64,000 nt of DNA from Thermodesulfobacteriota bacterium (GTDB taxonomy: Bacteria > Desulfobacterota > Desulfobacteria > Desulfobacterales > SURF-7), in contig JBMORA010000017.1 of NCBI GenBank assembly GCA_049320885.1, positions 64,001 to 128,000 of the forward strand, in the 5' to 3' direction. The notes beneath the pieces are model-generated. The model was not told the origin of the DNA, did no database searches, and worked only from the letters and a program-made list of their open reading frames with translations. This document shows, piece after piece, positions 1 to 64,000 of this stretch; the stretch's first letter is position 1; each line of letters opens with the position of its first letter. The translations under genes were made by a program, and so were the position numbers.

Positions 1-786
1 CACTGCCATGATCCGGTTGCCTGCCTTTTCGGCGATGGCGGCGCCCAGGGCGCCCCAGTCAGCCATACCCTTGATGTTGTCGCGGACCTCGTCAGTCAGC
101 TCGACGACGCACTTGGCTGCACGATACTCGTCGAGGTGGGTGCCGTACTTCGGCAGGCAGCCGGTGTACGCGCAGTACACCGTGTTGATGGCGGCTTCCC
201 GGTTGGTCCGGGCGCCCAGGATGGTGTTGATGTAGCAGGCTGCGCTGGACTCGGAGCTGGCGGCATACTCACCCATTTTGGGAATGCGGGTGTTAAAGTA
301 GGGGTTACACGAGAGCCAGGGAAGCCAGCCATGCTCCATCAGCTTGTCGTACCCCGCCTGGAAGCCATCGACCATTTCCTTGTCGAGTCTGAAGTTTCCT
401 TTACCCGGAATCTCGAAGTTCCATGGTTTTCCGTTCGGCGGTCCCAGGATCTCGCTGGCCTTGTCCAACTGGCACATGTAGGGATCGTTGCCGCACTCGG
501 TGCCGGATTCGTCGTGGACATGCGCGTCCTTCATCGCGAAGATCGGATCGTAGAGCGGGCTGTGTCCCAAATCGTATTCATTGAGCTTCGCCAGTCTCTT
601 CGGCTCCAGACGATCCTTCACATAGATGGGACAGCAGTTGAGCGTGAGGACAAGATCCACCATTTCCGTTGCTTCCACCGCTTTGCCGAAGTCCAAGAGC
701 TTGTCCATGCAGAACTGTTTGGCTTCGCCATGTTTGCCATCCAGCATTTCCTGTTGGTACGTCGTAAGTTTCATTTTTGCTTTCAT
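1..786 (-). CDS. Aconitase X catalytic (large) subunit, DUF521; 3' end runs off the window
   Basis: Absent from the ORF track; translated by hand from ATG at 786 (upstream AGGGAG RBS): MKAKMKLTTYQQEMLDGKHGEAKQFCM...WLSCNPY...SSESSAACYINTILGARTNRE...CAYTGCLPKYGTHLDEYR, matching AcnX motifs (MxLTxxxxxMLxG, xCxPY, ESSA...LGARTNRE). Lies next to the DUF126 gene. Confidence 0.9.
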   Translation of the reverse strand, partial: MKAKMKLTTYQQEMLDGKHGEAKQFCMDKLLDFGKAVEATEMVDLVLTLNCCPIYVKDRLEPKRLAKLNEYDLGHSPLYDPIFAMKDAHVHDESGTECGNDPYMCQLDKASEILGPPNGKPWNFEIPGKGNFRLDKEMVDGFQAGYDKLMEHGWLPWLSCNPYFNTRIPKMGEYAASSESSAACYINTILGARTNREAAINTVYCAYTGCLPKYGTHLDEYRAAKCVVELTDEVRDNIKGMADWGALGAAIAEKAGNRIMAV

Positions 787-833
787 CGTTTTCTCCCTAT
801 TTATCTTCTTGTCGTTTAATTCGTTGGAAAAGA

Positions 834-1271
834 TTACCCTTTGCGGGTAATTGTTACAGTGGCTTTCTCACCGACTTCGGGCGCGTCGATCTCAACCCAG
901 TCGCCGGTTCTGATGGTCGTGATCGGGTCCTGGTCCAATTTGTCCACGGCGGGAATTTCACCGGCGATGGCGCCGTTGATATCGATAAAATGAACCTCCT
1001 GGCAGATGAGGCCTGCGGGGCCGTGGTTGGAGACCTTGCACTTGTAGTACAGGCTGAAGGCCCCGCTGGTGGAGCCGGCCGTCGTGGGATAGACGAAGAT
1101 CTTGCCGGTCACGATTTGGCCTTTAGTGTCAGCGCCTGGCGCCATAACCATGCCGTCCTCGTTGCCGACGTGGTTGAACGCCCATCCGATCCGCTGGCGA
1201 TTCACCAACGCTTCGCCTGCCGCTTTTCCTTTAGACCGGGCGATGCCGGTTAAAACGATTTTTTGTTCCAT
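834..1271 (-). CDS. Aconitase X swivel (small) subunit, DUF126
   Basis: GKAAGEALV, GKIFVYPTTAGSTSG (GST with the catalytic-type Ser), GPAGLI, IPAVD, IRTGDWVEID. Start moved to ATG 1271, which follows an AAGGAG RBS. Confidence 0.9.
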   Translation of the reverse strand: MEQKIVLTGIARSKGKAAGEALVNRQRIGWAFNHVGNEDGMVMAPGADTKGQIVTGKIFVYPTTAGSTSGAFSLYYKCKVSNHGPAGLICQEVHFIDINGAIAGEIPAVDKLDQDPITTIRTGDWVEIDAPEVGEKATVTITRKG

Positions 1272-1423
1272 AATATACTTCTCCTTTACTGTTTGGCGCC
1301 GCTTCCTGGGCAGGGAATGCAGCACATATGTTTTTCCCCGGGGACCGTCCCTGAGTCATCGGGAGCCCTCAAAAAATCGGATAATCCGATCAATCGCTTC
1401 ATCGTTTACAGCCCTCTCTCAAC

Positions 1424-3940
1424 TCAGCCCATGTTCTCTTCCGTCCGGGCGATGATTTCGGCCTGCTGTGAGGGTGACAGGTCGGTGAAATACGCGCAGT
1501 AGCCGGCAACCCGCACGACCAGATCCCGGTACTTTTCCGGGTTCTTCTGTGCGTCCAGCAGGGATTGTCTATTGAGGATATTGAACTGGATGTGGGCATG
1601 CTTCTGGCTGCTCCAGACGCGGATAAGCTGCATGAGCCGGCGCGTCCCTTCCTCTCCGGCCACGTTGGCCGGCGCCATCTTCATGTTGAGCAGGTCTTCC
1701 CGATGCGTTTTGTAGATCTGGCAGGTCGCCCTGGCGATGGACTGGAGGGTCACCGTGGGCCCCTTGGTGTCGCAGCCGTGGGAGGGAACGATGCCATCGG
1801 ATAGATATTCTCCGCCTCTCCGGCCGTTCGGCGTGGCCATGGTCACCCTGCCGGACGGGTTATGAAAGGTGATCGGAATGATGCGCATGTTGGCGCTCTG
1901 GCCATGGGGCCTGGGATGGTTGTGGGCATACTCCATAACGGTTCGCTGGATGTGGTAGCCGATGGTGTCCACCCATTCGATGCCGTTGCCGTACTTGGGG
2001 GCATTGAGGCACATCTGACGAATGGCCTCCATGCCTTCCCAGTCGCACTCCAGGGCATCGAGGAGCTGGCCCCATGTGAGTTTCTTCGTGTCGAAAATGA
2101 GATGCTTGATGGCAGCCAGGGAATCGATGCAGGTCGCGAACCCTCCGAGCCCGTCGATGCAGGAAGCATCCAGCGCCCCCGGGATGTAATCACCGTGGGT
2201 GTGGAGGTCCCGGCCGTGCTCCATGCACAGGTCATGGAGCGTGGAGGCTAGCGGCGCCGCGATATACTTGGGCTTCTGCGCGACCGCTATGTAGTTCTGG
2301 ATCATGATGTGCTTGACGACGTTCTCGAGCTGCATCTTGTAGGCATTCCACACGTCGTCGTAGGTCTTGAACGTCCGCGGATCACCCGTCTTCAGGCCGA
2401 ATTGCTCGTCCTTGTAGATTTTCATCCTGCCGTCCCGGAGCGTCATCTCCATGACCGCGCCGTAATTGATGCCGCCATTGCCGGTCTTGTGGGTCTCGCG
2501 GTTGGGCAGGCGCGATTCCGAGCACCCGGACATGGCGTAATCCAGGGCTTCCCGTTTCACGATCCCGTTGCTCATGAACCACGGCACCTCGAACTCGTCG
2601 TTGATCAGTTTGGGCGAACCCTTGCCGTCCTTGATGGTCTCGGCCACCGCATGCAGGAACTTGTCGGGCGTACCGGCGTGGATCCGGACCCCCAGCTCCG
2701 GGTAGCTGCACTTGAGCGGCCGGGTGGATTCCAGGATCAGGTAAGAGAGTTCGTTAGTGGCGTCGAAACCGTCGGGGGTCTGGCCGCCGATGGTCACCGT
2801 CTCGTGATGGGAGAATCCCTCGCGGCCCTTGGCTGCGGATGGCGACATTTGCGACTCGATGCTCTGCATGATGTGCAGCCAGAGGCACTGGAACAGCTCC
2901 TGGGCCGCTTCCGGCGTGATCCGGCCTTCTTCGAGGTCCTTTTTATAGGTGGGATAGAGATACTGGTCCATCCGGCCCTGATTGACTTGCCCTCCGACCA
3001 TCTCCTCCAGACGCGAGAAAAGCTGGGTGAACCACTGGGCCTGGACCGCTTCCCGGAAGGTGCGCGCCGGGTTCTTCGGAACCCAGGCGCAGACGGCCGC
3101 GATCTCCGCCAATTCCTTCTTGCGCTGGGCATTCGTCTCCTTGGCTGCCATCGCGGCGGCCAATTCGGAGTATCGTTTGGCGAAGAGGCTTAATGCGTCG
3201 CAGGTGATGATGGCCGCTTCGTAGAAGGGCTTCTTGAAAGCCAGGTCGCGCGGATCTTCCAGCGCGGCCAACCGCGCCTGGGCTTCCGCGCGCAGACCCT
3301 TACAGCCGCGCTTCAGCATTTTCTCAAAATCAGGGACCCAGTTCTGGGAATGTCGCATGGTTGAAGTGGAAATGATCACGAACGAAAACGTGGTCCCGAC
3401 ATTCTCGGGGTCAGAACCCCAGAACAAGTGTCGGGTTTCAGGAGGCAGGGCCTTGATGAAGTTTGGGGTAAAGTCCTTGCCTTTCCAATAAGGGAAAAGA
3501 ACCTCGTCAATGATCTTCTTGTCTTCCTCAGTCACGGTAACGGCGTCCGGGGCTCCGGCCTCTTTGGCCGCAATGAACGCTTTTGCTCCCTCTTGGATGA
3601 TCGTGCCGTCAAGCTCCGGGTAAACCAGCGAGTACCGTCCGAACCAGGCGCAGGGCCGGCCCACGATCAGCTCATCGTCGAAGATGGCGACCGAGATCTT
3701 TTCCGCGATGTGTTGCAGGGCTTTGGCCCAGCGCCAGACCAGCGGCTGACCTTCCGTGGCCTTGAAAGACTCCGTGAAGTATACTGCCCGTTCCAGGGCG
3801 ACCCGGGGCGGACCGGAGGAACGAATGGCGTCAAACATTCTGAGAACCCGGTCGGTGGCGGTTCCATGCAATACGTTTTTGCCGTCGGCAATGGCCTGTT
3901 CCTGTGCGGAAAGCACAGATGCAATGTGTTCATTTGTCAT
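1424..3940 (-). CDS. Glycyl radical enzyme (eliminase type), related to isethionate sulfite-lyase IslA but with a divergent active site
   Basis: 838 aa; Gly-radical loop VRVAGY; Cys loop SGCSE; TIGGQTPDG-DATNELSYL; ATPNGR; HIQFN; AAGGAG RBS. Confidence 0.95.
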   Translation of the reverse strand: MTNEHIASVLSAQEQAIADGKNVLHGTATDRVLRMFDAIRSSGPPRVALERAVYFTESFKATEGQPLVWRWAKALQHIAEKISVAIFDDELIVGRPCAWFGRYSLVYPELDGTIIQEGAKAFIAAKEAGAPDAVTVTEEDKKIIDEVLFPYWKGKDFTPNFIKALPPETRHLFWGSDPENVGTTFSFVIISTSTMRHSQNWVPDFEKMLKRGCKGLRAEAQARLAALEDPRDLAFKKPFYEAAIITCDALSLFAKRYSELAAAMAAKETNAQRKKELAEIAAVCAWVPKNPARTFREAVQAQWFTQLFSRLEEMVGGQVNQGRMDQYLYPTYKKDLEEGRITPEAAQELFQCLWLHIMQSIESQMSPSAAKGREGFSHHETVTIGGQTPDGFDATNELSYLILESTRPLKCSYPELGVRIHAGTPDKFLHAVAETIKDGKGSPKLINDEFEVPWFMSNGIVKREALDYAMSGCSESRLPNRETHKTGNGGINYGAVMEMTLRDGRMKIYKDEQFGLKTGDPRTFKTYDDVWNAYKMQLENVVKHIMIQNYIAVAQKPKYIAAPLASTLHDLCMEHGRDLHTHGDYIPGALDASCIDGLGGFATCIDSLAAIKHLIFDTKKLTWGQLLDALECDWEGMEAIRQMCLNAPKYGNGIEWVDTIGYHIQRTVMEYAHNHPRPHGQSANMRIIPITFHNPSGRVTMATPNGRRGGEYLSDGIVPSHGCDTKGPTVTLQSIARATCQIYKTHREDLLNMKMAPANVAGEEGTRRLMQLIRVWSSQKHAHIQFNILNRQSLLDAQKNPEKYRDLVVRVAGYCAYFTDLSPSQQAEIIARTEENMG

Positions 3941-4033
3941 GGTCGCTTTTGCTCCTTACTATTTTATAAGATCATGATTCAAATAGGTATCCACGCTTTT
4001 TGCTTGCAAAACGGCGCTGAATCTGATTTCCGG

Positions 4034-4435
4034 TCACGACACTCCGTCCATATCCGGCGAAATGTATTTCCGGCCCTCGAGCACTTCGCGGAAAGCCGGA
4101 ATCAAATCAATCGCTGCTCTTCGTTTCAAAACGTAGCCTTCGACTCCTGCGGCCATCACCTCGTCTATTACTGATTGATCATCGTAGAGGCTAAGGATAA
4201 TGATTTTTATTCTAGGAAACTTTTTTTTCAGGGCCCATGCAATGTTTGTTTCCTCTGAATGTGAAAGCGACTGGTCAACCACCACCACATCGGGATGGTG
4301 GGTCTCCAAGGCATGGTAGAGCGACATTTCGTCGGAAACCATTAAAACCGTCTTGACCTCATTTTCAAGAAGTCGGTATATGCCTCCCAACATATTTGTA
4401 TGTTTATCAGCGAGAATAACACGGCTTTTTCGCAT
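4034..4435 (-). CDS. Stand-alone NarL-type receiver domain protein (no HTH)
   Basis: RVILADKH...PDVVVVD...IIILS...AGVEGYVLK...YISP then stop. Start taken at ATG 4435 (GAAGG upstream). Confidence 0.85.
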   Translation of the reverse strand: MRKSRVILADKHTNMLGGIYRLLENEVKTVLMVSDEMSLYHALETHHPDVVVVDQSLSHSEETNIAWALKKKFPRIKIIILSLYDDQSVIDEVMAAGVEGYVLKRRAAIDLIPAFREVLEGRKYISPDMDGVS

Positions 4436-4520
4436 ACGCTTTTTACCTTCAATCGGGCAATCCGGGGCAATCAATTTGTGGAATGATGGTCAGGCTATAG
4501 AAAAGGCGATAATAAAACAA

Positions 4521-4559
4521 CTGGGAAAATTACTGGTCCAGGGCTGGGAAATTACTGGT
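4521..4559. promoter_or_regulatory. Tandem direct repeat CTGGGAAA(A)TTACTGGT, putative response-regulator binding site
   Basis: ctgggaaaattactggt at 4521-4537 and ctgggaaattactggt at 4544-4559, 23 bp start to start, in the intergenic region upstream of the receiver-GRE-AcnX genes. Confidence 0.6.
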
Positions 4560-4603
4560 ATGGGTCGGAAGGTTTTTTGTCTGCGGCCTGGTAATCTGGC
4601 GCA

Positions 4604-5245
4604 TTATACGGCGGCAATGCCTTGTTTCACAGCATACTGGATCAATTCGGAACTGGTCTTGATACCGAGTCGTTCCATCATTTTGTATTTGTGAAATTCA
4701 ACAGTCTTTGTTGAAATATCCAAAACGGATGCGATTTCTTTCGCAGACTTCCCTTCAACCAAGAGTTGTAAAACCTCCCGTTGCCGGGGACTTATCTCTT
4801 TCAAACGAATATTATCCGGTGACAACCCTTTCTGATAGGCGTGGATAAGGTCTCCTGCAATCAGGGGAGTTATATACGTTTTCCCTTTCATTGCTTCATG
4901 GATCGCGGAAACCAACTCGGATGGGGCCGAGTGTTTCAAGACGAACCCGCAAGCGCCTGCCTCAAAAGCACTAGCTGCATAGGTTACGTCCGGGTGCATG
5001 GTTAAAAATACAATCTTGATGCTTTTATCGGTTTTTTTAATCTGGCGCACTGCTTCGATTCCATTGAGCTGGGGCATCGAGATATCCGCCACGATCACAT
5101 CAGGATGGAGGGCGGCTGCCTGTTTGACGAGGGCTCGCCCATCCTGCACTGTTCCGACAATTTCAAACTCGCCTTCCAGAAGGCTTTTTAACCCCATGAG
5201 CACGAAGTAATGATCATCCGCTAATAGAACACGTGCCTTTTTCAT
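4604..5245 (-). CDS. NarL/LuxR-family DNA-binding response regulator
   Basis: LLADDH, DISMPQLNG, C-terminal ISPRQREVLQLLVEGKSAKEIA...KTVEFHK HTH. Confidence 0.95.
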   Translation of the reverse strand: MKKARVLLADDHYFVLMGLKSLLEGEFEIVGTVQDGRALVKQAAALHPDVIVADISMPQLNGIEAVRQIKKTDKSIKIVFLTMHPDVTYAASAFEAGACGFVLKHSAPSELVSAIHEAMKGKTYITPLIAGDLIHAYQKGLSPDNIRLKEISPRQREVLQLLVEGKSAKEIASVLDISTKTVEFHKYKMMERLGIKTSSELIQYAVKQGIAAV

Positions 5246-8082
5246 TCTCCCTCCTTCATCAACCCCTGTAGGGGCACCCTGACGGTGATCCGGGTTCCTT
5301 TTCCCGGTTGGGAGTTGATGGAATGTTCTCCTTGGAAAAGTCTGACCCGTTCACGAATACTCGAGAGTCCCAGGCCCGGTTTTGCTTTTACCACCGCCGA
5401 ATCGAATCCAATGCCATCGTCCTGAATAGATAATAAAATGTCATGATCATTACCCGTTAAGGAAATAGAAATATGCTCGGCGCAGGCATGTTTGGAAATG
5501 TTGCTTAGCCCCTCCTGAATCATTCGGTATAATGACAGAGAAATATCTTTAGGGATAACCGAATGGATGTTCTCATGACGGAAGACGACTTCTGTTCCTT
5601 CTCTTTTCGAAAAATTCGTGCATTGCGATTCGATTGCCCTGATTAACCCCAGATCATCCAAGATGGATGGGTGAAGTCGGCGCGAGAGGTTATGGACATC
5701 TCCAGAGATTTTAACCATATCATGTTTCATTTCACTAAGCATTACCTGAACAGAGGCTGGTTGATCCTTCAACTCTAATTCGAGTCTTCCGATGTTAATT
5801 GCAAAGACCGCCAAACGTTGCACCAAATCATCATGGAGTTCACGGGCCAAGCGGCTCCGTTCCTCCTCCTGATTGTGAATCAATCTCCCGGCAAGCAACC
5901 GGAGCTCCTTTTCACTCTGTAGCAGTATCTCATCACTTTTACGAGTTGCCTCAATCACTTGCTTGCGTTCTATTGCATTGGCAAACAGATTGCTGATGAG
6001 TCGAAACCGCTGCAGCAAATGCCTCGGCCAGACCCGCTCCTTAGTGATCGACACAAGGGCGCATGATCCCAAGGTCTTGTGCCCAGCTATCAGGGGCATG
6101 GAAAGAAACGATTTCATACCCTTGGTCAAGCAAAGTCGCCGTTCATTTTGTGCTTCCGGCGGAAAATCATTTACCCGGTTTATCACCACCGTATTCCCTT
6201 GAATCAATTGCTCCATGTACCAAGGCAGTTGTTCGGCCAACAGCAATTTCGGGGCGGGTTCGACCTCTGCCAAATGATAATCAAAGGCTAGAACAAGCTG
6301 AGTTTGGTCCTCGGTAAATATTCCGATGCTGCATCTATCCGCTTTAAAAAATTCGGTGAAGCCCCGGAGCCACTTATTGATTTCGCTGTCGACAGCATCG
6401 ATGGAAAGGTTCATGAAATGACTTAATAGTTCGGAAATCATGCGTTCAAACAGTAACTGCTCTGCCAAGTTCTCCTCGGCCAGTTTACGCTTGGTGATGT
6501 CTTCCAGAAATCCACTATAGTAGAGCGTTTTGCCGTCCGGATCGCATACCTTACGGCCGCTGAGCGATGCCCAAATTCTCGTTCCATCCTGCCGCAGCAT
6601 TTGGCACTCAAAACCATGCACAACATCCTGCTTTTCAATCAACTCCATAAACTCCAAACGCTTATCCGGGTCTGCATATACCTGATTCCCTACATTTCGG
6701 ATTTTCGCAATCAACTCGCCGGGTGAATCATATCCAAGGGTATTCGCCAGGGCGGGGTTAACCGTCAGAGGCTGACCTTGCGTCGAGGTTTCAAAGAGAC
6801 CTTCTACGGCGCCGTCGAAAATGTTTCGGTACTTTTCTACCGCTTTTCTGAGTGAGTCCTCGGCCGATTTCTTCCGGCGCCTCTGGACAACAAGAAAAAT
6901 AATCAGGGCGCTTTCCACCAGACAGAAGCCTATAACCCCAATAATGTAATACTGGAAGTCATAAAAGGTGGACTGCTTATTTTTGATGATGCTCTCCTCG
7001 GGTAAATCGTTTTCGTTCAGGTCCCAATGCCTGAGCTGCGACCAGTCGAATATCGGTATGGGAGGGACATCCAGAATGGCCTGGGTATTTTCTGAAACCC
7101 GGGTGCCTCCAAGGATTTTCAGAACCATTTGGCCCGCATGAACACCGGTTTGTTCAAAGTTTATGAGACGGCCTCCCACCATCACGTCTGATAGATTGTA
7201 GTCGATAAGCCCGAAGATCGGGGCTGCGGAAACCTGGCGCAGCCGTTTAAGCACTATCGGGTTTGTGTAGTTTTTCCCGGTAACATCCTGGGTATACGTC
7301 AAGAAAAGGATAATGGAGTGGGGGGGCACGCTGGATACCATTGCCAGAACATCCTCGAAGGCCAGGTGGCTCAAGTAGATAAACTCCAGCCGGCTCTCCC
7401 ATTTCTTCAAATCGGCTCGAGCCTGCGCTTCTATAGCTCGGTCGACTTCGTGGGCGCCGCCCACCATATAGACTCGTTTTGCCCCCGGAACCAGCTTTAG
7501 CGCAACCTCAAGCGTGCCGGTGATATTTAACCTGGAGAGATGCCGGATGATGCGGGGGTCGGTCCCTGGCACCCCTTGGTTTTGCGGCAGGTACAAGGCA
7601 AGAATGGGGACATGGGGAAGGACATCCTGGCAATCCTTCAGTACGAATTCCAAAGCTTCCGGATACATGGTTATGATCATGTCGAGCTTGCGACGGCCGT
7701 AACGCGCGCGCATCTGCTCGACCAAAAGTTTTCTATACTCGGCGCCGGGGTTCTGCCTCAGATTAAGGGATTCGAAAAACTGATTCAGGCTGGATATCCC
7801 GCCGGACTCCAGCGTTTCCGCGAGTCCCTTGTCGGTCCCCCAAAAAACGGGTGCGTTGGCTTCATGAGAATGCAGGACCAGAATGTTTTTCCCAGCCAGA
7901 CCTGCAGTAGCCTGTATCTGGGCAAAGGCCTGGCCGGCGCCTGGCCTGAAGGCTATCAGGAGGAAAAAACATAAAACAGAATAAACCGTTGTCACTCTGA
8001 TTCGGTGAGCGTGCGGCATTTCTATGAATAAGGCATTGCTGTTCATGACCTGATCTATCCAAGAAATAGTCTTGCATGTCAA
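5242..8082 (-). CDS. Membrane sensor histidine kinase (periplasmic substrate-binding-like domain, PAS, GAF, HisKA_3, HATPase)
   Basis: EEERSRLARELHDDLVQ H-box, QEGLSNISKHA, DDGIGF, GLGL; TM segment YYIIGVIGFCLVESALIIFLVV; overlaps the regulator start (ATGA). Start codon uncertain. Confidence 0.92.
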   Translation of the reverse strand: MTCKTISWIDQVMNSNALFIEMPHAHRIRVTTVYSVLCFFLLIAFRPGAGQAFAQIQATAGLAGKNILVLHSHEANAPVFWGTDKGLAETLESGGISSLNQFFESLNLRQNPGAEYRKLLVEQMRARYGRRKLDMIITMYPEALEFVLKDCQDVLPHVPILALYLPQNQGVPGTDPRIIRHLSRLNITGTLEVALKLVPGAKRVYMVGGAHEVDRAIEAQARADLKKWESRLEFIYLSHLAFEDVLAMVSSVPPHSIILFLTYTQDVTGKNYTNPIVLKRLRQVSAAPIFGLIDYNLSDVMVGGRLINFEQTGVHAGQMVLKILGGTRVSENTQAILDVPPIPIFDWSQLRHWDLNENDLPEESIIKNKQSTFYDFQYYIIGVIGFCLVESALIIFLVVQRRRKKSAEDSLRKAVEKYRNIFDGAVEGLFETSTQGQPLTVNPALANTLGYDSPGELIAKIRNVGNQVYADPDKRLEFMELIEKQDVVHGFECQMLRQDGTRIWASLSGRKVCDPDGKTLYYSGFLEDITKRKLAEENLAEQLLFERMISELLSHFMNLSIDAVDSEINKWLRGFTEFFKADRCSIGIFTEDQTQLVLAFDYHLAEVEPAPKLLLAEQLPWYMEQLIQGNTVVINRVNDFPPEAQNERRLCLTKGMKSFLSMPLIAGHKTLGSCALVSITKERVWPRHLLQRFRLISNLFANAIERKQVIEATRKSDEILLQSEKELRLLAGRLIHNQEEERSRLARELHDDLVQRLAVFAINIGRLELELKDQPASVQVMLSEMKHDMVKISGDVHNLSRRLHPSILDDLGLIRAIESQCTNFSKREGTEVVFRHENIHSVIPKDISLSLYRMIQEGLSNISKHACAEHISISLTGNDHDILLSIQDDGIGFDSAVVKAKPGLGLSSIRERVRLFQGEHSINSQPGKGTRITVRVPLQGLMKEGE

Positions 8083-8093
8083 GTTTCAACGAT

Positions 8094-11000
8094 TCAGCGT
8101 TCTTTCGATCCGGACGAGGGGGAACGGAGCCATTTCCGGAGCGACTTGCCCGGGGTAAATCTGTCAACCATTTTGGACGGCAGTGAAATGGTCTGCTTGA
8201 TCAGATTCCGCAAATACTGCTTATCGTTTTCCAGGGGCCCTCCCTTATGAAAAGCCACCGCGGGTTTGCCGATGGTTCCGGTCAGCCGGATGGGGATCAA
8301 TACGAGACCTTTCTCGCCGCCGCCGAGGTCTTTTCCCACCAGGGGAATGGTGGTGACAACCGAATCAATGGATTTGAACGGTTTTGCATACACGATCAAA
8401 TCCAGGGAGTTATCGCTCAATCCGATGGAACCCTTGATAAAAAAGTCCAGGCCGTCTCCCAGGATGAAGGCTTCCCGGATATGACAGCGGTCGCCGGAAA
8501 TGTCGCCGGTCAGCTTCATGTGGGAATACGGATATCCTTCGGCGAAAATATTGCGGATTTTGGATTTGGAAAACAGGTCGGTGACATTGATGAGGGTGAA
8601 AATTTTCGACAGGGCGGGCATCTGATGCAACACCCCGTTTTCAGCCGACACGGTGACATGACCGTTTTCCCATTTGCCGGGCAGGCCCGTGAGTCGGGCG
8701 TCCAGGGTGCATTGGCCGGTCACATATTTCTGCTCAAGGCCCATGCAGGCAAGCAATTCCCGTATATCCCGCGGGGCCGGCCTGCCGGCTGAAATATTGA
8801 TCAGCAGCGGGTCCGGCGGTTTCTTCAGGACACCTGTGGTGGAAACGCCGCAGATGGTTCCTTCGGTGACGGCGACGGAGGCTTTTCCATCCGGCAGCAG
8901 GGCGATTTTCCCGCGCAGAGCGTCCCACACCAACGGCCGGCCGCCAAGGGAGTTTTCCGGGTTTTCCGGCGTGACCTCGAATTGCGCCAGATCGAAAGCG
9001 ATGGAACCGGCAATGGTTGGCCCGGACGATGCGGTGGATCCCGTGGCAGCCCCCGGGGCCGGGTTTCCGGGCGACGGCTCCCCACCGGCATATTTTTCCG
9101 TAAACGCTCGATACAGTCGTAAGAGGTTGCCGGTGGAGAGAAACGGCGAACCAACGGCCAGATCGGTGGTGAAACCGTTGCCGGACAGGGAAACCAATCC
9201 GTCGGCCGTGACGGTCTCCTCATTGAGCGAAAGGGACGCGTTTTTGATTTCCACAAACGCATCATGGCCGATGAGTTCGGCGCGGTTGACGGCCACGCGC
9301 TGATCGCCGGCATGCACCGCAAAGCCCTGGATCCTGGATTCGCCTTTCCAATAACTGGTTTCCGGCCGGTTGAAAACATACTTGAGCTGGAAATCGCCGG
9401 TGATGTTGCCGGAAAGCAGCTTGTTCTCTTCCAGAACCATGGAAACGGTATCCTGCCGGAGGTTTCCCGCAAAACCGATATCCACGCTGGGCGCGGGGGC
9501 TTGTTCAAAAACAGCCCATAGGGTCGCGCTTTCCTCCGGTCGGGTGACGGAAAGTTTCCGGATGGTGAGGGTCTTGTTTTTGTATTCCAGATCGAGGCCG
9601 GTTTTGATTTCCATTCGGCGGGAGACCGGCGTGACCATGTCGGCTGCCAGCGCGATTCCGGTTTTGTCCAAGGCAATGGTAAGGCGTGAAAACCGGCAGG
9701 GCGTTCTGGGGAAAAACTGCGGGGGCAGCCAGTTTTTGTGTTTGATCCATTGGGCGAGCTGCGCTTCCACATTTCCCTGCATGGCGAGGTCGCCGTTGAA
9801 CTGCTGCCAGGAATCGTGCTTCAGGTCCATGCTGACGAGCCACCGCTGGTTTGCGAGACCGATATTTGCCCGGGAAACGCGGATGCGCCGGTCTCCGACC
9901 TGCGCGGAGAGATCCGTCAGCCGGGCGGGTCCGGGCAGATAGGGGGTGTCGATGTCCAGTTCGTCGCCGGCGAAACCGGCTTCATATTTCCAGTCCGCTG
10001 GCCTTGCGATGGTCCCCATGAATCCTGCGCTACGCACGCGGACCAGTCCCCGGATGGAACGCACCATGGCCGGCAGATGTTCCTGAACGGCCGGCCAGGT
10101 AAGGAGTTCCCTGTACAAGGCCTCGGTCTGGATGTCGGCATCCGCTTTTTTCACCTCCAGCCGGAGGCCGTCCTGCCAGGAAACGGTTCCGTCGGTATGA
10201 TGAATGACATGGGGCCCCAGGGCTGCGTTCACCTGGCTCCAGGAAAAGGCGCCGGGATAAAATTCCAGCGTGCCTTTCTTGATGCTCACCGGATGCTGAA
10301 GACGCCGGTAGACCAGGCGGCTGTTGGACTCGGAAACCAGGACCCTGACGGCCGGCTGCCGCAGCGTATCGCCGATGCTCAGCCGGGCTCTGGCGCGTCC
10401 GCCGGCGTCGTCGATGCGGCCGAGCTCGTCCACGACGGCGGGGTTGTTTTTCAGGATATGGTTTTTAAGGAGGTCCGGCAACTCGGCGATGTCGGCATCG
10501 ATGTCCAGGTCAAGATGAAAGGCGCGATCCTCGCCGAGGAGTCCGAGCCGCAGGGCGCCGTTCCGGCCGAAGGAATTGCCGAGCGTGGCGGACAGGTTCG
10601 CCCCGGTCAGCACCGCGTTTTCGATTGTTATCGGCCCGCTGGCATCCACGAGATCCAGGTCGACCCCCGGAACCTGAACGACGGCGTTTTCGGCCAGGGC
10701 CGTTATCCGCATCCTGCTCAATTTTTTAAAATCCGCCGTATATCCCTGGAAGGCGAATCCCCCGCTTTTCGCGCGGCCGCCCCGGACAATGCCGCAGACC
10801 AGCCCGGCAACCCGGTGGTTTGCGAATACCGAAAGGACCTTCTCCCTTGCCGCGGTGAGATCGATGCCCTCACCCTGGATATCCAGGGTCCAGAATTTCC
10901 CGCTGCGGCCGCCAGCCTCCGTATCCCGGTTTTCCAGGCGGACGGCCGCGGTCAGTCTTTCGATGAAGGGGAGCCGGCAGGCGCCGCGGATATCCACCGC

Positions 11001-11531
11001 GGCCGGGTCGACGGCGACCGTGGCGTCCAGCGCCGCTATTTCCAGCGGCGGGTCCTGACCGGCCAGGCCTGAGAGAAAACCGTCGGACGGCAGAACGATG
11101 CGGCCGTTCCGCACGGTTATGGCCATGCCGGGCAGCGCTTGTTTCCGTTCGGGGCCGGCCGGTTTTTTCCTGGCTGGTTTTTTCCCAAGGGTTTTGATGC
11201 AAAGGGCGGGGGATTGCAGCGTCACCTCGAATGGCGGCCGCCCCGGCGGCGAACCCCAGAGATGATAGCGAGCGGATGCTTCCGGAATGTCTACTGCCAT
11301 CATGTCATTGGATACCCGGACCGCTTCCAGGTCCAGATGCGGTGAGGGCAGCCAGGCCAGCGACGCCGTTTTCACTTGGCAATGCCCGCCAAGAGCCGCA
11401 CCCAGGAAGGCGGTGATCCGGTCCCGCACCGGCGCAAGGGTCAGCAGGCGGGGCGTCGCGAAGCCAAGCAGGGCGATGATCAGCAGGCAGACGGCTGCCG
11501 GAATCAGCATTATTTTGCAGAATCGAACCAT
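8094..11531 (-). CDS. AsmA-like/YhdP-type large periplasmic protein (putative lipid-transport bridge)
   Basis: 1145 aa; N-terminal TM anchor; long beta-rich body; C-terminal AsmA_2-like segment (GSIGLSDNSLDL...PFKSIDSVVTTIPLVG...IPIRLTGTIGKP). Confidence 0.75.
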   Translation of the reverse strand: MVRFCKIMLIPAAVCLLIIALLGFATPRLLTLAPVRDRITAFLGAALGGHCQVKTASLAWLPSPHLDLEAVRVSNDMMAVDIPEASARYHLWGSPPGRPPFEVTLQSPALCIKTLGKKPARKKPAGPERKQALPGMAITVRNGRIVLPSDGFLSGLAGQDPPLEIAALDATVAVDPAAVDIRGACRLPFIERLTAAVRLENRDTEAGGRSGKFWTLDIQGEGIDLTAAREKVLSVFANHRVAGLVCGIVRGGRAKSGGFAFQGYTADFKKLSRMRITALAENAVVQVPGVDLDLVDASGPITIENAVLTGANLSATLGNSFGRNGALRLGLLGEDRAFHLDLDIDADIAELPDLLKNHILKNNPAVVDELGRIDDAGGRARARLSIGDTLRQPAVRVLVSESNSRLVYRRLQHPVSIKKGTLEFYPGAFSWSQVNAALGPHVIHHTDGTVSWQDGLRLEVKKADADIQTEALYRELLTWPAVQEHLPAMVRSIRGLVRVRSAGFMGTIARPADWKYEAGFAGDELDIDTPYLPGPARLTDLSAQVGDRRIRVSRANIGLANQRWLVSMDLKHDSWQQFNGDLAMQGNVEAQLAQWIKHKNWLPPQFFPRTPCRFSRLTIALDKTGIALAADMVTPVSRRMEIKTGLDLEYKNKTLTIRKLSVTRPEESATLWAVFEQAPAPSVDIGFAGNLRQDTVSMVLEENKLLSGNITGDFQLKYVFNRPETSYWKGESRIQGFAVHAGDQRVAVNRAELIGHDAFVEIKNASLSLNEETVTADGLVSLSGNGFTTDLAVGSPFLSTGNLLRLYRAFTEKYAGGEPSPGNPAPGAATGSTASSGPTIAGSIAFDLAQFEVTPENPENSLGGRPLVWDALRGKIALLPDGKASVAVTEGTICGVSTTGVLKKPPDPLLINISAGRPAPRDIRELLACMGLEQKYVTGQCTLDARLTGLPGKWENGHVTVSAENGVLHQMPALSKIFTLINVTDLFSKSKIRNIFAEGYPYSHMKLTGDISGDRCHIREAFILGDGLDFFIKGSIGLSDNSLDLIVYAKPFKSIDSVVTTIPLVGKDLGGGEKGLVLIPIRLTGTIGKPAVAFHKGGPLENDKQYLRNLIKQTISLPSKMVDRFTPGKSLRKWLRSPSSGSKER

Positions 11532-11533
11532 AC

Positions 11534-13966
11534 CTACCAGGCCATCCGTTCCGCGTCCCCTTTTTCGCCGATGCGGTGAAACCGGTAGAGGTCGAACACA
11601 CCGCCCTCGACGGGTTCCCGCTCCATGAAGGTGCGGTAATGCCAGTCGGCTTCCTGCCAGAAATCGGGGCTGTTGCGCTGGATCGAATATTTCCGGGCCA
11701 GCATGAAATAATCCACCGGGTCCTTCACCTGCAGATAGATGTCGACAGCCGCTTCCAGTTCCTCGAAGGGGATGCGCGAAAAGGCGTTGGGATAGCTGCC
11801 CATGTGACCTTTCACGACGGTCAGGGTGTCGTCCTCGATACGACGGCGGCGGTCCTCCTGGAACATCATGGAGTTGTTGCTCAGGGCCTTGTTGCGGATG
11901 AGGGTGTAGGCCAGATCCTTCTCCCCGCCGTTCATGACGATATGCATAAACGCCACATCCGGCAGGGGCTGCAAGCGCGCTCCCTTGATTTTCGTCAGCC
12001 GCCGTATCTGCCGGTCCGCGGCCTGTTCCAGGGGACCGGCATCCGGGTCGCGGCAGTCGTCCTGCTCGCAGCGGTTCAGGAAATCATGTTGGACGGCGGC
12101 CGGACCCGCATGGGCCAGCAGTTTACGAAAAAACTCGTTTTGGGGGTCGCGGGTGTGGAAAGCGACGCGGGTGCCGCGTCCGGTGCCGTGAAACTGTTCC
12201 GCGAGGTATTCCCTGGCTTCCTCCCGGGCGCCGCTGTACCAGCCGTCCCAGATTCTCTGGCGGCACTCCGGGGGCAGAAAGGACAGGAAATTGCTCTCGC
12301 CTTCCATGCGCAGGTAGTCCATATGAATCCGCGTTTCGGCCTGGTGGCCGACATTGCCGTACACATTGAAGCCGGCCACCAGCAGATAATGAACGCGCTC
12401 GAAGAGCGGATAATCGATGATCCAACCGGTTTCGGGCAGTTGACCCACAAACCCCTTGACCACGCTGGCGCTGTCGAAATGCCTGAAAATCGTCAGCAGG
12501 GCGTTGTCATTGAACCCGTCGCCGTCCCAGATGAACTCCATTCCCCGGCCCTTGCCGGACGGGTCCAGTTTTGTCAGATAACGGTTCCGGGCCTCCAGAT
12601 ACTGCCGCTGCAACCCGCGGTACTTACGCCAGACCTTCAAAATGCGGATATTGCTTTCTTCTTCCGACGGCAGGCGCAGGAAATCGCTGACTTCGGACAA
12701 AAAGGCCGAATCCGTGCTGATGGCGTCCAATTCCGGATTCGTGAAGGCCACGAAAAAATGATCGTTGATCACATTGAGGGCGATCTGACCGCGGCAGACA
12801 GGCCCTTTGATGAATCCCATCACGAAAAAGGCGGCGTCATCCAGCATGAAGCGGTAGCGGGATTCGGCCGGAATGGCCGCGAATGTCTTGAAGGCGTTGG
12901 CTTTCGTATCGTCGGCATAGCCCGGGAGCCGGTCCACCGCATAGGCGGGCTGGAGGAACAGTTCCCGGTAACGCGCCAACTTTTTCGGGTTCAGGCGATA
13001 GACCGTATGGTCCTTGACCGCCACGACGGCGTCCATCCGCCGGAATCGGTAATAGCATGTCGCTACCCCGGGATCGTCGTAAGGGCGGGTGGTGTTGATT
13101 TCCGCCACCGGCTGCCCCGGGGGCGTTTTGGAACGCACCAGGCGGTAAAACTCCCGGTCCGGCAATCCTTCGAAATGGATCCGGCCGATGAACAAATGCT
13201 CGTAAATATAGCGCGACATCAGCCGCTGTTTGGGGGTGTCGCCGTTCAGAAACGCTTCCCATTCCGCGACAATCCGTTGGGCCTTTGCCGACATGTCCGG
13301 TCCGGGTCCGACCCGGGCTCCTTGCCGCAGCCATTCCACCAGGGTCCGGTGATCCTGTTCGGGTAGACCCGGCAGGGCATAGGGCATGCCCCAGAGCGGG
13401 TATTTCTCTTCGAACTCGGCGAAGTCCTCGACGGTGGTGCAGATGTAGTTGTGATCCAGCCGCAGATCGAAGGTTTCCGACAAAAGTCCCGTTTCCGGCA
13501 GCGGGTTCTTCTGTTTCAATCGCAGCATCCGATAGAGCAGGGAGTTATCCAGATTGGCGTCCGGGTCCTGGCGTCTTTCGTTCAACACCGGATGAAAATC
13601 CAGCCCGCGCCAGGCAGTCGCCGTATCCGCATCAATGGACAGCCGGGTGGGTGGGTCGGCCGTGATCCGGGCGGAATCGTAGACCAGTTTCTTGCTGCCG
13701 CCGCGTTCAATCCCTTCGAAACTGGTCATTTTCAACTGACAGGGAGCGTCGTAACAGCTGTGGCAGACATCGCAGCGCTGCTCCAGTATGGGCTGGACAT
13801 CCTCATGGAACGAAACCAGGTCCGGCGCCTCCCCTGCCATGTTCCGATCAACAGGTGCGGCGGGGCCGTATCGGGCGTTGAATTCCGCCAGGCGGTAGAG
13901 GGTGCATCCGGCAAGAATTGAAAAAGCCAGCAACAGGAAAATCCGATATTTGGTTCTCATACCCAC
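11534..13966 (-). CDS. cti: Fatty acid cis/trans isomerase (heme c), lipoprotein signal
   Basis: VQPILEQRCDVCHSCYDAPCQLK (CxxCH), RYIYEHLF, FIKGPVCRGQIALNVIND, LTIFRHFDSASVVKG, YLRMEGESNFL, GSYPN; lipobox LAGC. Confidence 0.95.
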   Translation of the reverse strand: MGMRTKYRIFLLLAFSILAGCTLYRLAEFNARYGPAAPVDRNMAGEAPDLVSFHEDVQPILEQRCDVCHSCYDAPCQLKMTSFEGIERGGSKKLVYDSARITADPPTRLSIDADTATAWRGLDFHPVLNERRQDPDANLDNSLLYRMLRLKQKNPLPETGLLSETFDLRLDHNYICTTVEDFAEFEEKYPLWGMPYALPGLPEQDHRTLVEWLRQGARVGPGPDMSAKAQRIVAEWEAFLNGDTPKQRLMSRYIYEHLFIGRIHFEGLPDREFYRLVRSKTPPGQPVAEINTTRPYDDPGVATCYYRFRRMDAVVAVKDHTVYRLNPKKLARYRELFLQPAYAVDRLPGYADDTKANAFKTFAAIPAESRYRFMLDDAAFFVMGFIKGPVCRGQIALNVINDHFFVAFTNPELDAISTDSAFLSEVSDFLRLPSEEESNIRILKVWRKYRGLQRQYLEARNRYLTKLDPSGKGRGMEFIWDGDGFNDNALLTIFRHFDSASVVKGFVGQLPETGWIIDYPLFERVHYLLVAGFNVYGNVGHQAETRIHMDYLRMEGESNFLSFLPPECRQRIWDGWYSGAREEAREYLAEQFHGTGRGTRVAFHTRDPQNEFFRKLLAHAGPAAVQHDFLNRCEQDDCRDPDAGPLEQAADRQIRRLTKIKGARLQPLPDVAFMHIVMNGGEKDLAYTLIRNKALSNNSMMFQEDRRRRIEDDTLTVVKGHMGSYPNAFSRIPFEELEAAVDIYLQVKDPVDYFMLARKYSIQRNSPDFWQEADWHYRTFMEREPVEGGVFDLYRFHRIGEKGDAERMAW

Positions 13967-14007
13967 GCTCCATTGAAAGAACTAGTCTCCAGCTCACGGC
14001 ATTTCGA

Positions 14008-15591
14008 TCAATTTTTCAACCGTATGGTTTCCAGCCGGCCCGCCCGGCGATGGACGAACTCCGGCACGTTGGCGGCCATGTCGCCGTCGCTGAAACGGGC
14101 CAGACGGACCGGAGGGGAATCGCTCCCGTTTTCGTCGATATGGGTGATATATATTTCCGTATAAATTGAATTCGCTTTCGAGCTGAAGAGCAGCCATCTG
14201 CCGTTCGGGGACCAGCTGTGCCAGGAGTTGAACTCCTCGCGGTTGCAGCTCATTTTCCGGGCCTCGCCGCCCGTGGAAGGGATCAGAAACAGTTCACTGT
14301 CCGGCTGGAGCATGATGCCCGATCTGCTGCGGGTGTAGACGATCCATCGGCCGTCCGGCGAGAAACGCGGGAAGTAATTGCTCATGCCGTTGGCGGAAGC
14401 CCCGCTCAGCGGCCGGGGCGCGCCGCCCTTTCCGCCGTTGAACGGGAGGGTCCAGATATCGAACTGGATGGGGAACCGCCGGTTGAGTTCCTCGATGCCG
14501 CAGTTTTCCACATGGGTTTTGACGTCGGCGATGTCGTCATGGTAGGCGTTCCTGGTTTCGGCGCGGGCAAAGGCGATTTGCCGTTCATCCGGGCTGAAGG
14601 CCGGGTCGGTCTGAATAGAAGCGGGATCGTCGGCGCCCTTCAGACTCCGGAACTCCCGCTTCTCGATGGCGTAAACGGCCAGAATCCCGTAAGTGGGAAA
14701 GAAAAGCTGGCAATAGGCCGGGTCGTTGGTCAGTGCCATGTAGGAAATTTCATTGACCGTGCCGACCAGATACTTGCCGGATGGCGACAGGCGGGCGAAA
14801 AGCCCCCTGGTTGCGGGAAGGATCTCCGGTTTTGGAAAATCGTTCCAGGTCATGAAATCCGACCCGGACAGGACGATATCCTTCCGGATGTCGGCAATGA
14901 GCTGGGCGCCGGCGTCGTTTCGATAATTCATTTCCATGCTGATGCGGTTGCCGTCGGCCGTCACCTGGTGACAGCTGGCGCACACCGGAATGTCCTCCAT
15001 GACCACGGACGGTTCCCCATAGGCCGCGATATCCCCCAGCCGCCATTTGATTCTGCGGAAATGCTCCTCCCCGACCTGGAAGGGTAGCGGCACCTGACGA
15101 TACAGGATCAGGGCGTCCACGGGATCCGTGGATGTCCGAATGCGGACAGCGCCGTCGGAAACTGGCTGCGGGGAATGGAGATCGGTAAAGCCGGTGATGG
15201 CGATGCGGGCCGGGGTTTCCACGGACTCCTGTTTGATGGTTTCCCACATTTTCCTGGCCGGCGACCAATGCGTTTCCCGGGTCACGTCGGTGACGAGCGG
15301 GCGGCCGCCCGTCTCCACGGCCACCAGCCAAAAACGGGCTTCCGGGTTCGGATCGTTCCAGGCGATCACCGGCGCCGCGATTTCCGGCGGAAACACCGCC
15401 CCATCGCAGGGCGCCGTTATCCTCAGCAAGCCGGCCGGGGCATTCCCCGCTGGAACTTGAAGCTGGCGGGCGATACGGCGGATTTCTTCCTTCCCCGGCG
15501 ACGGAAACGGCAGCGTCCGCTCCTGAAAGCGGCATCCCGCCGCCAGTGCGGCCGTCAGCAGCAAAATGCAATATAGGTTATGGAGGATCAT
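14008..15591 (-). CDS. TolB-like (PD40 beta-propeller) lipoprotein with one CxxCH motif
   Basis: Lipobox AAGC; CASCH; PD40 repeats PAFSPDERQIAF, PRFSPDGRWIVY, HSWSPNGRWLLF. Confidence 0.8.
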   Translation of the reverse strand: MILHNLYCILLLTAALAAGCRFQERTLPFPSPGKEEIRRIARQLQVPAGNAPAGLLRITAPCDGAVFPPEIAAPVIAWNDPNPEARFWLVAVETGGRPLVTDVTRETHWSPARKMWETIKQESVETPARIAITGFTDLHSPQPVSDGAVRIRTSTDPVDALILYRQVPLPFQVGEEHFRRIKWRLGDIAAYGEPSVVMEDIPVCASCHQVTADGNRISMEMNYRNDAGAQLIADIRKDIVLSGSDFMTWNDFPKPEILPATRGLFARLSPSGKYLVGTVNEISYMALTNDPAYCQLFFPTYGILAVYAIEKREFRSLKGADDPASIQTDPAFSPDERQIAFARAETRNAYHDDIADVKTHVENCGIEELNRRFPIQFDIWTLPFNGGKGGAPRPLSGASANGMSNYFPRFSPDGRWIVYTRSRSGIMLQPDSELFLIPSTGGEARKMSCNREEFNSWHSWSPNGRWLLFSSKANSIYTEIYITHIDENGSDSPPVRLARFSDGDMAANVPEFVHRRAGRLETIRLKN

Positions 15592-15655
15592 GTCTTTTCA
15601 GAATTCCGGGGCCGGCAGCCGGGATGAGTTGTATCCGGTGTGCGCACGGACGGGT

Positions 15656-16660
15656 TCATCGCGGCGGCAGCGGCAATCCTTCCCTGATTTTTCGAGAGAA
15701 CTCCGGATCATCGCCGACCGCCCTGGCCTGGGGGTTGATGAGGCTCGCCCGCCTCAGTTTTTCAAAGGGCAGCCGGTTGTCCAGTCCTCCGAGTTCATAG
15801 ATGTACTGCGGCGTATATCCACTCAGAAGTATTTTCCAGTTGTAGCGCAGCTGGTCGTTGAAGGTCCTGACATGCATCACCACATTGGTGGTGCAGTTGG
15901 TGGTGAGGGTGTTGTACCAGGCAGGCTGTGTTTTCATGGCGTTGATCTGCCGGATATATTCCATGAAGAGTTTGCGGGCCCTCTCCGGGGGGGACTTGGT
16001 GCGGTACAGATACACATCTTCCGGCGGCCGGCGGTAATCCGTCCGCACCCGGATGAGGTCCCGCTCGTCGCCGGCGATGTAGATGAGCTCATACTGTTTG
16101 AAAAAACCCTTCAGGGTGGAATAGGCTTCGTCTTTCTCCTTGCGGGTCTCGATGGAAAAGGTGAGAAAGTCCTGTTCCTGGAAACCGAAACTGATCATGA
16201 TATGGGCGATGGCGTCGCCCATCCAGTAAACGGCGATCAGATCCAGGGAATCGAGCTTGTCGAGATCGAAGGTCTTGTCGTAATAGTGGACATCGAAATC
16301 GGTTTCGGTGCGGTAGTGGATATTCCGGATATTATGCACCGTCACCCGGGATCCCTGGACGTCGGCATGGGGCAGGACCGCCACATCCGGCTGCCAGTCG
16401 CGGGAATTGGACGGCTCGATGGACGTCCACCCGGCAACCAGCAGGGCGAACACGACCATGAATCCCGCCAGGGCGCGTTTGCGGTTTTTCACCAGGATGA
16501 AGACGGCCAGGGTGCCGGCCGCGAAACCCGTCGCGATGGCGGTCTTGAGTCCGTCTCCGGGCAGGTCCGAATAGACGATCGCCAGGCATGCCCAGATCGT
16601 CGACAGGGTGACGATGGTACCCAGAAAGAGTCGCGCCAGCACTCCCGCCAGCTGTTTCAT
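15656..16660 (-). CDS. DUF4105 (Lnb N-terminal-like) membrane protein
   Basis: Three N-terminal TM segments; PSNSRDWQPD, AHIMISFGF, SIETRKE, DERDLIRVRT, YNTLTTNCTT, ILLSGY. ATG 16660 overlaps the upstream stop (ATGA). Confidence 0.85.
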   Translation of the reverse strand: MKQLAGVLARLFLGTIVTLSTIWACLAIVYSDLPGDGLKTAIATGFAAGTLAVFILVKNRKRALAGFMVVFALLVAGWTSIEPSNSRDWQPDVAVLPHADVQGSRVTVHNIRNIHYRTETDFDVHYYDKTFDLDKLDSLDLIAVYWMGDAIAHIMISFGFQEQDFLTFSIETRKEKDEAYSTLKGFFKQYELIYIAGDERDLIRVRTDYRRPPEDVYLYRTKSPPERARKLFMEYIRQINAMKTQPAWYNTLTTNCTTNVVMHVRTFNDQLRYNWKILLSGYTPQYIYELGGLDNRLPFEKLRRASLINPQARAVGDDPEFSRKIREGLPLPPR

Positions 16661-18630
16661 TGCAAGGATTCCTTTGTCTTGTCGAGATGTTCCAGCAAAA
16701 TTCGGCGAACTTCCTCGATGGTGGCCGGATGGTCCTGGGTGGAGTGGCCGGAATGGACGATGAACTCCGAGGCAACTCCTTCCAGGTGGGCGCTGCTGTA
16801 ATCCACCACCCCATCGGTCCATTCTTCCCTGGGATCGTCCGGGTTGTTCACGGCGCAGATGGAATGCGCGGTTATTCCGGGCGAAACGGGCAGGGGCGAC
16901 AGGGTTTTGACGAAAAAGCTGTTCGGATCCATGTTGTCCGTGCTCCGGGCGATCTTGTCGATGGATATGGTCGCTTCCAGTTCGGGATTCTGTTTGACGA
17001 TCTCCTTCATGGTTTTCACCAGACGGTTCGGCAGGGAAATGAATTCCCGCAGGGACCGGGTGACCCAGCCGCCGGCCAGATAACTGCCTTTATGCGGCGT
17101 GGCCAGAAAAACCACCCGCTTGACGGAAGGGATCGGCTTGAAGAAGAGGCTGCGTCGCAGAATCTCCTTGGCCTCCTCCGAGGCCTTCAGTTCCTCAAAG
17201 GGCTTCTGGAAGGCCTTGTCCCATAGAATCGTGCCGTTATCAACGGTCATCAGCTTGGTCAGGAGTCCGCCCTGGCTGTGGCCGATGACCACCATGTGCC
17301 CCAGGGCCGGATCTTCTCCCGAGGGATCCAGCTCTTTCACGATGTTGCGCAACCCATCGGCGAGGATGCCGGCGGAATAGACGATGGGGTTGCCCGTGTT
17401 ATAGGTGAACAACCAGAATTGGTAGCTCCTCCAGAGATGGGGATCATTGGAGAGTTCGTTGAACATTTCCGCCCAGCGGGCCGGACTGGATGCCGTTCCA
17501 TGCACGAACACCACCGGGATGAGTCCCTTGCGGTAGGGCGCCATGAGGAAGAGGTTGTCCCGGAATCTGGCCTTGTCCTTGACCAGGGATAGATTTCCCG
17601 AGAAAAGCGCCGAGAGTTCCACGTCATAGGCCCGCGAGCCCTCGAGGGTGTAGGCCAGGGCGGAACTGCACTCGTATTCGAGGGGCACCTTGTGTTCCTG
17701 AATGTCGACCGTGGTGGCCTCCACGGGGGTGTAGAACTCCAGCGATCCCCGGACCTTGCCGTTTTTGATGCCTTCCGTGGCGTTATCCAGTCTCAGAAAG
17801 GCGGTGACGGGCACCTTGAGTTTCGGCGGAATCCGTCTGTAGGCCGGGTCGTCCACTCCCTTCAGCGGTTTTGTCGAAGCGGCCAGCGGCGCGCCGATGC
17901 CGGGCCAGCGGTACCGATTGCGAAGCCCCCGGACATCGAAATCGGCGGTTGAGACAAAATTCGTCAGTTTGAAAGAACCCCACAGGAATTCTTCCGGCGG
18001 GATCTTTACGGTCAGTTCGCCGAAGGGCAACTGGATTGTCTTTTCATCCGCATCCGGCTGGACGTCACCGATTTTTTTAAAGGACAACGCCGAGGCAATG
18101 CTCAGGTTGTACAGGTCCAATGCGGTGCGCAGGCGGGGGTCGGACGGTTGCGGGGCGGCGGCTCCGTCCTCGGGAAAGAGAAAGGCATAGGCGTATACCG
18201 CCGTGGCGAAAAAATAAGGTTTGGTCCCTTCCCCGATGGCATGGGCGTAGCTGAGCTCGGCGAGAGCGAAGAGCCGGTCGGACTCCGAAGCGGTGGGAAG
18301 CCCCTTGTGAAGAGCGGCGATGACCTCCTCGGGCTGATCCTCGAATTGTTCGTCGAGTCCGGCGCGGTTGAGAATCTGCCGGGTGGTGGCGCTCAACTGG
18401 TCACCCGACAGGATGCTGGCGGTCAGGTTCCGCTGCACCTGCTTCGGATCGATGGACCGCACGCCCACCGGGGTGGCGCATCCGATGAGCAGCAGCGCGA
18501 TCATTGCCGGTATCACCCGGATGCCTGCCCGCCGGAGGCTGCGGGGTATGCGCGGGTCCGCGGAAAGGTTTCTCGACAGGAACTCTCCGGTCAGCTGTTT
18601 CCATGGATTAGCGTGAATTCGATGGCGCAT
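16657..18630 (-). CDS. Alpha/beta-hydrolase (lipase/esterase-like) lipoprotein
   Basis: PVVFVHGTASS oxyanion motif, GHSQGG nucleophile elbow, TPHKGS, DGVV, SGHS; lipobox LIGC; GAGG RBS before ATG 18630. Confidence 0.85.
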   Translation of the reverse strand: MRHRIHANPWKQLTGEFLSRNLSADPRIPRSLRRAGIRVIPAMIALLLIGCATPVGVRSIDPKQVQRNLTASILSGDQLSATTRQILNRAGLDEQFEDQPEEVIAALHKGLPTASESDRLFALAELSYAHAIGEGTKPYFFATAVYAYAFLFPEDGAAAPQPSDPRLRTALDLYNLSIASALSFKKIGDVQPDADEKTIQLPFGELTVKIPPEEFLWGSFKLTNFVSTADFDVRGLRNRYRWPGIGAPLAASTKPLKGVDDPAYRRIPPKLKVPVTAFLRLDNATEGIKNGKVRGSLEFYTPVEATTVDIQEHKVPLEYECSSALAYTLEGSRAYDVELSALFSGNLSLVKDKARFRDNLFLMAPYRKGLIPVVFVHGTASSPARWAEMFNELSNDPHLWRSYQFWLFTYNTGNPIVYSAGILADGLRNIVKELDPSGEDPALGHMVVIGHSQGGLLTKLMTVDNGTILWDKAFQKPFEELKASEEAKEILRRSLFFKPIPSVKRVVFLATPHKGSYLAGGWVTRSLREFISLPNRLVKTMKEIVKQNPELEATISIDKIARSTDNMDPNSFFVKTLSPLPVSPGITAHSICAVNNPDDPREEWTDGVVDYSSAHLEGVASEFIVHSGHSTQDHPATIEEVRRILLEHLDKTKESLQ

Positions 18631-18735
18631 TGATGACCTCTTGTATGGTTGACGGCTAATTTCCAGGAAGATTCCGATCCATGGACACATCCCGGCCGAT
18701 GCCCGGCAACAGGGTGGTAACCGATGAGATGAACG

Positions 18736-19362
18736 CTACAGCAGGTTATTGTCATGCAGATTCATCAACAGGACCCGGCACATGGGCTCCAGCACCTCGG
18801 CGGCGGTTTTCGGATCCATGGTTTCGGAGGAAACCGACCAGATCAGTTTTTCCGTCGCGGCACTGTAGAGATTGGTCTCCAGGCGCACGAAAACATGCTC
18901 GCTGTAATAATCCGGGTAGTACACATAGGTGGTGACATAGGTATAGTAGGTACCGAAGCCGTAATAATAGCTTCGTGGAATCCACTGATCGCCGGAAGGA
19001 TCGTAGACTTCGTCCTTGTCCACCCCCAACAGATGGGTGACCATCACCGTATCCAGTCCCAACTCCAGGGCTTTGGCTTTCAGGGTTTCCTTGGTTATCT
19101 GTTGATCGAGGGGCATCACCGCCGAGCTGGCCACCGCCGCAACGCCTTCGTTTTTGAATTCCCTGACGAAGGTTTCTTCAAACAGTTTGCGTTTGGCCGG
19201 TTTGTCGAAAATGCCGACGATCAGGAGCTTTTTAACAGGACCGTCTTTGTATTCCGCGTCTTTGTAGACGGAATAGAGCTGGGTGGTGGTGGAACAGCCT
19301 GTGATGCCCGCAACCAACAGGAATACGGCCATCGCCAGCAGGAGGGTGAATCGGCTCAACAT
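18736..19362 (-). CDS. Lipoprotein, DUF4136-like
   Basis: Signal peptide with ITGC lipobox, Tyr-rich segment, LETNLY...KLIWS. Confidence 0.7.
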   Translation of the reverse strand: MLSRFTLLLAMAVFLLVAGITGCSTTTQLYSVYKDAEYKDGPVKKLLIVGIFDKPAKRKLFEETFVREFKNEGVAAVASSAVMPLDQQITKETLKAKALELGLDTVMVTHLLGVDKDEVYDPSGDQWIPRSYYYGFGTYYTYVTTYVYYPDYYSEHVFVRLETNLYSAATEKLIWSVSSETMDPKTAAEVLEPMCRVLLMNLHDNNLL

Positions 19363-19500
19363 GGGCAGGGTCCCCTGAAGTAAAAATGAATTTCAAGCAA
19401 ATCCGGAATATCCGGCGCGCCATCTTCCCGGGCCCGCCGTCTTCTGTGATCAGGAAGAAATTCTCTTGGTCTGACCACCGGTTATGCGTGATTATCCCCG

Positions 19501-19529
19501 CTTCTACAATAAACGCCTTACCCCGTCAA
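19501..19529 (-). promoter_or_regulatory. Putative sigma70 promoter for the leftward envelope cluster
   Basis: Minus strand TTGACG-17 nt-TAGAAG in the divergent intergenic region. Confidence 0.4.
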
Positions 19530-19718
19530 GAAATAGAATGGTGGTCTTAGCGGTTGTCAGAAACTCCCGGTTATAGTACAGAGTGCCGGTATGATCCGTG
19601 AGTGGCCCGGCGCTCCGATGCGGGACTGTATGGGATGTGGCCTGAACCGTTTCCCCCCGGCCGGGCGCGGACCTGATGAAATGGATATCAACCCCAGATC
19701 GAGGAGAGCATCACCAAA

Positions 19719-20249
19719 ATGACCAGAAAACATGCATTGTCGTCCATCGTTGCCGTTCTGTTGCTGTCGGCCTGTGCGTCGTTTCCCACCCGGGATATCC
19801 AGGTGGAAGCCCAGGCCGATCCCAAGGCCAATTTCAGCGGGTACAAAACCTATGCCTGGCTGGGGACGGCGGCCATCGTCAATGATCCCCACGGCCAATG
19901 GGAACCCCCCGCCTTTGACGCGGATGCGGAAATCAAATACCTGATCGATAGGGAACTGCGGGCACGCAACATGTCGGAAAGCACCACCAACCCGGATCTG
20001 ATCGTGGCCTTCGCCGCCGGTGTCGATATGGAGGCCCTGGGATTGAAAACCGACCCGGAGACTAAAATGACGCAGGTGACGAATGTTCCCCAGGGTTCCC
20101 TGGTCATCGCGCTGGTGGACAGTGAAACCGGCTTTGCCATCTGGCTTGGAGTGGCCTCGGCGGAGGTTCAGGACAATCCCGATGAGAAAACGGTGAAAGC
20201 GCGCCTGAACTACGCGGTGACCCGCTTGTTCCAGGAAATGCCCCGATAA
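19719..20249 (+). CDS. DUF4136 lipoprotein
   Basis: LSAC lipobox, ADPKANFSGYKTYAW, GSLVIALVD...IWLG. Confidence 0.85.
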   Translation: MTRKHALSSIVAVLLLSACASFPTRDIQVEAQADPKANFSGYKTYAWLGTAAIVNDPHGQWEPPAFDADAEIKYLIDRELRARNMSESTTNPDLIVAFAAGVDMEALGLKTDPETKMTQVTNVPQGSLVIALVDSETGFAIWLGVASAEVQDNPDEKTVKARLNYAVTRLFQEMPR

Positions 20250-20344
20250 CCATTGAAAAAAAGGATTCCCGGGGGGCGGGGGGCGACGCGCGCCGAAAGA
20301 ATTGTTCCCATCCCGCCACCCCGGAGGTTTCCGCTGCAAGCGCC

Positions 20345-21952
20345 ATGATGCCGAATTCCACTGCCCGTATCCGCAATCCGCTGTTGCTGCACCTTGCCCT
20401 GCTGATTGTTCTGGTCGTCGGGGCCCTTGTCGCGGCGACATTCTGGATCGGCAGGGAGCTCCGCGAAGAGGTGTTCACCCGGTTTGTCACCGTTGCAACG
20501 GAACAGGCCCGCAAAGAATTCCATGCCTGCTTTTCGCCCATGACCGACACGCTGGCCCTGGTGCGGGGCTGGGGCCGGGCCGGGGACCTGGATGTCACCG
20601 ACACGGTCGCCTTGAACGCCCGATTCATGCCATTCCTGGAAATGCATACGGACCTGTCGGCGATTTTGCTGGCCCGTTCGGACGGGGTCCTCTATTTCCT
20701 CCTGCACAACGGCGGCGAATGGCTTACGCGTTCCCAGACAGAGCCGCAGAACCCCGGCGCAGCCGTATGGCGCAGATGGAAAGGTCCCGGGGAAATCCTG
20801 GACGAGCGCCGGGCGGATGACGGCGTCGACCCCAGGCAGCGGCCCTGGTACCAGGGCGCTCTGGAGCAGGGGCAGGGGGGCGGCATCTTCTGGACATCCC
20901 CTTATGTGTTTCAAACCCTGCGGCAGCCGGGCGTCACCCTGGCCGTCAGCTGGAATGACGGGCATCACACCTACGTCGCCGCCTTTGACGTGCTGCTGGA
21001 TCGGATTGCCGAAGCGGTGCGCACCGTGGGGCAGCGCCAGGAGGACAAGGTGTTTCTGGTGACCGACCGATGGACCATTTTCGATGCGTCGGGGCGGCCG
21101 GCTGCCGGAAAGCAACCCGCCCCCGTGGAAGCGTATTTCCATTCGCCGGCCACCTATCCTGCGCCGGGGGTCGCGGCGGCGGTGGCTGCGTGGCAGCAGC
21201 GGGGCAGGCAGGCGGCCGCCGCGTTCCGCTACACCGCCCAAGGGGAGCCGTTCTGGGCCGGATTCCAGTCGCTGGGAGGGCCGGGCCGCCTGTGGCTGGG
21301 CTGCTGCCTGCCGGAGCGCGCGCTTTCGGAAAGCATGGGAAGTCGCCGCGGGCCGTATTTCGTGGCGGTGGGTCTGATCCTGGCGGGCGCCGGAGCCGCG
21401 GCCTGGATGCTGGTCCGCCGCCATAGCCGCCGCCTGCAGCAGATGCCGGCCAGGCTCCTGGAGGGGGCCGACCCGGTCCAGGCCGCCCTGGAAGTGATTC
21501 GTTCCGGGGAAAGCGACACCGTTGAATTCAAATCCACCATGCGCATGAACCTGCATACCGGCAAGCCCGGCAAGGAAATGGAACTGGCCTGGCTGAAAAC
21601 CGTGGCGGCGTTCCTGAATACCAGCGGCGGCATCCTGTTTTTCGGCGTCGGCGATGACGGCGCCGTCCTGGGCATGGAAGCGGACGGATTCCCCAGCGGG
21701 GACAAATGCCGCCTGCATTTCGAGAACCTGATCAGCCAGCACATCGGCATGGAGCATGCCCGCTCCCTCCGATTCACCATCCTGTCCATTGACGGAAAAT
21801 CGGTCGGAGCGGTCGCCTGCGAACGCTCGGACTCCCCGGTTTTTCTGAAAACCTCCAAGGAGGAGGCTTTTTACATCCGCTCCGGGCCGTCCAGCATTCA
21901 GCTGCCGGTCAGCAAGGTCCTGTCGTATTTGAAAAACCCTTCCAATTTTTGA
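20345..21952 (+). CDS. Membrane protein: TM-Cache-like periplasmic sensor-TM-Schlafen/AlbA_2 domain
   Basis: TM1 LLLHLALLIVLVVGALVAATFW; Cache-type DPRQRPWYQGA...FWTSPYVF...PGVTLA...FDVLL; TM2 YFVAVGLILAGAGAAAWMLV; AlbA_2 motifs GESDTVEFKST...KTVAAFLNTSGGILFFGVGDDG...FYIRSGPSS. Confidence 0.85.
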   Translation: MMPNSTARIRNPLLLHLALLIVLVVGALVAATFWIGRELREEVFTRFVTVATEQARKEFHACFSPMTDTLALVRGWGRAGDLDVTDTVALNARFMPFLEMHTDLSAILLARSDGVLYFLLHNGGEWLTRSQTEPQNPGAAVWRRWKGPGEILDERRADDGVDPRQRPWYQGALEQGQGGGIFWTSPYVFQTLRQPGVTLAVSWNDGHHTYVAAFDVLLDRIAEAVRTVGQRQEDKVFLVTDRWTIFDASGRPAAGKQPAPVEAYFHSPATYPAPGVAAAVAAWQQRGRQAAAAFRYTAQGEPFWAGFQSLGGPGRLWLGCCLPERALSESMGSRRGPYFVAVGLILAGAGAAAWMLVRRHSRRLQQMPARLLEGADPVQAALEVIRSGESDTVEFKSTMRMNLHTGKPGKEMELAWLKTVAAFLNTSGGILFFGVGDDGAVLGMEADGFPSGDKCRLHFENLISQHIGMEHARSLRFTILSIDGKSVGAVACERSDSPVFLKTSKEEAFYIRSGPSSIQLPVSKVLSYLKNPSNF

Positions 21953-22271
21953 TAATGGCAATGACTTCTCTGATATAGGCGCATTCGCATTCAGCGGGGC
22001 ATGATCGCAGCTCATCTTGGTACAGGCAGTATCCCGGGCATTTTTCCGTATGGGTTGCTTTCACCTGGAAAATCGGACCATCATAGAGGTCAACGAATTC
22101 CGAAGCGGGAATCGTCAACGTGCCTTTACAGGAATGGTTGAAGTAAAGAGAACCGGATTCGAGCCTTTTAAAATTCGCCTGATAACCGATTATGGTAATC
22201 ATGGGATCACGTAAAAACGTATCACGGCAATCCCATTCAAACCCGCAATTGTTGCATTTTTTGAATGGCAT
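21909..22271 (-). CDS. Small cysteine-rich hypothetical protein
   Basis: 120 aa with 9 Cys (CxxC at N-terminus, HxC, CPGYC, CxxxCxC); AGAGGA upstream. Confidence 0.7.
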   Translation of the reverse strand: MPFKKCNNCGFEWDCRDTFLRDPMITIIGYQANFKRLESGSLYFNHSCKGTLTIPASEFVDLYDGPIFQVKATHTEKCPGYCLYQDELRSCPAECECAYIREVIAIIKNWKGFSNTTGPC

Positions 22272-22325
22272 CCGGTTTTCCTCTTTTTTGATTCTTATGG
22301 TTTTGTCACGGATTCCCCTTCTTTC

Positions 22326-22733
22326 CTATGGCAGCATCGCCGGTTTCCGGTCGCTCCAGGGAAGGGCTCTCTCCAGCTGGGCCGCGAGCTGCAGGAGGGT
22401 GGCCTCGCCACCGAAACGGCCGAAGAATTGCACGCCGCAGGGCAGGCCGTCCGCGGTCCAGTGCAGGGGCACGGACATGGCGGGCTGACCGGTGATGTTG
22501 GCGATCATGGTCAGGGGCATCTGGCCCTTCATGGTATTGTGCAGCATCTCCTCCAGAATGGCATAAGTGATTTTCCGGCTGCCTGTCAGAATGCTGCCCA
22601 TCGGCGAAGAAAGGATCCTCATGGCCAGGCGGTCCGTCATTCCCGGTTTTTGGGAGCCCACCGTCACCGGCGGCCTTCCCAGGGTGGGGCAGAGGAGCAT
22701 GTCGAAGCGTTCATACTCGGAAAAAGCGCCCAT
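22326..22733 (-). pseudogene. C-terminal fragment of an amidase-signature family enzyme
   Basis: FDMLLCPT...[26 protein letters not shown]...[17 protein letters not shown] is the amidase C-terminus; only 135 aa, with no GGSSGG signature. Confidence 0.8.
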
Positions 22734-22954
22734 GGTTCCTCCTGGATGCGGTCAAGGTCGGTTTGATAACCTCTATATCCTGATTTTATTTGAAATTGCA
22801 ACCCCCTATTCCCCCGCCGGGAGAAAATTCCGGTCGGCTTCCGGGGATGAGCCGAAAAACTTTATTCATCTTTGACCTGTTTTTTCCGATTATATGATTA
22901 TGTTGGGGGTAAAGAGGTCCATGCATCAGAACCTTTGCAAAAGGAGGCGGACCC

Positions 22955-23398
22955 ATGCTGAGAAAATGGTTTTCCAAGCGGAAAAAAACGCCCGAATATC
23001 CGGATGAGATGAGTGATATCGCCAGGCGCATCGCCCCGGTCATCGACCGCATGGTCAGCGATCTTTTCCGGAACTATCTGGATTTTTTGATGACCCGTCC
23101 CCCCGGCTATATCGTCACGGCGGTCTGGGCCAACGAGGACAGTGTGGAAATGGATCCGGTCACCCGGGAGATCAGCCATATGGTGGGTCCGACCCTGCAA
23201 ACGGTTTTCTCGGTTCTGGACATGAAAAAACCGAGTCGTTCCCAGGTGTTCGGCATTTCCTATCTGGTCCGCGGTTTGATTATTTCCAAAGTTGCCTTTG
23301 TACTCGAGGCCCTGCGGAATCTGCCGATGAACATCCGGCCCAATGACGGCGAGTCCGCCCATGATTTGCGGAATATGCGTCCCATGGGCGCCGCCTAG
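22955..23398 (+). CDS. Hypothetical protein
   Basis: 147 aa; strong AGGAGG RBS; coding-like codon usage. Confidence 0.7.
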   Translation: MLRKWFSKRKKTPEYPDEMSDIARRIAPVIDRMVSDLFRNYLDFLMTRPPGYIVTAVWANEDSVEMDPVTREISHMVGPTLQTVFSVLDMKKPSRSQVFGISYLVRGLIISKVAFVLEALRNLPMNIRPNDGESAHDLRNMRPMGAA

Positions 23399-23433
23399 GA
23401 TCCGGGTGAAGGGTTTATTCCGATTGCCCGAGG

Positions 23434-23462
23434 TTGACACGCGGATTTTCATCTGATAGATT
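23434..23462 (+). promoter_or_regulatory. Sigma70-type promoter upstream of fecR-ompA-CHASE2
   Basis: TTGACA (23434-23439), 17 nt spacer, TGn-TAGATT extended -10. Confidence 0.6.
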
Positions 23463-23598
23463 CCATTGAAAATTCCGCGCTTCCATTTGTTTTCAAGACG
23501 CCCCGTCCGGGAGGACGGCCATGGGAAGCCGGTGCGGCTCCCATTTGCCGACGACCCGTCACCCTAGCCCAACCGCCAAGCGATCATCGGGAGGAACC

Positions 23599-24057
23599 AT
23601 GAAATACATTTCTCTTGTGGTGTTATCCGTTGTGTTGGCGTTGTGCCGCACCCCGGACGGCCGGGCTGAATCCGGATTCGTCGGCACGGTGAAGGCGGTC
23701 AAACCCGATGCGTTTCTCATCCGCCGGGGCATGACCATGACCGCCTCGGCCCATATGAAAATCATGATCGGCGACGTGGTCAGAACCGGAGCGAACGGGT
23801 CCGTGGGGTTCATTCTGAAAGACGATACCGTCATATCCATGGGGCCGGACAGTGAGATCGTCATCGATGATTTCGTTTTCGATCCGGCGGGTAAAAAGCT
23901 GTCCTTTATTGCCAGGCTGTACCACGGGACGGTGGCGTATATCTCCGGCCAGATCGCCAAATTATCCCCCGAATCCGTTCGATTCGAAACCCCGGTGGCG
24001 ACCATCGGCATGCGGGGGACGCGCTTTCTCGTCGCCATCGACAAGTCAACACCGTAA
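23599..24057 (+). CDS. FecR-domain secreted protein
   Basis: Signal peptide; GDVVRTGANGSV...DDTVISMGPDS...TPVATIGMRGTRF; GGAGGA RBS before ATG 23599. Confidence 0.9.
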   Translation: MKYISLVVLSVVLALCRTPDGRAESGFVGTVKAVKPDAFLIRRGMTMTASAHMKIMIGDVVRTGANGSVGFILKDDTVISMGPDSEIVIDDFVFDPAGKKLSFIARLYHGTVAYISGQIAKLSPESVRFETPVATIGMRGTRFLVAIDKSTP

Positions 24058-24123
24058 GCGGCCGGACGGCCAAACCGAAGCCGGAAACCGCGGGATTTCA
24101 CCCGCCATAAGGATGATGTTCCC

Positions 24124-24744
24124 ATGAAGACAAACCAGAACCGGTTGATGCGGCTGCTGTTCTTGCCGCTGTTGTTGCTGATGATGGGGCCCGCCGGATG
24201 CAGCCGCAAAAACATGGTTGTCCTGATGCCGGAAAAAGACGGTTCCAAATCGGGAATCGTGGTCTCCAACCAGGCCGGCAGTGTTGAAATCGATTCCCCC
24301 TATCACGCGACCCGGGTCCAGGGCGCCAATTCCCCACCAGATCCGGCGGCGGCCGTGGATCAACAGGAGATCCAGGCGGTTTTCGGTCAGGCCCTGGCCG
24401 TTCAACCGGAGCCTCCCGTCCATTTTATCCTGTATTTCGAAAGCGTTTCCACGACCCTCACCCCTGAGTCGTTGAAAACCTTGCCGACCATCGTCGAAAC
24501 CATCCACGCCAGGGATTCGGTGGATGTCGGCATCGTGGGACATACCGACACCGCCGGCGACAAGGACTACAACCGGCGCCTGTCCACCCGGCGGGCGGAG
24601 GCGGTGGGCCAATTGCTGGTGGAACGGGGTGTCAGGACGGAATGCCTGGAAATTTCCTCCCACGGCGAGGAAAATCCCATTGTCGTAACCGCGGACGATG
24701 TAAACGAACCCAGAAACCGCAGGGTGGAGGTGGTTGTCCGGTGA
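24124..24744 (+). CDS. OmpA-family (peptidoglycan-binding) lipoprotein
   Basis: AGC lipobox; GHTDTAG...YNRRLSTRRAEAV...HGEENP...NRRVEV. Confidence 0.93.
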   Translation: MKTNQNRLMRLLFLPLLLLMMGPAGCSRKNMVVLMPEKDGSKSGIVVSNQAGSVEIDSPYHATRVQGANSPPDPAAAVDQQEIQAVFGQALAVQPEPPVHFILYFESVSTTLTPESLKTLPTIVETIHARDSVDVGIVGHTDTAGDKDYNRRLSTRRAEAVGQLLVERGVRTECLEISSHGEENPIVVTADDVNEPRNRRVEVVVR

Positions 24745-24824
24745 ACCGCCCGTTCCCCTGATTCCAGAGCAGTCATGGCCGGTTCCTTACTTTTACAGGC
24801 GGCGGAAGTTTCTTCCATTCATGT

Positions 24825-27728
24825 ATGGTGCAAGCATCTTTTTCTCACATATCCGATCGAATGCTTTTGGGCCTTGGGTTGGCGTTGACCATCTTCCTGA
24901 TCGGGATATATCTGGCGAACCCCTTTTTCGTCCGTTTCTTCAACCATAGAATCACCGACGTCATGATGGCGTCTTCCCCACCGAAACCCGTTTCCGGAAA
25001 GGTGGTGGTGGTGGATATCGACGGGGAAAGCCTGGCCCGATACGGCCAGTGGCCCTGGTCCAGAGACCGCCTGGCGGAGCTGCTGGAAAAAATCAACGCA
25101 CACGGCGCTGCCAGCATCGCCCTGGACATGATCCTCGCGGAACCCGACAGGACTTCCCCGGTGGTGCGGCATGCCATCCGGCCGGAGGATGACGGCCGGA
25201 ATATGGGGCTGCCGTCCGGCCTTGCCGATCACGATGCGGCTCTGGCCAGGATCTTGGCCGGCGGTCCCTTTGTTCTCGGGTTCGAATTTCTGTTCGGCGA
25301 TGAAAGGGCCGGCGGGGCTTCCTGCCGGCTGCATCCGGTGAACGTGATCTGGGTGGACGATCCGGTCCCAGCGGATTCGTCGGCAGGGTTTTTCACCGCC
25401 GGGGATGTGGATTGCAGTCTCCACCGCCTGGCGGCCGCCGTAACCTATTCCGGATTCCTGAACGCCACACCCGATTCCGACGGCATTCTGCGACGGGCGC
25501 CGCTGCTGATCCGTTATGGAAACCGCCTGTTTCCTTGCCTGGCGCTGGCAAGCCTGCTGCGGTCCGAAGGCGCGGGTCAGATCCGGTACGGGACGGAACG
25601 ATACGGGCGGCGCTATGCGGGTTTGGCCCGTACCCGGATTCCCGTGGACCTGAAAGGGAACATGGCCGTCAATTTCGCCATCAGGACCGGCGATATCCGG
25701 CGGGTTTCGGCGGCGGACATTCTCGGCGGCGGTCTGGGAGCGGATGTCTGCAAGGGCAGGTTCGTTATTGTCGGTTTGTCGGCATCCGGTTTGAAACACA
25801 CCTACCAGACGCCCGTCAACCCTGTTTCCGCCCATGCGGACATCCATGCCCAGGTGTTGGAGACCATCCTGACGGATGCATTCATTGTCCGGGGGCAGGA
25901 TTTCGTCCTTTGGGAGTCGTTGTTCGGCATGGCCATTTCGGTATTGTTCAGCCTGTGCATCCTGAGACTCGGTTTCGCATGGAATGCGGCGATCGCCGTT
26001 GCGGCGGCAGCGGGTATCTGGCAGGGGGCCAACGCGGTCTTCCGGGACACCGGTTTTCTGTTTTCTCCCCTGTTGCCCCTGGCCGTGCTGCCGTTCGATT
26101 ATGCGGTTTTGACAATCGTCAAATACTGGAAAAGCCAGCTCGAAGCCAGGCGGACAACGGAAAATACGCTGGTGCTGCTGAAGGCGAGCGAGCAAAAACT
26201 GAACACCATCATCCAGACCATTCCGGATATCGTTTTCCTGCTGGACCCGGCGGGGCGGATCACTTTTGTCAGCCGGGCGATACGGAAATACGAGACCGAG
26301 CCCGGGGCGTTGATCGGTCAGCCCATTCTGGACCTGATCATCCCCGAGGACAGAACCAGGGCCGTGCACAAGATCACCGAACGGAGAACCGGGGTCAGGG
26401 CCACATCCGCCATGGAGCTGCGCATGGTATGGCGGGAACCCCGGAAGGGTGAGGCCGAATTCCGGTATTTCAGCGTATCGGCCGAGGGGGTGTACCGGGA
26501 AGAAAACAGCGGCAATCGCTTGTTCATCGGGACCCAGGGGATTGCCCGGGACATCACCGACCAGAAGAAGATCGAACACCAGCTCCAGCAGGCCCAGAAA
26601 ATGCAGACCATCGGAAACCTGGCCGCCGGTGTGGCCCATGATCTCAACAATGTCCTCGGGGGCCTGGTCACCTATCCGGAGCTGCTGCTGCTGGAACTGC
26701 CGCCGGACAGTCCCCTGCGCTCCAAAATCGCCCTCATCCAGAGGTCGGGCCAGAAGGCCGCCTCCATGGTGCAGGACCTGCTGACCCTGGCCAGGCGCGG
26801 CGTTTCCGTGGATGAAATCTTCCAGTTGAATACGGTTATCCGGGACTACCTGGCTTCACCGGAATTCGACGCCATCCGGCGCCACAATCCCAAGGTGCGG
26901 GTGGAAACCCGGCTTTCCGATGAACTCCTGAATGTCAAAGGCTCTCCGGTTCATCTGTCCAAGGTGCTGATGAACCTGATCCATAATTCCGTTGAGGCCA
27001 TGCCGGCGGGAGGGTGCATTTTACTTACCACCGACAATATCTATGTGGATGCCCCGGTGACCGCCTATGAAACCATTCCGGAAGGGGAGTATGTCCGTCT
27101 GGGCATCGCCGATGAGGGCGTCGGTATCGCCCGGGAGGATTTGAAACGGATATTCGATCCCTTTTATTCGAAAAAAGTCATGGGTAAAAGCGGAAGCGGT
27201 CTGGGAATGACCGTGGTGTGGGCCTCGGTAAAGGATCATGGCGGGTATATCGATCTCCAGAGCCGTGAAGGCGAGGGGACCCGGTTCGACATTTATCTGC
27301 CGGCGACCCGGCAGGCGGCCGGGGAAAAAAGCCGCCCCATCGTGCTGGAGGACTATGTCGGAACCGAATCGGTCCTGGTCATCGATGACATCCCCGAACA
27401 GCGCGAGATCGCCGCGAAATTTCTCGGCAAGCTCGGCTATCGGGTTGAAACCGCGCCCAGCGGCGAGACCGCCGTCGAGTATCTGAAGGGACATCCCGTT
27501 GATCTGCTGGTGCTGGACATGATCATGCCCGGGGGGATGGACGGCCTGGAAACCTACCGGAAGATCATCGCGAACCACCCGGGACAGAAAGCCATCATCA
27601 CCAGCGGCTATTCCGAATCCGGGCGCGTCAGGGAACTCCAGCAGCTGGGGGCCGGGGACTATGTCCAGAAACCCTATACGCTGGAGAAGATCGGAGTTGC
27701 GGTCCGGGGAGCCCTGGACAGACGGTAG
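24825..27728 (+). CDS. CHASE2-PAS hybrid sensor histidine kinase with receiver
   Basis: VVVDIDGESLARYGQWPWSR (CHASE2), PDSDGILRR, three TM segments, PAS, LAAGVAHDLNN, GSGLGM, C-terminal REC. Confidence 0.93.
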   Translation: MVQASFSHISDRMLLGLGLALTIFLIGIYLANPFFVRFFNHRITDVMMASSPPKPVSGKVVVVDIDGESLARYGQWPWSRDRLAELLEKINAHGAASIALDMILAEPDRTSPVVRHAIRPEDDGRNMGLPSGLADHDAALARILAGGPFVLGFEFLFGDERAGGASCRLHPVNVIWVDDPVPADSSAGFFTAGDVDCSLHRLAAAVTYSGFLNATPDSDGILRRAPLLIRYGNRLFPCLALASLLRSEGAGQIRYGTERYGRRYAGLARTRIPVDLKGNMAVNFAIRTGDIRRVSAADILGGGLGADVCKGRFVIVGLSASGLKHTYQTPVNPVSAHADIHAQVLETILTDAFIVRGQDFVLWESLFGMAISVLFSLCILRLGFAWNAAIAVAAAAGIWQGANAVFRDTGFLFSPLLPLAVLPFDYAVLTIVKYWKSQLEARRTTENTLVLLKASEQKLNTIIQTIPDIVFLLDPAGRITFVSRAIRKYETEPGALIGQPILDLIIPEDRTRAVHKITERRTGVRATSAMELRMVWREPRKGEAEFRYFSVSAEGVYREENSGNRLFIGTQGIARDITDQKKIEHQLQQAQKMQTIGNLAAGVAHDLNNVLGGLVTYPELLLLELPPDSPLRSKIALIQRSGQKAASMVQDLLTLARRGVSVDEIFQLNTVIRDYLASPEFDAIRRHNPKVRVETRLSDELLNVKGSPVHLSKVLMNLIHNSVEAMPAGGCILLTTDNIYVDAPVTAYETIPEGEYVRLGIADEGVGIAREDLKRIFDPFYSKKVMGKSGSGLGMTVVWASVKDHGGYIDLQSREGEGTRFDIYLPATRQAAGEKSRPIVLEDYVGTESVLVIDDIPEQREIAAKFLGKLGYRVETAPSGETAVEYLKGHPVDLLVLDMIMPGGMDGLETYRKIIANHPGQKAIITSGYSESGRVRELQQLGAGDYVQKPYTLEKIGVAVRGALDRR

Positions 27729-27916
27729 GGATGGGAGATGGGCCTGATGTTGAGACGATATCTTCTGGCTGGGAGAAAGGATTTCATCGGGGTCTCTTTT
27801 GTTGTATCTTGGTGGTAACATTGTGACAACGATTCAGGGGGGCATTGCATGATTGTAACGCTAACCAAGCATGGCAACAGCCTGGCGCTAAGGAGAACGG
27901 CTGAAAACGATACGGA

Positions 27917-28939
27917 ATGAGCGACCTGAAAACCTCCACCATTGTACTGCCCGGCATTATCAACGCGGCCCTTAGGCGCGGAGTGGACATCCAGGGCATT
28001 TTACGGGATCTGGGGATTCAGGTGGATCTGGCCAACATCACCCGGACCACCATCGATCTCACGACGGTCCACGCTGTCGTCACGGCGGTGGAAAAAGCCG
28101 CCGGTTACCCGGCCATGGGGCTGACGGCCGGCGCGGATTTCGATTTCGAATTTCTCCCCCATCTGAAAACCTACTGCATGTCCGCTTCCACCCTCCGGGA
28201 GGCCTATGAAACCACGCGGCAGGCCCGGCAGCTCATTTCGCCGCTTCTGACGTTTCACCTGACGGAGAGCGGCGATGAAGCCGTCCTGAAACTCCGGCCG
28301 GACCCGGTGCTATCCGATGAAGACGACCGCCATTTCACGGAAATGGTTTTCGCCACCGTGAGCACGCTGGTGAGCCGGCTGCTGAAGCGGGGACAGCCGC
28401 CGCGAAGCGTCCGGTTTCGTCACGGCCGCACGGAAATCCGGCCGCTCTATGAAGACTTTTTTCAATGCCCGGTGTTGTTGGGGGCGCCGGAAAACGCCGT
28501 CGTCTACGACCGCCAGCTGATGGATGAGCCGTTGCCCGGGGGATTCCCCGAAATCCGGCGGCAGGCGCGGGAGATCGTCGAACGGCAGACGGCGGACTCC
28601 CCCTTGCAGGCCGGAGTCGCCCGGCGTCTTCGGGACCTGCTGAAGCAGCGTCGGGAGTTGCTGGCCGCGCCGGTGGGGCAGGTGGCCCGCTTGCTGAACA
28701 TCAGCCCCCGCACCCTGCAGCGCCGTCTCTTCCGGGAGAAAACCAGCCTGGGGGAAATCCGCGACCGGATCCGGTTCCAGGCGGCGGCGGAAGCGCTGAA
28801 ATCCTCCGGGGCGAGCATTGAAGAAATCGGGGAAGCAATGGGTTTCTCCGACCGCCACAGTTTCACCCGGGCTTTTCAGCGCTGGGCCGGGGTTTCACCC
28901 AGCGCCTACCGCAAAAAGCAGTCCCCGGCCCGTCCCTGA
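27917..28939 (+). CDS. AraC-family regulator (Arabinose_bd_2-type N-domain)
   Basis: ISPRTLQRRL and GFSDRHSFTRAFQRWAGVSPSAYR. Confidence 0.93.
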   Translation: MSDLKTSTIVLPGIINAALRRGVDIQGILRDLGIQVDLANITRTTIDLTTVHAVVTAVEKAAGYPAMGLTAGADFDFEFLPHLKTYCMSASTLREAYETTRQARQLISPLLTFHLTESGDEAVLKLRPDPVLSDEDDRHFTEMVFATVSTLVSRLLKRGQPPRSVRFRHGRTEIRPLYEDFFQCPVLLGAPENAVVYDRQLMDEPLPGGFPEIRRQAREIVERQTADSPLQAGVARRLRDLLKQRRELLAAPVGQVARLLNISPRTLQRRLFREKTSLGEIRDRIRFQAAAEALKSSGASIEEIGEAMGFSDRHSFTRAFQRWAGVSPSAYRKKQSPARP

Positions 28940-29341
28940 TCCGGGTGCCTGCCTGGAACCCGGTGCCAGGTCAAACCACTTCCCACCAGGGGACCGCAAA
29001 GACGTCCTCGGAAAGCGTTTGCGCCTTGTCAACCGCGCATATCATGAGACCTTTACTTATGATACCAACACGTATCAAAATTTGAGGTAGACAGAAAGAA
29101 ATACCACTTCCCAACCATCCAGAGGTATGGTCTCCGTTACTCCGCGCGTCGATGCTTCCGTGGCGCGAAATGTTCCTTCTTTGGCATCCGCCGGTATAGC
29201 CATATTTCAGCCGATGGGTATGATGGGGCCTGTCATCCGACAGAGGATGGATAGCCCCCGCTGCCCGGTTTTTCCCGGGAGAAGGGAAGGCCCTGCCGGT
29301 TGTCGGAAGAGCATGGGACGGGATGAAAAAGGAGGAACCAT

Positions 29342-30583
29342 ATGGCTTTGGGAAAATACGCGGTGGATTATGAGGAGAGGGTGAATTACGACCGCCTGCG
29401 GCGGGAGCGGTTGGAACGGGCCAGGGCGCAGCTGAACGAGGCCGGGGTCGGGGCGCTCGTGACCTGGGACGAGGCCAATATCCGCTACCTGACCGGGTAT
29501 TACGTCACCACCCCCATGCGGCCGGCCGAAATTCAATGCGTGTTCCTGCCCAGAAACGGGGGCCCCGTGCTGTTCGGCGGCGGAACCCCTAAGGAGACGG
29601 AGCGGCGGATGCCCTGGATGCGGGGGCGGGTGCGGCCCACGGTGTCGGCCTTCAAACTCAATGCTCTGGATGCGGACGATATTTCCGTGCGGGTGTTCGT
29701 GGACGCCATGGGCCGGCTGATGGCGGAAACCGGTGTGGAAAAGGAGCCCCTGGGCATCGACGGCACCACCTGCGGCCTCCTGCTGGACCGGGCTTTCCGC
29801 AAGGCCGGAATCGAAACGGTCCACGGCAAGCCCCTCTTGGACAAGGCGCGCATGATCAAGACAACGGATGAAATCGAACTCATGCGGATCACCTGCGGAA
29901 ACGCCGAGTCCGCTTTCGCGGCCATCGCCGACGCCATCCGTCCCGGGATCCGCGAATGCGATCTGGTCGGCATCGGCATTCAGGCCCTCTATCGGGAAGG
30001 CGCCGATCATACCGAGGACCTGGTCTGCTGTTCCGGATACAACACCAATCCCTACGGATGGTCCTTCACCGACAAGCCCCTGCGGCCCGGCGATCTCGTC
30101 TATATCGATGTGGACGGCAATTCCTACCAGGGTTACAAATCCTGCGTGTACCGGACATTCTGCTGCGGGAAAGCCACCACCGAACAGAAAGAGCTCTATG
30201 CGGAATGCCTGGAGATGCTTTACGGCGCCATCGCTATCCTCCGGGACGGGGTCACCGACCATGAGATCCTGGAAAAATGGCCCCAGTCACCGTCTTACTG
30301 GGGATATGATTCCTGGGAGGAGGTGTCGCCCTATGTGTTCGGACACGGGATCGGCCTCAGTCTGCATGACCCGCCGGTGATCAGTCCGCTGCGGAAGGCC
30401 TACGGCCTTCCGCCTGTGACCTTGCGGCAGGGCATGGTCATCGCTCTGGAAACCTATGCCGGCCATAAAGGCGGAAAAGACGGGGTGCGGTTGGAGGAGA
30501 ACGTCCTCATCACCAGGGACGGCTATGAAGTCCTGTCTCGCTGGCCGGTAAAGGAGTTGATGGAATGCTGGTTGCCGTATTAA
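29342..30583 (+). CDS. M24-family (pita-bread fold) metalloenzyme, DddP/creatinase-like
   Basis: NIRYLTG, ARMIKTTDEI, IDVD, GHGIGLSLHDPP, LET, GVRLEE; AGGAGG RBS. Confidence 0.85.
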   Translation: MALGKYAVDYEERVNYDRLRRERLERARAQLNEAGVGALVTWDEANIRYLTGYYVTTPMRPAEIQCVFLPRNGGPVLFGGGTPKETERRMPWMRGRVRPTVSAFKLNALDADDISVRVFVDAMGRLMAETGVEKEPLGIDGTTCGLLLDRAFRKAGIETVHGKPLLDKARMIKTTDEIELMRITCGNAESAFAAIADAIRPGIRECDLVGIGIQALYREGADHTEDLVCCSGYNTNPYGWSFTDKPLRPGDLVYIDVDGNSYQGYKSCVYRTFCCGKATTEQKELYAECLEMLYGAIAILRDGVTDHEILEKWPQSPSYWGYDSWEEVSPYVFGHGIGLSLHDPPVISPLRKAYGLPPVTLRQGMVIALETYAGHKGGKDGVRLEENVLITRDGYEVLSRWPVKELMECWLPY

Positions 30584-30607
30584 CATGAAAATATTTCGGG
30601 AGGCGGT

Positions 30608-31882
30608 ATGACGGAAAAATCCATCGTGTCCATTGCAAAGGGCTTTGACGCAAGGCAGGCGGTGCGCCAGGCCATTGAAAACCTGGGGGGTATCCGGCGT
30701 TTCGTGAAACCCGACACGGTAGTGGTGATCAAACCCAATGCCGGCCATGAAGGCCCGCCGGAAAGCGCCATCAACACCAGCCCGGAAATAGTCGGGGCCG
30801 TGATCCGGGAGGTCAGGCAGGCCGGGCCGCGCAAAATTATTCTGGCCGAGAGTTCCGCCATCGGATGCGACACCATGGCCTGCCTGAAATCCAGCGGCAT
30901 CAAGAAAGCGGCGGAGGAAGCGGGCGTCGACGAAATCCGCGACATCAAAACCGAAAAGGACCTGGTAAAGAAGGAAATCGAACATCCGACTTCGTCCATC
31001 ACTTCCGTGGAACTGCCGCGCTTCCTGCTGGAGGCCGACCACATGATCAACGTGCCGATTTTCAAGTCCCATGTGAGCATGGTCTTTTCCTGCGCCCTGA
31101 AGAACCTGAAGGGCGTGGTCCAGGATATCCATCATTTCGTCATGCACACCACCAACCTGGCCGCGGCCATGATGGATCTGGGCGCGGTGTTCAAGCCGGA
31201 TCTCACCGTGGCCGACATGATCCGCCCCATGGAAGGATTCGGGCCCCATTCGGGAACGCCGGTGGATTTCGGCGTGGTGCTGGCCGGCGTCGACATGGTG
31301 GCGGTGGATGCCACGGCCTGCCGGCTGGCCGGGTTGGATGTGGGCAAGGTGGACTATTTCAGGGCCGCCGGGGAAAAGGGGCTGGGCGTCTTTGATGCCG
31401 ACCGGATCGAAATCCGCGGCGGCTGTATCGAGGAAATGCAAAAACCCTTGTATCTGCCGTATCTCCAGGGGTTCAACGCCTGGCCGGAATATCATTTCCA
31501 TGTGAACATGGCCTGCAGCACCTGCCAGGGACTGGCGGCCTTCACCATGGAGCGGCTCAAGGCCCTGGGGGAATACGAAAAGAACCAGGGCCTGCACATC
31601 GTCCTGGGGCGGCACGCGAAAATCCCCCCGGGCGTTGCATTCGGCGACCGGCTCATCCTCCACGGCGACTGCACCCTGGGGTTGAAGAAGAAAATCGAAA
31701 AAGCCGGCGGGACCTGCCTGCATGTAGCGGGATGTCCGCCCCTGGAATCCTTCCCGGTTTGGACCATCATGGACCGGCAGGAGCAGCCGTCGGAGCGGGC
31801 CAGCCGGGAGCGGCATGTGGCGGAAGACGCGATCTTCAGAGAATGGCTGAAAGCACGCCATCGCAATGAATGGGCGCTGTGA
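30608..31882 (+). CDS. DUF362 protein with C-terminal Cys-ligand domain
   Basis: VVIKPN, INVPIFKSH, CALKNLKG, DMVAVDA; C-terminal ACSTC, GDCT, GCPP. Confidence 0.88.
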   Translation: MTEKSIVSIAKGFDARQAVRQAIENLGGIRRFVKPDTVVVIKPNAGHEGPPESAINTSPEIVGAVIREVRQAGPRKIILAESSAIGCDTMACLKSSGIKKAAEEAGVDEIRDIKTEKDLVKKEIEHPTSSITSVELPRFLLEADHMINVPIFKSHVSMVFSCALKNLKGVVQDIHHFVMHTTNLAAAMMDLGAVFKPDLTVADMIRPMEGFGPHSGTPVDFGVVLAGVDMVAVDATACRLAGLDVGKVDYFRAAGEKGLGVFDADRIEIRGGCIEEMQKPLYLPYLQGFNAWPEYHFHVNMACSTCQGLAAFTMERLKALGEYEKNQGLHIVLGRHAKIPPGVAFGDRLILHGDCTLGLKKKIEKAGGTCLHVAGCPPLESFPVWTIMDRQEQPSERASRERHVAEDAIFREWLKARHRNEWAL

Positions 31883-31914
31883 TGCTTGACATCTGATGTT
31901 TGATGATTTATCAA
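31880..31914 (+). promoter_or_regulatory. Putative vapBC promoter/operator
   Basis: TTGACA at 31886-31891 overlapped by TGATG/CATC boxes (GATG-N5-CATC, CATCTGATG, further TGATG at 31901). Confidence 0.55.
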
Positions 31915-31980
31915 TATGACAAAGCATCCGGCCCCATGGAACCGTATTACAGCTCATGAAAGAATCATCGGGAGACGCCC

Positions 31981-32205
31981 ATGCGAACGACAATCGATAT
32001 CGAGGATGATCTCCTGATGGCCGCCAAAGAAATCGCCAGGCAACGAAGAACGACCATCGGAAAGGTGCTCTCCGACTTGGTGCGTAAGGCCATGACCCAG
32101 AGCAGCATCCCTGCCGCCAGGGGGGATGTGCCGCTGTTCCCGGTCCAAAACGATGCGGGCATCGTTACTCTTGAAATGGTCAATCGGCTGCGGGACGAAT
32201 CGTGA
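31981..32205 (+). CDS. vapB: Antitoxin, VapB/RHH type
   Basis: MRTTIDIEDDLLMAAKEIA...IGKVLSDLVRKA; 74 aa; overlaps the PIN gene (GTGA). Confidence 0.88.
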   Translation: MRTTIDIEDDLLMAAKEIARQRRTTIGKVLSDLVRKAMTQSSIPAARGDVPLFPVQNDAGIVTLEMVNRLRDES

Positions 32206-32648
32206 AGACGATTTATCTGCTGGATGTGAATCTGCTGATCGCCTTATGCGACCCCATGCATGTCCATCACGATGGCGCCCACCGATGGTTTGCCTCAAAG
32301 GGCCGTGGACAATGGGCCACCTGTCCGTTGACGGAAAACAGTTTTGTCCGCATTGCCAGCCACCCCCGGTATCCGAACCGCCCGGGGGATGTCAGCGTTG
32401 TGCTTTCCATTCTGCAACGTTTCTGCCAAACCAAAGGCCATTCTTTCTGGCCGGAGGACATCAGCCTCCGCGATCTGTTGCCTGCCGATGCCGTCATCCA
32501 TCACGCCCAGATCACCGACCTGTATCTGCTGGGTCTGGCGGCACACAAGGGAGGGAAATTGGCCACCCTGGACCGGCGTATTCCCGCGGATGTCATCCCC
32601 GGTGGAATAGAGGCCCTGGAGCTGCTCTTCGTCGAATCGTCCATATGA
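32202..32648 (+). CDS. vapC: PIN-domain toxin
   Basis: LLDVNLLIAL, TENSFVRI, QITDLYLLGLA, LATLDRRI: all four acidic PIN positions present. Confidence 0.92.
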   Translation: MKTIYLLDVNLLIALCDPMHVHHDGAHRWFASKGRGQWATCPLTENSFVRIASHPRYPNRPGDVSVVLSILQRFCQTKGHSFWPEDISLRDLLPADAVIHHAQITDLYLLGLAAHKGGKLATLDRRIPADVIPGGIEALELLFVESSI

Positions 32649-32970
32649 AAAAAGGTGGTCTCCGTTATGTCGAGAGATGACCGGCCATGGCCGGCGGCCG
32701 TTTTTTTTCAATTGCATAAGGGCCATGATGATGGTAAATTCATATCCTGATTCTGATTCCCTTGAAAAACCATGAAGTGCCGCCCTGCCGGTTCAGGCAG
32801 CGGGAGATACATGGGGCGTGACGTCCCGTAGCGACCTGCTCATCATTGTTGCATTTTATAGTGCCACCACCGTGCTCTGCGATCGGAAACGGTTTTACAA
32901 AACCGAGGAGCCGGAATCCGTTGTTGTCCCGTTGGATTCAATCCCCATATCACAGGAAAGGAGAAAATCG

Positions 32971-33801
32971 ATGAAAGGCATCATGTCCCTGCTGCTTGCG
33001 GCTGTATTCTGTTTTTCCATGCAGGTTTCCGCCCAGGAGCAAGAAATCACCATGGGGTACAAGGATGACTCCAAGAAGCCCCTCATCGGCGACCCGGGCG
33101 ATGATTCCGGCCTGTACCAGGAATTGTTTTCCAAGGCCGCGGCCATGATCGGATACAAGCTGAGGATCGAACGGCTGCCCAAGAAACGGCTGTATGCAAA
33201 ATTCGAAAAAGGGGAACTGGATTTCTATCCCGGCGCGTCTTTCTCGGAAGAACGCGCGATGTATATGTGCTTTTTGGACAATGGGCTGAAGACAAAGGAA
33301 GTGCTGATAACCCGCAGCGATCTGCCCGAAATCAGGGATATCTCGACGGTGGCCGGGAAACTGCTGGCGGATCTCGGGGGCAGCAAAAGCGACTTTAACA
33401 AGAAATATAATAAAATACAGGTTGTCGAAGTCGCCTCGCTGGAATTGGAACGGGCGATCGAGATGCTGAAGGCCGGCCGGGCGGATTTTTATATCGCCGA
33501 CATCGAAGAGGTCGATTATTACCAGAAATCAAAGGGCTTGAAAAGTTACGAAGACATCGGCATGAAGGTCCATTACCAGGCCTTCGGGGATTTCATTCCG
33601 ATGTACATGGGCTTTTCCATGAATTCCAAATTGTTCAAAGCCAAGGCCAATCCTCGGTATGATTCCTCGAAACCGCTGGATTATGAAAATACCCCCAAAA
33701 CGGTCGCCGAGGATTGCGTCGCCCATCAATTCCAGGCGGCCTTGCTGAAATTGAAAGCAAGCGGGGAAACCCAAAAACTGTATGATGCCTATTTTAAATA
33801 A
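32971..33801 (+). CDS. Orphan periplasmic substrate-binding protein (family 3-like)
   Basis: Signal peptide; LPKKRL...GELDFY, MLKAGRADFY, LKLKASGETQKLYDAY; AAGGAG RBS before ATG 32971. Confidence 0.8.
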   Translation: MKGIMSLLLAAVFCFSMQVSAQEQEITMGYKDDSKKPLIGDPGDDSGLYQELFSKAAAMIGYKLRIERLPKKRLYAKFEKGELDFYPGASFSEERAMYMCFLDNGLKTKEVLITRSDLPEIRDISTVAGKLLADLGGSKSDFNKKYNKIQVVEVASLELERAIEMLKAGRADFYIADIEEVDYYQKSKGLKSYEDIGMKVHYQAFGDFIPMYMGFSMNSKLFKAKANPRYDSSKPLDYENTPKTVAEDCVAHQFQAALLKLKASGETQKLYDAYFK

Positions 33802-33834
33802 AGTCGAACCTTGCTTTCCCCTGCCATGACGCCG

Positions 33835-34266
33835 TCAGAGAAGGGTTTCGAGGGTGACGACGGCGTCGGCGACAAATTGCCGGCAGGCGGTTTCCTTCAG
33901 GTTGCGGGCCACGAATTCCCGATATCCTTCTTCCGAGAAGGGATCGAGGCCGATCAGCTGCCGGCAGTTGATCCCGCCGTGCAATTTCCGGAAGGCGGCG
34001 ACGAATTCCCGGATTTTACCCATTACGGCCTGGAAACGCGCGGAATCACCGGGATGGGAAAAACCGTACTTCAATCCGATCACCAGATATGCGGCGCTCA
34101 CCGCGCCGCATTCCCCGTCCACGCCGGAACCGCCGGCCAGTCCCATGGCGATTCTTCCGGCGAGATCTGCATCCATGCCAACTTCCGGGGCAAAGGCCCC
34201 CAGCACCGCCTGGGAGCAGCGATGCCCTTCCATGAATCGATTGACGGCCATTTCCTGTCGGTTCAT
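33835..34266 (-). CDS. C_GCAxxG_C_C family putative redox protein
   Basis: GHRCSQAV, GLAGG...ECGAVS, INCRQLIG, TACRQFV; GAGGA RBS before ATG 34266. Confidence 0.9.
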   Translation of the reverse strand: MNRQEMAVNRFMEGHRCSQAVLGAFAPEVGMDADLAGRIAMGLAGGSGVDGECGAVSAAYLVIGLKYGFSHPGDSARFQAVMGKIREFVAAFRKLHGGINCRQLIGLDPFSEEGYREFVARNLKETACRQFVADAVVTLETLL

Positions 34267-34345
34267 TTTCTCTTCCTCCTCTTGGAATCTCATGTGGTCT
34301 GCAAACCGATTGACAGGCCCGTTTGAGCTGGATAAGGAATATCTT

Positions 34346-34406
34346 ATCGAAATTTGTGTGTCCAACGATTTAATTCGATGGTGATTATCGAAAAAATCGA
34401 ACGATG
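34346..34406. promoter_or_regulatory. Putative LysR binding region between the divergent genes
   Basis: ATCG/CGAT dyad elements, including ATCGAAAAAATCGAA (34387-34401, T-N11-A pattern). Confidence 0.5.
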
Positions 34407-34414
34407 AGGCTGCC

Positions 34415-35314
34415 ATGGAATTGCGTCAACTCAAGACGTTTTACACCGTCGCCCAATTGTCGAGTTTCAACAAGGCCGCGGAAACCCTGCATTACGCCCA
34501 ATCCACGATCTCCGCCCAGATTCGGCTGCTGGAGGAAGAATTCGGCAGACCGCTGTTTGACCGCCTGGGAAAGTCCATCGTGCTGACCGCAGCCGGGGAG
34601 GTGCTGCTGCGCTATGCCCGCAAGATGCTGGATATGGAGGCGGAAACCCTTACCCAGATGGCCGGCCGGGAGGAACCCCGGGGTTCCATCACCCTGAGGG
34701 TCCCCCAGAGCCTGAGCAGCTACGCGCTGCCGCCGGTGCTGAAACAATTCCGGGACCGCTACCCCAGGGTCGGCTTGGACATCAACAGCTGCGCACTGAC
34801 GATCCAGCAGGAACTGCGCAGCGGGGTCATCGATCTGGCGTTTCTGCTGATCGATTCCATTCAGGAGCGGGATTTGATCGCCGAAGTGCTGGCTTTTGAA
34901 AAACTGCTGCTGATCTGCGGGGTCGGACATCCCCTGGCGCAACAGCCTTCGCTTGGGATCCGGGAATTATCGGCCCAGACCATCCTGCTGCCCAAGCAGG
35001 ACTGCAGTTACAAGATGCTGTTGGAGCGGATGTTGACGGAAGAAGCCGTGGACTATGCCGCCCTTATGGAATTCAACAGCATCGAGGCCATCAAGCGGAG
35101 CGTCCGGGAGGGAGTCGGCATCACGCTCATTCCGGAAATGGCGGTCAGGAGCGAAATCGAATCCGGAGAACTCATGGCCCTGCCGTGGTCGGAAGGGGTA
35201 CTGGAAACCGCCGTTCTGATGATCCGCCATAAGGAGAAATGGCTGTCGCCGGCCCTGCGGGATTTCATGACACTGGTGCGGGAGCATTTTCACCTGCATC
35301 ACGATAACATTTAG
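34415..35314 (+). CDS. LysR-family transcriptional regulator
   Basis: MELRQLKTF...SFNKAAETLHYAQSTISAQIRLLEEEFGRPLFDR. Confidence 0.96.
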   Translation: MELRQLKTFYTVAQLSSFNKAAETLHYAQSTISAQIRLLEEEFGRPLFDRLGKSIVLTAAGEVLLRYARKMLDMEAETLTQMAGREEPRGSITLRVPQSLSSYALPPVLKQFRDRYPRVGLDINSCALTIQQELRSGVIDLAFLLIDSIQERDLIAEVLAFEKLLLICGVGHPLAQQPSLGIRELSAQTILLPKQDCSYKMLLERMLTEEAVDYAALMEFNSIEAIKRSVREGVGITLIPEMAVRSEIESGELMALPWSEGVLETAVLMIRHKEKWLSPALRDFMTLVREHFHLHHDNI

Positions 35315-35433
35315 GAACAGCCGCCGGCCTCCCCTGTCTGCCGACTCTTCCGCGCGGAAGCTTGCCGGCCGGCGGCATCTCTGGTATGTTGGCTCCTGTC
35401 CAGTCACCTGTCGGAAGAGAAAGCAGCGGCCCT

Positions 35434-36174
35434 ATGGTACGGCGGAAATTCAGGGAGGCCTTTTCCATTTACCGAATCCATTTTCGTCGGATCGTCGCCA
35501 TCGTATGGAGCATCTATATTCCCGTGAATCTGATCACCGGCTACCTGGAGCATGAACTTCTGACGGCCGAGAATCGTTTCCGGTTCATGACCATCGATAT
35601 CTACCTGAACGCCTTTTTCGATCCCATCTGCACCGGCGCGGTCATCCACCTCCTGTTATGCGACAAAATTTCCCGGACCACGGGCTATTTCCGGACCATG
35701 TGGATGGGGCTCCGGGAAGGCTTCGGCATCCTGGTGGCCAGGTTGGTCGCGGGGCTGTTCATTCTGGCGGGGCTTTGCTGTTTCCTTTTTCCGGGCATCC
35801 TGCTCATCGTCCGATATTCGTTGATCGACAGCATTGTGGTGCTGGAGAAGGCCGGACAGGCCACGGCCAGGCGCCGCAGCAGTCTACTGACCCGCAACCA
35901 TAAATGGGCGATCCTGCGCGTGCAACTCATATTGCTGGCAGGCAGCCTGCTGCTGCCGATCCTGCTGGAGCTGCCTGCCGTCCATTTTGAAAGCCTCCAT
36001 CTTCCATTGGTTTCCGTTGTGACGGATTGCGTGCTGGAACTTTTTTACCCGTTTGCCACCATTGTGCTGTTTCTGTTCTACTGGGAGGCGAAATCAGACG
36101 TCGGGAGGCCGAAAGAAGGCAGTATCGAACGGGTTCCCCGGTCGCCGGTCCTTCATGACACCGAGATGAAATGA
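35434..36174 (+). CDS. Hypothetical multi-pass membrane protein
   Basis: About 5-6 hydrophobic segments, GLCCFLFPGILLIVRYSL...LE...A.RRS..LT pattern; start uncertain. Confidence 0.65.
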   Translation: MVRRKFREAFSIYRIHFRRIVAIVWSIYIPVNLITGYLEHELLTAENRFRFMTIDIYLNAFFDPICTGAVIHLLLCDKISRTTGYFRTMWMGLREGFGILVARLVAGLFILAGLCCFLFPGILLIVRYSLIDSIVVLEKAGQATARRRSSLLTRNHKWAILRVQLILLAGSLLLPILLELPAVHFESLHLPLVSVVTDCVLELFYPFATIVLFLFYWEAKSDVGRPKEGSIERVPRSPVLHDTEMK

Positions 36175-36578
36175 GCGTCCGTGAGATCGTTGAGGAGCAA
36201 AAAGGAAGAAACCGTAATGCACAGCAGCTCGGCGTCGGAATGGCTGATAAATTCCTCCAGATGGGGATGAGCGCCGATCAACGCGGCTCGAACCCGGCGC
36301 CGCTTATCCGGATCGGGAATCTGGCAAAAGCGGCCCTCCACCGTCAGGGCCTGGATATCCTTTCCGGCAAGGCCCCGGGAGTCGATCAACAGGCTGACAT
36401 GGGGGTTTTGGGTCAGGTTCCTGTATTTCCGTGTGTTTTTATGGGTAACCAGGTAGATTTCCCGGCAGGCGTCATCCACTGCATAAGCCATCAGCGAGCA
36501 ATGGGGGCGGTTGTCGGCCGAAGTGGCCAGCACGCATTGGCTGTTCCGCCGGATCAGGTCTTGGATTTGGTCGATCAT
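36153..36578 (-). CDS. Pyridoxamine 5'-phosphate oxidase-like FMN-binding protein
   Basis: CVLATS...PHCSLMAY, TRKYRNLTQNPHVSLLIDSR. Confidence 0.88.
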   Translation of the reverse strand: MIDQIQDLIRRNSQCVLATSADNRPHCSLMAYAVDDACREIYLVTHKNTRKYRNLTQNPHVSLLIDSRGLAGKDIQALTVEGRFCQIPDPDKRRRVRAALIGAHPHLEEFISHSDAELLCITVSSFLLLNDLTDAHFISVS

Positions 36579-38590
36579 GGTCTGTCTTTCATTTCAGGTT
36601 GAAAAGGGGTCGGCAGGGAAGGGTTTCCCGGCCGGCTGAGGACAAGCTGCAAATCCCCCAACACCCGTTTTTCGAAACCGGCTTGGCAGATGGACAGGTA
36701 GTAGTTCCATTTGCGCTGAAAGGTGCTGTCGAAACCGAGCCTGGAAACGGACTCCCGGTTCGCCAGGAATCGCCGCCGCCAATCCGCGAGCGTCCGGGCG
36801 TAATGGATGCCGATGTTTTCGGCGTGCTCGATCACAAAGCGGGAATGGCGGGACATGGCCCGGGACAATACCGTCAGGGAGGGCAGCAAGCCTCCGGGGA
36901 AGATGTGCTTCTGAATCCAGTCCCGCTCCCGGCGGTACTGATCATATTGGAAGTCCGGGATGGTGATGGTTTGGAGCACCAGCAGGCCCGCGGGTTTCAG
37001 CAGTTGTTCGCAAACGCCGAAAAAACGACCGAAATTCTCATGGCCCACCGCTTCCAGCATTTCGATGGAAACGATTTTATCGAACCGGCCCTCCATCCGC
37101 CGGTAATCCCGCAGCAGGATGCGGATTTGATCCGAAAGTCCTTCCTCCTGCACCCGGCGGACGGCGTAATCATGCTGGGCCTTTGAAACCGTAATGCCCG
37201 TGACCCGGCAGCCGCTGAGGCGGGCCGCTTCTATGGCGAAGCTCCCCCAGCCGCAACCGATCTCCAGCACATGATCTCCGGCTTGAATGCGGGCCTTTTC
37301 CATGAGGTTTCGCAGTTTGTTGCACTGGGCATCCTCCAGGCTTTCCTCCGGGGACTGGTACCGGGCGCAGGAATACACCATGGTGTCGCCCAGAAACAGG
37401 CGGTAGAAATCGTTGCTCAGGTCGTAGTGGTCGCGGATGTTTTTCCGGCTGCCGGTAAGGGTGTTGCGGCGGGTGACATGGTCGCTTCGCTCCTTCAGCC
37501 GGAAAAACAGGGCGGTGGCGAAATTCCCGTCGGCGAGCGCGTCCCGGTTGTCGATGAGCACCTTGAATACTTTCACCAGATCCGGGCTGTCCCATTCGCC
37601 GGCCGTATAGGCTTCGCCCAGCCCGATATCACCGCCGGTAAGGGCCGTGCGGGAAAAAAACCGGTAGTCCCGGATATCCATGCGGGCCGCTTCGGCGGTC
37701 ATGGGGCCAAGCCGCAACTCCCCGCCGTCGGGCATCCGCAGGATAAGGCTTCCCGAATTGATGCGCCGGAGAATCCCCAGGATGATGCGCATGCAGAGGC
37801 GTTGCAGCGCCGTTGGCGGCAGAACGCGGATGGTCATGGGGCTTCGCGGAACGGGTTTGTCATGAAAGCTCATTTTTTTGTGAAAGTACAGCCGGAAAGC
37901 CTCCCGGTAAATCCGTGGTATGCTCAGATGGGGCCTTGCCGGATATCGGACCAGGGTTTTCAGCAGCTGCAAGGGGGTCAGCGGCTGGAAATCACCGCTG
38001 AGCCTGGCGAAAAAAACCATGCAACCTCGGCGAAACAACTGGATCTGGATATCCAGTTTTTCCCGGATATCCGCGAAACGGAAACGGTATTCACCATCCA
38101 CCGGGTTGAAGGGTGACACATGGAATTCCTTGGGGGTTGAAAACACCAGGCAGCCGTCGGTATCCCGGGCCAGGGGATCCGTGAGGATGTACAGATGGCG
38201 TTCCCCATAGGTGTTGTTGACTTCCGCCAGGACGCAGACCGGATCACCTCCCGGGGCATGACAGAAATAAAAACTAACCGGATTGAAGACATAATTCCAG
38301 TACCGGGCCGCGGTGACGAGCACGATATCCCCGATGGCCGCCGTGACGCCGCGGGATGCCAGGTGACGCAGCAGTTTCGTCCGGATGTCGCCTTCCCCAT
38401 GGTCGAGATAATCACGGTCGTTGATCCTCACCGGCCGGAACCGGTTGTGCCCGAACAGGAAATTGGTTCGGTCCAGGGTTTCCAGTTCCGACAGATGCAG
38501 GGCATAGACATAAATGGGATAGGAAAAGGAGTGTTCCCGGGGCGCCAGACGGCGATGGGTGACCTTGCCGATGCAGATTCTGGATTTCAT
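36575..38590 (-). CDS. DUF1365 fused to cyclopropane-fatty-acyl-phospholipid synthase-like methyltransferase
   Basis: N-terminal VTHRRLAPREHSFSY, YVFNPVSFYFC, AEVNNTYGERH, KEFHVSPF; C-terminal GLGEAY, HYDLSNDFY, VLEIGCGWGS, SIEMLEAVG, IFPGG. One continuous ORF. Confidence 0.93.
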   Translation of the reverse strand: MKSRICIGKVTHRRLAPREHSFSYPIYVYALHLSELETLDRTNFLFGHNRFRPVRINDRDYLDHGEGDIRTKLLRHLASRGVTAAIGDIVLVTAARYWNYVFNPVSFYFCHAPGGDPVCVLAEVNNTYGERHLYILTDPLARDTDGCLVFSTPKEFHVSPFNPVDGEYRFRFADIREKLDIQIQLFRRGCMVFFARLSGDFQPLTPLQLLKTLVRYPARPHLSIPRIYREAFRLYFHKKMSFHDKPVPRSPMTIRVLPPTALQRLCMRIILGILRRINSGSLILRMPDGGELRLGPMTAEAARMDIRDYRFFSRTALTGGDIGLGEAYTAGEWDSPDLVKVFKVLIDNRDALADGNFATALFFRLKERSDHVTRRNTLTGSRKNIRDHYDLSNDFYRLFLGDTMVYSCARYQSPEESLEDAQCNKLRNLMEKARIQAGDHVLEIGCGWGSFAIEAARLSGCRVTGITVSKAQHDYAVRRVQEEGLSDQIRILLRDYRRMEGRFDKIVSIEMLEAVGHENFGRFFGVCEQLLKPAGLLVLQTITIPDFQYDQYRRERDWIQKHIFPGGLLPSLTVLSRAMSRHSRFVIEHAENIGIHYARTLADWRRRFLANRESVSRLGFDSTFQRKWNYYLSICQAGFEKRVLGDLQLVLSRPGNPSLPTPFQPEMKDRP

Positions 38591-39843
38591 AGATCGATCC
38601 CGAACTGCCTGGCCACCGCGACCCCCGAGCGGATGCCGTCCTCGTGGAAGCCGTAGCCGAAATAACTGCCGCAGAAATAGGTGTTCCGCCGGCCGTTCAG
38701 ACCGGGCAGCTCTGTTTGGGTGGCGTAGGATTCAAAGGTGTATACCGGATGGGTATAGGTCATCTCCCGCACAATCCGGGAGGAGGGGATGGCCTGGCGG
38801 GGGTTGAGGGTGACGAAATACTGGCGCCGGCAGGTCAGCCGCTGGAGCCGGTTCATATGATAGGTCACGGTGATGGGTGCGGAATCCGGATCCCCGTCTC
38901 CCCGCAGGTAATTCCAGGAGGCCCAGGCCCGTCTCTGGGGCGGCATCAGGGAGTCGTCCGTGTGAAGCAGGGTGTGATTTCGCGAGTAGCGCCAGGGAGA
39001 CAGCAGCCGGGTTTCCACAGGATCCGGGTCCGCCAGCATGCCGTAGGCTTCATCCGCGTGGGCGGCGATCACCACCCGGTCGAAGGCGGCCTCTTCCCCA
39101 TCCGTGAATCGGATGATGACGCCGGTCTCATTGCGCTGGATGCGCTTCACGCCCTTGCCGGTGGCGACACGGCCTTGAAAGGATTGCAGAAACGCCTTGA
39201 CATAGGCGTGACTGCCGCCCTTGATGAAAAACCAGGGGGGATGGCCGCTGACGGCCAGCAGGCCGTGGTTGTCGTAGAACCGGGCGAAATTGCGCATGGG
39301 GAACCGGAGCATCATGTCGTCCGGAGCGGACCAGATGGCCGCCGCCATGGGGATGACAAAACGGCGGACCACATCCCGGTCGCAACCCTCCTGTTGCAGG
39401 AATTCCCCCAGGGTGACATCGCCGATGGCGCCGGCATGATGGGCCCGGCGTGTGCGGCGGATAAAACGGGTGATGCCGAAAACGAATTTCCAGTAATCCG
39501 GACGCAGCAGATTGAGGCGCTGGGCGAACAGGCTGTTCAGGTCGGTGCTGGCGTAGGCCAGTCCCGATGACGGTGAATAGTAGCCGAAGGACATATCCGT
39601 CTGGCGACACTCCACGTTTAGCTGGGCCAGGAAGCGCAGCAGCAGCGGATATGTTCGCTGGTTCAGGACGATAAAACCCGTATCCACCGGAGTGCCCTGG
39701 TCGGGTCCATCCGGAATGACCACCGTGTGGGTGTGGCCGCCGACATAGTCGTTTTTTTCAAAAAGGCTGACCTCGTGTTGTTGTTGCAGCAGGTGGGCGG
39801 CCGAGATGCCGGAGATGCCGCTTCCCACGACAGCGATGCGCAT
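38587..39843 (-). CDS. FAD-dependent oxidoreductase (COG2907/UfaD-like)
   Basis: IAVVGSGISG, GGHTHT, VDTGFIV, AAIWS, AWASWNY, GYGFHEDG. Confidence 0.92.
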   Translation of the reverse strand: MRIAVVGSGISGISAAHLLQQQHEVSLFEKNDYVGGHTHTVVIPDGPDQGTPVDTGFIVLNQRTYPLLLRFLAQLNVECRQTDMSFGYYSPSSGLAYASTDLNSLFAQRLNLLRPDYWKFVFGITRFIRRTRRAHHAGAIGDVTLGEFLQQEGCDRDVVRRFVIPMAAAIWSAPDDMMLRFPMRNFARFYDNHGLLAVSGHPPWFFIKGGSHAYVKAFLQSFQGRVATGKGVKRIQRNETGVIIRFTDGEEAAFDRVVIAAHADEAYGMLADPDPVETRLLSPWRYSRNHTLLHTDDSLMPPQRRAWASWNYLRGDGDPDSAPITVTYHMNRLQRLTCRRQYFVTLNPRQAIPSSRIVREMTYTHPVYTFESYATQTELPGLNGRRNTYFCGSYFGYGFHEDGIRSGVAVARQFGIDL

Positions 39844-40008
39844 GTTTCAGTCCCTTCATGAGACGATTGGGTTGCAGAGATCGCCGGTTTGGCGTATGGT
39901 ATGGGCATTTCATATCCAAAAACCGTCGGCCTGTCAAAACAAACCGGCCCCGGGATGCGAAAAAAAAGGTGCGCGCAGACTCCTACCCACCGGCGCTGAG
40001 GAACCGCC

Positions 40009-40788
40009 ATGACAATTCCGACGATTTTTCTTTCCCATGGTCCGCCGTCCATCCTGTTGAGGGATGATCCGAGCGTCCGGTTTTGGCGGTCCCTGGGAGC
40101 TTCCATGCCGCGTCCCAGGGCGGTTGTCTGTATTTCCGCTCACTGGGAAACGGTCAGGCCGATGCTGACATCCAATGCCCGGCCCGGCATCCTTTACGAT
40201 TTTTCAGGACCGCCTCCGCTGTTTTCGCGGGCGTATCCGGCTACCGGTGATCCGAAATTGGCGGAAAGCATTCGGGAAGCCCTGGCAGCGGCAGGATTTG
40301 ATACCGCTCTTGATGCATCACGGGGCTTGGACCACGGTGTCTGGGTGCCCGTTTCCCAGATGTTTCCGCAAGCCGATATTCCGGTGATACAACTTGCCTT
40401 GCAGACCGAGCTCAGTCCGCGGCATCATTATGCGTTGGGTCGGTCCCTGGGCCCGCTCCGCGACGAAGGGGTTTTGATTCTGGGCAGCGGCGGCGCTGTC
40501 CACAACCTGGACGAGATCCATGCCTTCGCCGTTCACGACACCCCGCCGGATTATGCCCTGGCTTTTGAAGCATGGCTGGAAACCGCAATCTCGGACGATG
40601 ACGTCGACGCCCTCCTGGACTACCGGAAACAGGCGCCCTCACCCGACCGCTGTCATCCCTATCCGGCCGAACATTTGCTGCCGCTGTTTGTCTGTCTGGG
40701 GGCTGGAAATCGGTTGGGCCCGGGGCGACGCCTGCACCAGGGTTTCCTGTATGGGGTGCTTTCCATGGCGGCATACAGCTGGCCATGA
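40009..40788 (+). CDS. Class III extradiol dioxygenase (4,5-DOPA dioxygenase/YgiD-like)
   Basis: SHGPP, ISAHWE, RGLDHGVWVP, GSGGAVHNL, HPYPAEHLLPL. Confidence 0.92.
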   Translation: MTIPTIFLSHGPPSILLRDDPSVRFWRSLGASMPRPRAVVCISAHWETVRPMLTSNARPGILYDFSGPPPLFSRAYPATGDPKLAESIREALAAAGFDTALDASRGLDHGVWVPVSQMFPQADIPVIQLALQTELSPRHHYALGRSLGPLRDEGVLILGSGGAVHNLDEIHAFAVHDTPPDYALAFEAWLETAISDDDVDALLDYRKQAPSPDRCHPYPAEHLLPLFVCLGAGNRLGPGRRLHQGFLYGVLSMAAYSWP

Positions 40789-40929
40789 AGTCCAACGGGG
40801 CCTCGATCCTATAAGTTAGTAGTATTTTCCTACCAAAAATACCCTGAAATGCCATTATTGAAAGGGGGCGGATCGTCCCCATAATGATTACAGGATGATT
40901 GCCGACGATTCAATGAAAGGAACGGGCCC

Positions 40930-42333
40930 ATGATCACGCTCACCGAACACATCGCCGTCGCCAGACCCCGGGAAGAGGTCTTCCGTTATGTCAGCGATTT
41001 CCGGAGCATCGCCGAATGGGATCCGGGCGTGGTGGCGGCCTGGAAGATCACACCGGGGAAAGTGGGTGTGGGCACCGAATATGGTTTAAACCTTCGCTAC
41101 GGTCTGTTCCCCGTGAGCATGACCTACAAGATCGTGGAATATGAAGTTCCCCGGAAGGTGGTGCTGGAAGGCCGCGGGGAATCCTTCAGCGCGCGGGACA
41201 CGATTGTATTTTCCCAGCGGGGTGCCGGAGAAACCGGCATTGATTACAGCGCAACCCTGCGCTTTGGCGGGTTGGGAGCAAAAATCGCCCCGCTGTTTTC
41301 CAGGCTGCTGCAACGCATCGGCAGGAATGCCGTGGCCGGCCTGAAGAACGCTCTGGATCAGTATCCGCCGGCTCCGGCCATCACCCTCGGGGATGCCTGG
41401 TTGGACCGCTCCATCGTGGGTGGCTTGCCCGGTTTCACCCGCTGGGGGTTTCAGCGCAGCCGCAGACACTGGAAGCCCGTTCCGGCTTCGCTGGCGGGCA
41501 AAACCGTGCTGGTGACCGGCGCCACTTCCGGTATCGGTCTGGCTGCCGCCACCGGGCTGGCGGACAGGGGAGCCCGGGTGCTGCTGGTGGCCCGCCGGGC
41601 GGAAAAAGCCGCGGCCGCCGCTGATCAGATCATGGGATTGACCGGAAACGACAACCTGGAAATCTATCCGGCCGACATGGCCGTTCCGGGACAGGTAAGG
41701 GCCCTGGCGGCAGCCGTGCGGCGCCGGGAGCACCGCCTGGATGTGTTGGTGAACAACGCCGGCGCGCTGTTCCACAAGCGGGAAAACACCGCGGACGGGT
41801 TGGAAAAAACACTGGCCACCGATCTGTTGGGACCGTTCATCCTGACCGAGGAACTCGCCCCCCTGCTGGCGGAAAGCGCCCCGGCGCGGGTGATCAATGT
41901 GTCCTCGGGCGGCATGTACACCCAGAAAATCCGGGTGGATGATCTGGCGTTTCGCCGGGAGCCCTATGACGGCGCCAAGGCTTATGCCCGGGCCAAGCGG
42001 GGCCTGGTGATCTTGTCGGAAATCTGGGCCGGCAGCTATGCCGATCAGGGGATTGTGGTTCACGCCATGCATCCCGGATGGGTGAAAACTCCCGGGATCA
42101 AACGGGCCCTGCCGGAATTTTACCGGATCATGGACCGCCTGCTGCGCACCCCGGAACAGGGTGCCGACACCATCATTTGGTTGGCGGTTGCTCCGGAGGC
42201 CGCAAAAACCACGGGACGGTTCTGGCTGGATCGCCGGCCGCATTTGACCCATGTCTTCCCGCATACCCGGGAAACGGAAAGTGAGCGCCAGTTCCTGTAC
42301 CGGGAGCTGGCAAGGCTCGCCAGGGAGGTGTAA
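40930..42333 (+). CDS. SRPBCC domain fused to a short-chain dehydrogenase/reductase
   Basis: N-terminal VARPREEVFRYVSDF...EWDPGV; C-terminal TGATSGIG, NNAG, VSSGGMY, YARAK, MHPGWV. Confidence 0.9.
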   Translation: MITLTEHIAVARPREEVFRYVSDFRSIAEWDPGVVAAWKITPGKVGVGTEYGLNLRYGLFPVSMTYKIVEYEVPRKVVLEGRGESFSARDTIVFSQRGAGETGIDYSATLRFGGLGAKIAPLFSRLLQRIGRNAVAGLKNALDQYPPAPAITLGDAWLDRSIVGGLPGFTRWGFQRSRRHWKPVPASLAGKTVLVTGATSGIGLAAATGLADRGARVLLVARRAEKAAAAADQIMGLTGNDNLEIYPADMAVPGQVRALAAAVRRREHRLDVLVNNAGALFHKRENTADGLEKTLATDLLGPFILTEELAPLLAESAPARVINVSSGGMYTQKIRVDDLAFRREPYDGAKAYARAKRGLVILSEIWAGSYADQGIVVHAMHPGWVKTPGIKRALPEFYRIMDRLLRTPEQGADTIIWLAVAPEAAKTTGRFWLDRRPHLTHVFPHTRETESERQFLYRELARLAREV

Positions 42334-42334
42334 C

Positions 42335-42916
42335 ATGAAGAACTGGAAACCGCTGTTGTTGATCGCCGGGGTGCTGATGATGGGCCTATGCACACCGCAC
42401 CCTTCGGCCGCGCGGGAGCCGGAAGTGGCCGGAACCCGTTTTCAGGCGATCTATGAACACAAGGATGCGCGTCTGGAACTGAAAGGTGCTTCCCTGCTGC
42501 GTTATCTGACCTTTATCAAGGCCTATACCGGAGCGTTTTACCTGCCGCCGACCACGGATGGCGTAAGGGCCCTGGAAGACGTACCCAAACGCCTGGAGCT
42601 GGAATATCGCCTGGCCATAGCGGCCGAGGATTTTGCCCGGGCCACCACGGTCAGCATCCGCAAAAACGTTGACGCGCAACGCTTTCGGCAGCTTGATCCG
42701 AGAATTCGGCAGTTGAACGCCATGTACCGGAGTGTCGTGGCCGGCGACCGCTATGCCCTGACCTATGTTCCCGGACACGGGACCGAGCTTTCCCTCAACG
42801 GCGTTCCCCTGGGGGTTGTCCCCGGCGCGGATTTCGCGGCGGCGGTGTTCTCGATATGGATCGGCCCGGAGCCCATCGACACGGTCTTCCGGAATGAACT
42901 CCTGGGGCTGAAATGA
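42335..42916 (+). CDS. Chalcone-isomerase-like periplasmic protein
   Basis: Signal peptide; LKGASLLRY..FIKAYTGAFYL, GDRYALTY.PG.GT, FAAAVFSIWIG; GGAGG RBS before ATG 42335. Confidence 0.85.
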   Translation: MKNWKPLLLIAGVLMMGLCTPHPSAAREPEVAGTRFQAIYEHKDARLELKGASLLRYLTFIKAYTGAFYLPPTTDGVRALEDVPKRLELEYRLAIAAEDFARATTVSIRKNVDAQRFRQLDPRIRQLNAMYRSVVAGDRYALTYVPGHGTELSLNGVPLGVVPGADFAAAVFSIWIGPEPIDTVFRNELLGLK

Positions 42917-44298
42917 AAACCGGGGGCAACACGCAGAGTGGATCCTCCAGGCTCGGCTTTTCCATAAAACTGGCCTACGCCCTGCCGGCCCTGGCCCTGG
43001 CCGTGGTGGGGATACCGGTGTATGTCTATATCCCCAAGTTCTATACGGACACCGTGGGAGTGGACATGGCCCTGACCGGGCTGCTGCTGATGGCTGTCCG
43101 CATTTTCGACGCCGTCACCGATCCCCTGATCGGTCATGTCTCCGACAGGACCAGCAGCCGTTTCGGCCGCCGGCGGCCCTATATGATACTGGGGGCCCTC
43201 GGACTCACCCTGGCCATGTTGTTTCTGTTCAATCCGCCTCTTTCCTTGCCGGTTCCCCCTGCGATCTGGTTCGGTTTCTGGATGTTCGCCCTGTTTTTGT
43301 TCTGGACGCTTGCAACGGTGCCCTATGAAGCACTGGGGCCCGAGATCACCTTTGATTATCATGAGCGCACGGAATTGTTCAGCTGGCGGGACGGTTTTCT
43401 CATCGCCGGTACCCTTTTGGCCGCTGCCTCACCGGCCCTGGCCGCCTGGATGATGGGCGCCGCGGGTCAGGCGGTGACCGAGCGCGGCAAGTTTTTCGCC
43501 ATTTCCATTGTGTATGTCCCGTTGATCCTGGCCGCCGTCTGGATCTGCATCCACCTCATCCGGGAACGGCCGAATGCCTCCGGAATTCAAACCCCCTTTT
43601 TGGAGGGGCTGGGCGCCGTGACGCGCAACCGCCCGTTCATGATCCTGCTTGGGGCCTACACCATCAGCTCTTTGGGCAGCAACCTGCCGGCGACCCTGAT
43701 TCTGTATTATGTGCAATACGTTCTCCAGGCCGACAATGCCGAGGCCTTTCTGATGCTCTATTTCGTTACCGGTATCTTTTTTCTGCCCTTCTGGATCGGG
43801 TTGTCCAGACACCTGGGCAAGAAGAACGCCTGGCTGCTGTCCATGGCCGTCAACACCGGCGCCTTTACCGGTGTCTTTTTCCTGGGGCCGGGAGATGCCT
43901 GGCTATACGGCATTCTGGTCTTTGTTTCCGGCATCGGTTTCGGCGCCAGCCTGGCCCTGCCGTCCGCCATCCAGGCCGATGTCATCGACTACGATGAAAT
44001 GCTCAGCGGTGAAAGGCGCGAAGGACGTTATATCGGCTTGTGGTCCATTGCCAAGAAACTGGCCGCCGCCATGGGGGTGGGCCTGGGATTGTCCCTGCTG
44101 GGGTATGCCGGGTATGTGCCCAATGCGGACCAGGGGCCGGAAGTGATCGCCATGCTGCGGCTGCTGTATGCCCTGGTGCCTTGCATATGCAATCTGTTGG
44201 CCATGGCGGTTGTCTGGTACTACCCCATCACCGAAGCACGGCACCGGGAGATTATGCGGTCCATTCTGCTGAATCGGGAATTGAAAAGTCATTCGTGA
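42913..44298 (+). CDS. MFS transporter, GPH/MFS_2 family
   Basis: FDAVTDPLIGHVSDRTSSRFGRRRPY, ADVIDYDE...RREGRY; about 12 TM segments. Confidence 0.93.
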   Translation: MKTGGNTQSGSSRLGFSIKLAYALPALALAVVGIPVYVYIPKFYTDTVGVDMALTGLLLMAVRIFDAVTDPLIGHVSDRTSSRFGRRRPYMILGALGLTLAMLFLFNPPLSLPVPPAIWFGFWMFALFLFWTLATVPYEALGPEITFDYHERTELFSWRDGFLIAGTLLAAASPALAAWMMGAAGQAVTERGKFFAISIVYVPLILAAVWICIHLIRERPNASGIQTPFLEGLGAVTRNRPFMILLGAYTISSLGSNLPATLILYYVQYVLQADNAEAFLMLYFVTGIFFLPFWIGLSRHLGKKNAWLLSMAVNTGAFTGVFFLGPGDAWLYGILVFVSGIGFGASLALPSAIQADVIDYDEMLSGERREGRYIGLWSIAKKLAAAMGVGLGLSLLGYAGYVPNADQGPEVIAMLRLLYALVPCICNLLAMAVVWYYPITEARHREIMRSILLNRELKSHS

Positions 44299-44417
44299 AT
44301 AGTTGATGGTTGGCGGTGTGTCCGTAAGGCCGATATTCCGGTCATCATGAAGGACGAAATCCAGTACTTCAAGGAAATATACATGGATGCGGAGATCCGG
44401 GTGAACCGCTGCCTTAT

Positions 44418-46565
44418 TCACGATTCCTCCCCGCCTTCATCCCTGGCGATCCGCGTCAACCCCTCCTCACCGACGATCAAGGCGGTGCGGCCGTCACCCA
44501 TCATGGCGGCCCCCTCGAAAATCTGCTGGACCCGGAGGCCCTCGATGGGTTTGACGACGATTTTCTGGACACCGATGACTTCTGTTACGGCAAAGGCGTA
44601 TTTTTTTTTCATGATGGACAGCAGCACCAGCAGCGGCTCTGATTCGGAAGGTGTCCGGTCCGGCTCGTGGCAGGCGCCCGGCGACAACGTCCGGCCCAGG
44701 TCGATGACGGGAAACAGCATCCCCCTCCGGTTGACGACGCGGCGCTTACCGGCCAGCGTCGTCAGATCGGAAGGTTTGGCGGCGAAGACTTCCACCACGA
44801 GACGGAGGGGCAGTACAAAGATGTCGCCGGAGGTGGTCCGGACCAGATAGCCGTCCATGATTTTCGTGCTGACGCTCTTGGGCAGGGTGATGATGAATTC
44901 GCAGCCGGAAGCGGATGAGTTGTGAACGTCGATCCGGCCCCCGGCCTGTTCGATGGCTTGTTTCACTACGTCCAGCCCCACGCCGCGTCCGGATACATCC
45001 GTGACGGCCGCCGCCGTGGAAACACCGCTTTTGAAGATCAGGGAGATGATATCGTCGGTGGAGAGTGAATCGCCGCCAAACCCAATGGCGGCGGCCTTGC
45101 GGGAAAGCGCTTCCATATCGAGGCCGCGGCCGTCGTCCGCGACCGAGAATACGATGTGGCTGCCTTCTTCCCGCAGTTCGATGTGGATGGTTCCATCCGC
45201 GGGCTTGCCCTGGCGAAGGCGTTCCGCGGGAGGTTCGATCCCGTGGTCGGCGGCGTTGCGGACCATGTGCACCAGCGGCGCGTCCAGGAGTTCGATGTAG
45301 CTTTTATCGATGCGCAGTTTTTCACCGGTGCAGCGCACGGCGATGCGCTTGCCGACGGCGGTGGCGATATCGCGGACGATGCGGGGCGCTTTGCCTAGCA
45401 AAGCCTGGGCTTCGACCTTGCGGACATCCATGATTCCGCTGCGCAGTTTCGTGGAAAACTGGCCGAACTGGTCGATGACCTGCTTCAGATCCGAGGAAAA
45501 CCGATTGGTATAGCCGTTGCGCGCCAACTGCTGGTAAAGATGGCGGAACATCTCCTCGACACCCATCAGTTCACCCACGTTTTCCAGGAAGGCGTCCAGG
45601 CTGTCTTCCGGTATGCGCATGGATTTGGCCACACCGGCCGTCGGTTTTTTCGGACCCGCGGCCGCGGCTATTCCGGTTGACTGTTGTTTCGCGGCCGTTT
45701 GGGCGCCTCCGGCCCCCGGAACAGTCCCGGCTTCCGCTGCGACCGGCTGGTCTTTCAAGGTCCTGGCCATTTCCAGCAGGGACTCCCGGGCCAGGTTGTC
45801 CAGTCCGACGGGAGAATGGGCGAAAGTCTCGAAGATGTCCAGCATTTCTTCCCGGATTTTTCGTTGGTCCGGCTGGCTTCCGGAATCGATTGCGGACAGC
45901 AGGCCGCCGATGGTTTCGATGGTTTCCGTGGAGGCCTCCCCGTCGAAAGGCTGCTCCAGCAGGCGGATGAGGGATTGAAGCGGGGTCGCGGCCTCTTTGC
46001 TGGCGATGCTTGTGACCGGTTGCTCGCTTTTCCCGGGCAGGATGGAACGGAGCAGCTCCAGCGGTTCATCGAACAGGGCGCGGCTGTCTTCCGGAAGCTG
46101 ATGCCGCAATTCGGATAATCTGCCGGCGATGGTTTGCAGCATGCCGCGCATATGCTCCAGCGGATCGCGACCGGTATCCAGCAGGCGGACGACCGCCTCG
46201 CAGACCCGGTTCACTTCCGCCGGATCATCGCATTCCGGACCGCCTTCCCGGACGCTGGTCAGCATGCGGCGCAACAAATCCACGCCGGGCAGCAGCACAT
46301 CGATCACCATGGTGGTAACCGGCATCTGTTTCCGACGGACGGCGTCCAGCAGGTCTTCCAGTTTATGGGCCAGGGTCTTGACTTGCATCAGACCGAAAAA
46401 GGCCGCGCTGCCCTTGAGGGAATGCACCGGCCGGAAGACGCCGTCCACCGTTTCCAGGTCGTCCGGCTCCTTTTCCAGGCGGATCATCAGGTTTTCTGCC
46501 ATTCCCAGGCCTTCCAGGGATTCCTCCAGAAAACCCGCCAGTATTTCCTTGTCCATATCCGTCAT
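44418..46565 (-). CDS. cheA: Chemotaxis histidine kinase CheA
   Basis: FRPVHSLKGSA (Hpt), PLVHMVRNAADHGIE, DDGRGLD, VSGRGVGLDVV, C-terminal CheW-like domain. Start 46565 or 46589. Confidence 0.93.
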   Translation of the reverse strand: MTDMDKEILAGFLEESLEGLGMAENLMIRLEKEPDDLETVDGVFRPVHSLKGSAAFFGLMQVKTLAHKLEDLLDAVRRKQMPVTTMVIDVLLPGVDLLRRMLTSVREGGPECDDPAEVNRVCEAVVRLLDTGRDPLEHMRGMLQTIAGRLSELRHQLPEDSRALFDEPLELLRSILPGKSEQPVTSIASKEAATPLQSLIRLLEQPFDGEASTETIETIGGLLSAIDSGSQPDQRKIREEMLDIFETFAHSPVGLDNLARESLLEMARTLKDQPVAAEAGTVPGAGGAQTAAKQQSTGIAAAAGPKKPTAGVAKSMRIPEDSLDAFLENVGELMGVEEMFRHLYQQLARNGYTNRFSSDLKQVIDQFGQFSTKLRSGIMDVRKVEAQALLGKAPRIVRDIATAVGKRIAVRCTGEKLRIDKSYIELLDAPLVHMVRNAADHGIEPPAERLRQGKPADGTIHIELREEGSHIVFSVADDGRGLDMEALSRKAAAIGFGGDSLSTDDIISLIFKSGVSTAAAVTDVSGRGVGLDVVKQAIEQAGGRIDVHNSSASGCEFIITLPKSVSTKIMDGYLVRTTSGDIFVLPLRLVVEVFAAKPSDLTTLAGKRRVVNRRGMLFPVIDLGRTLSPGACHEPDRTPSESEPLLVLLSIMKKKYAFAVTEVIGVQKIVVKPIEGLRVQQIFEGAAMMGDGRTALIVGEEGLTRIARDEGGEES

Positions 46566-46566
46566 G

Positions 46567-47013
46567 TCAGTCGTTCCCATTGCCGGCATCCCCTTCCGCA
46601 GACGGCTTCATGCCTTTCAAGACCATCAGTTTTTTCTTCCAATGTTCCAGATACGCCACGGCCTTCTCGACGGCCCTGTCCAACTCCCCCAAATCCTCCA
46701 GCGGTTTGAAAACGCAGGTGTCGGCATTGTTCCGCAGGCAGGCCAGGGCGTTTTCCAGGGTGACATACCCGGTGATCATGACCACCCGGGTCATGGGATA
46801 CTCCAAACGGATCCGTCGCAGCAGTTCGATCCCGTCCATCACCGGCATGATGATATCGGAGATCACCACCTGGAAGGGCTTTTCCGCCAGTTTGGCCAGG
46901 GCGGAGATGCCGTTGTCGGCGGTCTCGGCCTCATAGCCTTTCAGGCGGTAATGCCGCGCCAGGGAATTGCGGATTGCCGTCTCATCGTCCACGATCAGAA
47001 TGCGTGCTTTCAT
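46567..47013 (-). CDS. Single-domain response regulator
   Basis: ILIVDDE, SDIIMPVMDG, ITGY, FKP. Confidence 0.92.
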   Translation of the reverse strand: MKARILIVDDETAIRNSLARHYRLKGYEAETADNGISALAKLAEKPFQVVISDIIMPVMDGIELLRRIRLEYPMTRVVMITGYVTLENALACLRNNADTCVFKPLEDLGELDRAVEKAVAYLEHWKKKLMVLKGMKPSAEGDAGNGND

Positions 47014-48254
47014 GGCATGTCCTTTTGGGGATATGGTTGGTGTCGTTCCCGAATTGCCGCCGCCCGGTCCCCGGAGGGAGCTTGTGGCAGTTCGATCCGG
47101 AATTCGAGTCCGCCGTCCGGATGGTTGCGGACGGTGATGGTGCCGCCGTGTTCTTCAATGATATTCCGGGAGATGGAGAGGCCTAGCCCCGTACCTTTGC
47201 CCACCGCCTTGGTGGTGAAAAACGGCTTGAACAGTTTTTCAAAATCTCCGTTCCGGACTCCCGGGCCGTTGTCGCGGACCAGGGCCAAGATTCGCCCCTG
47301 GTCGAGAGCGGTGCCGATATGAAGCTCGCCTGCCCCTGCGGCTGACGACTCCATGGCATCCGCGGCGTTGATGAAGAGATTGACGAACACTTGTTCGATG
47401 CGGTTTTCATCACCCGAAAACGGCGGCAGGTCCTCCGCCAGCCGTGTTTCGACGCGCACCCGGTTTTTCAAACGGTTGGTGCACAGTTTAAGGGCCTGGA
47501 TAATGCAGGTATTGATCAAAACGGCCTGACTTTTCCGGTTTTCCACCCGGGCATAAGTCTTCAGGCCGTCCACGATATCCCGGATCCGGGCCACGCCGTT
47601 TTTCATGTCCTGAAGCATTTCAGGCATCTCCCGGCCTATGAGCCGGGCCTGTTCCATGGCTTTTCCGGACGGCTCTCTCTGGAGGCAGGCGGCGATGCTC
47701 GGCCAGTTTTCCTCGATGGTCTGGATGTTGACGGCGATGAACGCCAGGGGATTGTTGATTTCATGGGCGATGCCGGCGCTTAGAATTCCGATGGTGGTCA
47801 GGCGGTCGGCGTGCATGAGCTGCCTGGCCCGCTCCTCGGCGAGCCGTTCCATATTGGCCGCATAGTCCCGGATCTTTTCTTCCGAACGGATATAGCGGGC
47901 GCCGATTTCGATCCGCACCCGGAGTTCGTCATGGTTATATGGCTTGGTGATGTAGTCGTCGGCTCCCGATTCCAGTCCCTTGATGATGTCCTGGTTATCT
48001 CCCTTGCTGGTCAGCAGAATGATATAAAGCGGCTCGTCTATCCGATGGCGTCTTAGCTTTCGGCAGAGTTCCGGCCCGCTTACACCTGGCATGACCCAGT
48101 CCAGTATCATCAGCCGGGGGGAGTCCGGCTCCTGGGAGACACTCCAGGCCTCGTCGCCGTCCGCGGCGCTGACCACCGTGTAGCCCCATTTGCCCAAAAC
48201 GGCCGCAACCATGACCCGCGAGGTGACATCGTCTTCCGCGACCAAAACCTTCAT
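47010..48254 (-). CDS. Receiver-histidine kinase hybrid
   Basis: N-terminal REC; GIAHEINNPL; GKGTGLGL. Confidence 0.93.
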   Translation of the reverse strand: MKVLVAEDDVTSRVMVAAVLGKWGYTVVSAADGDEAWSVSQEPDSPRLMILDWVMPGVSGPELCRKLRRHRIDEPLYIILLTSKGDNQDIIKGLESGADDYITKPYNHDELRVRIEIGARYIRSEEKIRDYAANMERLAEERARQLMHADRLTTIGILSAGIAHEINNPLAFIAVNIQTIEENWPSIAACLQREPSGKAMEQARLIGREMPEMLQDMKNGVARIRDIVDGLKTYARVENRKSQAVLINTCIIQALKLCTNRLKNRVRVETRLAEDLPPFSGDENRIEQVFVNLFINAADAMESSAAGAGELHIGTALDQGRILALVRDNGPGVRNGDFEKLFKPFFTTKAVGKGTGLGLSISRNIIEEHGGTITVRNHPDGGLEFRIELPQAPSGDRAAAIRERHQPYPQKDMP

Positions 48255-48272
48255 GCGAATCTCCAGATTCCG

Positions 48273-51200
48273 TCAATGGATTTTGTTCAATATCGTTTTC
48301 AACTGCTCGAACCGTTTTTCCAGCTCCGGCATCAGGGCGCGGCAGGTTTCCATGTTCCCGTCGTTTCCCGCCGTCTCCATGGCCCGCGCGGTTTCCTCCA
48401 TGGCCGGTCCGGCGATGTTGGCCGCCGCTCCCTTGATTTTGTGGGCCTGGGCGCTCGCCTGCTCCGGAGTTCCATGCTCGATGCTGGCCCGGAGAGCCTG
48501 AAGCTGCCGGGGCATATCCACCAAAAAGGCGGCGATCACCTTGGCGATGAATTCCCGGTCCCCCAGCAGCCGGGAGGACAGTTTTTCCGGCTCGAAAACC
48601 GTCATGGCCTGCTCCTCCGTTGCATCGGGATGGTGCTGGGGCGTCGCGGATCCGGAACCGGCAGGCCCCATGGAACCTGCCGGGCCACCCGGCGGTGCCG
48701 AAAGCCAGCGGTCGATGGCGGCGGCCAGGAGCTTCGGATCCACCGGTTTGACGATGTAATCGTTCATGCCGGCGGCCAGGCATTGTTCACGATCACCCTT
48801 CATGGCATGGGCGGTCATGGCAATGACCGGCAAGTCCTTGTTGCGTTCACCGGCTGCGCCTGCGCGGATCATTCCGGTGGCGTCATATCCGTCCAGTTCC
48901 GGCATCTGGCAATCCATCAGCACCAGGTGGTAGCGCTCTCGTTTCAGAGCTTCCAGGGCCTTGCTGCCGTTGTCCGCGACGTCGGCCCGGTAGCCCAGTT
49001 TGTTCAGTATTCCCAGGGCCACTGTCTGGCTGGTGGGAGTATCCTCCACCAGCAGAATCCGGATCCGCTGCTTGTTTCTTTCGGAAAGGCTGTGGCGGGT
49101 GATGAGTTCCGGACGACCCGTTACGGTTTCCGCCTGGCTGTCCGCCAGCTTCATGGAAAGGCGCAGGGCGTCGAGCAGTTGATCCTGCCGGACGGGCTTG
49201 GGTAAATAGGCGGAAAAGCCGATGGCCGTAAGTCTGGCGGCATCTCCCCGCTGCCCCATGGAGGTGAGCATGACCAGGATCGTTTCATGGATCCTGCTGT
49301 CGGCCTTGATGCGCCGGCCGAGTTCCTCGCCGTTCATTTCCGGCAGTTGCCTATCGATCAGGGCGATGCGATACGGATCCCCAGCCTCGGCGGCAAGGGC
49401 CAGCCTGGCGAGAGCCTCGGTCGGTCCGCCAGCCTCGTCGCATCTCCCTTTCCAGGTTTCCAAAAGGGTTTTTATCAACAATCGGTTGGTCTGGTGGTCA
49501 TCCACCACTAGTAGGCGCACGTTTTCAATATCGGCGGTATCGGGAATTCGGGTCTGTTCGGCTCCGGCCTGTTTTAGGAAGGAAGCCGTGAAACGGAATT
49601 CCGAACCAGCTCCTTCCCGGCTCTCGACGTGGATTTCACCGCTCATCATTTCCACCAGGGCCCTGGAAATGGAAAGACCCAGGCCGGTTCCACCGTATTT
49701 CCGGGTGGTGGAAGCGTCTGCCTGGGTAAAGGGCGAGAACAGGGTTTCCCGTTTGTCCGCCGGAATGCCGATGCCGGTGTCGGTAACCCGGAAGCGCAGA
49801 ATCGCCTGGTCCACGCTTTCCGATTCCAGATCGACCCGAATGCCTACTTCGCCCTGATGTGTGAATTTCACGGCGTTGCCGGCAAGGTTGAGCAGGATTT
49901 GCCGGAGCCGTCCCGGGTCTCCCCGCAGCAGGGCCGGTACTTCCGGGTCCACGAAAACCGTCAGTTCCAGGCCTTTTTCCCGGGTCTTATAGGCCAGCAT
50001 GGCGGCGATATCCGCCATGCTGGTACGCAGATCGAAGTTCAACATCTCCAGTTCGAGTTTGCCGGCTTCGATCTTGGAAAAATCCAGGATGTCGTTGATC
50101 AGCGTGAGCAGCGCCTCGCCGCTGGTGCGGATCAGCTCCGCGTACTGGCGCTGATCTTCCGTCAGTTCCGTATCGAGCAGCAGACCGGTGATGCCGATGA
50201 CGCCGTTCATGGGGGTGCGGATTTCATGGCTCATGTTGGCCAGGAATTCGCTTTTGGCCGCGTTGGCCATGGCCGCCTGGGCGGCCATTTCCTTGGCGTA
50301 GAGGGTCTGCTCCTCCAAATGCCGGTTGAGGGTTTCGCTCTCTTCCTTGGCCCAACTCAGGGCCGTTTCCGTTTCCTTGCGGACGGTGATATCCGTGTGG
50401 GAGCCGGCCATGCGGTAGGGGATGCCCGACTCATCCCGGATGGCCTTTCCCCGGGCCAGAATCCAACGGAACGAACCATCCTTATGACGCATGCGAAATT
50501 CGATGCTGAACAAGCCGATCTCCCCCCGCAGATACCGATGGACATAGTCCATTACATACGGAAAGTCGTCGGGATGGACATTTTTTTCAAAGGTGCCGAA
50601 CTCATTGGGCAGTTCCCCGTCCTCGTACCCCAGCATTTCCTTCCAGCGGGGGGACAGAAACAAGGTGTTGTCGCGGATGTTCCAATCGAAGATGCCGTCG
50701 TTGCTTCCCTGCACCGCCAGCATGAACTGCTCCCGGCTTGCCGCAAGTTCCTCCTGGGTTTGTTTCAGGTCGGTCACATCCACCATGACGGTGAATACGG
50801 TTGTTTCCCCCTGGATTTCCATCAATTCGCCGTAAAATAGCCCGTCCAGCAACCGTCCGTCCTTGCAAGCCACTTTCAATTCGAATTGGTCGATCCGTCC
50901 TGTTTCCCGAAGCTGCCGGGAAGCATCGAGCTGCTTTTCGATCTGGGGGAAGAGGTTCAATTCCGCGGCGGTTCTGCCGATCACTTCTTCCCTGGTGTAG
51001 CCGAGGGTTTTCAGAAACGCATCGTTGACATCCTTGAATCGGCGTTCCGGCAGACTGTTGAGCGCCATGATGGCCGGGTTATGGCGGAAGAGGCTGTCGA
51101 AGGTCTGCAGGATGGTTTCCAGATGGGATTTGCTTTTTTCCAGATCGGCGGTGCGGTTCTCAACCAGTTGTTCCAGCATTGTCCGGCGATTGACGACCAA

Positions 51201-51392
51201 TCCGATGAGCAGGGAGAAGACCGCGGTCATCAAAAATCCGACCAACAATGCCGTCACTCCGGACCGGACCGCCCAATAGGTCCCTGCGGTCCCGACCGCC
51301 AATAAAAGGCACAGGGCTGCTGTCCAACAGCGGCCGGCTTTTCCGGGGGAAGGAGAGGACGATTCCTGGTGGGTTGTCGGGATAGCTGCCAT
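48273..51392 (-). CDS. Hybrid kinase TM-PAS-PAS-HisKA-HATPase-REC-REC-Hpt
   Basis: [24 protein letters not shown], two REC domains, [11 protein letters not shown]. Confidence 0.94.
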
Positions 51393-51544
51393 GAAAATGA
51401 CCAGATGGATTTTTATTTTTTAGGGCAAAACATAGGAATTTGGTGGAGCGCTTTTCCGGTCTTCGGGAAATCGAAGAGAATACTACAGCTATATATAACA
51501 AATTCAAACGCTCTTATCAAATTCATTCTGAGATCCATTCCCCA

Positions 51545-54160
51545 TTACCCAGTGCAGTTCAGTGCCTTTTCCACGGCCTCGCCCAATTCCCTGGCTTCGT
51601 GGGGTTTCAGCAGCAGACCATCCGCACCGATTTCCCGCATGGCGGCCGGGTCGATTTTTTCACTGAATCCCGTGCACAGAATGGTTTTGATGTTCGGATT
51701 GATCTCGCGCAAGGCCCGGATAACCAGTTTGCCGCTCATTTCCGGCATGGACAAATCCGTGATGACCACATCGAAGGCATCGGGTGTCTGCCGAACGAGG
51801 GCGACGAGTTCCTTTGGATCGGTGCGGGCCTCCACCTGATACCCCAGACGTTCCAGCCGGAGCTTGCCGATTTTGGCGATGGCCTCCTCGTCATCCAGAT
51901 AGGCGATCCGCTTGCATCCGGGAGACGCGGCGGTCTGGACCGGTTGGGCTGCTTCCGTTTGCTTGCCGCCGGAGGGGAAATAGCATTCCACCGTTGTTCC
52001 TTTTCCCGGATTGCTGATGATCCGGACGCCGCCGGCATGGGATTTCATGATCCCCCGCACCACCGCCAGTCCCATACCGGAACTCTTGCCGAACCCCTTG
52101 GTGGTGAAAAACGGATCGAAAATCCGGTCAATATGCTGGGGCTGGATTCCGCTGCCGGTGTCGGCCACCTCCAGGCAGACATAAGACCCTTTGTCAAGCT
52201 CGCAATCCAGCCATTTCACGGGAGCTGCCAATAGTCTGTTCTCCGCTTTGACCGTCAGCCTGCCGCCGCAATCGGCCATGGCATGCTGCGCGTTGGCGCA
52301 CAGATTCAGCACCACTTGGGCGACCTGGATCGGATCGCAAACGATCATATCGCAGGGCAGGCTGGTCTCCATATCCAGGCGGATGGCGGAAGGCAGGGAA
52401 GATTTGACGGTGGCGGCCGTTTCCTGGATCAAGGCGCGCAGATCGATGCGTCGCTTTGCTTGCTCGGTTCCATGGGTAAACGTCATGAGCTGCCGGACGA
52501 TATTCCGGCCCCGCTGGCTCGCGTCGAAAATTTCCTTCAGGTGGTCCCGTTCCTGGGGGTGGTACTGGGCCCCTTCCATGGCCAGTTCGGCATTGCCCAT
52601 GATGATGCTCAGCAGATTATTGAATTCATGAGCGATTCCGGCGGTCATGGTGGCGATGGCCTCCATTTTCTGGGTGTGCCGGCGCTGATCTTCCATGGCT
52701 TTCCGTTCGGTGGTGATCTGGAAAAAGACCGAAATGCCGCTTGGGCTGGGGTAGATCCGCACATCGTACCAGTCGGTGTAAGGCTCGACGGTAAAGAAGG
52801 TTTCGAAGGTCAGCGGCTTTTTTTCCCGGAGGGCCAGGGCGTATTGATCCTCGAAAATCGTTCCTTTGGCTTCGGGAAAGGCGTCAAATATGTGCTTGCC
52901 CAGAACATCCTGGCGTTTGCGGCCCAGCAGGTTGCCGGCGGCATTGTTGAAATAAGTGATGGTCAGATCTTCGTCCAGGGCGAAGAACCCGTCGCTGATG
53001 CTTTCGAGGATAGTGGTAAGATGCTCCTCGCTGTCCCGGAGGAACGCCAGGGCCTGATCCCGGGCCTCCAGGAGGCGGCTGTTCCGCAGGGAAATGGCAG
53101 CAAATTCCCCGAAGGCGCCGGCCATTTCGGCATCCTTGGGGGTGAAGCCGCCCGGCTTGTTGGACAGTCCGATCAGGCCCACGGTTTTTCCATCCAGGAT
53201 CAGCGGGGCGAACATCACGTTGTCCAGGGTGACATGGCCTTCGGGCATGAACTGGATCCACTCGCTGGTCATGAAGCGATTGTCATAAACCACCCGGCCG
53301 GTTTTGTAGGATTCGGCCCGCAGTCCCCGGATGGGCATGGGCAGTTCGGGATTCACCTTGCAGGGACGGCCGCCGGCTTCCAGGAACAGCAATTCGTTTT
53401 CGGCGCCGTCGGGACTCAGCAGGGCCACATATCCGGCGGTTGCGCCGATGAGTTCCCTGGCGGCGTCGAAAATGCACCGGGCCGCCTTCTTGAAGTCACG
53501 GTATTCCAGAATCGCCCGGGAGCAGGCCAGCAACGCCTCTGTCTCCCGGGCCTTGCAGGTGGATTCATCAAGGGAGACCTGCAGGCGTTTCTCCACCTCT
53601 TTCAGTTCAGAGATATCGTGAACGATCATCAGCATCTGATTCGCGAACTGGTCCCACAGGATTTCCCCCGGACCGAGGAAACGCCCCTCCAGGCGGACGT
53701 AAAAATTCCGGCTGTTGCCGGCCGTTAAGCGCACCTCCATGGTCCGGTCGCCGGTTTTTTTCAGGAAGCTTTTGAAACGGGAAAAGAAGAGGGCTTTATC
53801 TTCCGGGACGACGAATTGGGAAAAGGGTTTCTGGAGAAGATCGGAGCGTTCTTTTTCCAGCATTTCGGTCAAGGTCCGGTTGGCGTCGGCGATCATGCCG
53901 GTCTGGTCCAGGATGCAGTAGCCCACCGGTGCCCGGTGATAGAGCAGGGCCAGCCGATCCCGGGACTTTTCCAGTTCCTTCTGGGCGTTTCGCAGCTCCT
54001 CGTTCTGGATTTCCAGTTCCACCTGGTAGACATGGATCTCGTCGATGAACTTGCCGATATCCTGTTTTGGAATGCTCTCGACGTCGGGAAAACGTTCCCT
54101 GAGCAGGAACTCGGCATTTTGCCGCAATGCGGCGAATTTGTCTTCGCGTATTTCTTTCAT
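51545..54160 (-). CDS. PAS-GAF-PAS hybrid histidine kinase with receiver
   Basis: HVYQVELEIQNEELR coil, PAS, GAF, GIAHEFNN, GMGL, REC. Confidence 0.93.
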   Translation of the reverse strand: MKEIREDKFAALRQNAEFLLRERFPDVESIPKQDIGKFIDEIHVYQVELEIQNEELRNAQKELEKSRDRLALLYHRAPVGYCILDQTGMIADANRTLTEMLEKERSDLLQKPFSQFVVPEDKALFFSRFKSFLKKTGDRTMEVRLTAGNSRNFYVRLEGRFLGPGEILWDQFANQMLMIVHDISELKEVEKRLQVSLDESTCKARETEALLACSRAILEYRDFKKAARCIFDAARELIGATAGYVALLSPDGAENELLFLEAGGRPCKVNPELPMPIRGLRAESYKTGRVVYDNRFMTSEWIQFMPEGHVTLDNVMFAPLILDGKTVGLIGLSNKPGGFTPKDAEMAGAFGEFAAISLRNSRLLEARDQALAFLRDSEEHLTTILESISDGFFALDEDLTITYFNNAAGNLLGRKRQDVLGKHIFDAFPEAKGTIFEDQYALALREKKPLTFETFFTVEPYTDWYDVRIYPSPSGISVFFQITTERKAMEDQRRHTQKMEAIATMTAGIAHEFNNLLSIIMGNAELAMEGAQYHPQERDHLKEIFDASQRGRNIVRQLMTFTHGTEQAKRRIDLRALIQETAATVKSSLPSAIRLDMETSLPCDMIVCDPIQVAQVVLNLCANAQHAMADCGGRLTVKAENRLLAAPVKWLDCELDKGSYVCLEVADTGSGIQPQHIDRIFDPFFTTKGFGKSSGMGLAVVRGIMKSHAGGVRIISNPGKGTTVECYFPSGGKQTEAAQPVQTAASPGCKRIAYLDDEEAIAKIGKLRLERLGYQVEARTDPKELVALVRQTPDAFDVVITDLSMPEMSGKLVIRALREINPNIKTILCTGFSEKIDPAAMREIGADGLLLKPHEARELGEAVEKALNCTG

Positions 54161-54278
54161 GGATAACTGCTCCTTTTACACTGGACAATGCCCTTGCGGG
54201 CACACTACGAGCGGATCCTCCTCGATCGCTTTTCGGAGCCTGGGGCCGGTTTGTAGCTCCGCCATGAGGTGTTTTCCA

Positions 54279-57200
54279 TTACCTCTTTTCCCCCATGATC
54301 GCCCCAATCATTCGCGCCACACGATGAAGCCGCTGCTTGGCGTATTCAATGATGAACGGCGGCCGTGACTCGTAGGTTTCGGCCTCCTTGCGAAGCAGTT
54401 CGGGGTCGACCCGGTATCTTCCTGCAATCTCCTTAAGCACAGCCCCGTCCTTGGGCGGATCGCCGTAGCCGAAATTGATGGCGCCGACGATCTCCTCCCC
54501 GCACCGGACGGGAACCGCGTATAGCCGCAGGCCGCCGTTACAGGGGACATCCACGGCTTCGCCGGCTTGGATGGCGGCCAGAGAGGCTTCCCGCCAGCAG
54601 GATTCATGGCAGAGCCATTTGCCGCAGGAAAGGGCCTCCCGGTTGTCATCCGTGTCGCACAGCTCCCGGGAAGCCAGATCCAGGGTCCGGCACCAGCCGG
54701 AAGAGAACAGTCCCATGGCGTAATCCCCGTTTTTTTCGTAAATGGCTCCCGAGGTCTCCAGTAATCCAAGATAATCGGCGGCCAAGTCCCGGAGCAACCC
54801 GGCGCCCATCGTGTCCAGGATGCGCCGGGACAGGTTCAATGCGGTCAGGTCACCGTATGGCTGTCCCGGGTCGGCCGTCGACTTTCGCGAGGTTTTGGGT
54901 GTCATGAGCCATTCGATGCGGCGCAGGGCTTCCGTGTTCTTCCGTTTGGTCGTGATGTCGTCAAAAATGGTGGCGAAGTGATTCGCAGACGGGCGGTAGG
55001 CCGAAACCGAATACCAGCGGTCGAGGGCTTCGGCATAGCTTTCGAATTGAATGGGCTCGCCAGTCTGGACCACCTTGCCGTATCGGCCGATCCAGTCGAA
55101 GTCGGATTCCCGGATATCGGGAATCACCTCCGTGACTTTTTTCCCGATGATGGCTTTCCGTGATAAGCCGGTCATTTTTTCGAAAGCGTCATTGGCTTCC
55201 AGGAACACATAGTCGATGGGCCTGCCGGCTTCGTCCCAGACGATTTCGTGGAGGGCGAACCCGTTCATCATCCGGTCGAACAGCTCGCGGTAGCGTGCTT
55301 CGCTGCTCTCGGCCCGGCGGGCAATCCGGATCTTTTCGGTTATGTCCTCGATCACCGCCACCATGCCGTCAAAGGTGCCGGTTTCGTCAAAAAGCGGCGA
55401 GGCGTTGATGGTCAGCAGGAGGCGATTGCCAGCGGAGTCCTCCACGGCGTGGCGGATGTTGAACACCGGCTTGCAGGTGCGGCGCACGATTTCAAAGGGC
55501 AGCTGTTCGTCCGGTAAAGAATTGCCGTCGTAATCGGTGATCTTCCATGCCGGGGCGTTGAACGCCCGGCCGTGCAATTCCTCCTTCTGAAGGTTGAACA
55601 GGTTGCGGGCCGGGGCATTGGCGAAAATGATGCTGCCGGATTTGTCCACCATGGTAATGGCGACCGGGCTGGTGTTCATGACGCGGTCCATCAGGTCCCG
55701 CTCCTGGCGAAGGGTATGGGCCGTCTGGTGCAACTGGGCTTCGCTGGCGTTCAGGGCCTTCTGGGCCGCCTTCAGGCGGGTGATTTCGATAAAGGTCACC
55801 ACCACCCCGGAAAAGGCGCTGGGGCCAATCTTGTAGGGCAGCACCCGCATCAGATACCAGTTGCCGTCCTCGGTGCACACTTCCTGATCCAGACGCCGTC
55901 CGGTTTCGTGGACTTCCTCGAAGATTTCGAAGGGGTCGATGTCCGCCAGGCGGTGATTCAGGTGGCTGATGGGCCGGCCCACATCCCCTTCCCGGATTTT
56001 ATAGACGTCCTGAATTTTGAGAGTGAACTTGCGGATTTCCAGGTCCTCGTCCAGGAACAGGGTGCCGATGTCGGTGCTGGTGAGGAGGTTGTCCATGTCG
56101 TTATTGAGCTCGGTGAGTTCGACGATCTTGCTCTGGTATTCGGCGTTGACGGTATAAAGCTCCTCGTTAACCGACTGGAGTTCCTCGTTGGTGCTCTGCA
56201 GCTCTTCGTTGCTGGCCAGCAATTCTTCGTTGGTGGCCTGGAGTTCTTCGTTGGAGGTTTCCAGCTCCTCAATGGTGGCCTGGAGGTTTTCCTTGGTGAA
56301 CTGGAGTTCGTGTTCCAGGTCGAGGATGCGCTGGGCCGTCTCCTTGCCCACGTCAAAGGTGCGGGAGTCAGCGATGGGCTCCCTGTCCCGCCGGATCATT
56401 TCCTCGAGCAGGACGGCGACAAGAGGTTCTTGACCTTTTTTCAACGGCAGGGCGCGGATGCGCATGCCGATCTTTTTTTCCGATCCGTTCCGTTTGATCC
56501 GGATATTGGTGTACTGGATTTCCTCGCCGGTTTTAAAGACTTTCTGGATTCCCGTTGCAAGGGGAATGGCCAAATCCTTGACGGCCATCTTGGAGATGTC
56601 GTTGTCCATCTTGCCTTCCGGCACCTTGAAATATCCTTCGGTGCTTCCGGCCACATAAAGGATTTCCAGCGTTTCATTGACCAGCACCACCAGGGGGATG
56701 TAATCCTTTGAAAGGGCCTGGATGAGCCGGTCCAGTGCTCTTTCCTCTTCATAGGATTTCAACATTCGGCCTCCGACCCGGCGATATTCCCGGGCCGGTT
56801 TTTCGAGGATGCGCGGCAGGGTCACCAGCGCATCGCCGGTATCCTTGGGTTTCCGCCTGCCCCGGGACTGGTAGATTTTCCATTTGTGATGGAGAGGGTC
56901 GAAATAATCCGCCATGTCGCCGGTGGTTTCGGAGGTTCCAAGAAACAGGAGACCCTGGGGGGTAAGGGAGAAATTAAACAATTCGAGGGCCTTTTTCTGC
57001 AGCACGGGCTGGAGATAGATGAGCAGGTTGCGGCAGCTGAGCAGATCGATGTTGGTGAAGGGCGGATCCTTAATGATGTTATGCCGGGCGAAGACCACCA
57101 TCTCGCGGATGTTGCGGTTGATCTGAAAATTGTCGGATTTGCGGTAAAAATATTTGGCCAGGAGCGCCGGGGAGAGGTCGCCGGCGATGCTTTCCGGGTA

Positions 57201-58313
57201 TTCGCCGGTGCTGGCCCGCTGGATGGCGTCCCGGTCGATGTCCGTGGCGAAGATCTTGACATCCGCTGATTTCCCCAATTTTTCCATGCATTCCCGGCTT
57301 AGGATGGCCAGGGTGTAAGCCTCCTCGCCGGTGGAGCAACCGGCGGTCCAGAAACGGATTTCCCGGTCGACTTCCCGTTTGATCAACTGGGGCAGCCATT
57401 TGGTTTCCAGTTCGGCGAAGGCCTCGGGGTCCCGGAAAAAACTGGTCACGCCGATGAGCAATTCGCGGTACAGGGCCGCCACCTCGCCGGGAAAGCTCTC
57501 CAGGTATTTGACATAGTCTGAAAGCACCAGAATCTGGTTCACCGTCATCCGGCGTTCGATTCGCCGCACCACCGTGCTGGGTTTGTAATAGGTGAAATCC
57601 ACCTTGCTCTTTTCCCTGAGCAGGGCGAAGATGCGGGTCAGGCTGTCCTCGTCGGTGAGCAGGGTGTCGGAGCGTTCGGTCCGGGACACGTATGGGTGGC
57701 GGATATAGGACTGAATCTGGGCCGGCATTTTTTCCGGTGGCAGGATGAAATCCGCGAGGCCTGTGGATATGGCGCTGCGGGGCATGCCGTCGAATTTGGC
57801 TGATTCCTCGTTCTGGACCATGACCATGCCGCCGTTTTCCTTGATGGCCCGGATGCCCCGCATGCCGTCGCTGCCGGTGCCGGAGAGGATGATGGCGATG
57901 GCCTTGGGTCCCTGGTCCTCGGCCAGGGAGCGCAGAAAAATGTCGATGGGCAGGTTGAGGCCCTTTGAATGATCCTGGTCCTTCAGCAGGAGTTTGCCGT
58001 GGAAAATGGTAAGGTTTTTCTTGGGCGGGATCAGGTATACGGAATCCGGAGCCACGGCCATGCCGTCCTCGGCCCGGTGGACCGGCATTTCCGTTTTTTT
58101 GGACAGCAGCTCCACCATCAGGCTTTTGTAATCCGGCGATAAATGCTGGACCACGATAAAAGCCAGGCCGCTTTTATAGTGTACATTCTTGATAAAGGTT
58201 TCAATGGCTTCCAACCCACCGGCGGAAGCGCCGATGCCCACATAATAGAGCGGCAGCGGATCGGGATTCTGGGTGGTTGGATACTCCGGTTCCGAATGGA
58301 TGTCATCCTTCAT
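54279..58313 (-). CDS. CheB-CheR fusion with coiled coil, PAS domains and C-terminal PocR-like domain
   Basis: [19 protein letters not shown] (CheB triad); [30 protein letters not shown] (CheR); NEELQ heptads; GAGG RBS before ATG 58313. Confidence 0.93.
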
Positions 58314-58485
58314 GGACAACCTCGTGACGGCGGCAGAGATGCACTGCGGCCTGATGACGTTATCGGTGGGTGGCGGCGTCGGTTAACCCGCCACATTCGA
58401 AATAAAAATCCCCTCTATGATAATAATGGATCGGAGGAAAGATGAATATCGGTGGATGTGCCTAATTTGGAATAGGTAAAACTAC

Positions 58486-59166
58486 TCACACCACGGTGTA
58501 CCCTTTGACAATCGCATACCGCACCAGATCCGCCGTGCGCTTCACGTTCAGCTTGCTCATCAAATTGGCCCGGTGATTCTGGACCGTGCGGAGGCTGATG
58601 TGAAGGAGTTCCCCGATTTCCCGACTGGATTTGCCTTCGGCGATCAGCTTCAGGATTTCCCGCTCCCGGGTGGTCAGGGGGTCCGGATCCGGATGGGGCT
58701 TGCCCCGATACAACTGGAGTAGATCGTCGGTCAGGTCCTTGAACAGGATCGGCGAGATGTATTTTTCGCCTTTTCGGATGGTCCGGATGGCGGACAGCAA
58801 TTCGGTGTCCGCGTCTTCTTTGAGCAGATACCCTTCCACGCCGGCCGATATGGCGTTCCGGAAATAGGCCATGTCCCGATGCATGGTAAGGAGCAGAATC
58901 CGGATGTGGGGATGCAGCGCTTTGATTTCCCTTGCGGCCTCTAATCCCCGGAGATGGGGCATGGCGATGTCCAGGATGATCAGGTCCGGCCGGGCGTGAT
59001 TCAGTATTTTAAGGAGCTGGAGACCGTCCCCGGCCTCGCCGATGATCGAGAGATCCGGATATTCCGATATGATCCGGTGGACGCCTTGACGGAACAGGAC
59101 ATGATCGTCAGCCAAGATGATGGTATATGGATTCTCCGATGAGTGCCTGTTGGTTTGAATTGTCAT
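58486..59166 (-). CDS. NarL/LuxR-family response regulator
   Basis: LADDH, DIAMP, LTTREREILKLIAEG...TVQNHRANLM. Confidence 0.95.
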   Translation of the reverse strand: MTIQTNRHSSENPYTIILADDHVLFRQGVHRIISEYPDLSIIGEAGDGLQLLKILNHARPDLIILDIAMPHLRGLEAAREIKALHPHIRILLLTMHRDMAYFRNAISAGVEGYLLKEDADTELLSAIRTIRKGEKYISPILFKDLTDDLLQLYRGKPHPDPDPLTTREREILKLIAEGKSSREIGELLHISLRTVQNHRANLMSKLNVKRTADLVRYAIVKGYTVV

Positions 59167-61223
59167 GACGACTGCTTTTGCTTCCTCGGCACGCTGAAGT
59201 CGATGCGCGTGCCTTCTTTCGGCCGGCTCTGGATGGCGAATCGTCCGCCCAGCATCCGGATGCGTTCGGCCATGGCGGTGAGTCCCATTCCGTTACCGGC
59301 AGATTCGCCTTCAGCCCGCTTTTCGGCTGCAAAGCCCCGTCCGTTATCCGCCACACGGCACACCACCATACCATCTCTTATATTCATTTCAAGCGAAATC
59401 CGGGAGGCGTCGGCGTGTTTCAGGGCATTGGTCAGGGCTTCCTGAAAAATCCGATACAAGGAAATCTCCGTGTTCTGGTCGAGGAGCCCCCGGGTGTCCT
59501 CCAGCTCGGTTTTGATCAGGGTGTTGGTGTGTTTCACTGCCTCCTCGGCCAGTTGGCTCACCGCTGCCGTCAGGCCCAGGTCATCGAGAAGGGCGGGACA
59601 CAATTCCCGGGACATGCGCCGGATACGGTCGGTGATGCCGTCGATGTACCGGAGGGACTCCTCGATGGCGGATTTGAGCTCCGGCTGTCCCTGGTCGATT
59701 TTTTTCTGGCTGGCCCGGAGCTGCAGTTTCAGCACCATGAGGGCCTGGCCCAATTCGTCATGCAATTCGATGGAGATGCGGCGACGCTCTGTTTCCTGTG
59801 CCTGGATCAGCTGGAAAGAGAGGGCATGGAGACCGGCTTCGGAAATCCTCAAAGCTGCTTCCACCCGCCGAAGTTCGGTCTCCTCTTCTTTGCGTGCAGA
59901 GATATCACGGGTGATGGCCATGATTTCCCGCGTCGCTCCTTGCCTGCCGTTGGCTATGGTTCTGCTGGTGGTTTCCACCCAACAATAGTGACCGTCTTTC
60001 TGGCGGATGCGGTAGGCCACCGTGCAGCCAGAGGCGTTTTCCAGAACGGCCTGATGGGATTTGCCGATTGCCGCCAAATCCTCCGGGTGAAAAAATTCGT
60101 AGGCATTGCGGCCGATCAGTTCTTCCGGCGCGTATCCCAGTATCCCCCGGCAGGATGGTGAAACGAAGAGGTAGTCGCCCGTTTCGGTATGCTTGGAGAT
60201 CATGTCCGTTGCGTTTTCCGCCAGCAGTCGGAACTGGCGTTCGCTCTCCTGCAGGGCCTTTTCGGCCAGGGTGCGGGCCTCCAATTCCCGGGCGAGACGC
60301 TTGTTGATCGTCTCCAGTTCCGCGGTACGTTCCCGGATGCGCTGCTCCAGGCTTGCATGGGCCTTCTGCAGCATTCGTTCGACCTGCTTCTGTTTGGTGA
60401 TGTCGCGCCAGACAGAACGGCTGTAAAGAATGCGGCCGCTTTCATCATAAGCGGCGGAAACGTTCAGGGAGACGTCCACCAGACCACCATCTTTGCGTTG
60501 AACCTGGAGGGTTTCGTCCTTGATGACGCCGTTCCGCAGGAAATCCGGGAACAGACGCTCTCTGGCATGGACAGCCGAATCAGGCGCATAGAGCTCGAAG
60601 ACCGGTCGGCCGATGATGTCTTTTTTTTCATAGCCCAGATCGTGCAGCAGGGTCTGGTTGCATTCCAGGATGACGGCGGTCGTTGCATCGACGGAGATGT
60701 ACATGTCCGGAGCGTTGTCGTACAGGTCCCGGTATTTTATATCACTCCGGCGCAGGTTCTCGAGGGCGATGAATTTCTCGGCGATTCGTCCCATGCGTTC
60801 GGCTATGGAATCGATCAGATCTTTTTCTTCTTTCAGGAAGGGGCCGCAATCCTCAGGAGCGCGCTCTTCCAGGTAGACAATTTCCAAAAAACCGCTTGTT
60901 TTTCCGAAAACGCGGACATCGCTGGAAAGCCGCCATTCCGTCATCCGATGATTTGGCGTTTTGTAAACGCGATCATCCAGTACAAGCTTCGCGGCAGTGA
61001 TTTCCGGATATTGCCAGCCCGGGGGCAGCAGGAGCATGCTTTGCTGGAGAATTTCCTCCAGGGAGGAACCGGGAGTGTCAAAGAGACGGGAAAGACCATG
61101 GAGACAGGCCAGTTCTTTCATGCGTTCACGCAAGGCGACCTTCTCCTGCTGGTGCTCGGCAGCCGAGCGTTCCAGGGCATGGAGCCGCTGGATCAGTTCT
61201 TCTCGGGTCTGGATTTCAGTCAT
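59163..61223 (-). CDS. Cytoplasmic PAS sensor histidine kinase (HisKA_3)
   Basis: PPGWQYP GAF-like domain, two PAS domains, ERRRISIELHDELGQ, QEALTNALKHA. Start uncertain (61223-61337). Confidence 0.92.
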   Translation of the reverse strand: MTEIQTREELIQRLHALERSAAEHQQEKVALRERMKELACLHGLSRLFDTPGSSLEEILQQSMLLLPPGWQYPEITAAKLVLDDRVYKTPNHRMTEWRLSSDVRVFGKTSGFLEIVYLEERAPEDCGPFLKEEKDLIDSIAERMGRIAEKFIALENLRRSDIKYRDLYDNAPDMYISVDATTAVILECNQTLLHDLGYEKKDIIGRPVFELYAPDSAVHARERLFPDFLRNGVIKDETLQVQRKDGGLVDVSLNVSAAYDESGRILYSRSVWRDITKQKQVERMLQKAHASLEQRIRERTAELETINKRLARELEARTLAEKALQESERQFRLLAENATDMISKHTETGDYLFVSPSCRGILGYAPEELIGRNAYEFFHPEDLAAIGKSHQAVLENASGCTVAYRIRQKDGHYCWVETTSRTIANGRQGATREIMAITRDISARKEEETELRRVEAALRISEAGLHALSFQLIQAQETERRRISIELHDELGQALMVLKLQLRASQKKIDQGQPELKSAIEESLRYIDGITDRIRRMSRELCPALLDDLGLTAAVSQLAEEAVKHTNTLIKTELEDTRGLLDQNTEISLYRIFQEALTNALKHADASRISLEMNIRDGMVVCRVADNGRGFAAEKRAEGESAGNGMGLTAMAERIRMLGGRFAIQSRPKEGTRIDFSVPRKQKQSS

Positions 61224-61349
61224 GGGGATTTTTCTTTGCCGTTTCATCCGCTTCTTTTGCCGGTTCCGTGTTTCGTATCGCCGTGCCGCCGTGAGGCGCT
61301 TGGTAACACAATGCCTGAACGGGCGCCTATCGAACATTTTCCCGGATCG

Positions 61350-61988
61350 TCAGCGCAGCAGCACCGCCCTGACCGGCGCGGCTTCGGCGCCGTTCAGGCG
61401 CAACGGAAGGCAGAACAGCGTGTAGCTGCCGGGCGGGACGGCGATGAGGTTGATGCTTTCCAGGATCAGGATTCCGGCGGACAGCAGCGTCCGGTGAGCC
61501 TTGAAGTCAAGGCTGTCCCAGGGGTCGACGGAGATATAATCGATGCCCACCAGCGCGACGCCCATTGTTACACACCATTCGGCGGTTTCCGGAGACAAAT
61601 GGACATGACGTTCCGAGAAAACGCCGCTGCGGCAAAGGCCGCGGGTGGAATTGCGCGTCCGGAACAGCAGGGCCTCCCCCGGCCGGAGGGTGACGTCCGC
61701 CAGGGCTTCCGGTTTGACGGAGACGTCATCATCGACGGGCACCACCAGGGCGGGGAGAATGAAATCCTTCACGTCGTATTGATCGACGGTTCTGCCGTCC
61801 TGGATGAAATGGGCCGGAGCGTCGATATGGGTGCCGGAATGCGCGCTGAGTTCCAGGCCGGACAGTTCGCAGGCGCCGCCGTTCCGGATGGTGGATATGG
61901 ATTTCCGCGAATAGGGTACATCGCCGGGGTAGTCGATGGACCCGGCGCCCAGCGGAACGCTGATATCATAAATCGTTTTGTATTTCAC
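61350..61988 (-). CDS. Cyclase family protein (kynurenine formamidase KynB-like)
   Basis: HSGTHIDAPAHF, VGIDYIS, ILE, EAAPVRAVL. Confidence 0.92.
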   Translation of the reverse strand: MKYKTIYDISVPLGAGSIDYPGDVPYSRKSISTIRNGGACELSGLELSAHSGTHIDAPAHFIQDGRTVDQYDVKDFILPALVVPVDDDVSVKPEALADVTLRPGEALLFRTRNSTRGLCRSGVFSERHVHLSPETAEWCVTMGVALVGIDYISVDPWDSLDFKAHRTLLSAGILILESINLIAVPPGSYTLFCLPLRLNGAEAAPVRAVLLR

Positions 61989-62010
61989 GATGTGCCATCC
62001 CCCTGCCGCG

Positions 62011-64000
62011 TCACGACACTCCCCGTTGATTCAAAAACGGTCCGTACTGGCGGTCCACGTCTTGAATATGGTGGATCAGCCAGCCTTTCAGGAAATTCAT
62101 GGCTTCCACCCCCAGGGAGGTGCCGGCCTGAAAGCGTGCGCGCATGTCCGAAATCCGTTCCACAAAATGGGCGTGCATTTCCTGCTGACGCTCCAGACCC
62201 GGATACCGTTTCACCCGCAGGATCGCTTCTTCCTCCGCGAAGTGGGTTTGGGTGTATTCCACCAGCTCATCCAGGATCCCGCCCAGGGAGGACTGGGCCT
62301 TGCCGGATTTCAGGCCGTCGTACAGCCGGTTGATCAGCTCCACCAGCTTGCGATGCTGGTCGTCCATTTTTCCGACGCCCACCGAATACTCCGGACTCCA
62401 TTGAATCATTTTTCCCGGTCCGGCGCCGGCGGCAGCCCTTGCGGACCGATGACGTCCCGGTGCGGCTATCAGAGCTTCGACTTTCCGTCCGGGAGTGTCC
62501 GACAGGACGGCGGACGCCTTCCGCCTGTCGCCCGGGGTCTCCCGGATGGTGAACAGCGCCAGGAGCTCCCGCAACTGCTGGGCCTGGCCGGAGAGTTCCT
62601 CCGAGGCCGCGGCGCTTTCCTCGGCGTTGGCCGTGTTCTGCTGGGTGACGCTGTCGATCTGGCCCAGGCCCTGATTCACCTGCTGGAGCCCCTGGGCCTG
62701 CTCGTTGGAGGCGGACGCTATTTCCGACACCAGTCCGGCGGCGCGGGTGATGCTTTCCACAATCTCCGTCAAGGCGCCGGCGGTTTGGGTCGCGATCCGC
62801 GATCCGTTTGCCACCTTGGTGTTGGAGGATTCGATCAACTCCGTGGTTTCCCGGGCGGCCCTGGCGCTGCGCTGGGCCAGGGTTCTGACTTCCTGGGCGA
62901 CAACGGCGAACCCTTTGCCGTGCTTGCCGGCCCTGGCGGCTTCCACCGCGGCGTTCAACGCCAGCAGGTTGGTCTGGAAAGCGATGTCGTCGATGATTTT
63001 GATGATTTTCCCGATCTGGCCGCTGGAGGACTTGATATCATCCATGGCAACGGCCAGCTGCTGCATGTCCTGGTGGCCTTTCTGGGCCGATTCCTGGGCT
63101 CTGGTGGTGAGTTGGTTGGCCTCCTGGGCGCTTTCGGCGTTCCGGCGCACCTGGCCGCTGATTTCGTTCATGGAGGCGGTGATCTCCTCCAGGCTGGCGG
63201 CTGATTCCGTGGCGCCCTGGGAGAGGCTCTGGGCCGCGTCGGAGATCTGCCGGGCCCCGGAATGCACCTGCTCGGTGGCGCTGCGGACATCGCCGACAAT
63301 TCTCGACAGATTGGTCACCATTTTTTCCAGGGCCAGGCCCAGTTGATCCCGGTCGGAGGCAAGCTGCAGATCGCAGTTCAGGTCCCCCTGGGCCACCCGT
63401 TCGGCCAAATCCGCTTTGGCGGCCAAGGTTTGGATCATCCGCCGCATGGCGGCGTGGACGCTGGCGTCGCCACCGGTTTCATCCACCGGAACGCGGGTGT
63501 CCCCTCTGGAGACGTGTTCGGCGATTTCGGACAACCGCATTGGTTCGGCGCCCAGCGGCTGGATGACGTTTTTCTGGATGCTCCAGTAGAGGAACCCGAT
63601 CATGCCCAGCATGGCGATGCAGGCAAACCCGAAAACGGCGTTGATCATGTGGCGCTGCCGGTTCAACTCCCGCGTCACCACCGCGGCCTTCTGACCCATC
63701 AGGAACAGGCCTGTCTCCTGGCCATTGAAATTTTCGATGCGCTTGGCCAGGGTCAGGTATTCCCCGTCGAATACATGCCCCTGTAATACCGCTGCCGGAT
63801 CGAGACGGCGGGTGGCGTATTCCAGAAAGGGTTGGTCGATTTCATTGATGGATAACGTGTAATTTCCCAGTTGCGGCATGTCGCGGAGTTCCTTGGCGAC
63901 GGACAAATGGTCGTTGTGCAGGAAATACAGAAAAAAGAACTCATGGGGTTCGAGGGTGCGGCGGATGGAATTGAGTCCCCCCTCGAAATCGGCGATGCCG
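62011..64000 (-). CDS. Methyl-accepting chemotaxis protein with C-terminal bacteriohemerythrin domain; 5' end outside the window
   Basis: [30 protein letters not shown]; hemerythrin [29 protein letters not shown]. The frame stays open from 63906 to the window edge ([12 protein letters not shown]...). Confidence 0.93.

Follow-up and report, generated by a model that had tools for sequence, protein, structure and literature searches.

The locus studied here raises the question of which reaction a glycyl radical enzyme (GRE) may catalyse when it is encoded beside aconitase X (AcnX). It lies at the start of the window, by which we mean the whole stretch of 64,000 nucleotides analysed (positions 64,001 to 128,000 of contig JBMORA010000017.1, G000:C17 in our numbering, from a Thermodesulfobacteriota bacterium). 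The genes for the GRE, DUF126 and DUF521 are consecutive and all on the minus strand, as an earlier note on this DNA had described. The GRE (1424..3940) has 838 aa with domains PF02901 and PF01228, and the AcnX small (swivel) subunit, DUF126 (834..1271), has 145 aa from the ATG at 1271 with domain PF01989. The type II AcnX large subunit, DUF521, has its 5' part at 1..786 and crosses the window edge; its whole gene (G000:C17:64786-63296) encodes 496 aa, with the last 705 bases outside the window, and read past the edge in this way all three genes are intact. Further downstream on the same contig the operon continues with the orphan ORF465 (63126-61729), an AI-2E transporter (61651-60545), a degenerate phosphofructokinase here called pseudo-PFK (60473-59301; PF00365), a radical-SAM GRE activase (59304-58333), an AspT/YidE antiporter (58331-56730), a carbonic anhydrase, and a bile-acid:sodium-symporter (BASS) family transporter (56059-55199). 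On the upstream side, also on the minus strand, a stand-alone receiver-domain protein just before the GRE (4034..4474) is a probable regulator, while a LuxR/NarL-type response regulator (4604..5245) probably regulates the cassette with a PAS/GAF HisKA_3 sensor kinase (5242..8082) as its probable partner. Relatives of the receiver protein are clustered in 12 of 32 loci, and those of the sensor kinase in 13 of 32. A promoter and terminator scan of 1-5300 gave signal at chance level, shuffled copies of the GRE-DUF126 spacer fold just as well as the spacer itself (z 0.21), and no tRNA gene is found in the window.

Based on the alignment to IslA (7KQ3), the backbone of the GRE is colinear with that enzyme, and the residues that the earlier note took to be kept are indeed Gly813, Cys473-x-Glu475, Arg196 (IslA Arg189) and Arg686 (IslA Arg678). 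The five motif pairs it gave all agree with the alignment, both the two around the kept arginines (MRHSQNW vs FRSSIQW, MRIIPIT vs ARYVPFT) and the three by which the pocket differs from that of IslA (GFSHHE vs GYAHWE, MVGGQVN vs KTGTTIS, TGNGGIN vs SGGAYTN). R196, C473, E475, R686 and G813 are kept without exception in the clade (146 of 146 sequences). In published work (parts of PMC6453916 and PMC8473560), the equivalents of the two arginines bind the sulfonate; the latter also describes an arginine at the Arg189 site in HypD, where it contacts the substrate via water only, so an arginine at this site is not specific to sulfonates. The IslA sulfonate ligand Gln193 becomes Asn200 in the window GRE (Asn in 145 and Asp in one of the 146 sequences). 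Gln193 is essential in IslA, and its replacement speaks against a sulfonate. IslA Trp374 becomes His379, this site being His in 111 of 111 sequences of subclades A and B and Phe in C and D. A third arginine, R373, is likewise invariant in the 111 sequences of A and B; it aligns without local gaps to Phe333 of glycerol dehydratase, a site that, according to a part of PMC7077986, corresponds to HypD Ser334, which is essential there for binding the carboxylate, and to the space that the Phe of IslA-type enzymes fills, and this assignment is one of sequence alignment alone, the block 371-380 of the predicted model having a pLDDT of 58. These three features of the pocket, together with the continuation of the operon past the window edge, go beyond the earlier note.

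The GRE is 44-46% identical to IslA, IseG and HpsG; characterised IslA-type enzymes cluster at about 60% identity at least in the network described in a part of PMC6453916. The nearest structures to its model are IseG, IslA and HpsG, with Foldseek TM-scores of 0.92-0.94 to IseG/IslA. In the tree, where the genome-derived L061 and L062 stand in for IslA and HpsG in place of the PDB sequences, it belongs to an 'RxSQNW' clade within the IslA/HpsG superclade, separate from the characterised enzymes with support 1.0. The view of an uncharacterised IslA-like enzyme therefore stands, and judged from its sequence the GRE is an uncharacterised three-arginine relative of the C-S lyases.

The linkage of GRE and AcnX is then followed in other genomes, with neighbours counted in loci having at least 2.3 kb downstream (20 in the close clade and 8 in subclade B). 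DUF126 and AcnX are present in 17 of the 20 close-clade loci, which is not due to chance. The two outcomes that the earlier note had named as fatal to its proposal, a place inside a characterised group of identical pocket and a lack of GRE-AcnX linkage elsewhere, were thus both contradicted. AcnX is not obligatory, being seen in 2 of 8 loci of subclade B (in a third it lies 7 kb outside the locus edge) and in none of the 5 of subclade C; activase and pseudo-PFK are more constant partners of the GRE than AcnX. Subclade B, the sister with a near-identical pocket, has YeiH, an exporter linked to sulfite resistance, in 5 of 8 loci, TauD in 3, BKACE in 3 and SDR in 7, and in loci L038-L040 YeiH directly follows the GRE. 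According to a part of PMC12880088, YeiH drives sulfite resistance in Salmonella. These YeiH and TauD neighbours favour a sulfonate, although in loci that also have TauD, YeiH could serve TauD. In the subclade to which the window's GRE belongs, none of the 20 loci shows either gene, and a search of the host genome (98% complete) gave no YeiH. The cassette has been passed between many bacterial phyla; its DNA is 83-90% identical between the hosts, and it lies among cargo genes varying freely from locus to locus. No plasmid-borne clade member was found in PLSDB, where the 19 records matched were all below 60% identity. By database name, Luteitalea sp. TBR-22 (87%) and Sphingomonas limnosediminicola (86%) have close GREs, and Pseudomonas sp. 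N040 has one of subclade B. As for dsrA, it is present in the host genome but was found in only 6 of 30 carrier genomes, whose completeness is not stated; on this ground sulfite respiration is rejected as the general purpose.

We now turn to the AcnX subunits, whose residue roles in binding the cluster, the carboxylate and the C3-OH are taken from a part of PMC8184944. The catalytic Ser-Thr of the TkAcnX small subunit aligns to Ser67-Thr68 here; in the large subunit, Cys160, Cys353 and Cys412 match the TkAcnX cluster cysteines, and Glu179, Ser180 and Lys433 match the 3-hydroxy-acid ligands. The carboxylate- and C3-OH-binding residues of both characterised AcnX types are therefore kept. The phmmer alignment to TkAcnX covers residues 159-436 only, and the unaligned N-terminal segment is where the phosphate-binding segment 47-53 and Asn79 of mevalonate-5-phosphate dehydratase (AcnX type IIb) lie. 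With the LhpI model the enzyme scores 146 against a cut-off of 700. In addition, two AcnX types only 46-49% alike adjoin GREs that are 89-93% identical, a pattern suggesting that one type took the other's place in the locus under selection. In 400 genomes, the sole GRE-less AcnX of this group to be found is beside BKACE, 3-hydroxyacyl-CoA dehydrogenase and 2-hydroxyacyl-CoA dehydratase, which is an enoate, 3-hydroxy acid and 3-oxo acid setting. The literature search found no paper on the cassette: no GRE is dealt with in the DUF521/DUF126 matches listed, a further match concerned carnitine and choline, PMC12814064 has a GRE solely in its reference list, and the two supplementary files of PMC8184944 searched gave no match. 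Supplementary Fig. 8 of that paper, on AcnX IIc-IIf, may be relevant to the subtype of this AcnX.

Among the other partners, the activase has CxxxCxxC at residue 38 and a ferredoxin motif, and scores 333.9 with TIGR02494 (cut-off 174). The functional residues of PfkA we take to be the GGD(G) motifs, the catalytic Asp of the xxxIDND motif and the MGR arginine. None of 20 locus copies of the pseudo-PFK has the GGD motifs, the catalytic Asp or the MGR Arg, the Asp site is Glu in 120 of 120 homologues, and the score is below every PFK model cut-off shown. Its gene always directly precedes a GRE activase, also beside GREs only about 30% identical; it is therefore uninformative on the substrate of this GRE. 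A role as the sulfosugar kinase of the pathway is ruled out by the lost catalytic motifs and by the pairing with activases of unrelated GREs. In the literature searched, no GRE-activation partner like it was found. ORF465 is seen only with AcnX at least 91% like that of the window (12 of the 20 close loci) and for this reason is treated as an accessory. Its predicted structure is weak (pLDDT 57), with only marginal Foldseek matches (E about 1e-3), several of them class I methyltransferases; the first atlas match is a cluster named CheR, with the family borne by 17% of its members.

Taken together, the sequences lead us to propose, with nearly an even chance of being right, an anaerobic radical C-S lyase pathway that is encoded by the cassette and acts on a hydroxy-sulfo-carboxylate, in which the GRE would eliminate sulfite and AcnX would supply its substrate by hydrating an enoate. 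The adjacent activase, whose activity is assigned by family membership, would put the radical on Gly813. From there it would move to Cys473 to abstract a hydrogen from the carbinol carbon, while Glu475 would take the hydroxyl proton and sulfite would depart from the adjacent carbon as in IslA/HpsG, as the conserved residues suggest. The alignment further suggests that Arg196, Arg686 and Asn200 hold the sulfonate, and that Arg373 holds the carboxylate in space provided by Ile/Val690 at the IslA Phe682 site. The [4Fe-4S] AcnX pair would interconvert a 2-enoate and the 3-hydroxy acid cleaved by the GRE, most likely as hydration; in loci without AcnX, an SDR (in some with BKACE) may reach the same hydroxy acid from a 3-oxo acid. 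The pseudo-PFK would be an accessory of the activase and no pathway kinase. Most hosts would use the carbon or sulfur and export sulfite, while this host, having dsrA, could respire it. The earlier note had expected an anionic hydroxy compound and Fe-S dehydration; the substrate class can be narrowed, as the third arginine, the 3-hydroxy-acid residues of AcnX and the BKACE neighbours point to a carboxylate plus a second anion, with sulfonate favoured, and hydration fits better than dehydration. The simplest substrate to be shared by both enzymes would be a 3-hydroxy-4-sulfo acid, with 4-sulfocrotonate going to 3-hydroxy-4-sulfobutanoate and then to acetoacetate and sulfite, this exact compound being a doubtful guess. 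The literature matches listed were unrelated and gave no hint of where a C4 hydroxy-sulfo acid could arise in nature. Sulfolactate suits the GRE pocket but leaves AcnX without a role, and was rejected.

The rival that survives best, possible though on the unlikely side, has the GRE carry out the same radical 1,2-elimination, with a polyanionic hydroxy acid as substrate and a leaving group other than sulfite. This could be phosphate (as in 3-phosphoglycerate giving pyruvate), a sulfate ester, or water lost by a vicinal-diol dicarboxylate such as tartrate, and the substrate would be a common metabolite under anoxia. The rival would explain why hosts span many phyla with 24 of 30 carrier genomes lacking dsrA, why Gln193 is altered, and why neither a sulfite exporter nor an uptake system dedicated to sulfonates is seen in the close clade; a PFK-fold partner would fit a sugar-phosphate signal, and related contigs are plentiful in four soil/paddy RNA libraries (found with window 1-4000, contigs only). 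However, YeiH lies within the operon of the subclade with a near-identical pocket, the pseudo-PFK also pairs with activases of distant GREs, and AcnX works on 3-hydroxy acids, a poor fit to 2-hydroxy substrates such as 3-phosphoglycerate. It is quite improbable that the GRE is a diverged isofunctional sulfite-lyase for isethionate or DHPS, with AcnX and the rest as co-travelling cargo of a mobile island. This would fit the retained arginines and Cys-x-Glu, the surrounding cargo genes and the score of 991.7 with the HpsG model NCBIfam NF048011 (cut-off 1000; sister subclades 1013-1079); but IslA/HpsG-type proteins reach 1498-1557, so that the model is a loose one, and the clade is separate. None of Gln193, Trp374 and Thr312 is retained, there is the additional R373, no aldehyde/alcohol dehydrogenase, TRAP transporter or microcompartment gene is found among annotated neighbours, and AcnX is retained even when exchanged for a distant paralogue. 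Equally improbable is that the GRE acts as a radical decarboxylase or isomerase on a di- or tricarboxylate, in acid/anoxia stress or in proton-motive energy gain with AspT and carbonic anhydrase. In its favour, three arginines could bind carboxylates, a two-component system lies upstream, and AspT/YidE and carbonic anhydrase occur in 6 and 3 of the 20 close loci as well as in the operon studied here. But AspT and carbonic anhydrase are absent from most loci, fold and tree put the GRE among C-S lyases, and the decarboxylase models give 366 (IAD) and 308 (HPAD) against 992 for the HpsG model.

Returning to the C-S lyase pathway, we also consider a wider picture, unlikely when taken as a whole: a mobile cross-phylum anaerobic desulfonation module of soil and sediment, in mostly non-sulfite-respiring hosts, where AcnX would hydrate a sulfo-enoate, the three-arginine GRE would give keto acid and sulfite, and the pseudo-PFK subunit would control the activase by a metabolite signal and be swapped with it as a unit between unrelated GREs. 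If true, a sulfo-carboxylate GRE would mean an anaerobic sulfur-cycle route outside sulfite respirers and an unrecognised organosulfur pool, and would assign a role to an AcnX subtype among those that a part of PMC8184944 lists as uncharacterised. Activase reconstitution is called a major bottleneck in a 2026 GRE review, and the conserved pseudo-PFK, directly before the activases of one clade and moving with them among GREs, is a candidate for a missing activation factor.

Finally, we compare the cassette with known systems. The same review counts three C-S lyases, with isethionate or DHPS as substrates. To IslA/IseG (PDB 7KQ3, 5YMR) the window GRE is alike in fold, colinear backbone, Gly, Cys-x-Glu, the Arg189/Arg678 equivalents and the activase group, while it forms a separate clade and has Asn for Gln193, His for Trp374, Gly for Thr312, Gln for Ile192, Ile/Val for Phe682 and Arg for Asn368. 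With HpsG (PDB 6LON), whose NF048011 is its best NCBIfam match, it shares both arginines, Cys-x-Glu and Ile at the Phe682 site, the last of which weakens the argument from that site, and at 45% identity it differs in having Asn for Gln187, His for the Trp and the extra Arg373. The AcnX resembles characterised type II enzymes in having two subunits, three TkAcnX-type cluster cysteines and Glu/Ser/Lys plus the small-subunit Ser. Unlike type I, it has the single Cys412 for the Cys-x-Cys [2Fe-2S] ligands and Leu at the Tyr534/Tyr365 site, and the N-terminal region of its large subunit aligns to neither type. The pseudo-PFK shares PF00365 over its length with PfkA-family phosphofructokinases, presumably including the sulfofructose kinase SqiK, but has lost GGD, Asp (now Glu) and the MGR Arg. 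While IslA/IseG are found mainly in sulfate- and sulfite-reducing bacteria, the cassette is mostly carried by hosts without dsrA, and has AcnX and pseudo-PFK as its partners.

The cassette consists of intact parts, and both its catalytic residues and its linkage are conserved. The earlier note had the genes for a glycyl radical enzyme (GRE), DUF126 and DUF521 in series on one strand, and our gene calls locate all three as it described, on the minus strand of the window (G000:C17:64001-128000): the GRE (838 aa) at 3940-1424, DUF126, the small subunit of aconitase X (AcnX), at 1271-834, and DUF521, the large subunit, from 786 to beyond the window edge, the whole gene encoding 496 aa once the adjoining DNA is included. 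Past AcnX the same strand continues with the orphan ORF465, an AI-2E transporter, a PF00365 protein, a GRE activase, an AspT/YidE antiporter, a carbonic anhydrase and a BASS transporter, and the PF00365 and activase genes overlap by 4 bases. Upstream of the GRE are a sensor kinase, a LuxR-type regulator and a lone receiver domain. The host genome has five further GREs, with 27-33% identity to the window GRE, and a tblastn search of it found no second AcnX.

The nearest solved relatives of the window GRE by sequence are IseG, HpsG and IslA, and the same three are nearest by fold (TM-score 0.91-0.94, identity 44-46%, model pLDDT 87.9). A FastTree phylogeny was built from 52 sequences, namely 23 of 150 representatives and a selection of homologues; it groups the 'RxSQNW' proteins in a single clade (support 1.0) separate from the IslA/HpsG-type proteins of loci L061 and L062. 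The earlier description of an uncharacterised IslA-like GRE with an altered pocket holds, and every motif pair it quotes matches the IslA structure 7KQ3. On the HpsG model, L061 scores 1557, L062 1498 and the window GRE 992. The C-S lyase pocket, in the available text of three papers, is Arg189, Gln193, Arg678, Cys468 and Glu470 (PMC8473560, PMC6453916, PMC13450708). Across 146 full-length clade sequences, R196, C473, E475, R686 and G813 are invariant, and at the Gln193 site 145 have Asn and one has Asp. The clade divides into four subclades with differing pockets: A (82 sequences, including the window GRE), B (29), C (20) and D (15). A and B are near-identical at the examined sites, except that Gln318 becomes Asp throughout B; C and D lack R373 and carry Phe in place of His379. 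More uncharacterised GRE subclades with distinct pockets lie within the IslA/HpsG superclade (loci L069, L070 and L071; proteins P0090, P0073 and P0121-P0133), and several of their proteins exceed the cut-off of the NCBIfam HpsG model, so that annotation would wrongly call them HpsG.

We examined 31 GTDB and 25 metagenome loci, the metagenome query being the subclade B enzyme of L021, and counted loci whose sequence runs 2.3 kb or more downstream of the GRE; the other 23 were too short or unclassified, and the loci are related by transfer, not independent samples. The proposed GRE-AcnX operon is borne out in subclade A, where DUF126 and AcnX are present in 17 of 20 loci, together with PFK-like (17), activase (15), BASS (13), ORF465 (12) and AspT (6) genes, and YeiH in none. 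Three loci lack AcnX: L028 and L032, both of 77% identity and with an SDR in its stead, and L051, which has no DNA upstream. Subclade B (n=8) has SDR in 7, PFK-like in 6, YeiH in 5, TauD and BKACE in 3 each and AcnX in 2, a third AcnX lying outside L022, 7 kb from its edge; subclade C (n=5) has neither AcnX nor PFK-like genes, and BKACE in 3. A module of AraC regulator, TauD-family dioxygenase, MFS transporter, DUF126 and AcnX recurs beside subclade B GREs (L021:379-9879, L034:864-9829, L063:11378-17899), with YeiH in two. ORF465 (G000:C17:63126-61729, minus strand, outside the window; L001:13729-15126) is 61-76% conserved, matches no Pfam or NCBIfam model and is seen only behind window-type AcnX (12 of 20 close loci); weak signs hint at a class I SAM methyltransferase fold, and in three loci MetK is nearby. 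Besides these, a family III CoA-transferase occurs between AcnX and the BASS gene (whole at L065:2154-3656, a fragment at L003:16444-17001), and an NfuA-like Fe-S carrier within the cassette at two loci (L007:19830-20507, L031:4200-4982).

R373, invariant in all 111 sequences of subclades A and B, lines up with IslA Asn368 in a locally gap-free stretch and, counted along the alignment, takes the Phe333 position of glycerol dehydratase. According to the available part of PMC7077986, HypD Ser334 occupies this Phe position as an essential substrate-carboxylate ligand, and in IslA-type enzymes a Phe from a different strand fills the space of the site. That Phe is Ile or Val in window-type GREs, the Ile being shared by HpsG. 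Given the Ser334 equivalence and this replacement, R373 is a putative second anion site, for a carboxylate, within a block of the model at pLDDT 58. For AcnX, the accessible sections of PMC8184944 report that both characterised types bind the carboxylate and C3-OH by shared residues, and list subtypes IIc-IIf as uncharacterised. The window AcnX keeps the cluster cysteines of TkAcnX (C160, C353, C412), and also Glu179, Ser180, Lys433 and small-subunit Ser67; its N-terminal specificity region aligns to neither known enzyme, and its score of 146 on the LhpI model falls short of the cut-off (700). From these three features its substrate should be a 3-hydroxy acid or its enoate, probably with a new distal group. 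At four loci a GRE that resembles the window's at 89-93% is paired with an AcnX that resembles the window AcnX at only 46-49%; subclade B likewise contains both types of AcnX. When the search was reversed, across 400 genomes of the host phylum, the AcnX group was detected in two, in one of them next to the GRE. The second lacks a GRE of the 'RxSQNW' clade; there an AcnX of the 47% type with DUF126 (L073:4608-17000, on G289:C50) neighbours BKACE, a TRAP transporter, 3-hydroxyacyl-CoA dehydrogenase and 2-hydroxyacyl-CoA dehydratase with its activator, a grouping that suggests a distinct anaerobic pathway for a hydroxy acid, as yet uncharacterised.

After activation had placed the radical at Gly813, Cys473 would abstract hydrogen at the carbinol carbon, Glu475 would perform the deprotonation and the anion held by R196, N200 and R686 would depart, with R373 anchoring the substrate carboxylate. 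Sulfite is the likeliest leaving group because of the C-S lyase ancestry and of YeiH, which directly follows the GRE in three loci of the near-identical-pocket subclade B and which drives sulfite resistance in Salmonella (available text of PMC12880088). The single skeleton that suits GRE, AcnX, SDR and BKACE together is X-CH2-CH(OH)-CH2-COO-, which with X as sulfonate would yield acetoacetate and sulfite. Another candidate substrate would be an oxidation product of 4-deoxy-4-sulfoerythrose, which is known as an intermediate of sulfoglycolysis (PMC12890257, available part). The TauD neighbours are similar to dioxygenases of taurine and of alkyl sulfates. Against a sulfo-carboxylate, YeiH was not found in the subclade A loci (0/20) or the host genome, Gln193 is replaced, and our literature search found no natural source of a C4 hydroxy-sulfo acid. 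We hold the window GRE to be a sulfo-carboxylate lyase only tentatively, at slightly under even confidence. A leaving group other than sulfite we consider rather unlikely. Plain IslA/HpsG activity, opposed by the separate clade and changed pocket, is improbable, and a decarboxylase or isomerase equally so.

The PF00365 protein is a degenerate phosphofructokinase homologue (pseudo-PFK). All 20 locus copies, compared with solved PFKs, have lost the GGD motifs, carry Glu for the catalytic Asp and lack the MGR arginine, and 19 of 20 have a changed His site; Glu at the catalytic position recurs in 120 of 120 homologues. The gene directly precedes the activase in all 23 loci holding both starts. So do all six matches of at least 58% in the phylum sample of 400 genomes, the host's own copy being one of the six, and neither of two canonical PFKs, taken as controls, precedes an activase. 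In two of these six cases the accompanying GRE is only some 30% like that of the window; in two more it belongs to subclade D (62%), and there the PFK and activase match those of the window at 80-83%. Since the pair accompanies unlike GREs, the pseudo-PFK appears to belong to the activase and not to the substrate of the window GRE, as a candidate activase partner independent of this substrate. The pair stands beside unrelated uncharacterised GREs (about 30% identity) at L072:3894-9999 and L074:7290-12653; in the latter the pseudo-PFK is present twice, each copy with a frameshift in the assembly.

The GRE subfamily is absent from 40 relatives, two of them in the same genus, whose four matches reach 45-49%. 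At the DNA level the GRE gene is 89-90% identical to those of genomes with the titles Verrucomicrobiia, Nitrospira and NC10, and for Bacteroidales and cyanobacterial copies the figure is 83-85%; close proteins occur in cultured Luteitalea and Sphingomonas (database names). With near relatives lacking the subfamily and distant phyla holding such copies, the plain reading is recent cross-phylum transfer, although misbinning of individual MAGs may play a part. The gene dsrA is present in the host, but of 30 carrier genomes only 6 have it. Four RNA libraries from soil or paddy, drawn from three studies, contain 1,943 to 11,127 contigs that match the cassette at 85% or more; these represent its relatives, and contigs are no proof of transcription. 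Elsewhere, this sulfate-reducer genome has a fatty acid cis/trans isomerase (PF06934; window 11534-13966, minus), a membrane-lipid modification cluster (36578-44295: DUF1365 with a cyclopropane-synthase frame, amine oxidase, SDR, chalcone-isomerase-like protein, MFS) and a minus-strand signalling run (44421-63906: CheA-like kinase, hybrid kinases, CheB/CheR fusion, hemerythrin-domain chemoreceptor).

The cassette is undescribed in the literature we searched for GRE with aconitase X, phosphofructokinase or BKACE, a scope mostly outside subscription journals, which are rich in GRE work; the available part of a 2026 GRE review (PMC13450708) mentions neither aconitase nor phosphofructokinase. Judged from its sequence, the window GRE probably works like IslA and HpsG. 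It differs from both in the Gln, the Trp (IslA Trp374, here His379) and the clustering by which members are recognised, and is therefore named neither.

Follow-up and report, generated by a model that had tools for sequence, protein, structure and literature searches.

A gene in the window (the whole stretch of 64,000 nucleotides that was analysed) encodes a protein, P0001, in which an extracytoplasmic sensor of the double Cache (dCache) fold, placed between two transmembrane (TM) helices, is joined to a Schlafen/AlbA_2 domain. The order of the domains, both helices, the two folds and an invariant set of catalytic residues were established by sequence comparison and structure prediction. The reading that we favour, with a confidence just short of even, is that of an inner-membrane one-component receptor in which a small molecule on the outside would control a cytoplasmic Schlafen endoribonuclease, in nutrient or stress signalling rather than in phage defence. 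Judged from the pocket motif, the ligand would most likely be an amino acid or an amino-acid-like compound. Bacterial transmembrane receptors ordinarily act through motility control, phosphorylation, second messengers or DNA binding. If the favoured reading is true, direct control of an RNase by such a receptor would extend this list by a further class of output.

Coordinates of the receptor gene, its parts and an example of the adjoining cca gene (window positions, except where a locus is named)
Feature	Position	Strand	Basis or remark
TM-dCache-TM-Schlafen receptor gene (P0001), 535 aa	20345..21952	+	stand-alone, without conserved partner gene
TM1, residues 13-31 (predicted)	20381..20437	+	Kyte-Doolittle hydropathy 2.9; AF2 helix 10-78
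Extracytoplasmic double Cache domain, residues ~36-332	20450..21340	+	Pfam dCache_1, Foldseek, VIA-align
Distal ligand pocket (putative): V161, R166, W168, Y187, D215	20825..20989	+	alignment to PctA 5ltx
TM2, residues 339-357 (predicted), followed by a basic RR-H-S-RR stretch	21359..21415	+	hydropathy
Short helical cytoplasmic linker	21416..21493	+	Pfam (no HAMP match), hydropathy, AF2
Cytoplasmic Schlafen/AlbA_2 domain, residues ~384-530, sole output domain	21494..21934	+	Pfam, VIA-align
Schlafen catalytic motif E389-x4-E394-x-K396 and D437 of GVxDD	21509..21655	+	conservation; motif according to the available portions of PMC13056530 and PMC13462974
Example of the cca gene	L004:9611-10855	convergent	loci L003-L077 (20 gammaproteobacterial)

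An earlier note on this DNA had described a TM1-Cache-TM2-Schlafen protein with four sequence motifs, and all of them were found where they had been placed: RPWY at residues 166-169, WTSPY at 183-187, G388-E389-x4-E394-F-K396 and G434-V-G-D437-D438. In the Pfam scan, SLFN_AlbA_2 (PF04326) matched residues 389-520 well above its cut-off (E 3e-19, 70.1 bits, cut-off 25.3), whereas dCache_1 at residues 97-248 (E 2.7e-6, 27.5 bits) stayed under its cut-off of 45. At E<=0.1, Pfam showed neither HAMP nor any kinase, cyclase or MCP domain in P0001, which agrees with the claim that the Schlafen domain stands in the place of a kinase, cyclase or MCP output, and the AF2 model leaves no room for a further canonical output domain. 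NCBIfam and PADLOC models gave no match for P0001, and a scan for promoters and terminators stayed at chance level.

Both TM segments are present in 111 of 117 aligned close homologues and in 128 of 134 distant representatives. The family-mean charge at the N-terminus is 3.2 K/R versus 0.1 D/E, and after TM2 it is 3.9 versus 1.0. From the basic N-terminus and the basic stretch past TM2, a topology is predicted with the N-terminus inside, the Cache domain outside and the Schlafen domain inside, that is with the two domains on opposite sides of the membrane, as had been supposed. The stretch between residue 358 and E389 has a length of 30-31 aa in 116 of the 117 homologues.

With the alignment of 117 sequences as input, AF2 gave a model with a mean pLDDT of 90.7 and a pTM of 0.68; for the Schlafen domain alone, predicted from its single sequence, the pLDDT was 41. 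By VIA-align, residues ~36-332 of the model matched PscC 6mni (Z 19.3, rmsd 3.0, 229 aligned) and PctA 9koo (Z 18.7), and Foldseek also matched the Cache part to PscC (E 4e-9). Residues ~364-535 of the full-length model matched DIP2311 3lmm (Z 13.8, rmsd 3.4, 147 aligned), and the C-terminal part also matched SAMD9 7ksp (Z 13.3) and SLFN11 7fex (Z 9.7). The C-terminal domain thus models as a Schlafen domain, as the note had proposed.

Among 8000 scored candidates, 255 proteins had a length similar to that of P0001, and of the best 120 nearly all spanned the whole query at 32-46% identity. In GTDB genomes a relative was encoded in 359 of 389 pattern matches; the best 80 of the 359 come from Chromatiaceae, other Gammaproteobacteria, Desulfobacterota, Kiritimatiellota/Verrucomicrobiota, Calditrichota, Myxococcota and Bacteroidota. 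Cultured hosts include Oleidesulfovibrio alaskensis G20, Pseudodesulfovibrio, Thiocapsa and Desulfosarcina, and full-length homologues are present in the complete genomes of Desulfosarcina widdelii and Desulfoluna limicola. P0001 could be aligned end to end with the Desulfoluna limicola protein (L059; 34% identity, E 4e-113) and with L022 of Marichromatium (38%). An assembly chimera, named in the note as a possible objection, is ruled out by these alignments and by the full-length homologues elsewhere, complete genomes included. One contig of sequencing run X1, which is possibly the source of the same DNA, covers the entire stretch; two runs of another study gave pieces of the stretch only, and none of the listed pieces crosses TM2. 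The sequencing runs listed as containing it included no RNA dataset.

A HMMER search made with no word index yielded 150 representatives at 50% identity among the matches listed, of which 134 are at least 470 aa long. E389, E394, K396 and D437 are shared without exception by all 117 close homologues and by all 134 of these listed full-length representatives, so that the acidic site residues seen by the note (E389, E394 and D437) are indeed in place. Several other Schlafen residues are as constant, or nearly so, in the listed representatives (R400, K418, N425, D453 and H458 in 134/134; E413, E507 and R512 in 133/134). In the same 134, pairwise identity averages 52% for the Schlafen domain but 22% and 18% for the two halves of the Cache domain, a contrast that may be somewhat inflated, since the profile used to rank the representative sets by similarity is itself most conserved in the Schlafen domain. 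An invariant catalytic E/E/K/D set beneath a drifting sensor argues for an RNase that is gated by the sensor.

The amino-acid motif of dCache_1AA sensors consists of Y121, R126, W128, Y144 and D173 of PctA, according to the available portions of PMC8915833. Alignment to PctA 5ltx places these opposite V161, R166, W168, Y187 and D215, respectively; P0001 therefore keeps four of the five residues, Val161 replacing the first tyrosine. Of the 117 close homologues 101 have a tyrosine at this position, as do 77 of the 134 distant listed representatives. The full five-residue motif is carried by 96 of the 117 close homologues, and this frequency, together with 11 proteins of the same family among the motif carriers catalogued before (see below), speaks for the gated RNase. 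Among the distant listed representatives the strict motif drops to 60 of 134 (70 of 134 with Phe allowed in first place), which indicates that the ligand is not uniform across the family. Judged by these residues, amino acids are the probable ligands of the core family, and the distant branches probably have altered pockets; the Val at the first motif position and the lower count in distant members tell against an amino-acid ligand.

By its sequence, the Cache domain of P0001 is like dCache_1AA and not strictly one. A double Cache domain between two TM segments and the R/W/Y/D equivalents are there, while the Pfam dCache_1 score lies below its cut-off, despite the strong fold match, and the equivalent of Y121 is missing. 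Purine (dCache_1PU) and amine (dCache_1AM) pockets were considered and set aside, D215 and the R-x-W start suiting the amino-acid motif better in a comparison with the available portions of PMC11245519 and PMC10589655 that was not made position by position. In this genome and in its relatives, related Cache sensors are joined to outputs of the HD-domain phosphohydrolase, histidine-kinase, GAF and sigma-54 activator types; one of them is 24% identical to the Cache domain of P0001. The sensor of P0001 would thus come from ordinary signalling stock, which favours a role in ordinary signalling.

The nearest Schlafen domains outside Cache proteins were found on receiver, receiver plus Ser/Thr kinase, cNMP-binding, BrxL, DUF262/GmrSD and type I HsdR proteins. 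Closest are those fused to receiver and receiver-kinase domains, and this kinship points to ordinary signalling as well. Next come those on DUF262/GmrSD, type I HsdR and BrxL proteins, at 41-50% median identity to the P0001 domain (median 44% for the DUF262-fused ones). In a FastTree tree of 108 Schlafen domains and 161 columns with an arbitrary root, 46 of the 47 sampled Cache rows clustered with four receiver/kinase rows (SH-like 93), and the DUF262, HsdR, BrxL and cNMP rows stood apart. With a support below 95 and the root arbitrary, a signalling branch descended from defence-linked domains is hypothetical, and the defence proteins that carry the next-closest domains, the low support and the 161 columns all weigh against the ordinary-signalling reading.

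The related Schlafens on receiver, receiver plus Ser/Thr kinase and cNMP-binding domains (P0214, P0425, P0436, P0444, P0201, P0205) are possible signalling-controlled RNases in their own right, and those of the same subfamily at the C-terminus of BrxL, DUF262/GmrSD and type I HsdR proteins (P0200, P0379-P0486) are perhaps back-up tRNases. A second membrane-anchored type of ~255 aa (P0219, P0230, P0233 and their kin) has a hydrophobic, probably membrane-spanning N-terminus followed by the Schlafen domain. Two odd fusions, one of GNAT, a partial sensor and Schlafen (P0366) and one of a 7TM-like part and Schlafen on a 1.9-kb contig (P0431), may be assembly artefacts. This genome has four more PF04326 matches, all elsewhere; the three examined were of the common Slfn/HATPase_c_4 type, and one of these three genes adjoins a type I specificity subunit.

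We infer the ligand, dimerisation, activity, substrate and role of P0001 from these comparisons, and the favoured mechanism would run as follows. The ligand would occupy the distal Cache pocket through R166, W168, Y187 and D215 of a receptor acting as a dimer. Other dCache receptors work as dimers. The signal would travel along TM2 and the fixed linker of ~30 residues to the Schlafen domains, which would shift between closed and open states, comparable to the effect of ligand binding in CbCash. The active form would use a divalent metal to cleave structured RNA, probably tRNA, and translation would slow down. The dormancy or RNase output that the note had suggested is likewise hypothetical. 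The favoured mechanism lends itself to direct tests, since a validated motif predicts the class of ligand, the catalytic mutants are obvious and there are cultured hosts.

The note knew of no characterised protein with this architecture. That statement holds in the literature searched, but the architecture had already been catalogued in two supplementary tables, apparently as an uncharacterised class, and was not first found here. The domain-annotation supplement of PMC13056530 (Perez Taboada et al. 2026; MOESM4, apparently Supplementary Table 2) contains a class pSlfn12, 'Cache.pSlfn', of 25 proteins with the same composition as P0001. Its Desulfoluna limicola member is L059, and P0001 belongs to it by class definition and by homology, having PF04326 above the cut-off, the Ex4(E/D)xK motif and the Schlafen fold of a pSlfn. 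In the available portions of the paper pSlfn12 is only a table class, outside the four architectures tested there, and the main text mentions neither Cache nor membrane, transmembrane or periplasm. The same portions report that 69.6% of all pSlfn lie near a defence gene and that the 30.4% away from one may have non-immune roles. Under the favoured reading, P0001 would show a non-immune job for Schlafens and be the first concrete case for that 30.4%.

The second table is Dataset S2 of PMC8915833 (Gumerov et al. 2022), in which 'AlbA_2,dCache_1' stands for 11 proteins among the carriers of the amino-acid motif. They belong to the same family, with rows that include L022, L050 and L064, and P0001 differs from them by the Val in place of the first Tyr. 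The main text mentions neither AlbA nor Schlafen, and the outputs given for dCache_1AA in the available portions are chemoreceptors, kinases, cyclases, phosphodiesterases and phosphohydrolases. In the full-text literature no test or discussion of the Cache-Schlafen architecture was found, a search that had supplements 11, 13-19 and 22-26 of PMC13056530 outside its scope and beside which unseen work may exist. The word 'Cache' is absent from the six supplements of the Cash paper PMC13462974.

RorSlfn5 (Slfn plus Ig-like) and EcoSlfn7 (DUF262-Slfn) are likewise sensor-fused Schlafens with Ex4(E/D)xK in the available portions of PMC13056530. The catalytic motif of P0001 equals this site, which is required for tRNA cleavage in RorSlfn5 and CbCash (PMC13056530 and PMC13462974, available portions). 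The DUF262-fused domains are near that of P0001, EcoSlfn7 itself lying outside the comparison. Both proteins are anti-phage, with class defence scores of 0.69 and 0.76 versus 0.36 for pSlfn12, RorSlfn5 has a phage tail chaperone as its trigger, and a membrane segment is mentioned for neither (PMC13056530, same portions). The P0001 family is a distinct variant of the sensor-fused Schlafens because its sensor faces outward. Cash (CbCash, Slfn plus Csx15) is a Schlafen tRNase gated by a small molecule; it has an E-D-K triad and switches from a closed to an open state, according to the available portions of PMC13462974. Cash responds to the intracellular ligand cA4 of type III CRISPR, and unlike P0001 it is a soluble dodecamer or filament. 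P0001 has a Cache sensor and no Csx15 domain, and no CRISPR link was seen in the window. In sensor fold, pocket and two-TM layout it resembles PctA, PscC, Mlp24 and the Aeromonas diguanylate cyclase 7k5n, from which it differs by a nuclease domain as output instead of an MCP, kinase, cyclase or phosphatase and by having no HAMP match. Eukaryotic IRE1 is also a transmembrane receptor with an RNase output; its domains (luminal sensor, kinase, KEN RNase) are unrelated and it serves as an analogy only.

The receptor gene is flanked by a gene for a DUF4136 lipoprotein and by a convergent 120-aa Cys-rich ORF, and the wider surroundings in the window consist of lipid, lipoprotein and signalling genes. 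None of 17 window proteins matched PADLOC and no Cas match was found among these 17. At 80 related loci, neighbours were called with a simple gene scorer and 531 dereplicated proteins were scanned with PADLOC. Matches at E<=1e-10 were obtained for 35 of the 531, which through their clusters touch 47 of the 80 loci. This raw figure reflects mostly housekeeping cross-matches; UvrA, TatD, PLD, OmpA, RecN-like and 5'-nucleotidase proteins were confirmed as such. After the remainder had been sorted by hand, from model names and partial coverage and with no matched control, 13 specific-looking defence matches were left in 8 of 80 loci (6 of the 50 with at least 6 kb on both sides). The crude gene caller, the manual sort and the lack of a matched control weaken any argument from neighbours. 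A MADS defence gene (PADLOC mad3/mad8) that seemed to lie beside the Thiocapsa and Thiorhodococcus copies was rejected, being a double-length UvrA; this protein of ~1880 aa gives the same false defence signal at L012:10418-16120 and nine related loci.

The recurrent neighbours are cca, pepA/lptF, uvrA, pqiAB, tatD and a PLD, and truA, adk, recN and ruvB are further housekeeping genes among the neighbours. A conserved partner gene or operon was looked for and dismissed: no neighbour cluster spans phyla, and of 81 loci only 15 have a close same-strand neighbour upstream and 10 have one downstream. In 20 loci, all from the gammaproteobacterial clade, a gene for multifunctional CCA addition/repair lies convergently downstream, within ~40 bp in 15 loci and at 0.65-1.2 kb in 5; five of five tested cca genes passed the NCBIfam cut-off. 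The arrangement places a tRNA-repair enzyme beside a putative tRNase. A functional link is less likely here than a single ancestral arrangement within one clade, convergent genes being unable to be co-transcribed. The adjacency is thus probably one ancestral arrangement, and its retention across one clade indicates long residence at one site. Housekeeping neighbours, a single copy and a gammaproteobacterial clade that has kept cca at ~20 loci favour ordinary signalling.

Of 151 Chromatiaceae genomes sampled, of unstated completeness, 45 matched; 43 of these carry the fusion as a single copy each, and two match with one half only. The distribution of the gene is patchy: none of the 17 relatives from the family of this genome has the fusion. 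The receptor gene has a GC content of 0.649, above 99% of 1401 long ORFs, and the genes that surround it are scattered in two congeners. A quick IQ-TREE tree of the fusion, comprising 79 of 81 rows after two partial genes had been left out, mixes phyla, with the gammaproteobacterial copies as one clade (SH-aLRT 99). Patchy spread, high GC and mixing of phyla are typical of mobile genes and count against the ordinary-signalling reading. A plasmid collection gave no close match, only 11 distant Schlafens at <37% identity, and a phage collection no match to P0001; this lack of close plasmid or phage matches points the other way. So does the defence score of pSlfn12, 0.36, which we take to mean that 9 of 25 members have a defence-gene match no more than 10 kb away, against 69.6% for all pSlfn; the eight largest classes, pSlfn1-8, score 0.56-0.85.

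The patchy, transferred look of the gene also suits a receptor for abortive infection against phages or competitors, in which the Cache domain would detect infection or the lysis of neighbouring cells in the periplasm, through amino acids or peptidoglycan fragments set free there or through a phage protein, and would unleash the tRNase, as in pSlfn5 and pSlfn7. We consider this unlikely. It is true that the pSlfns shown to work, RorSlfn5, EcoSlfn7 and CbCash, are all defence effectors with the same motif in the available portions of PMC13056530 and PMC13462974, which speaks against ordinary signalling too, that sister Schlafen domains sit on DUF262, HsdR and BrxL proteins, that nine of the 25 pSlfn12 members do have a defence-gene match nearby, and that a variable sensor on a constant nuclease would fit defence equally. 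Against it stand the location of the gene outside a defence island in the window, the specific-looking defence neighbours in so few of the related loci after manual sorting, the conserved nutrient-type pocket and the locus beside cca that was kept for a long time. In addition, 15 of the Cache-Schlafen rows in the PMC13056530 table were examined, and 8 of these have defence matches, each of only one or two isolated genes. The one-component receptor of the earlier note is supported, while its abortive-infection branch is weakly supported, given the 0/17 window proteins, the 8/80 loci and the class score.

Improbable to a similar degree is a membrane-tethered RNA-binding regulator or narrow-target enzyme that would bind or nick one RNA (an mRNA leader, an sRNA or a single tRNA) without toxicity. 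The many non-catalytic residues that are invariant or nearly so suggest a fixed partner or substrate, and the gene persists stably as a single copy. On the other hand, the full catalytic set found in 134/134 listed representatives would be superfluous in a pure binder, and no neighbouring target is conserved across phyla. A membrane-bound DNA-binding regulator like ToxR/CadC, suggested by the database labels 'putative DNA binding domain' and 'HTH regulator' and by the related SAMD9 domain solved with DNA (7ksp), is very improbable.

The ligand-gated RNase receptor can be placed in a wider scenario, which we offer with a little more reserve than the receptor function itself. The Schlafen tRNase lineage of the restriction-type defence proteins DUF262, HsdR and BrxL may have been recruited once to everyday signalling, in the Cache, receiver and kinase fusions; the receptor would read extracellular amino acids and directly gate the cleavage of tRNA or other RNA, tuning translation to outside nutrients in sulfur-cycling and anaerobic bacteria.

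Three further features of the window were observed downstream of the receptor gene. The 120-aa Cys-rich ORF (21909-22271, reverse strand) overlaps the 3' end of the receptor gene and has no match in Pfam, NCBIfam or PADLOC. An ORF of 135 aa (22326-22733, reverse strand) matches only the C-terminal end of an amidase (PF01425 396-445) and is probably a gene remnant. At 23521-27728 on the forward strand lies a cassette of FecR-like, OmpA and CHASE2-PAS hybrid histidine kinase genes, parts of which recur in both congeners.
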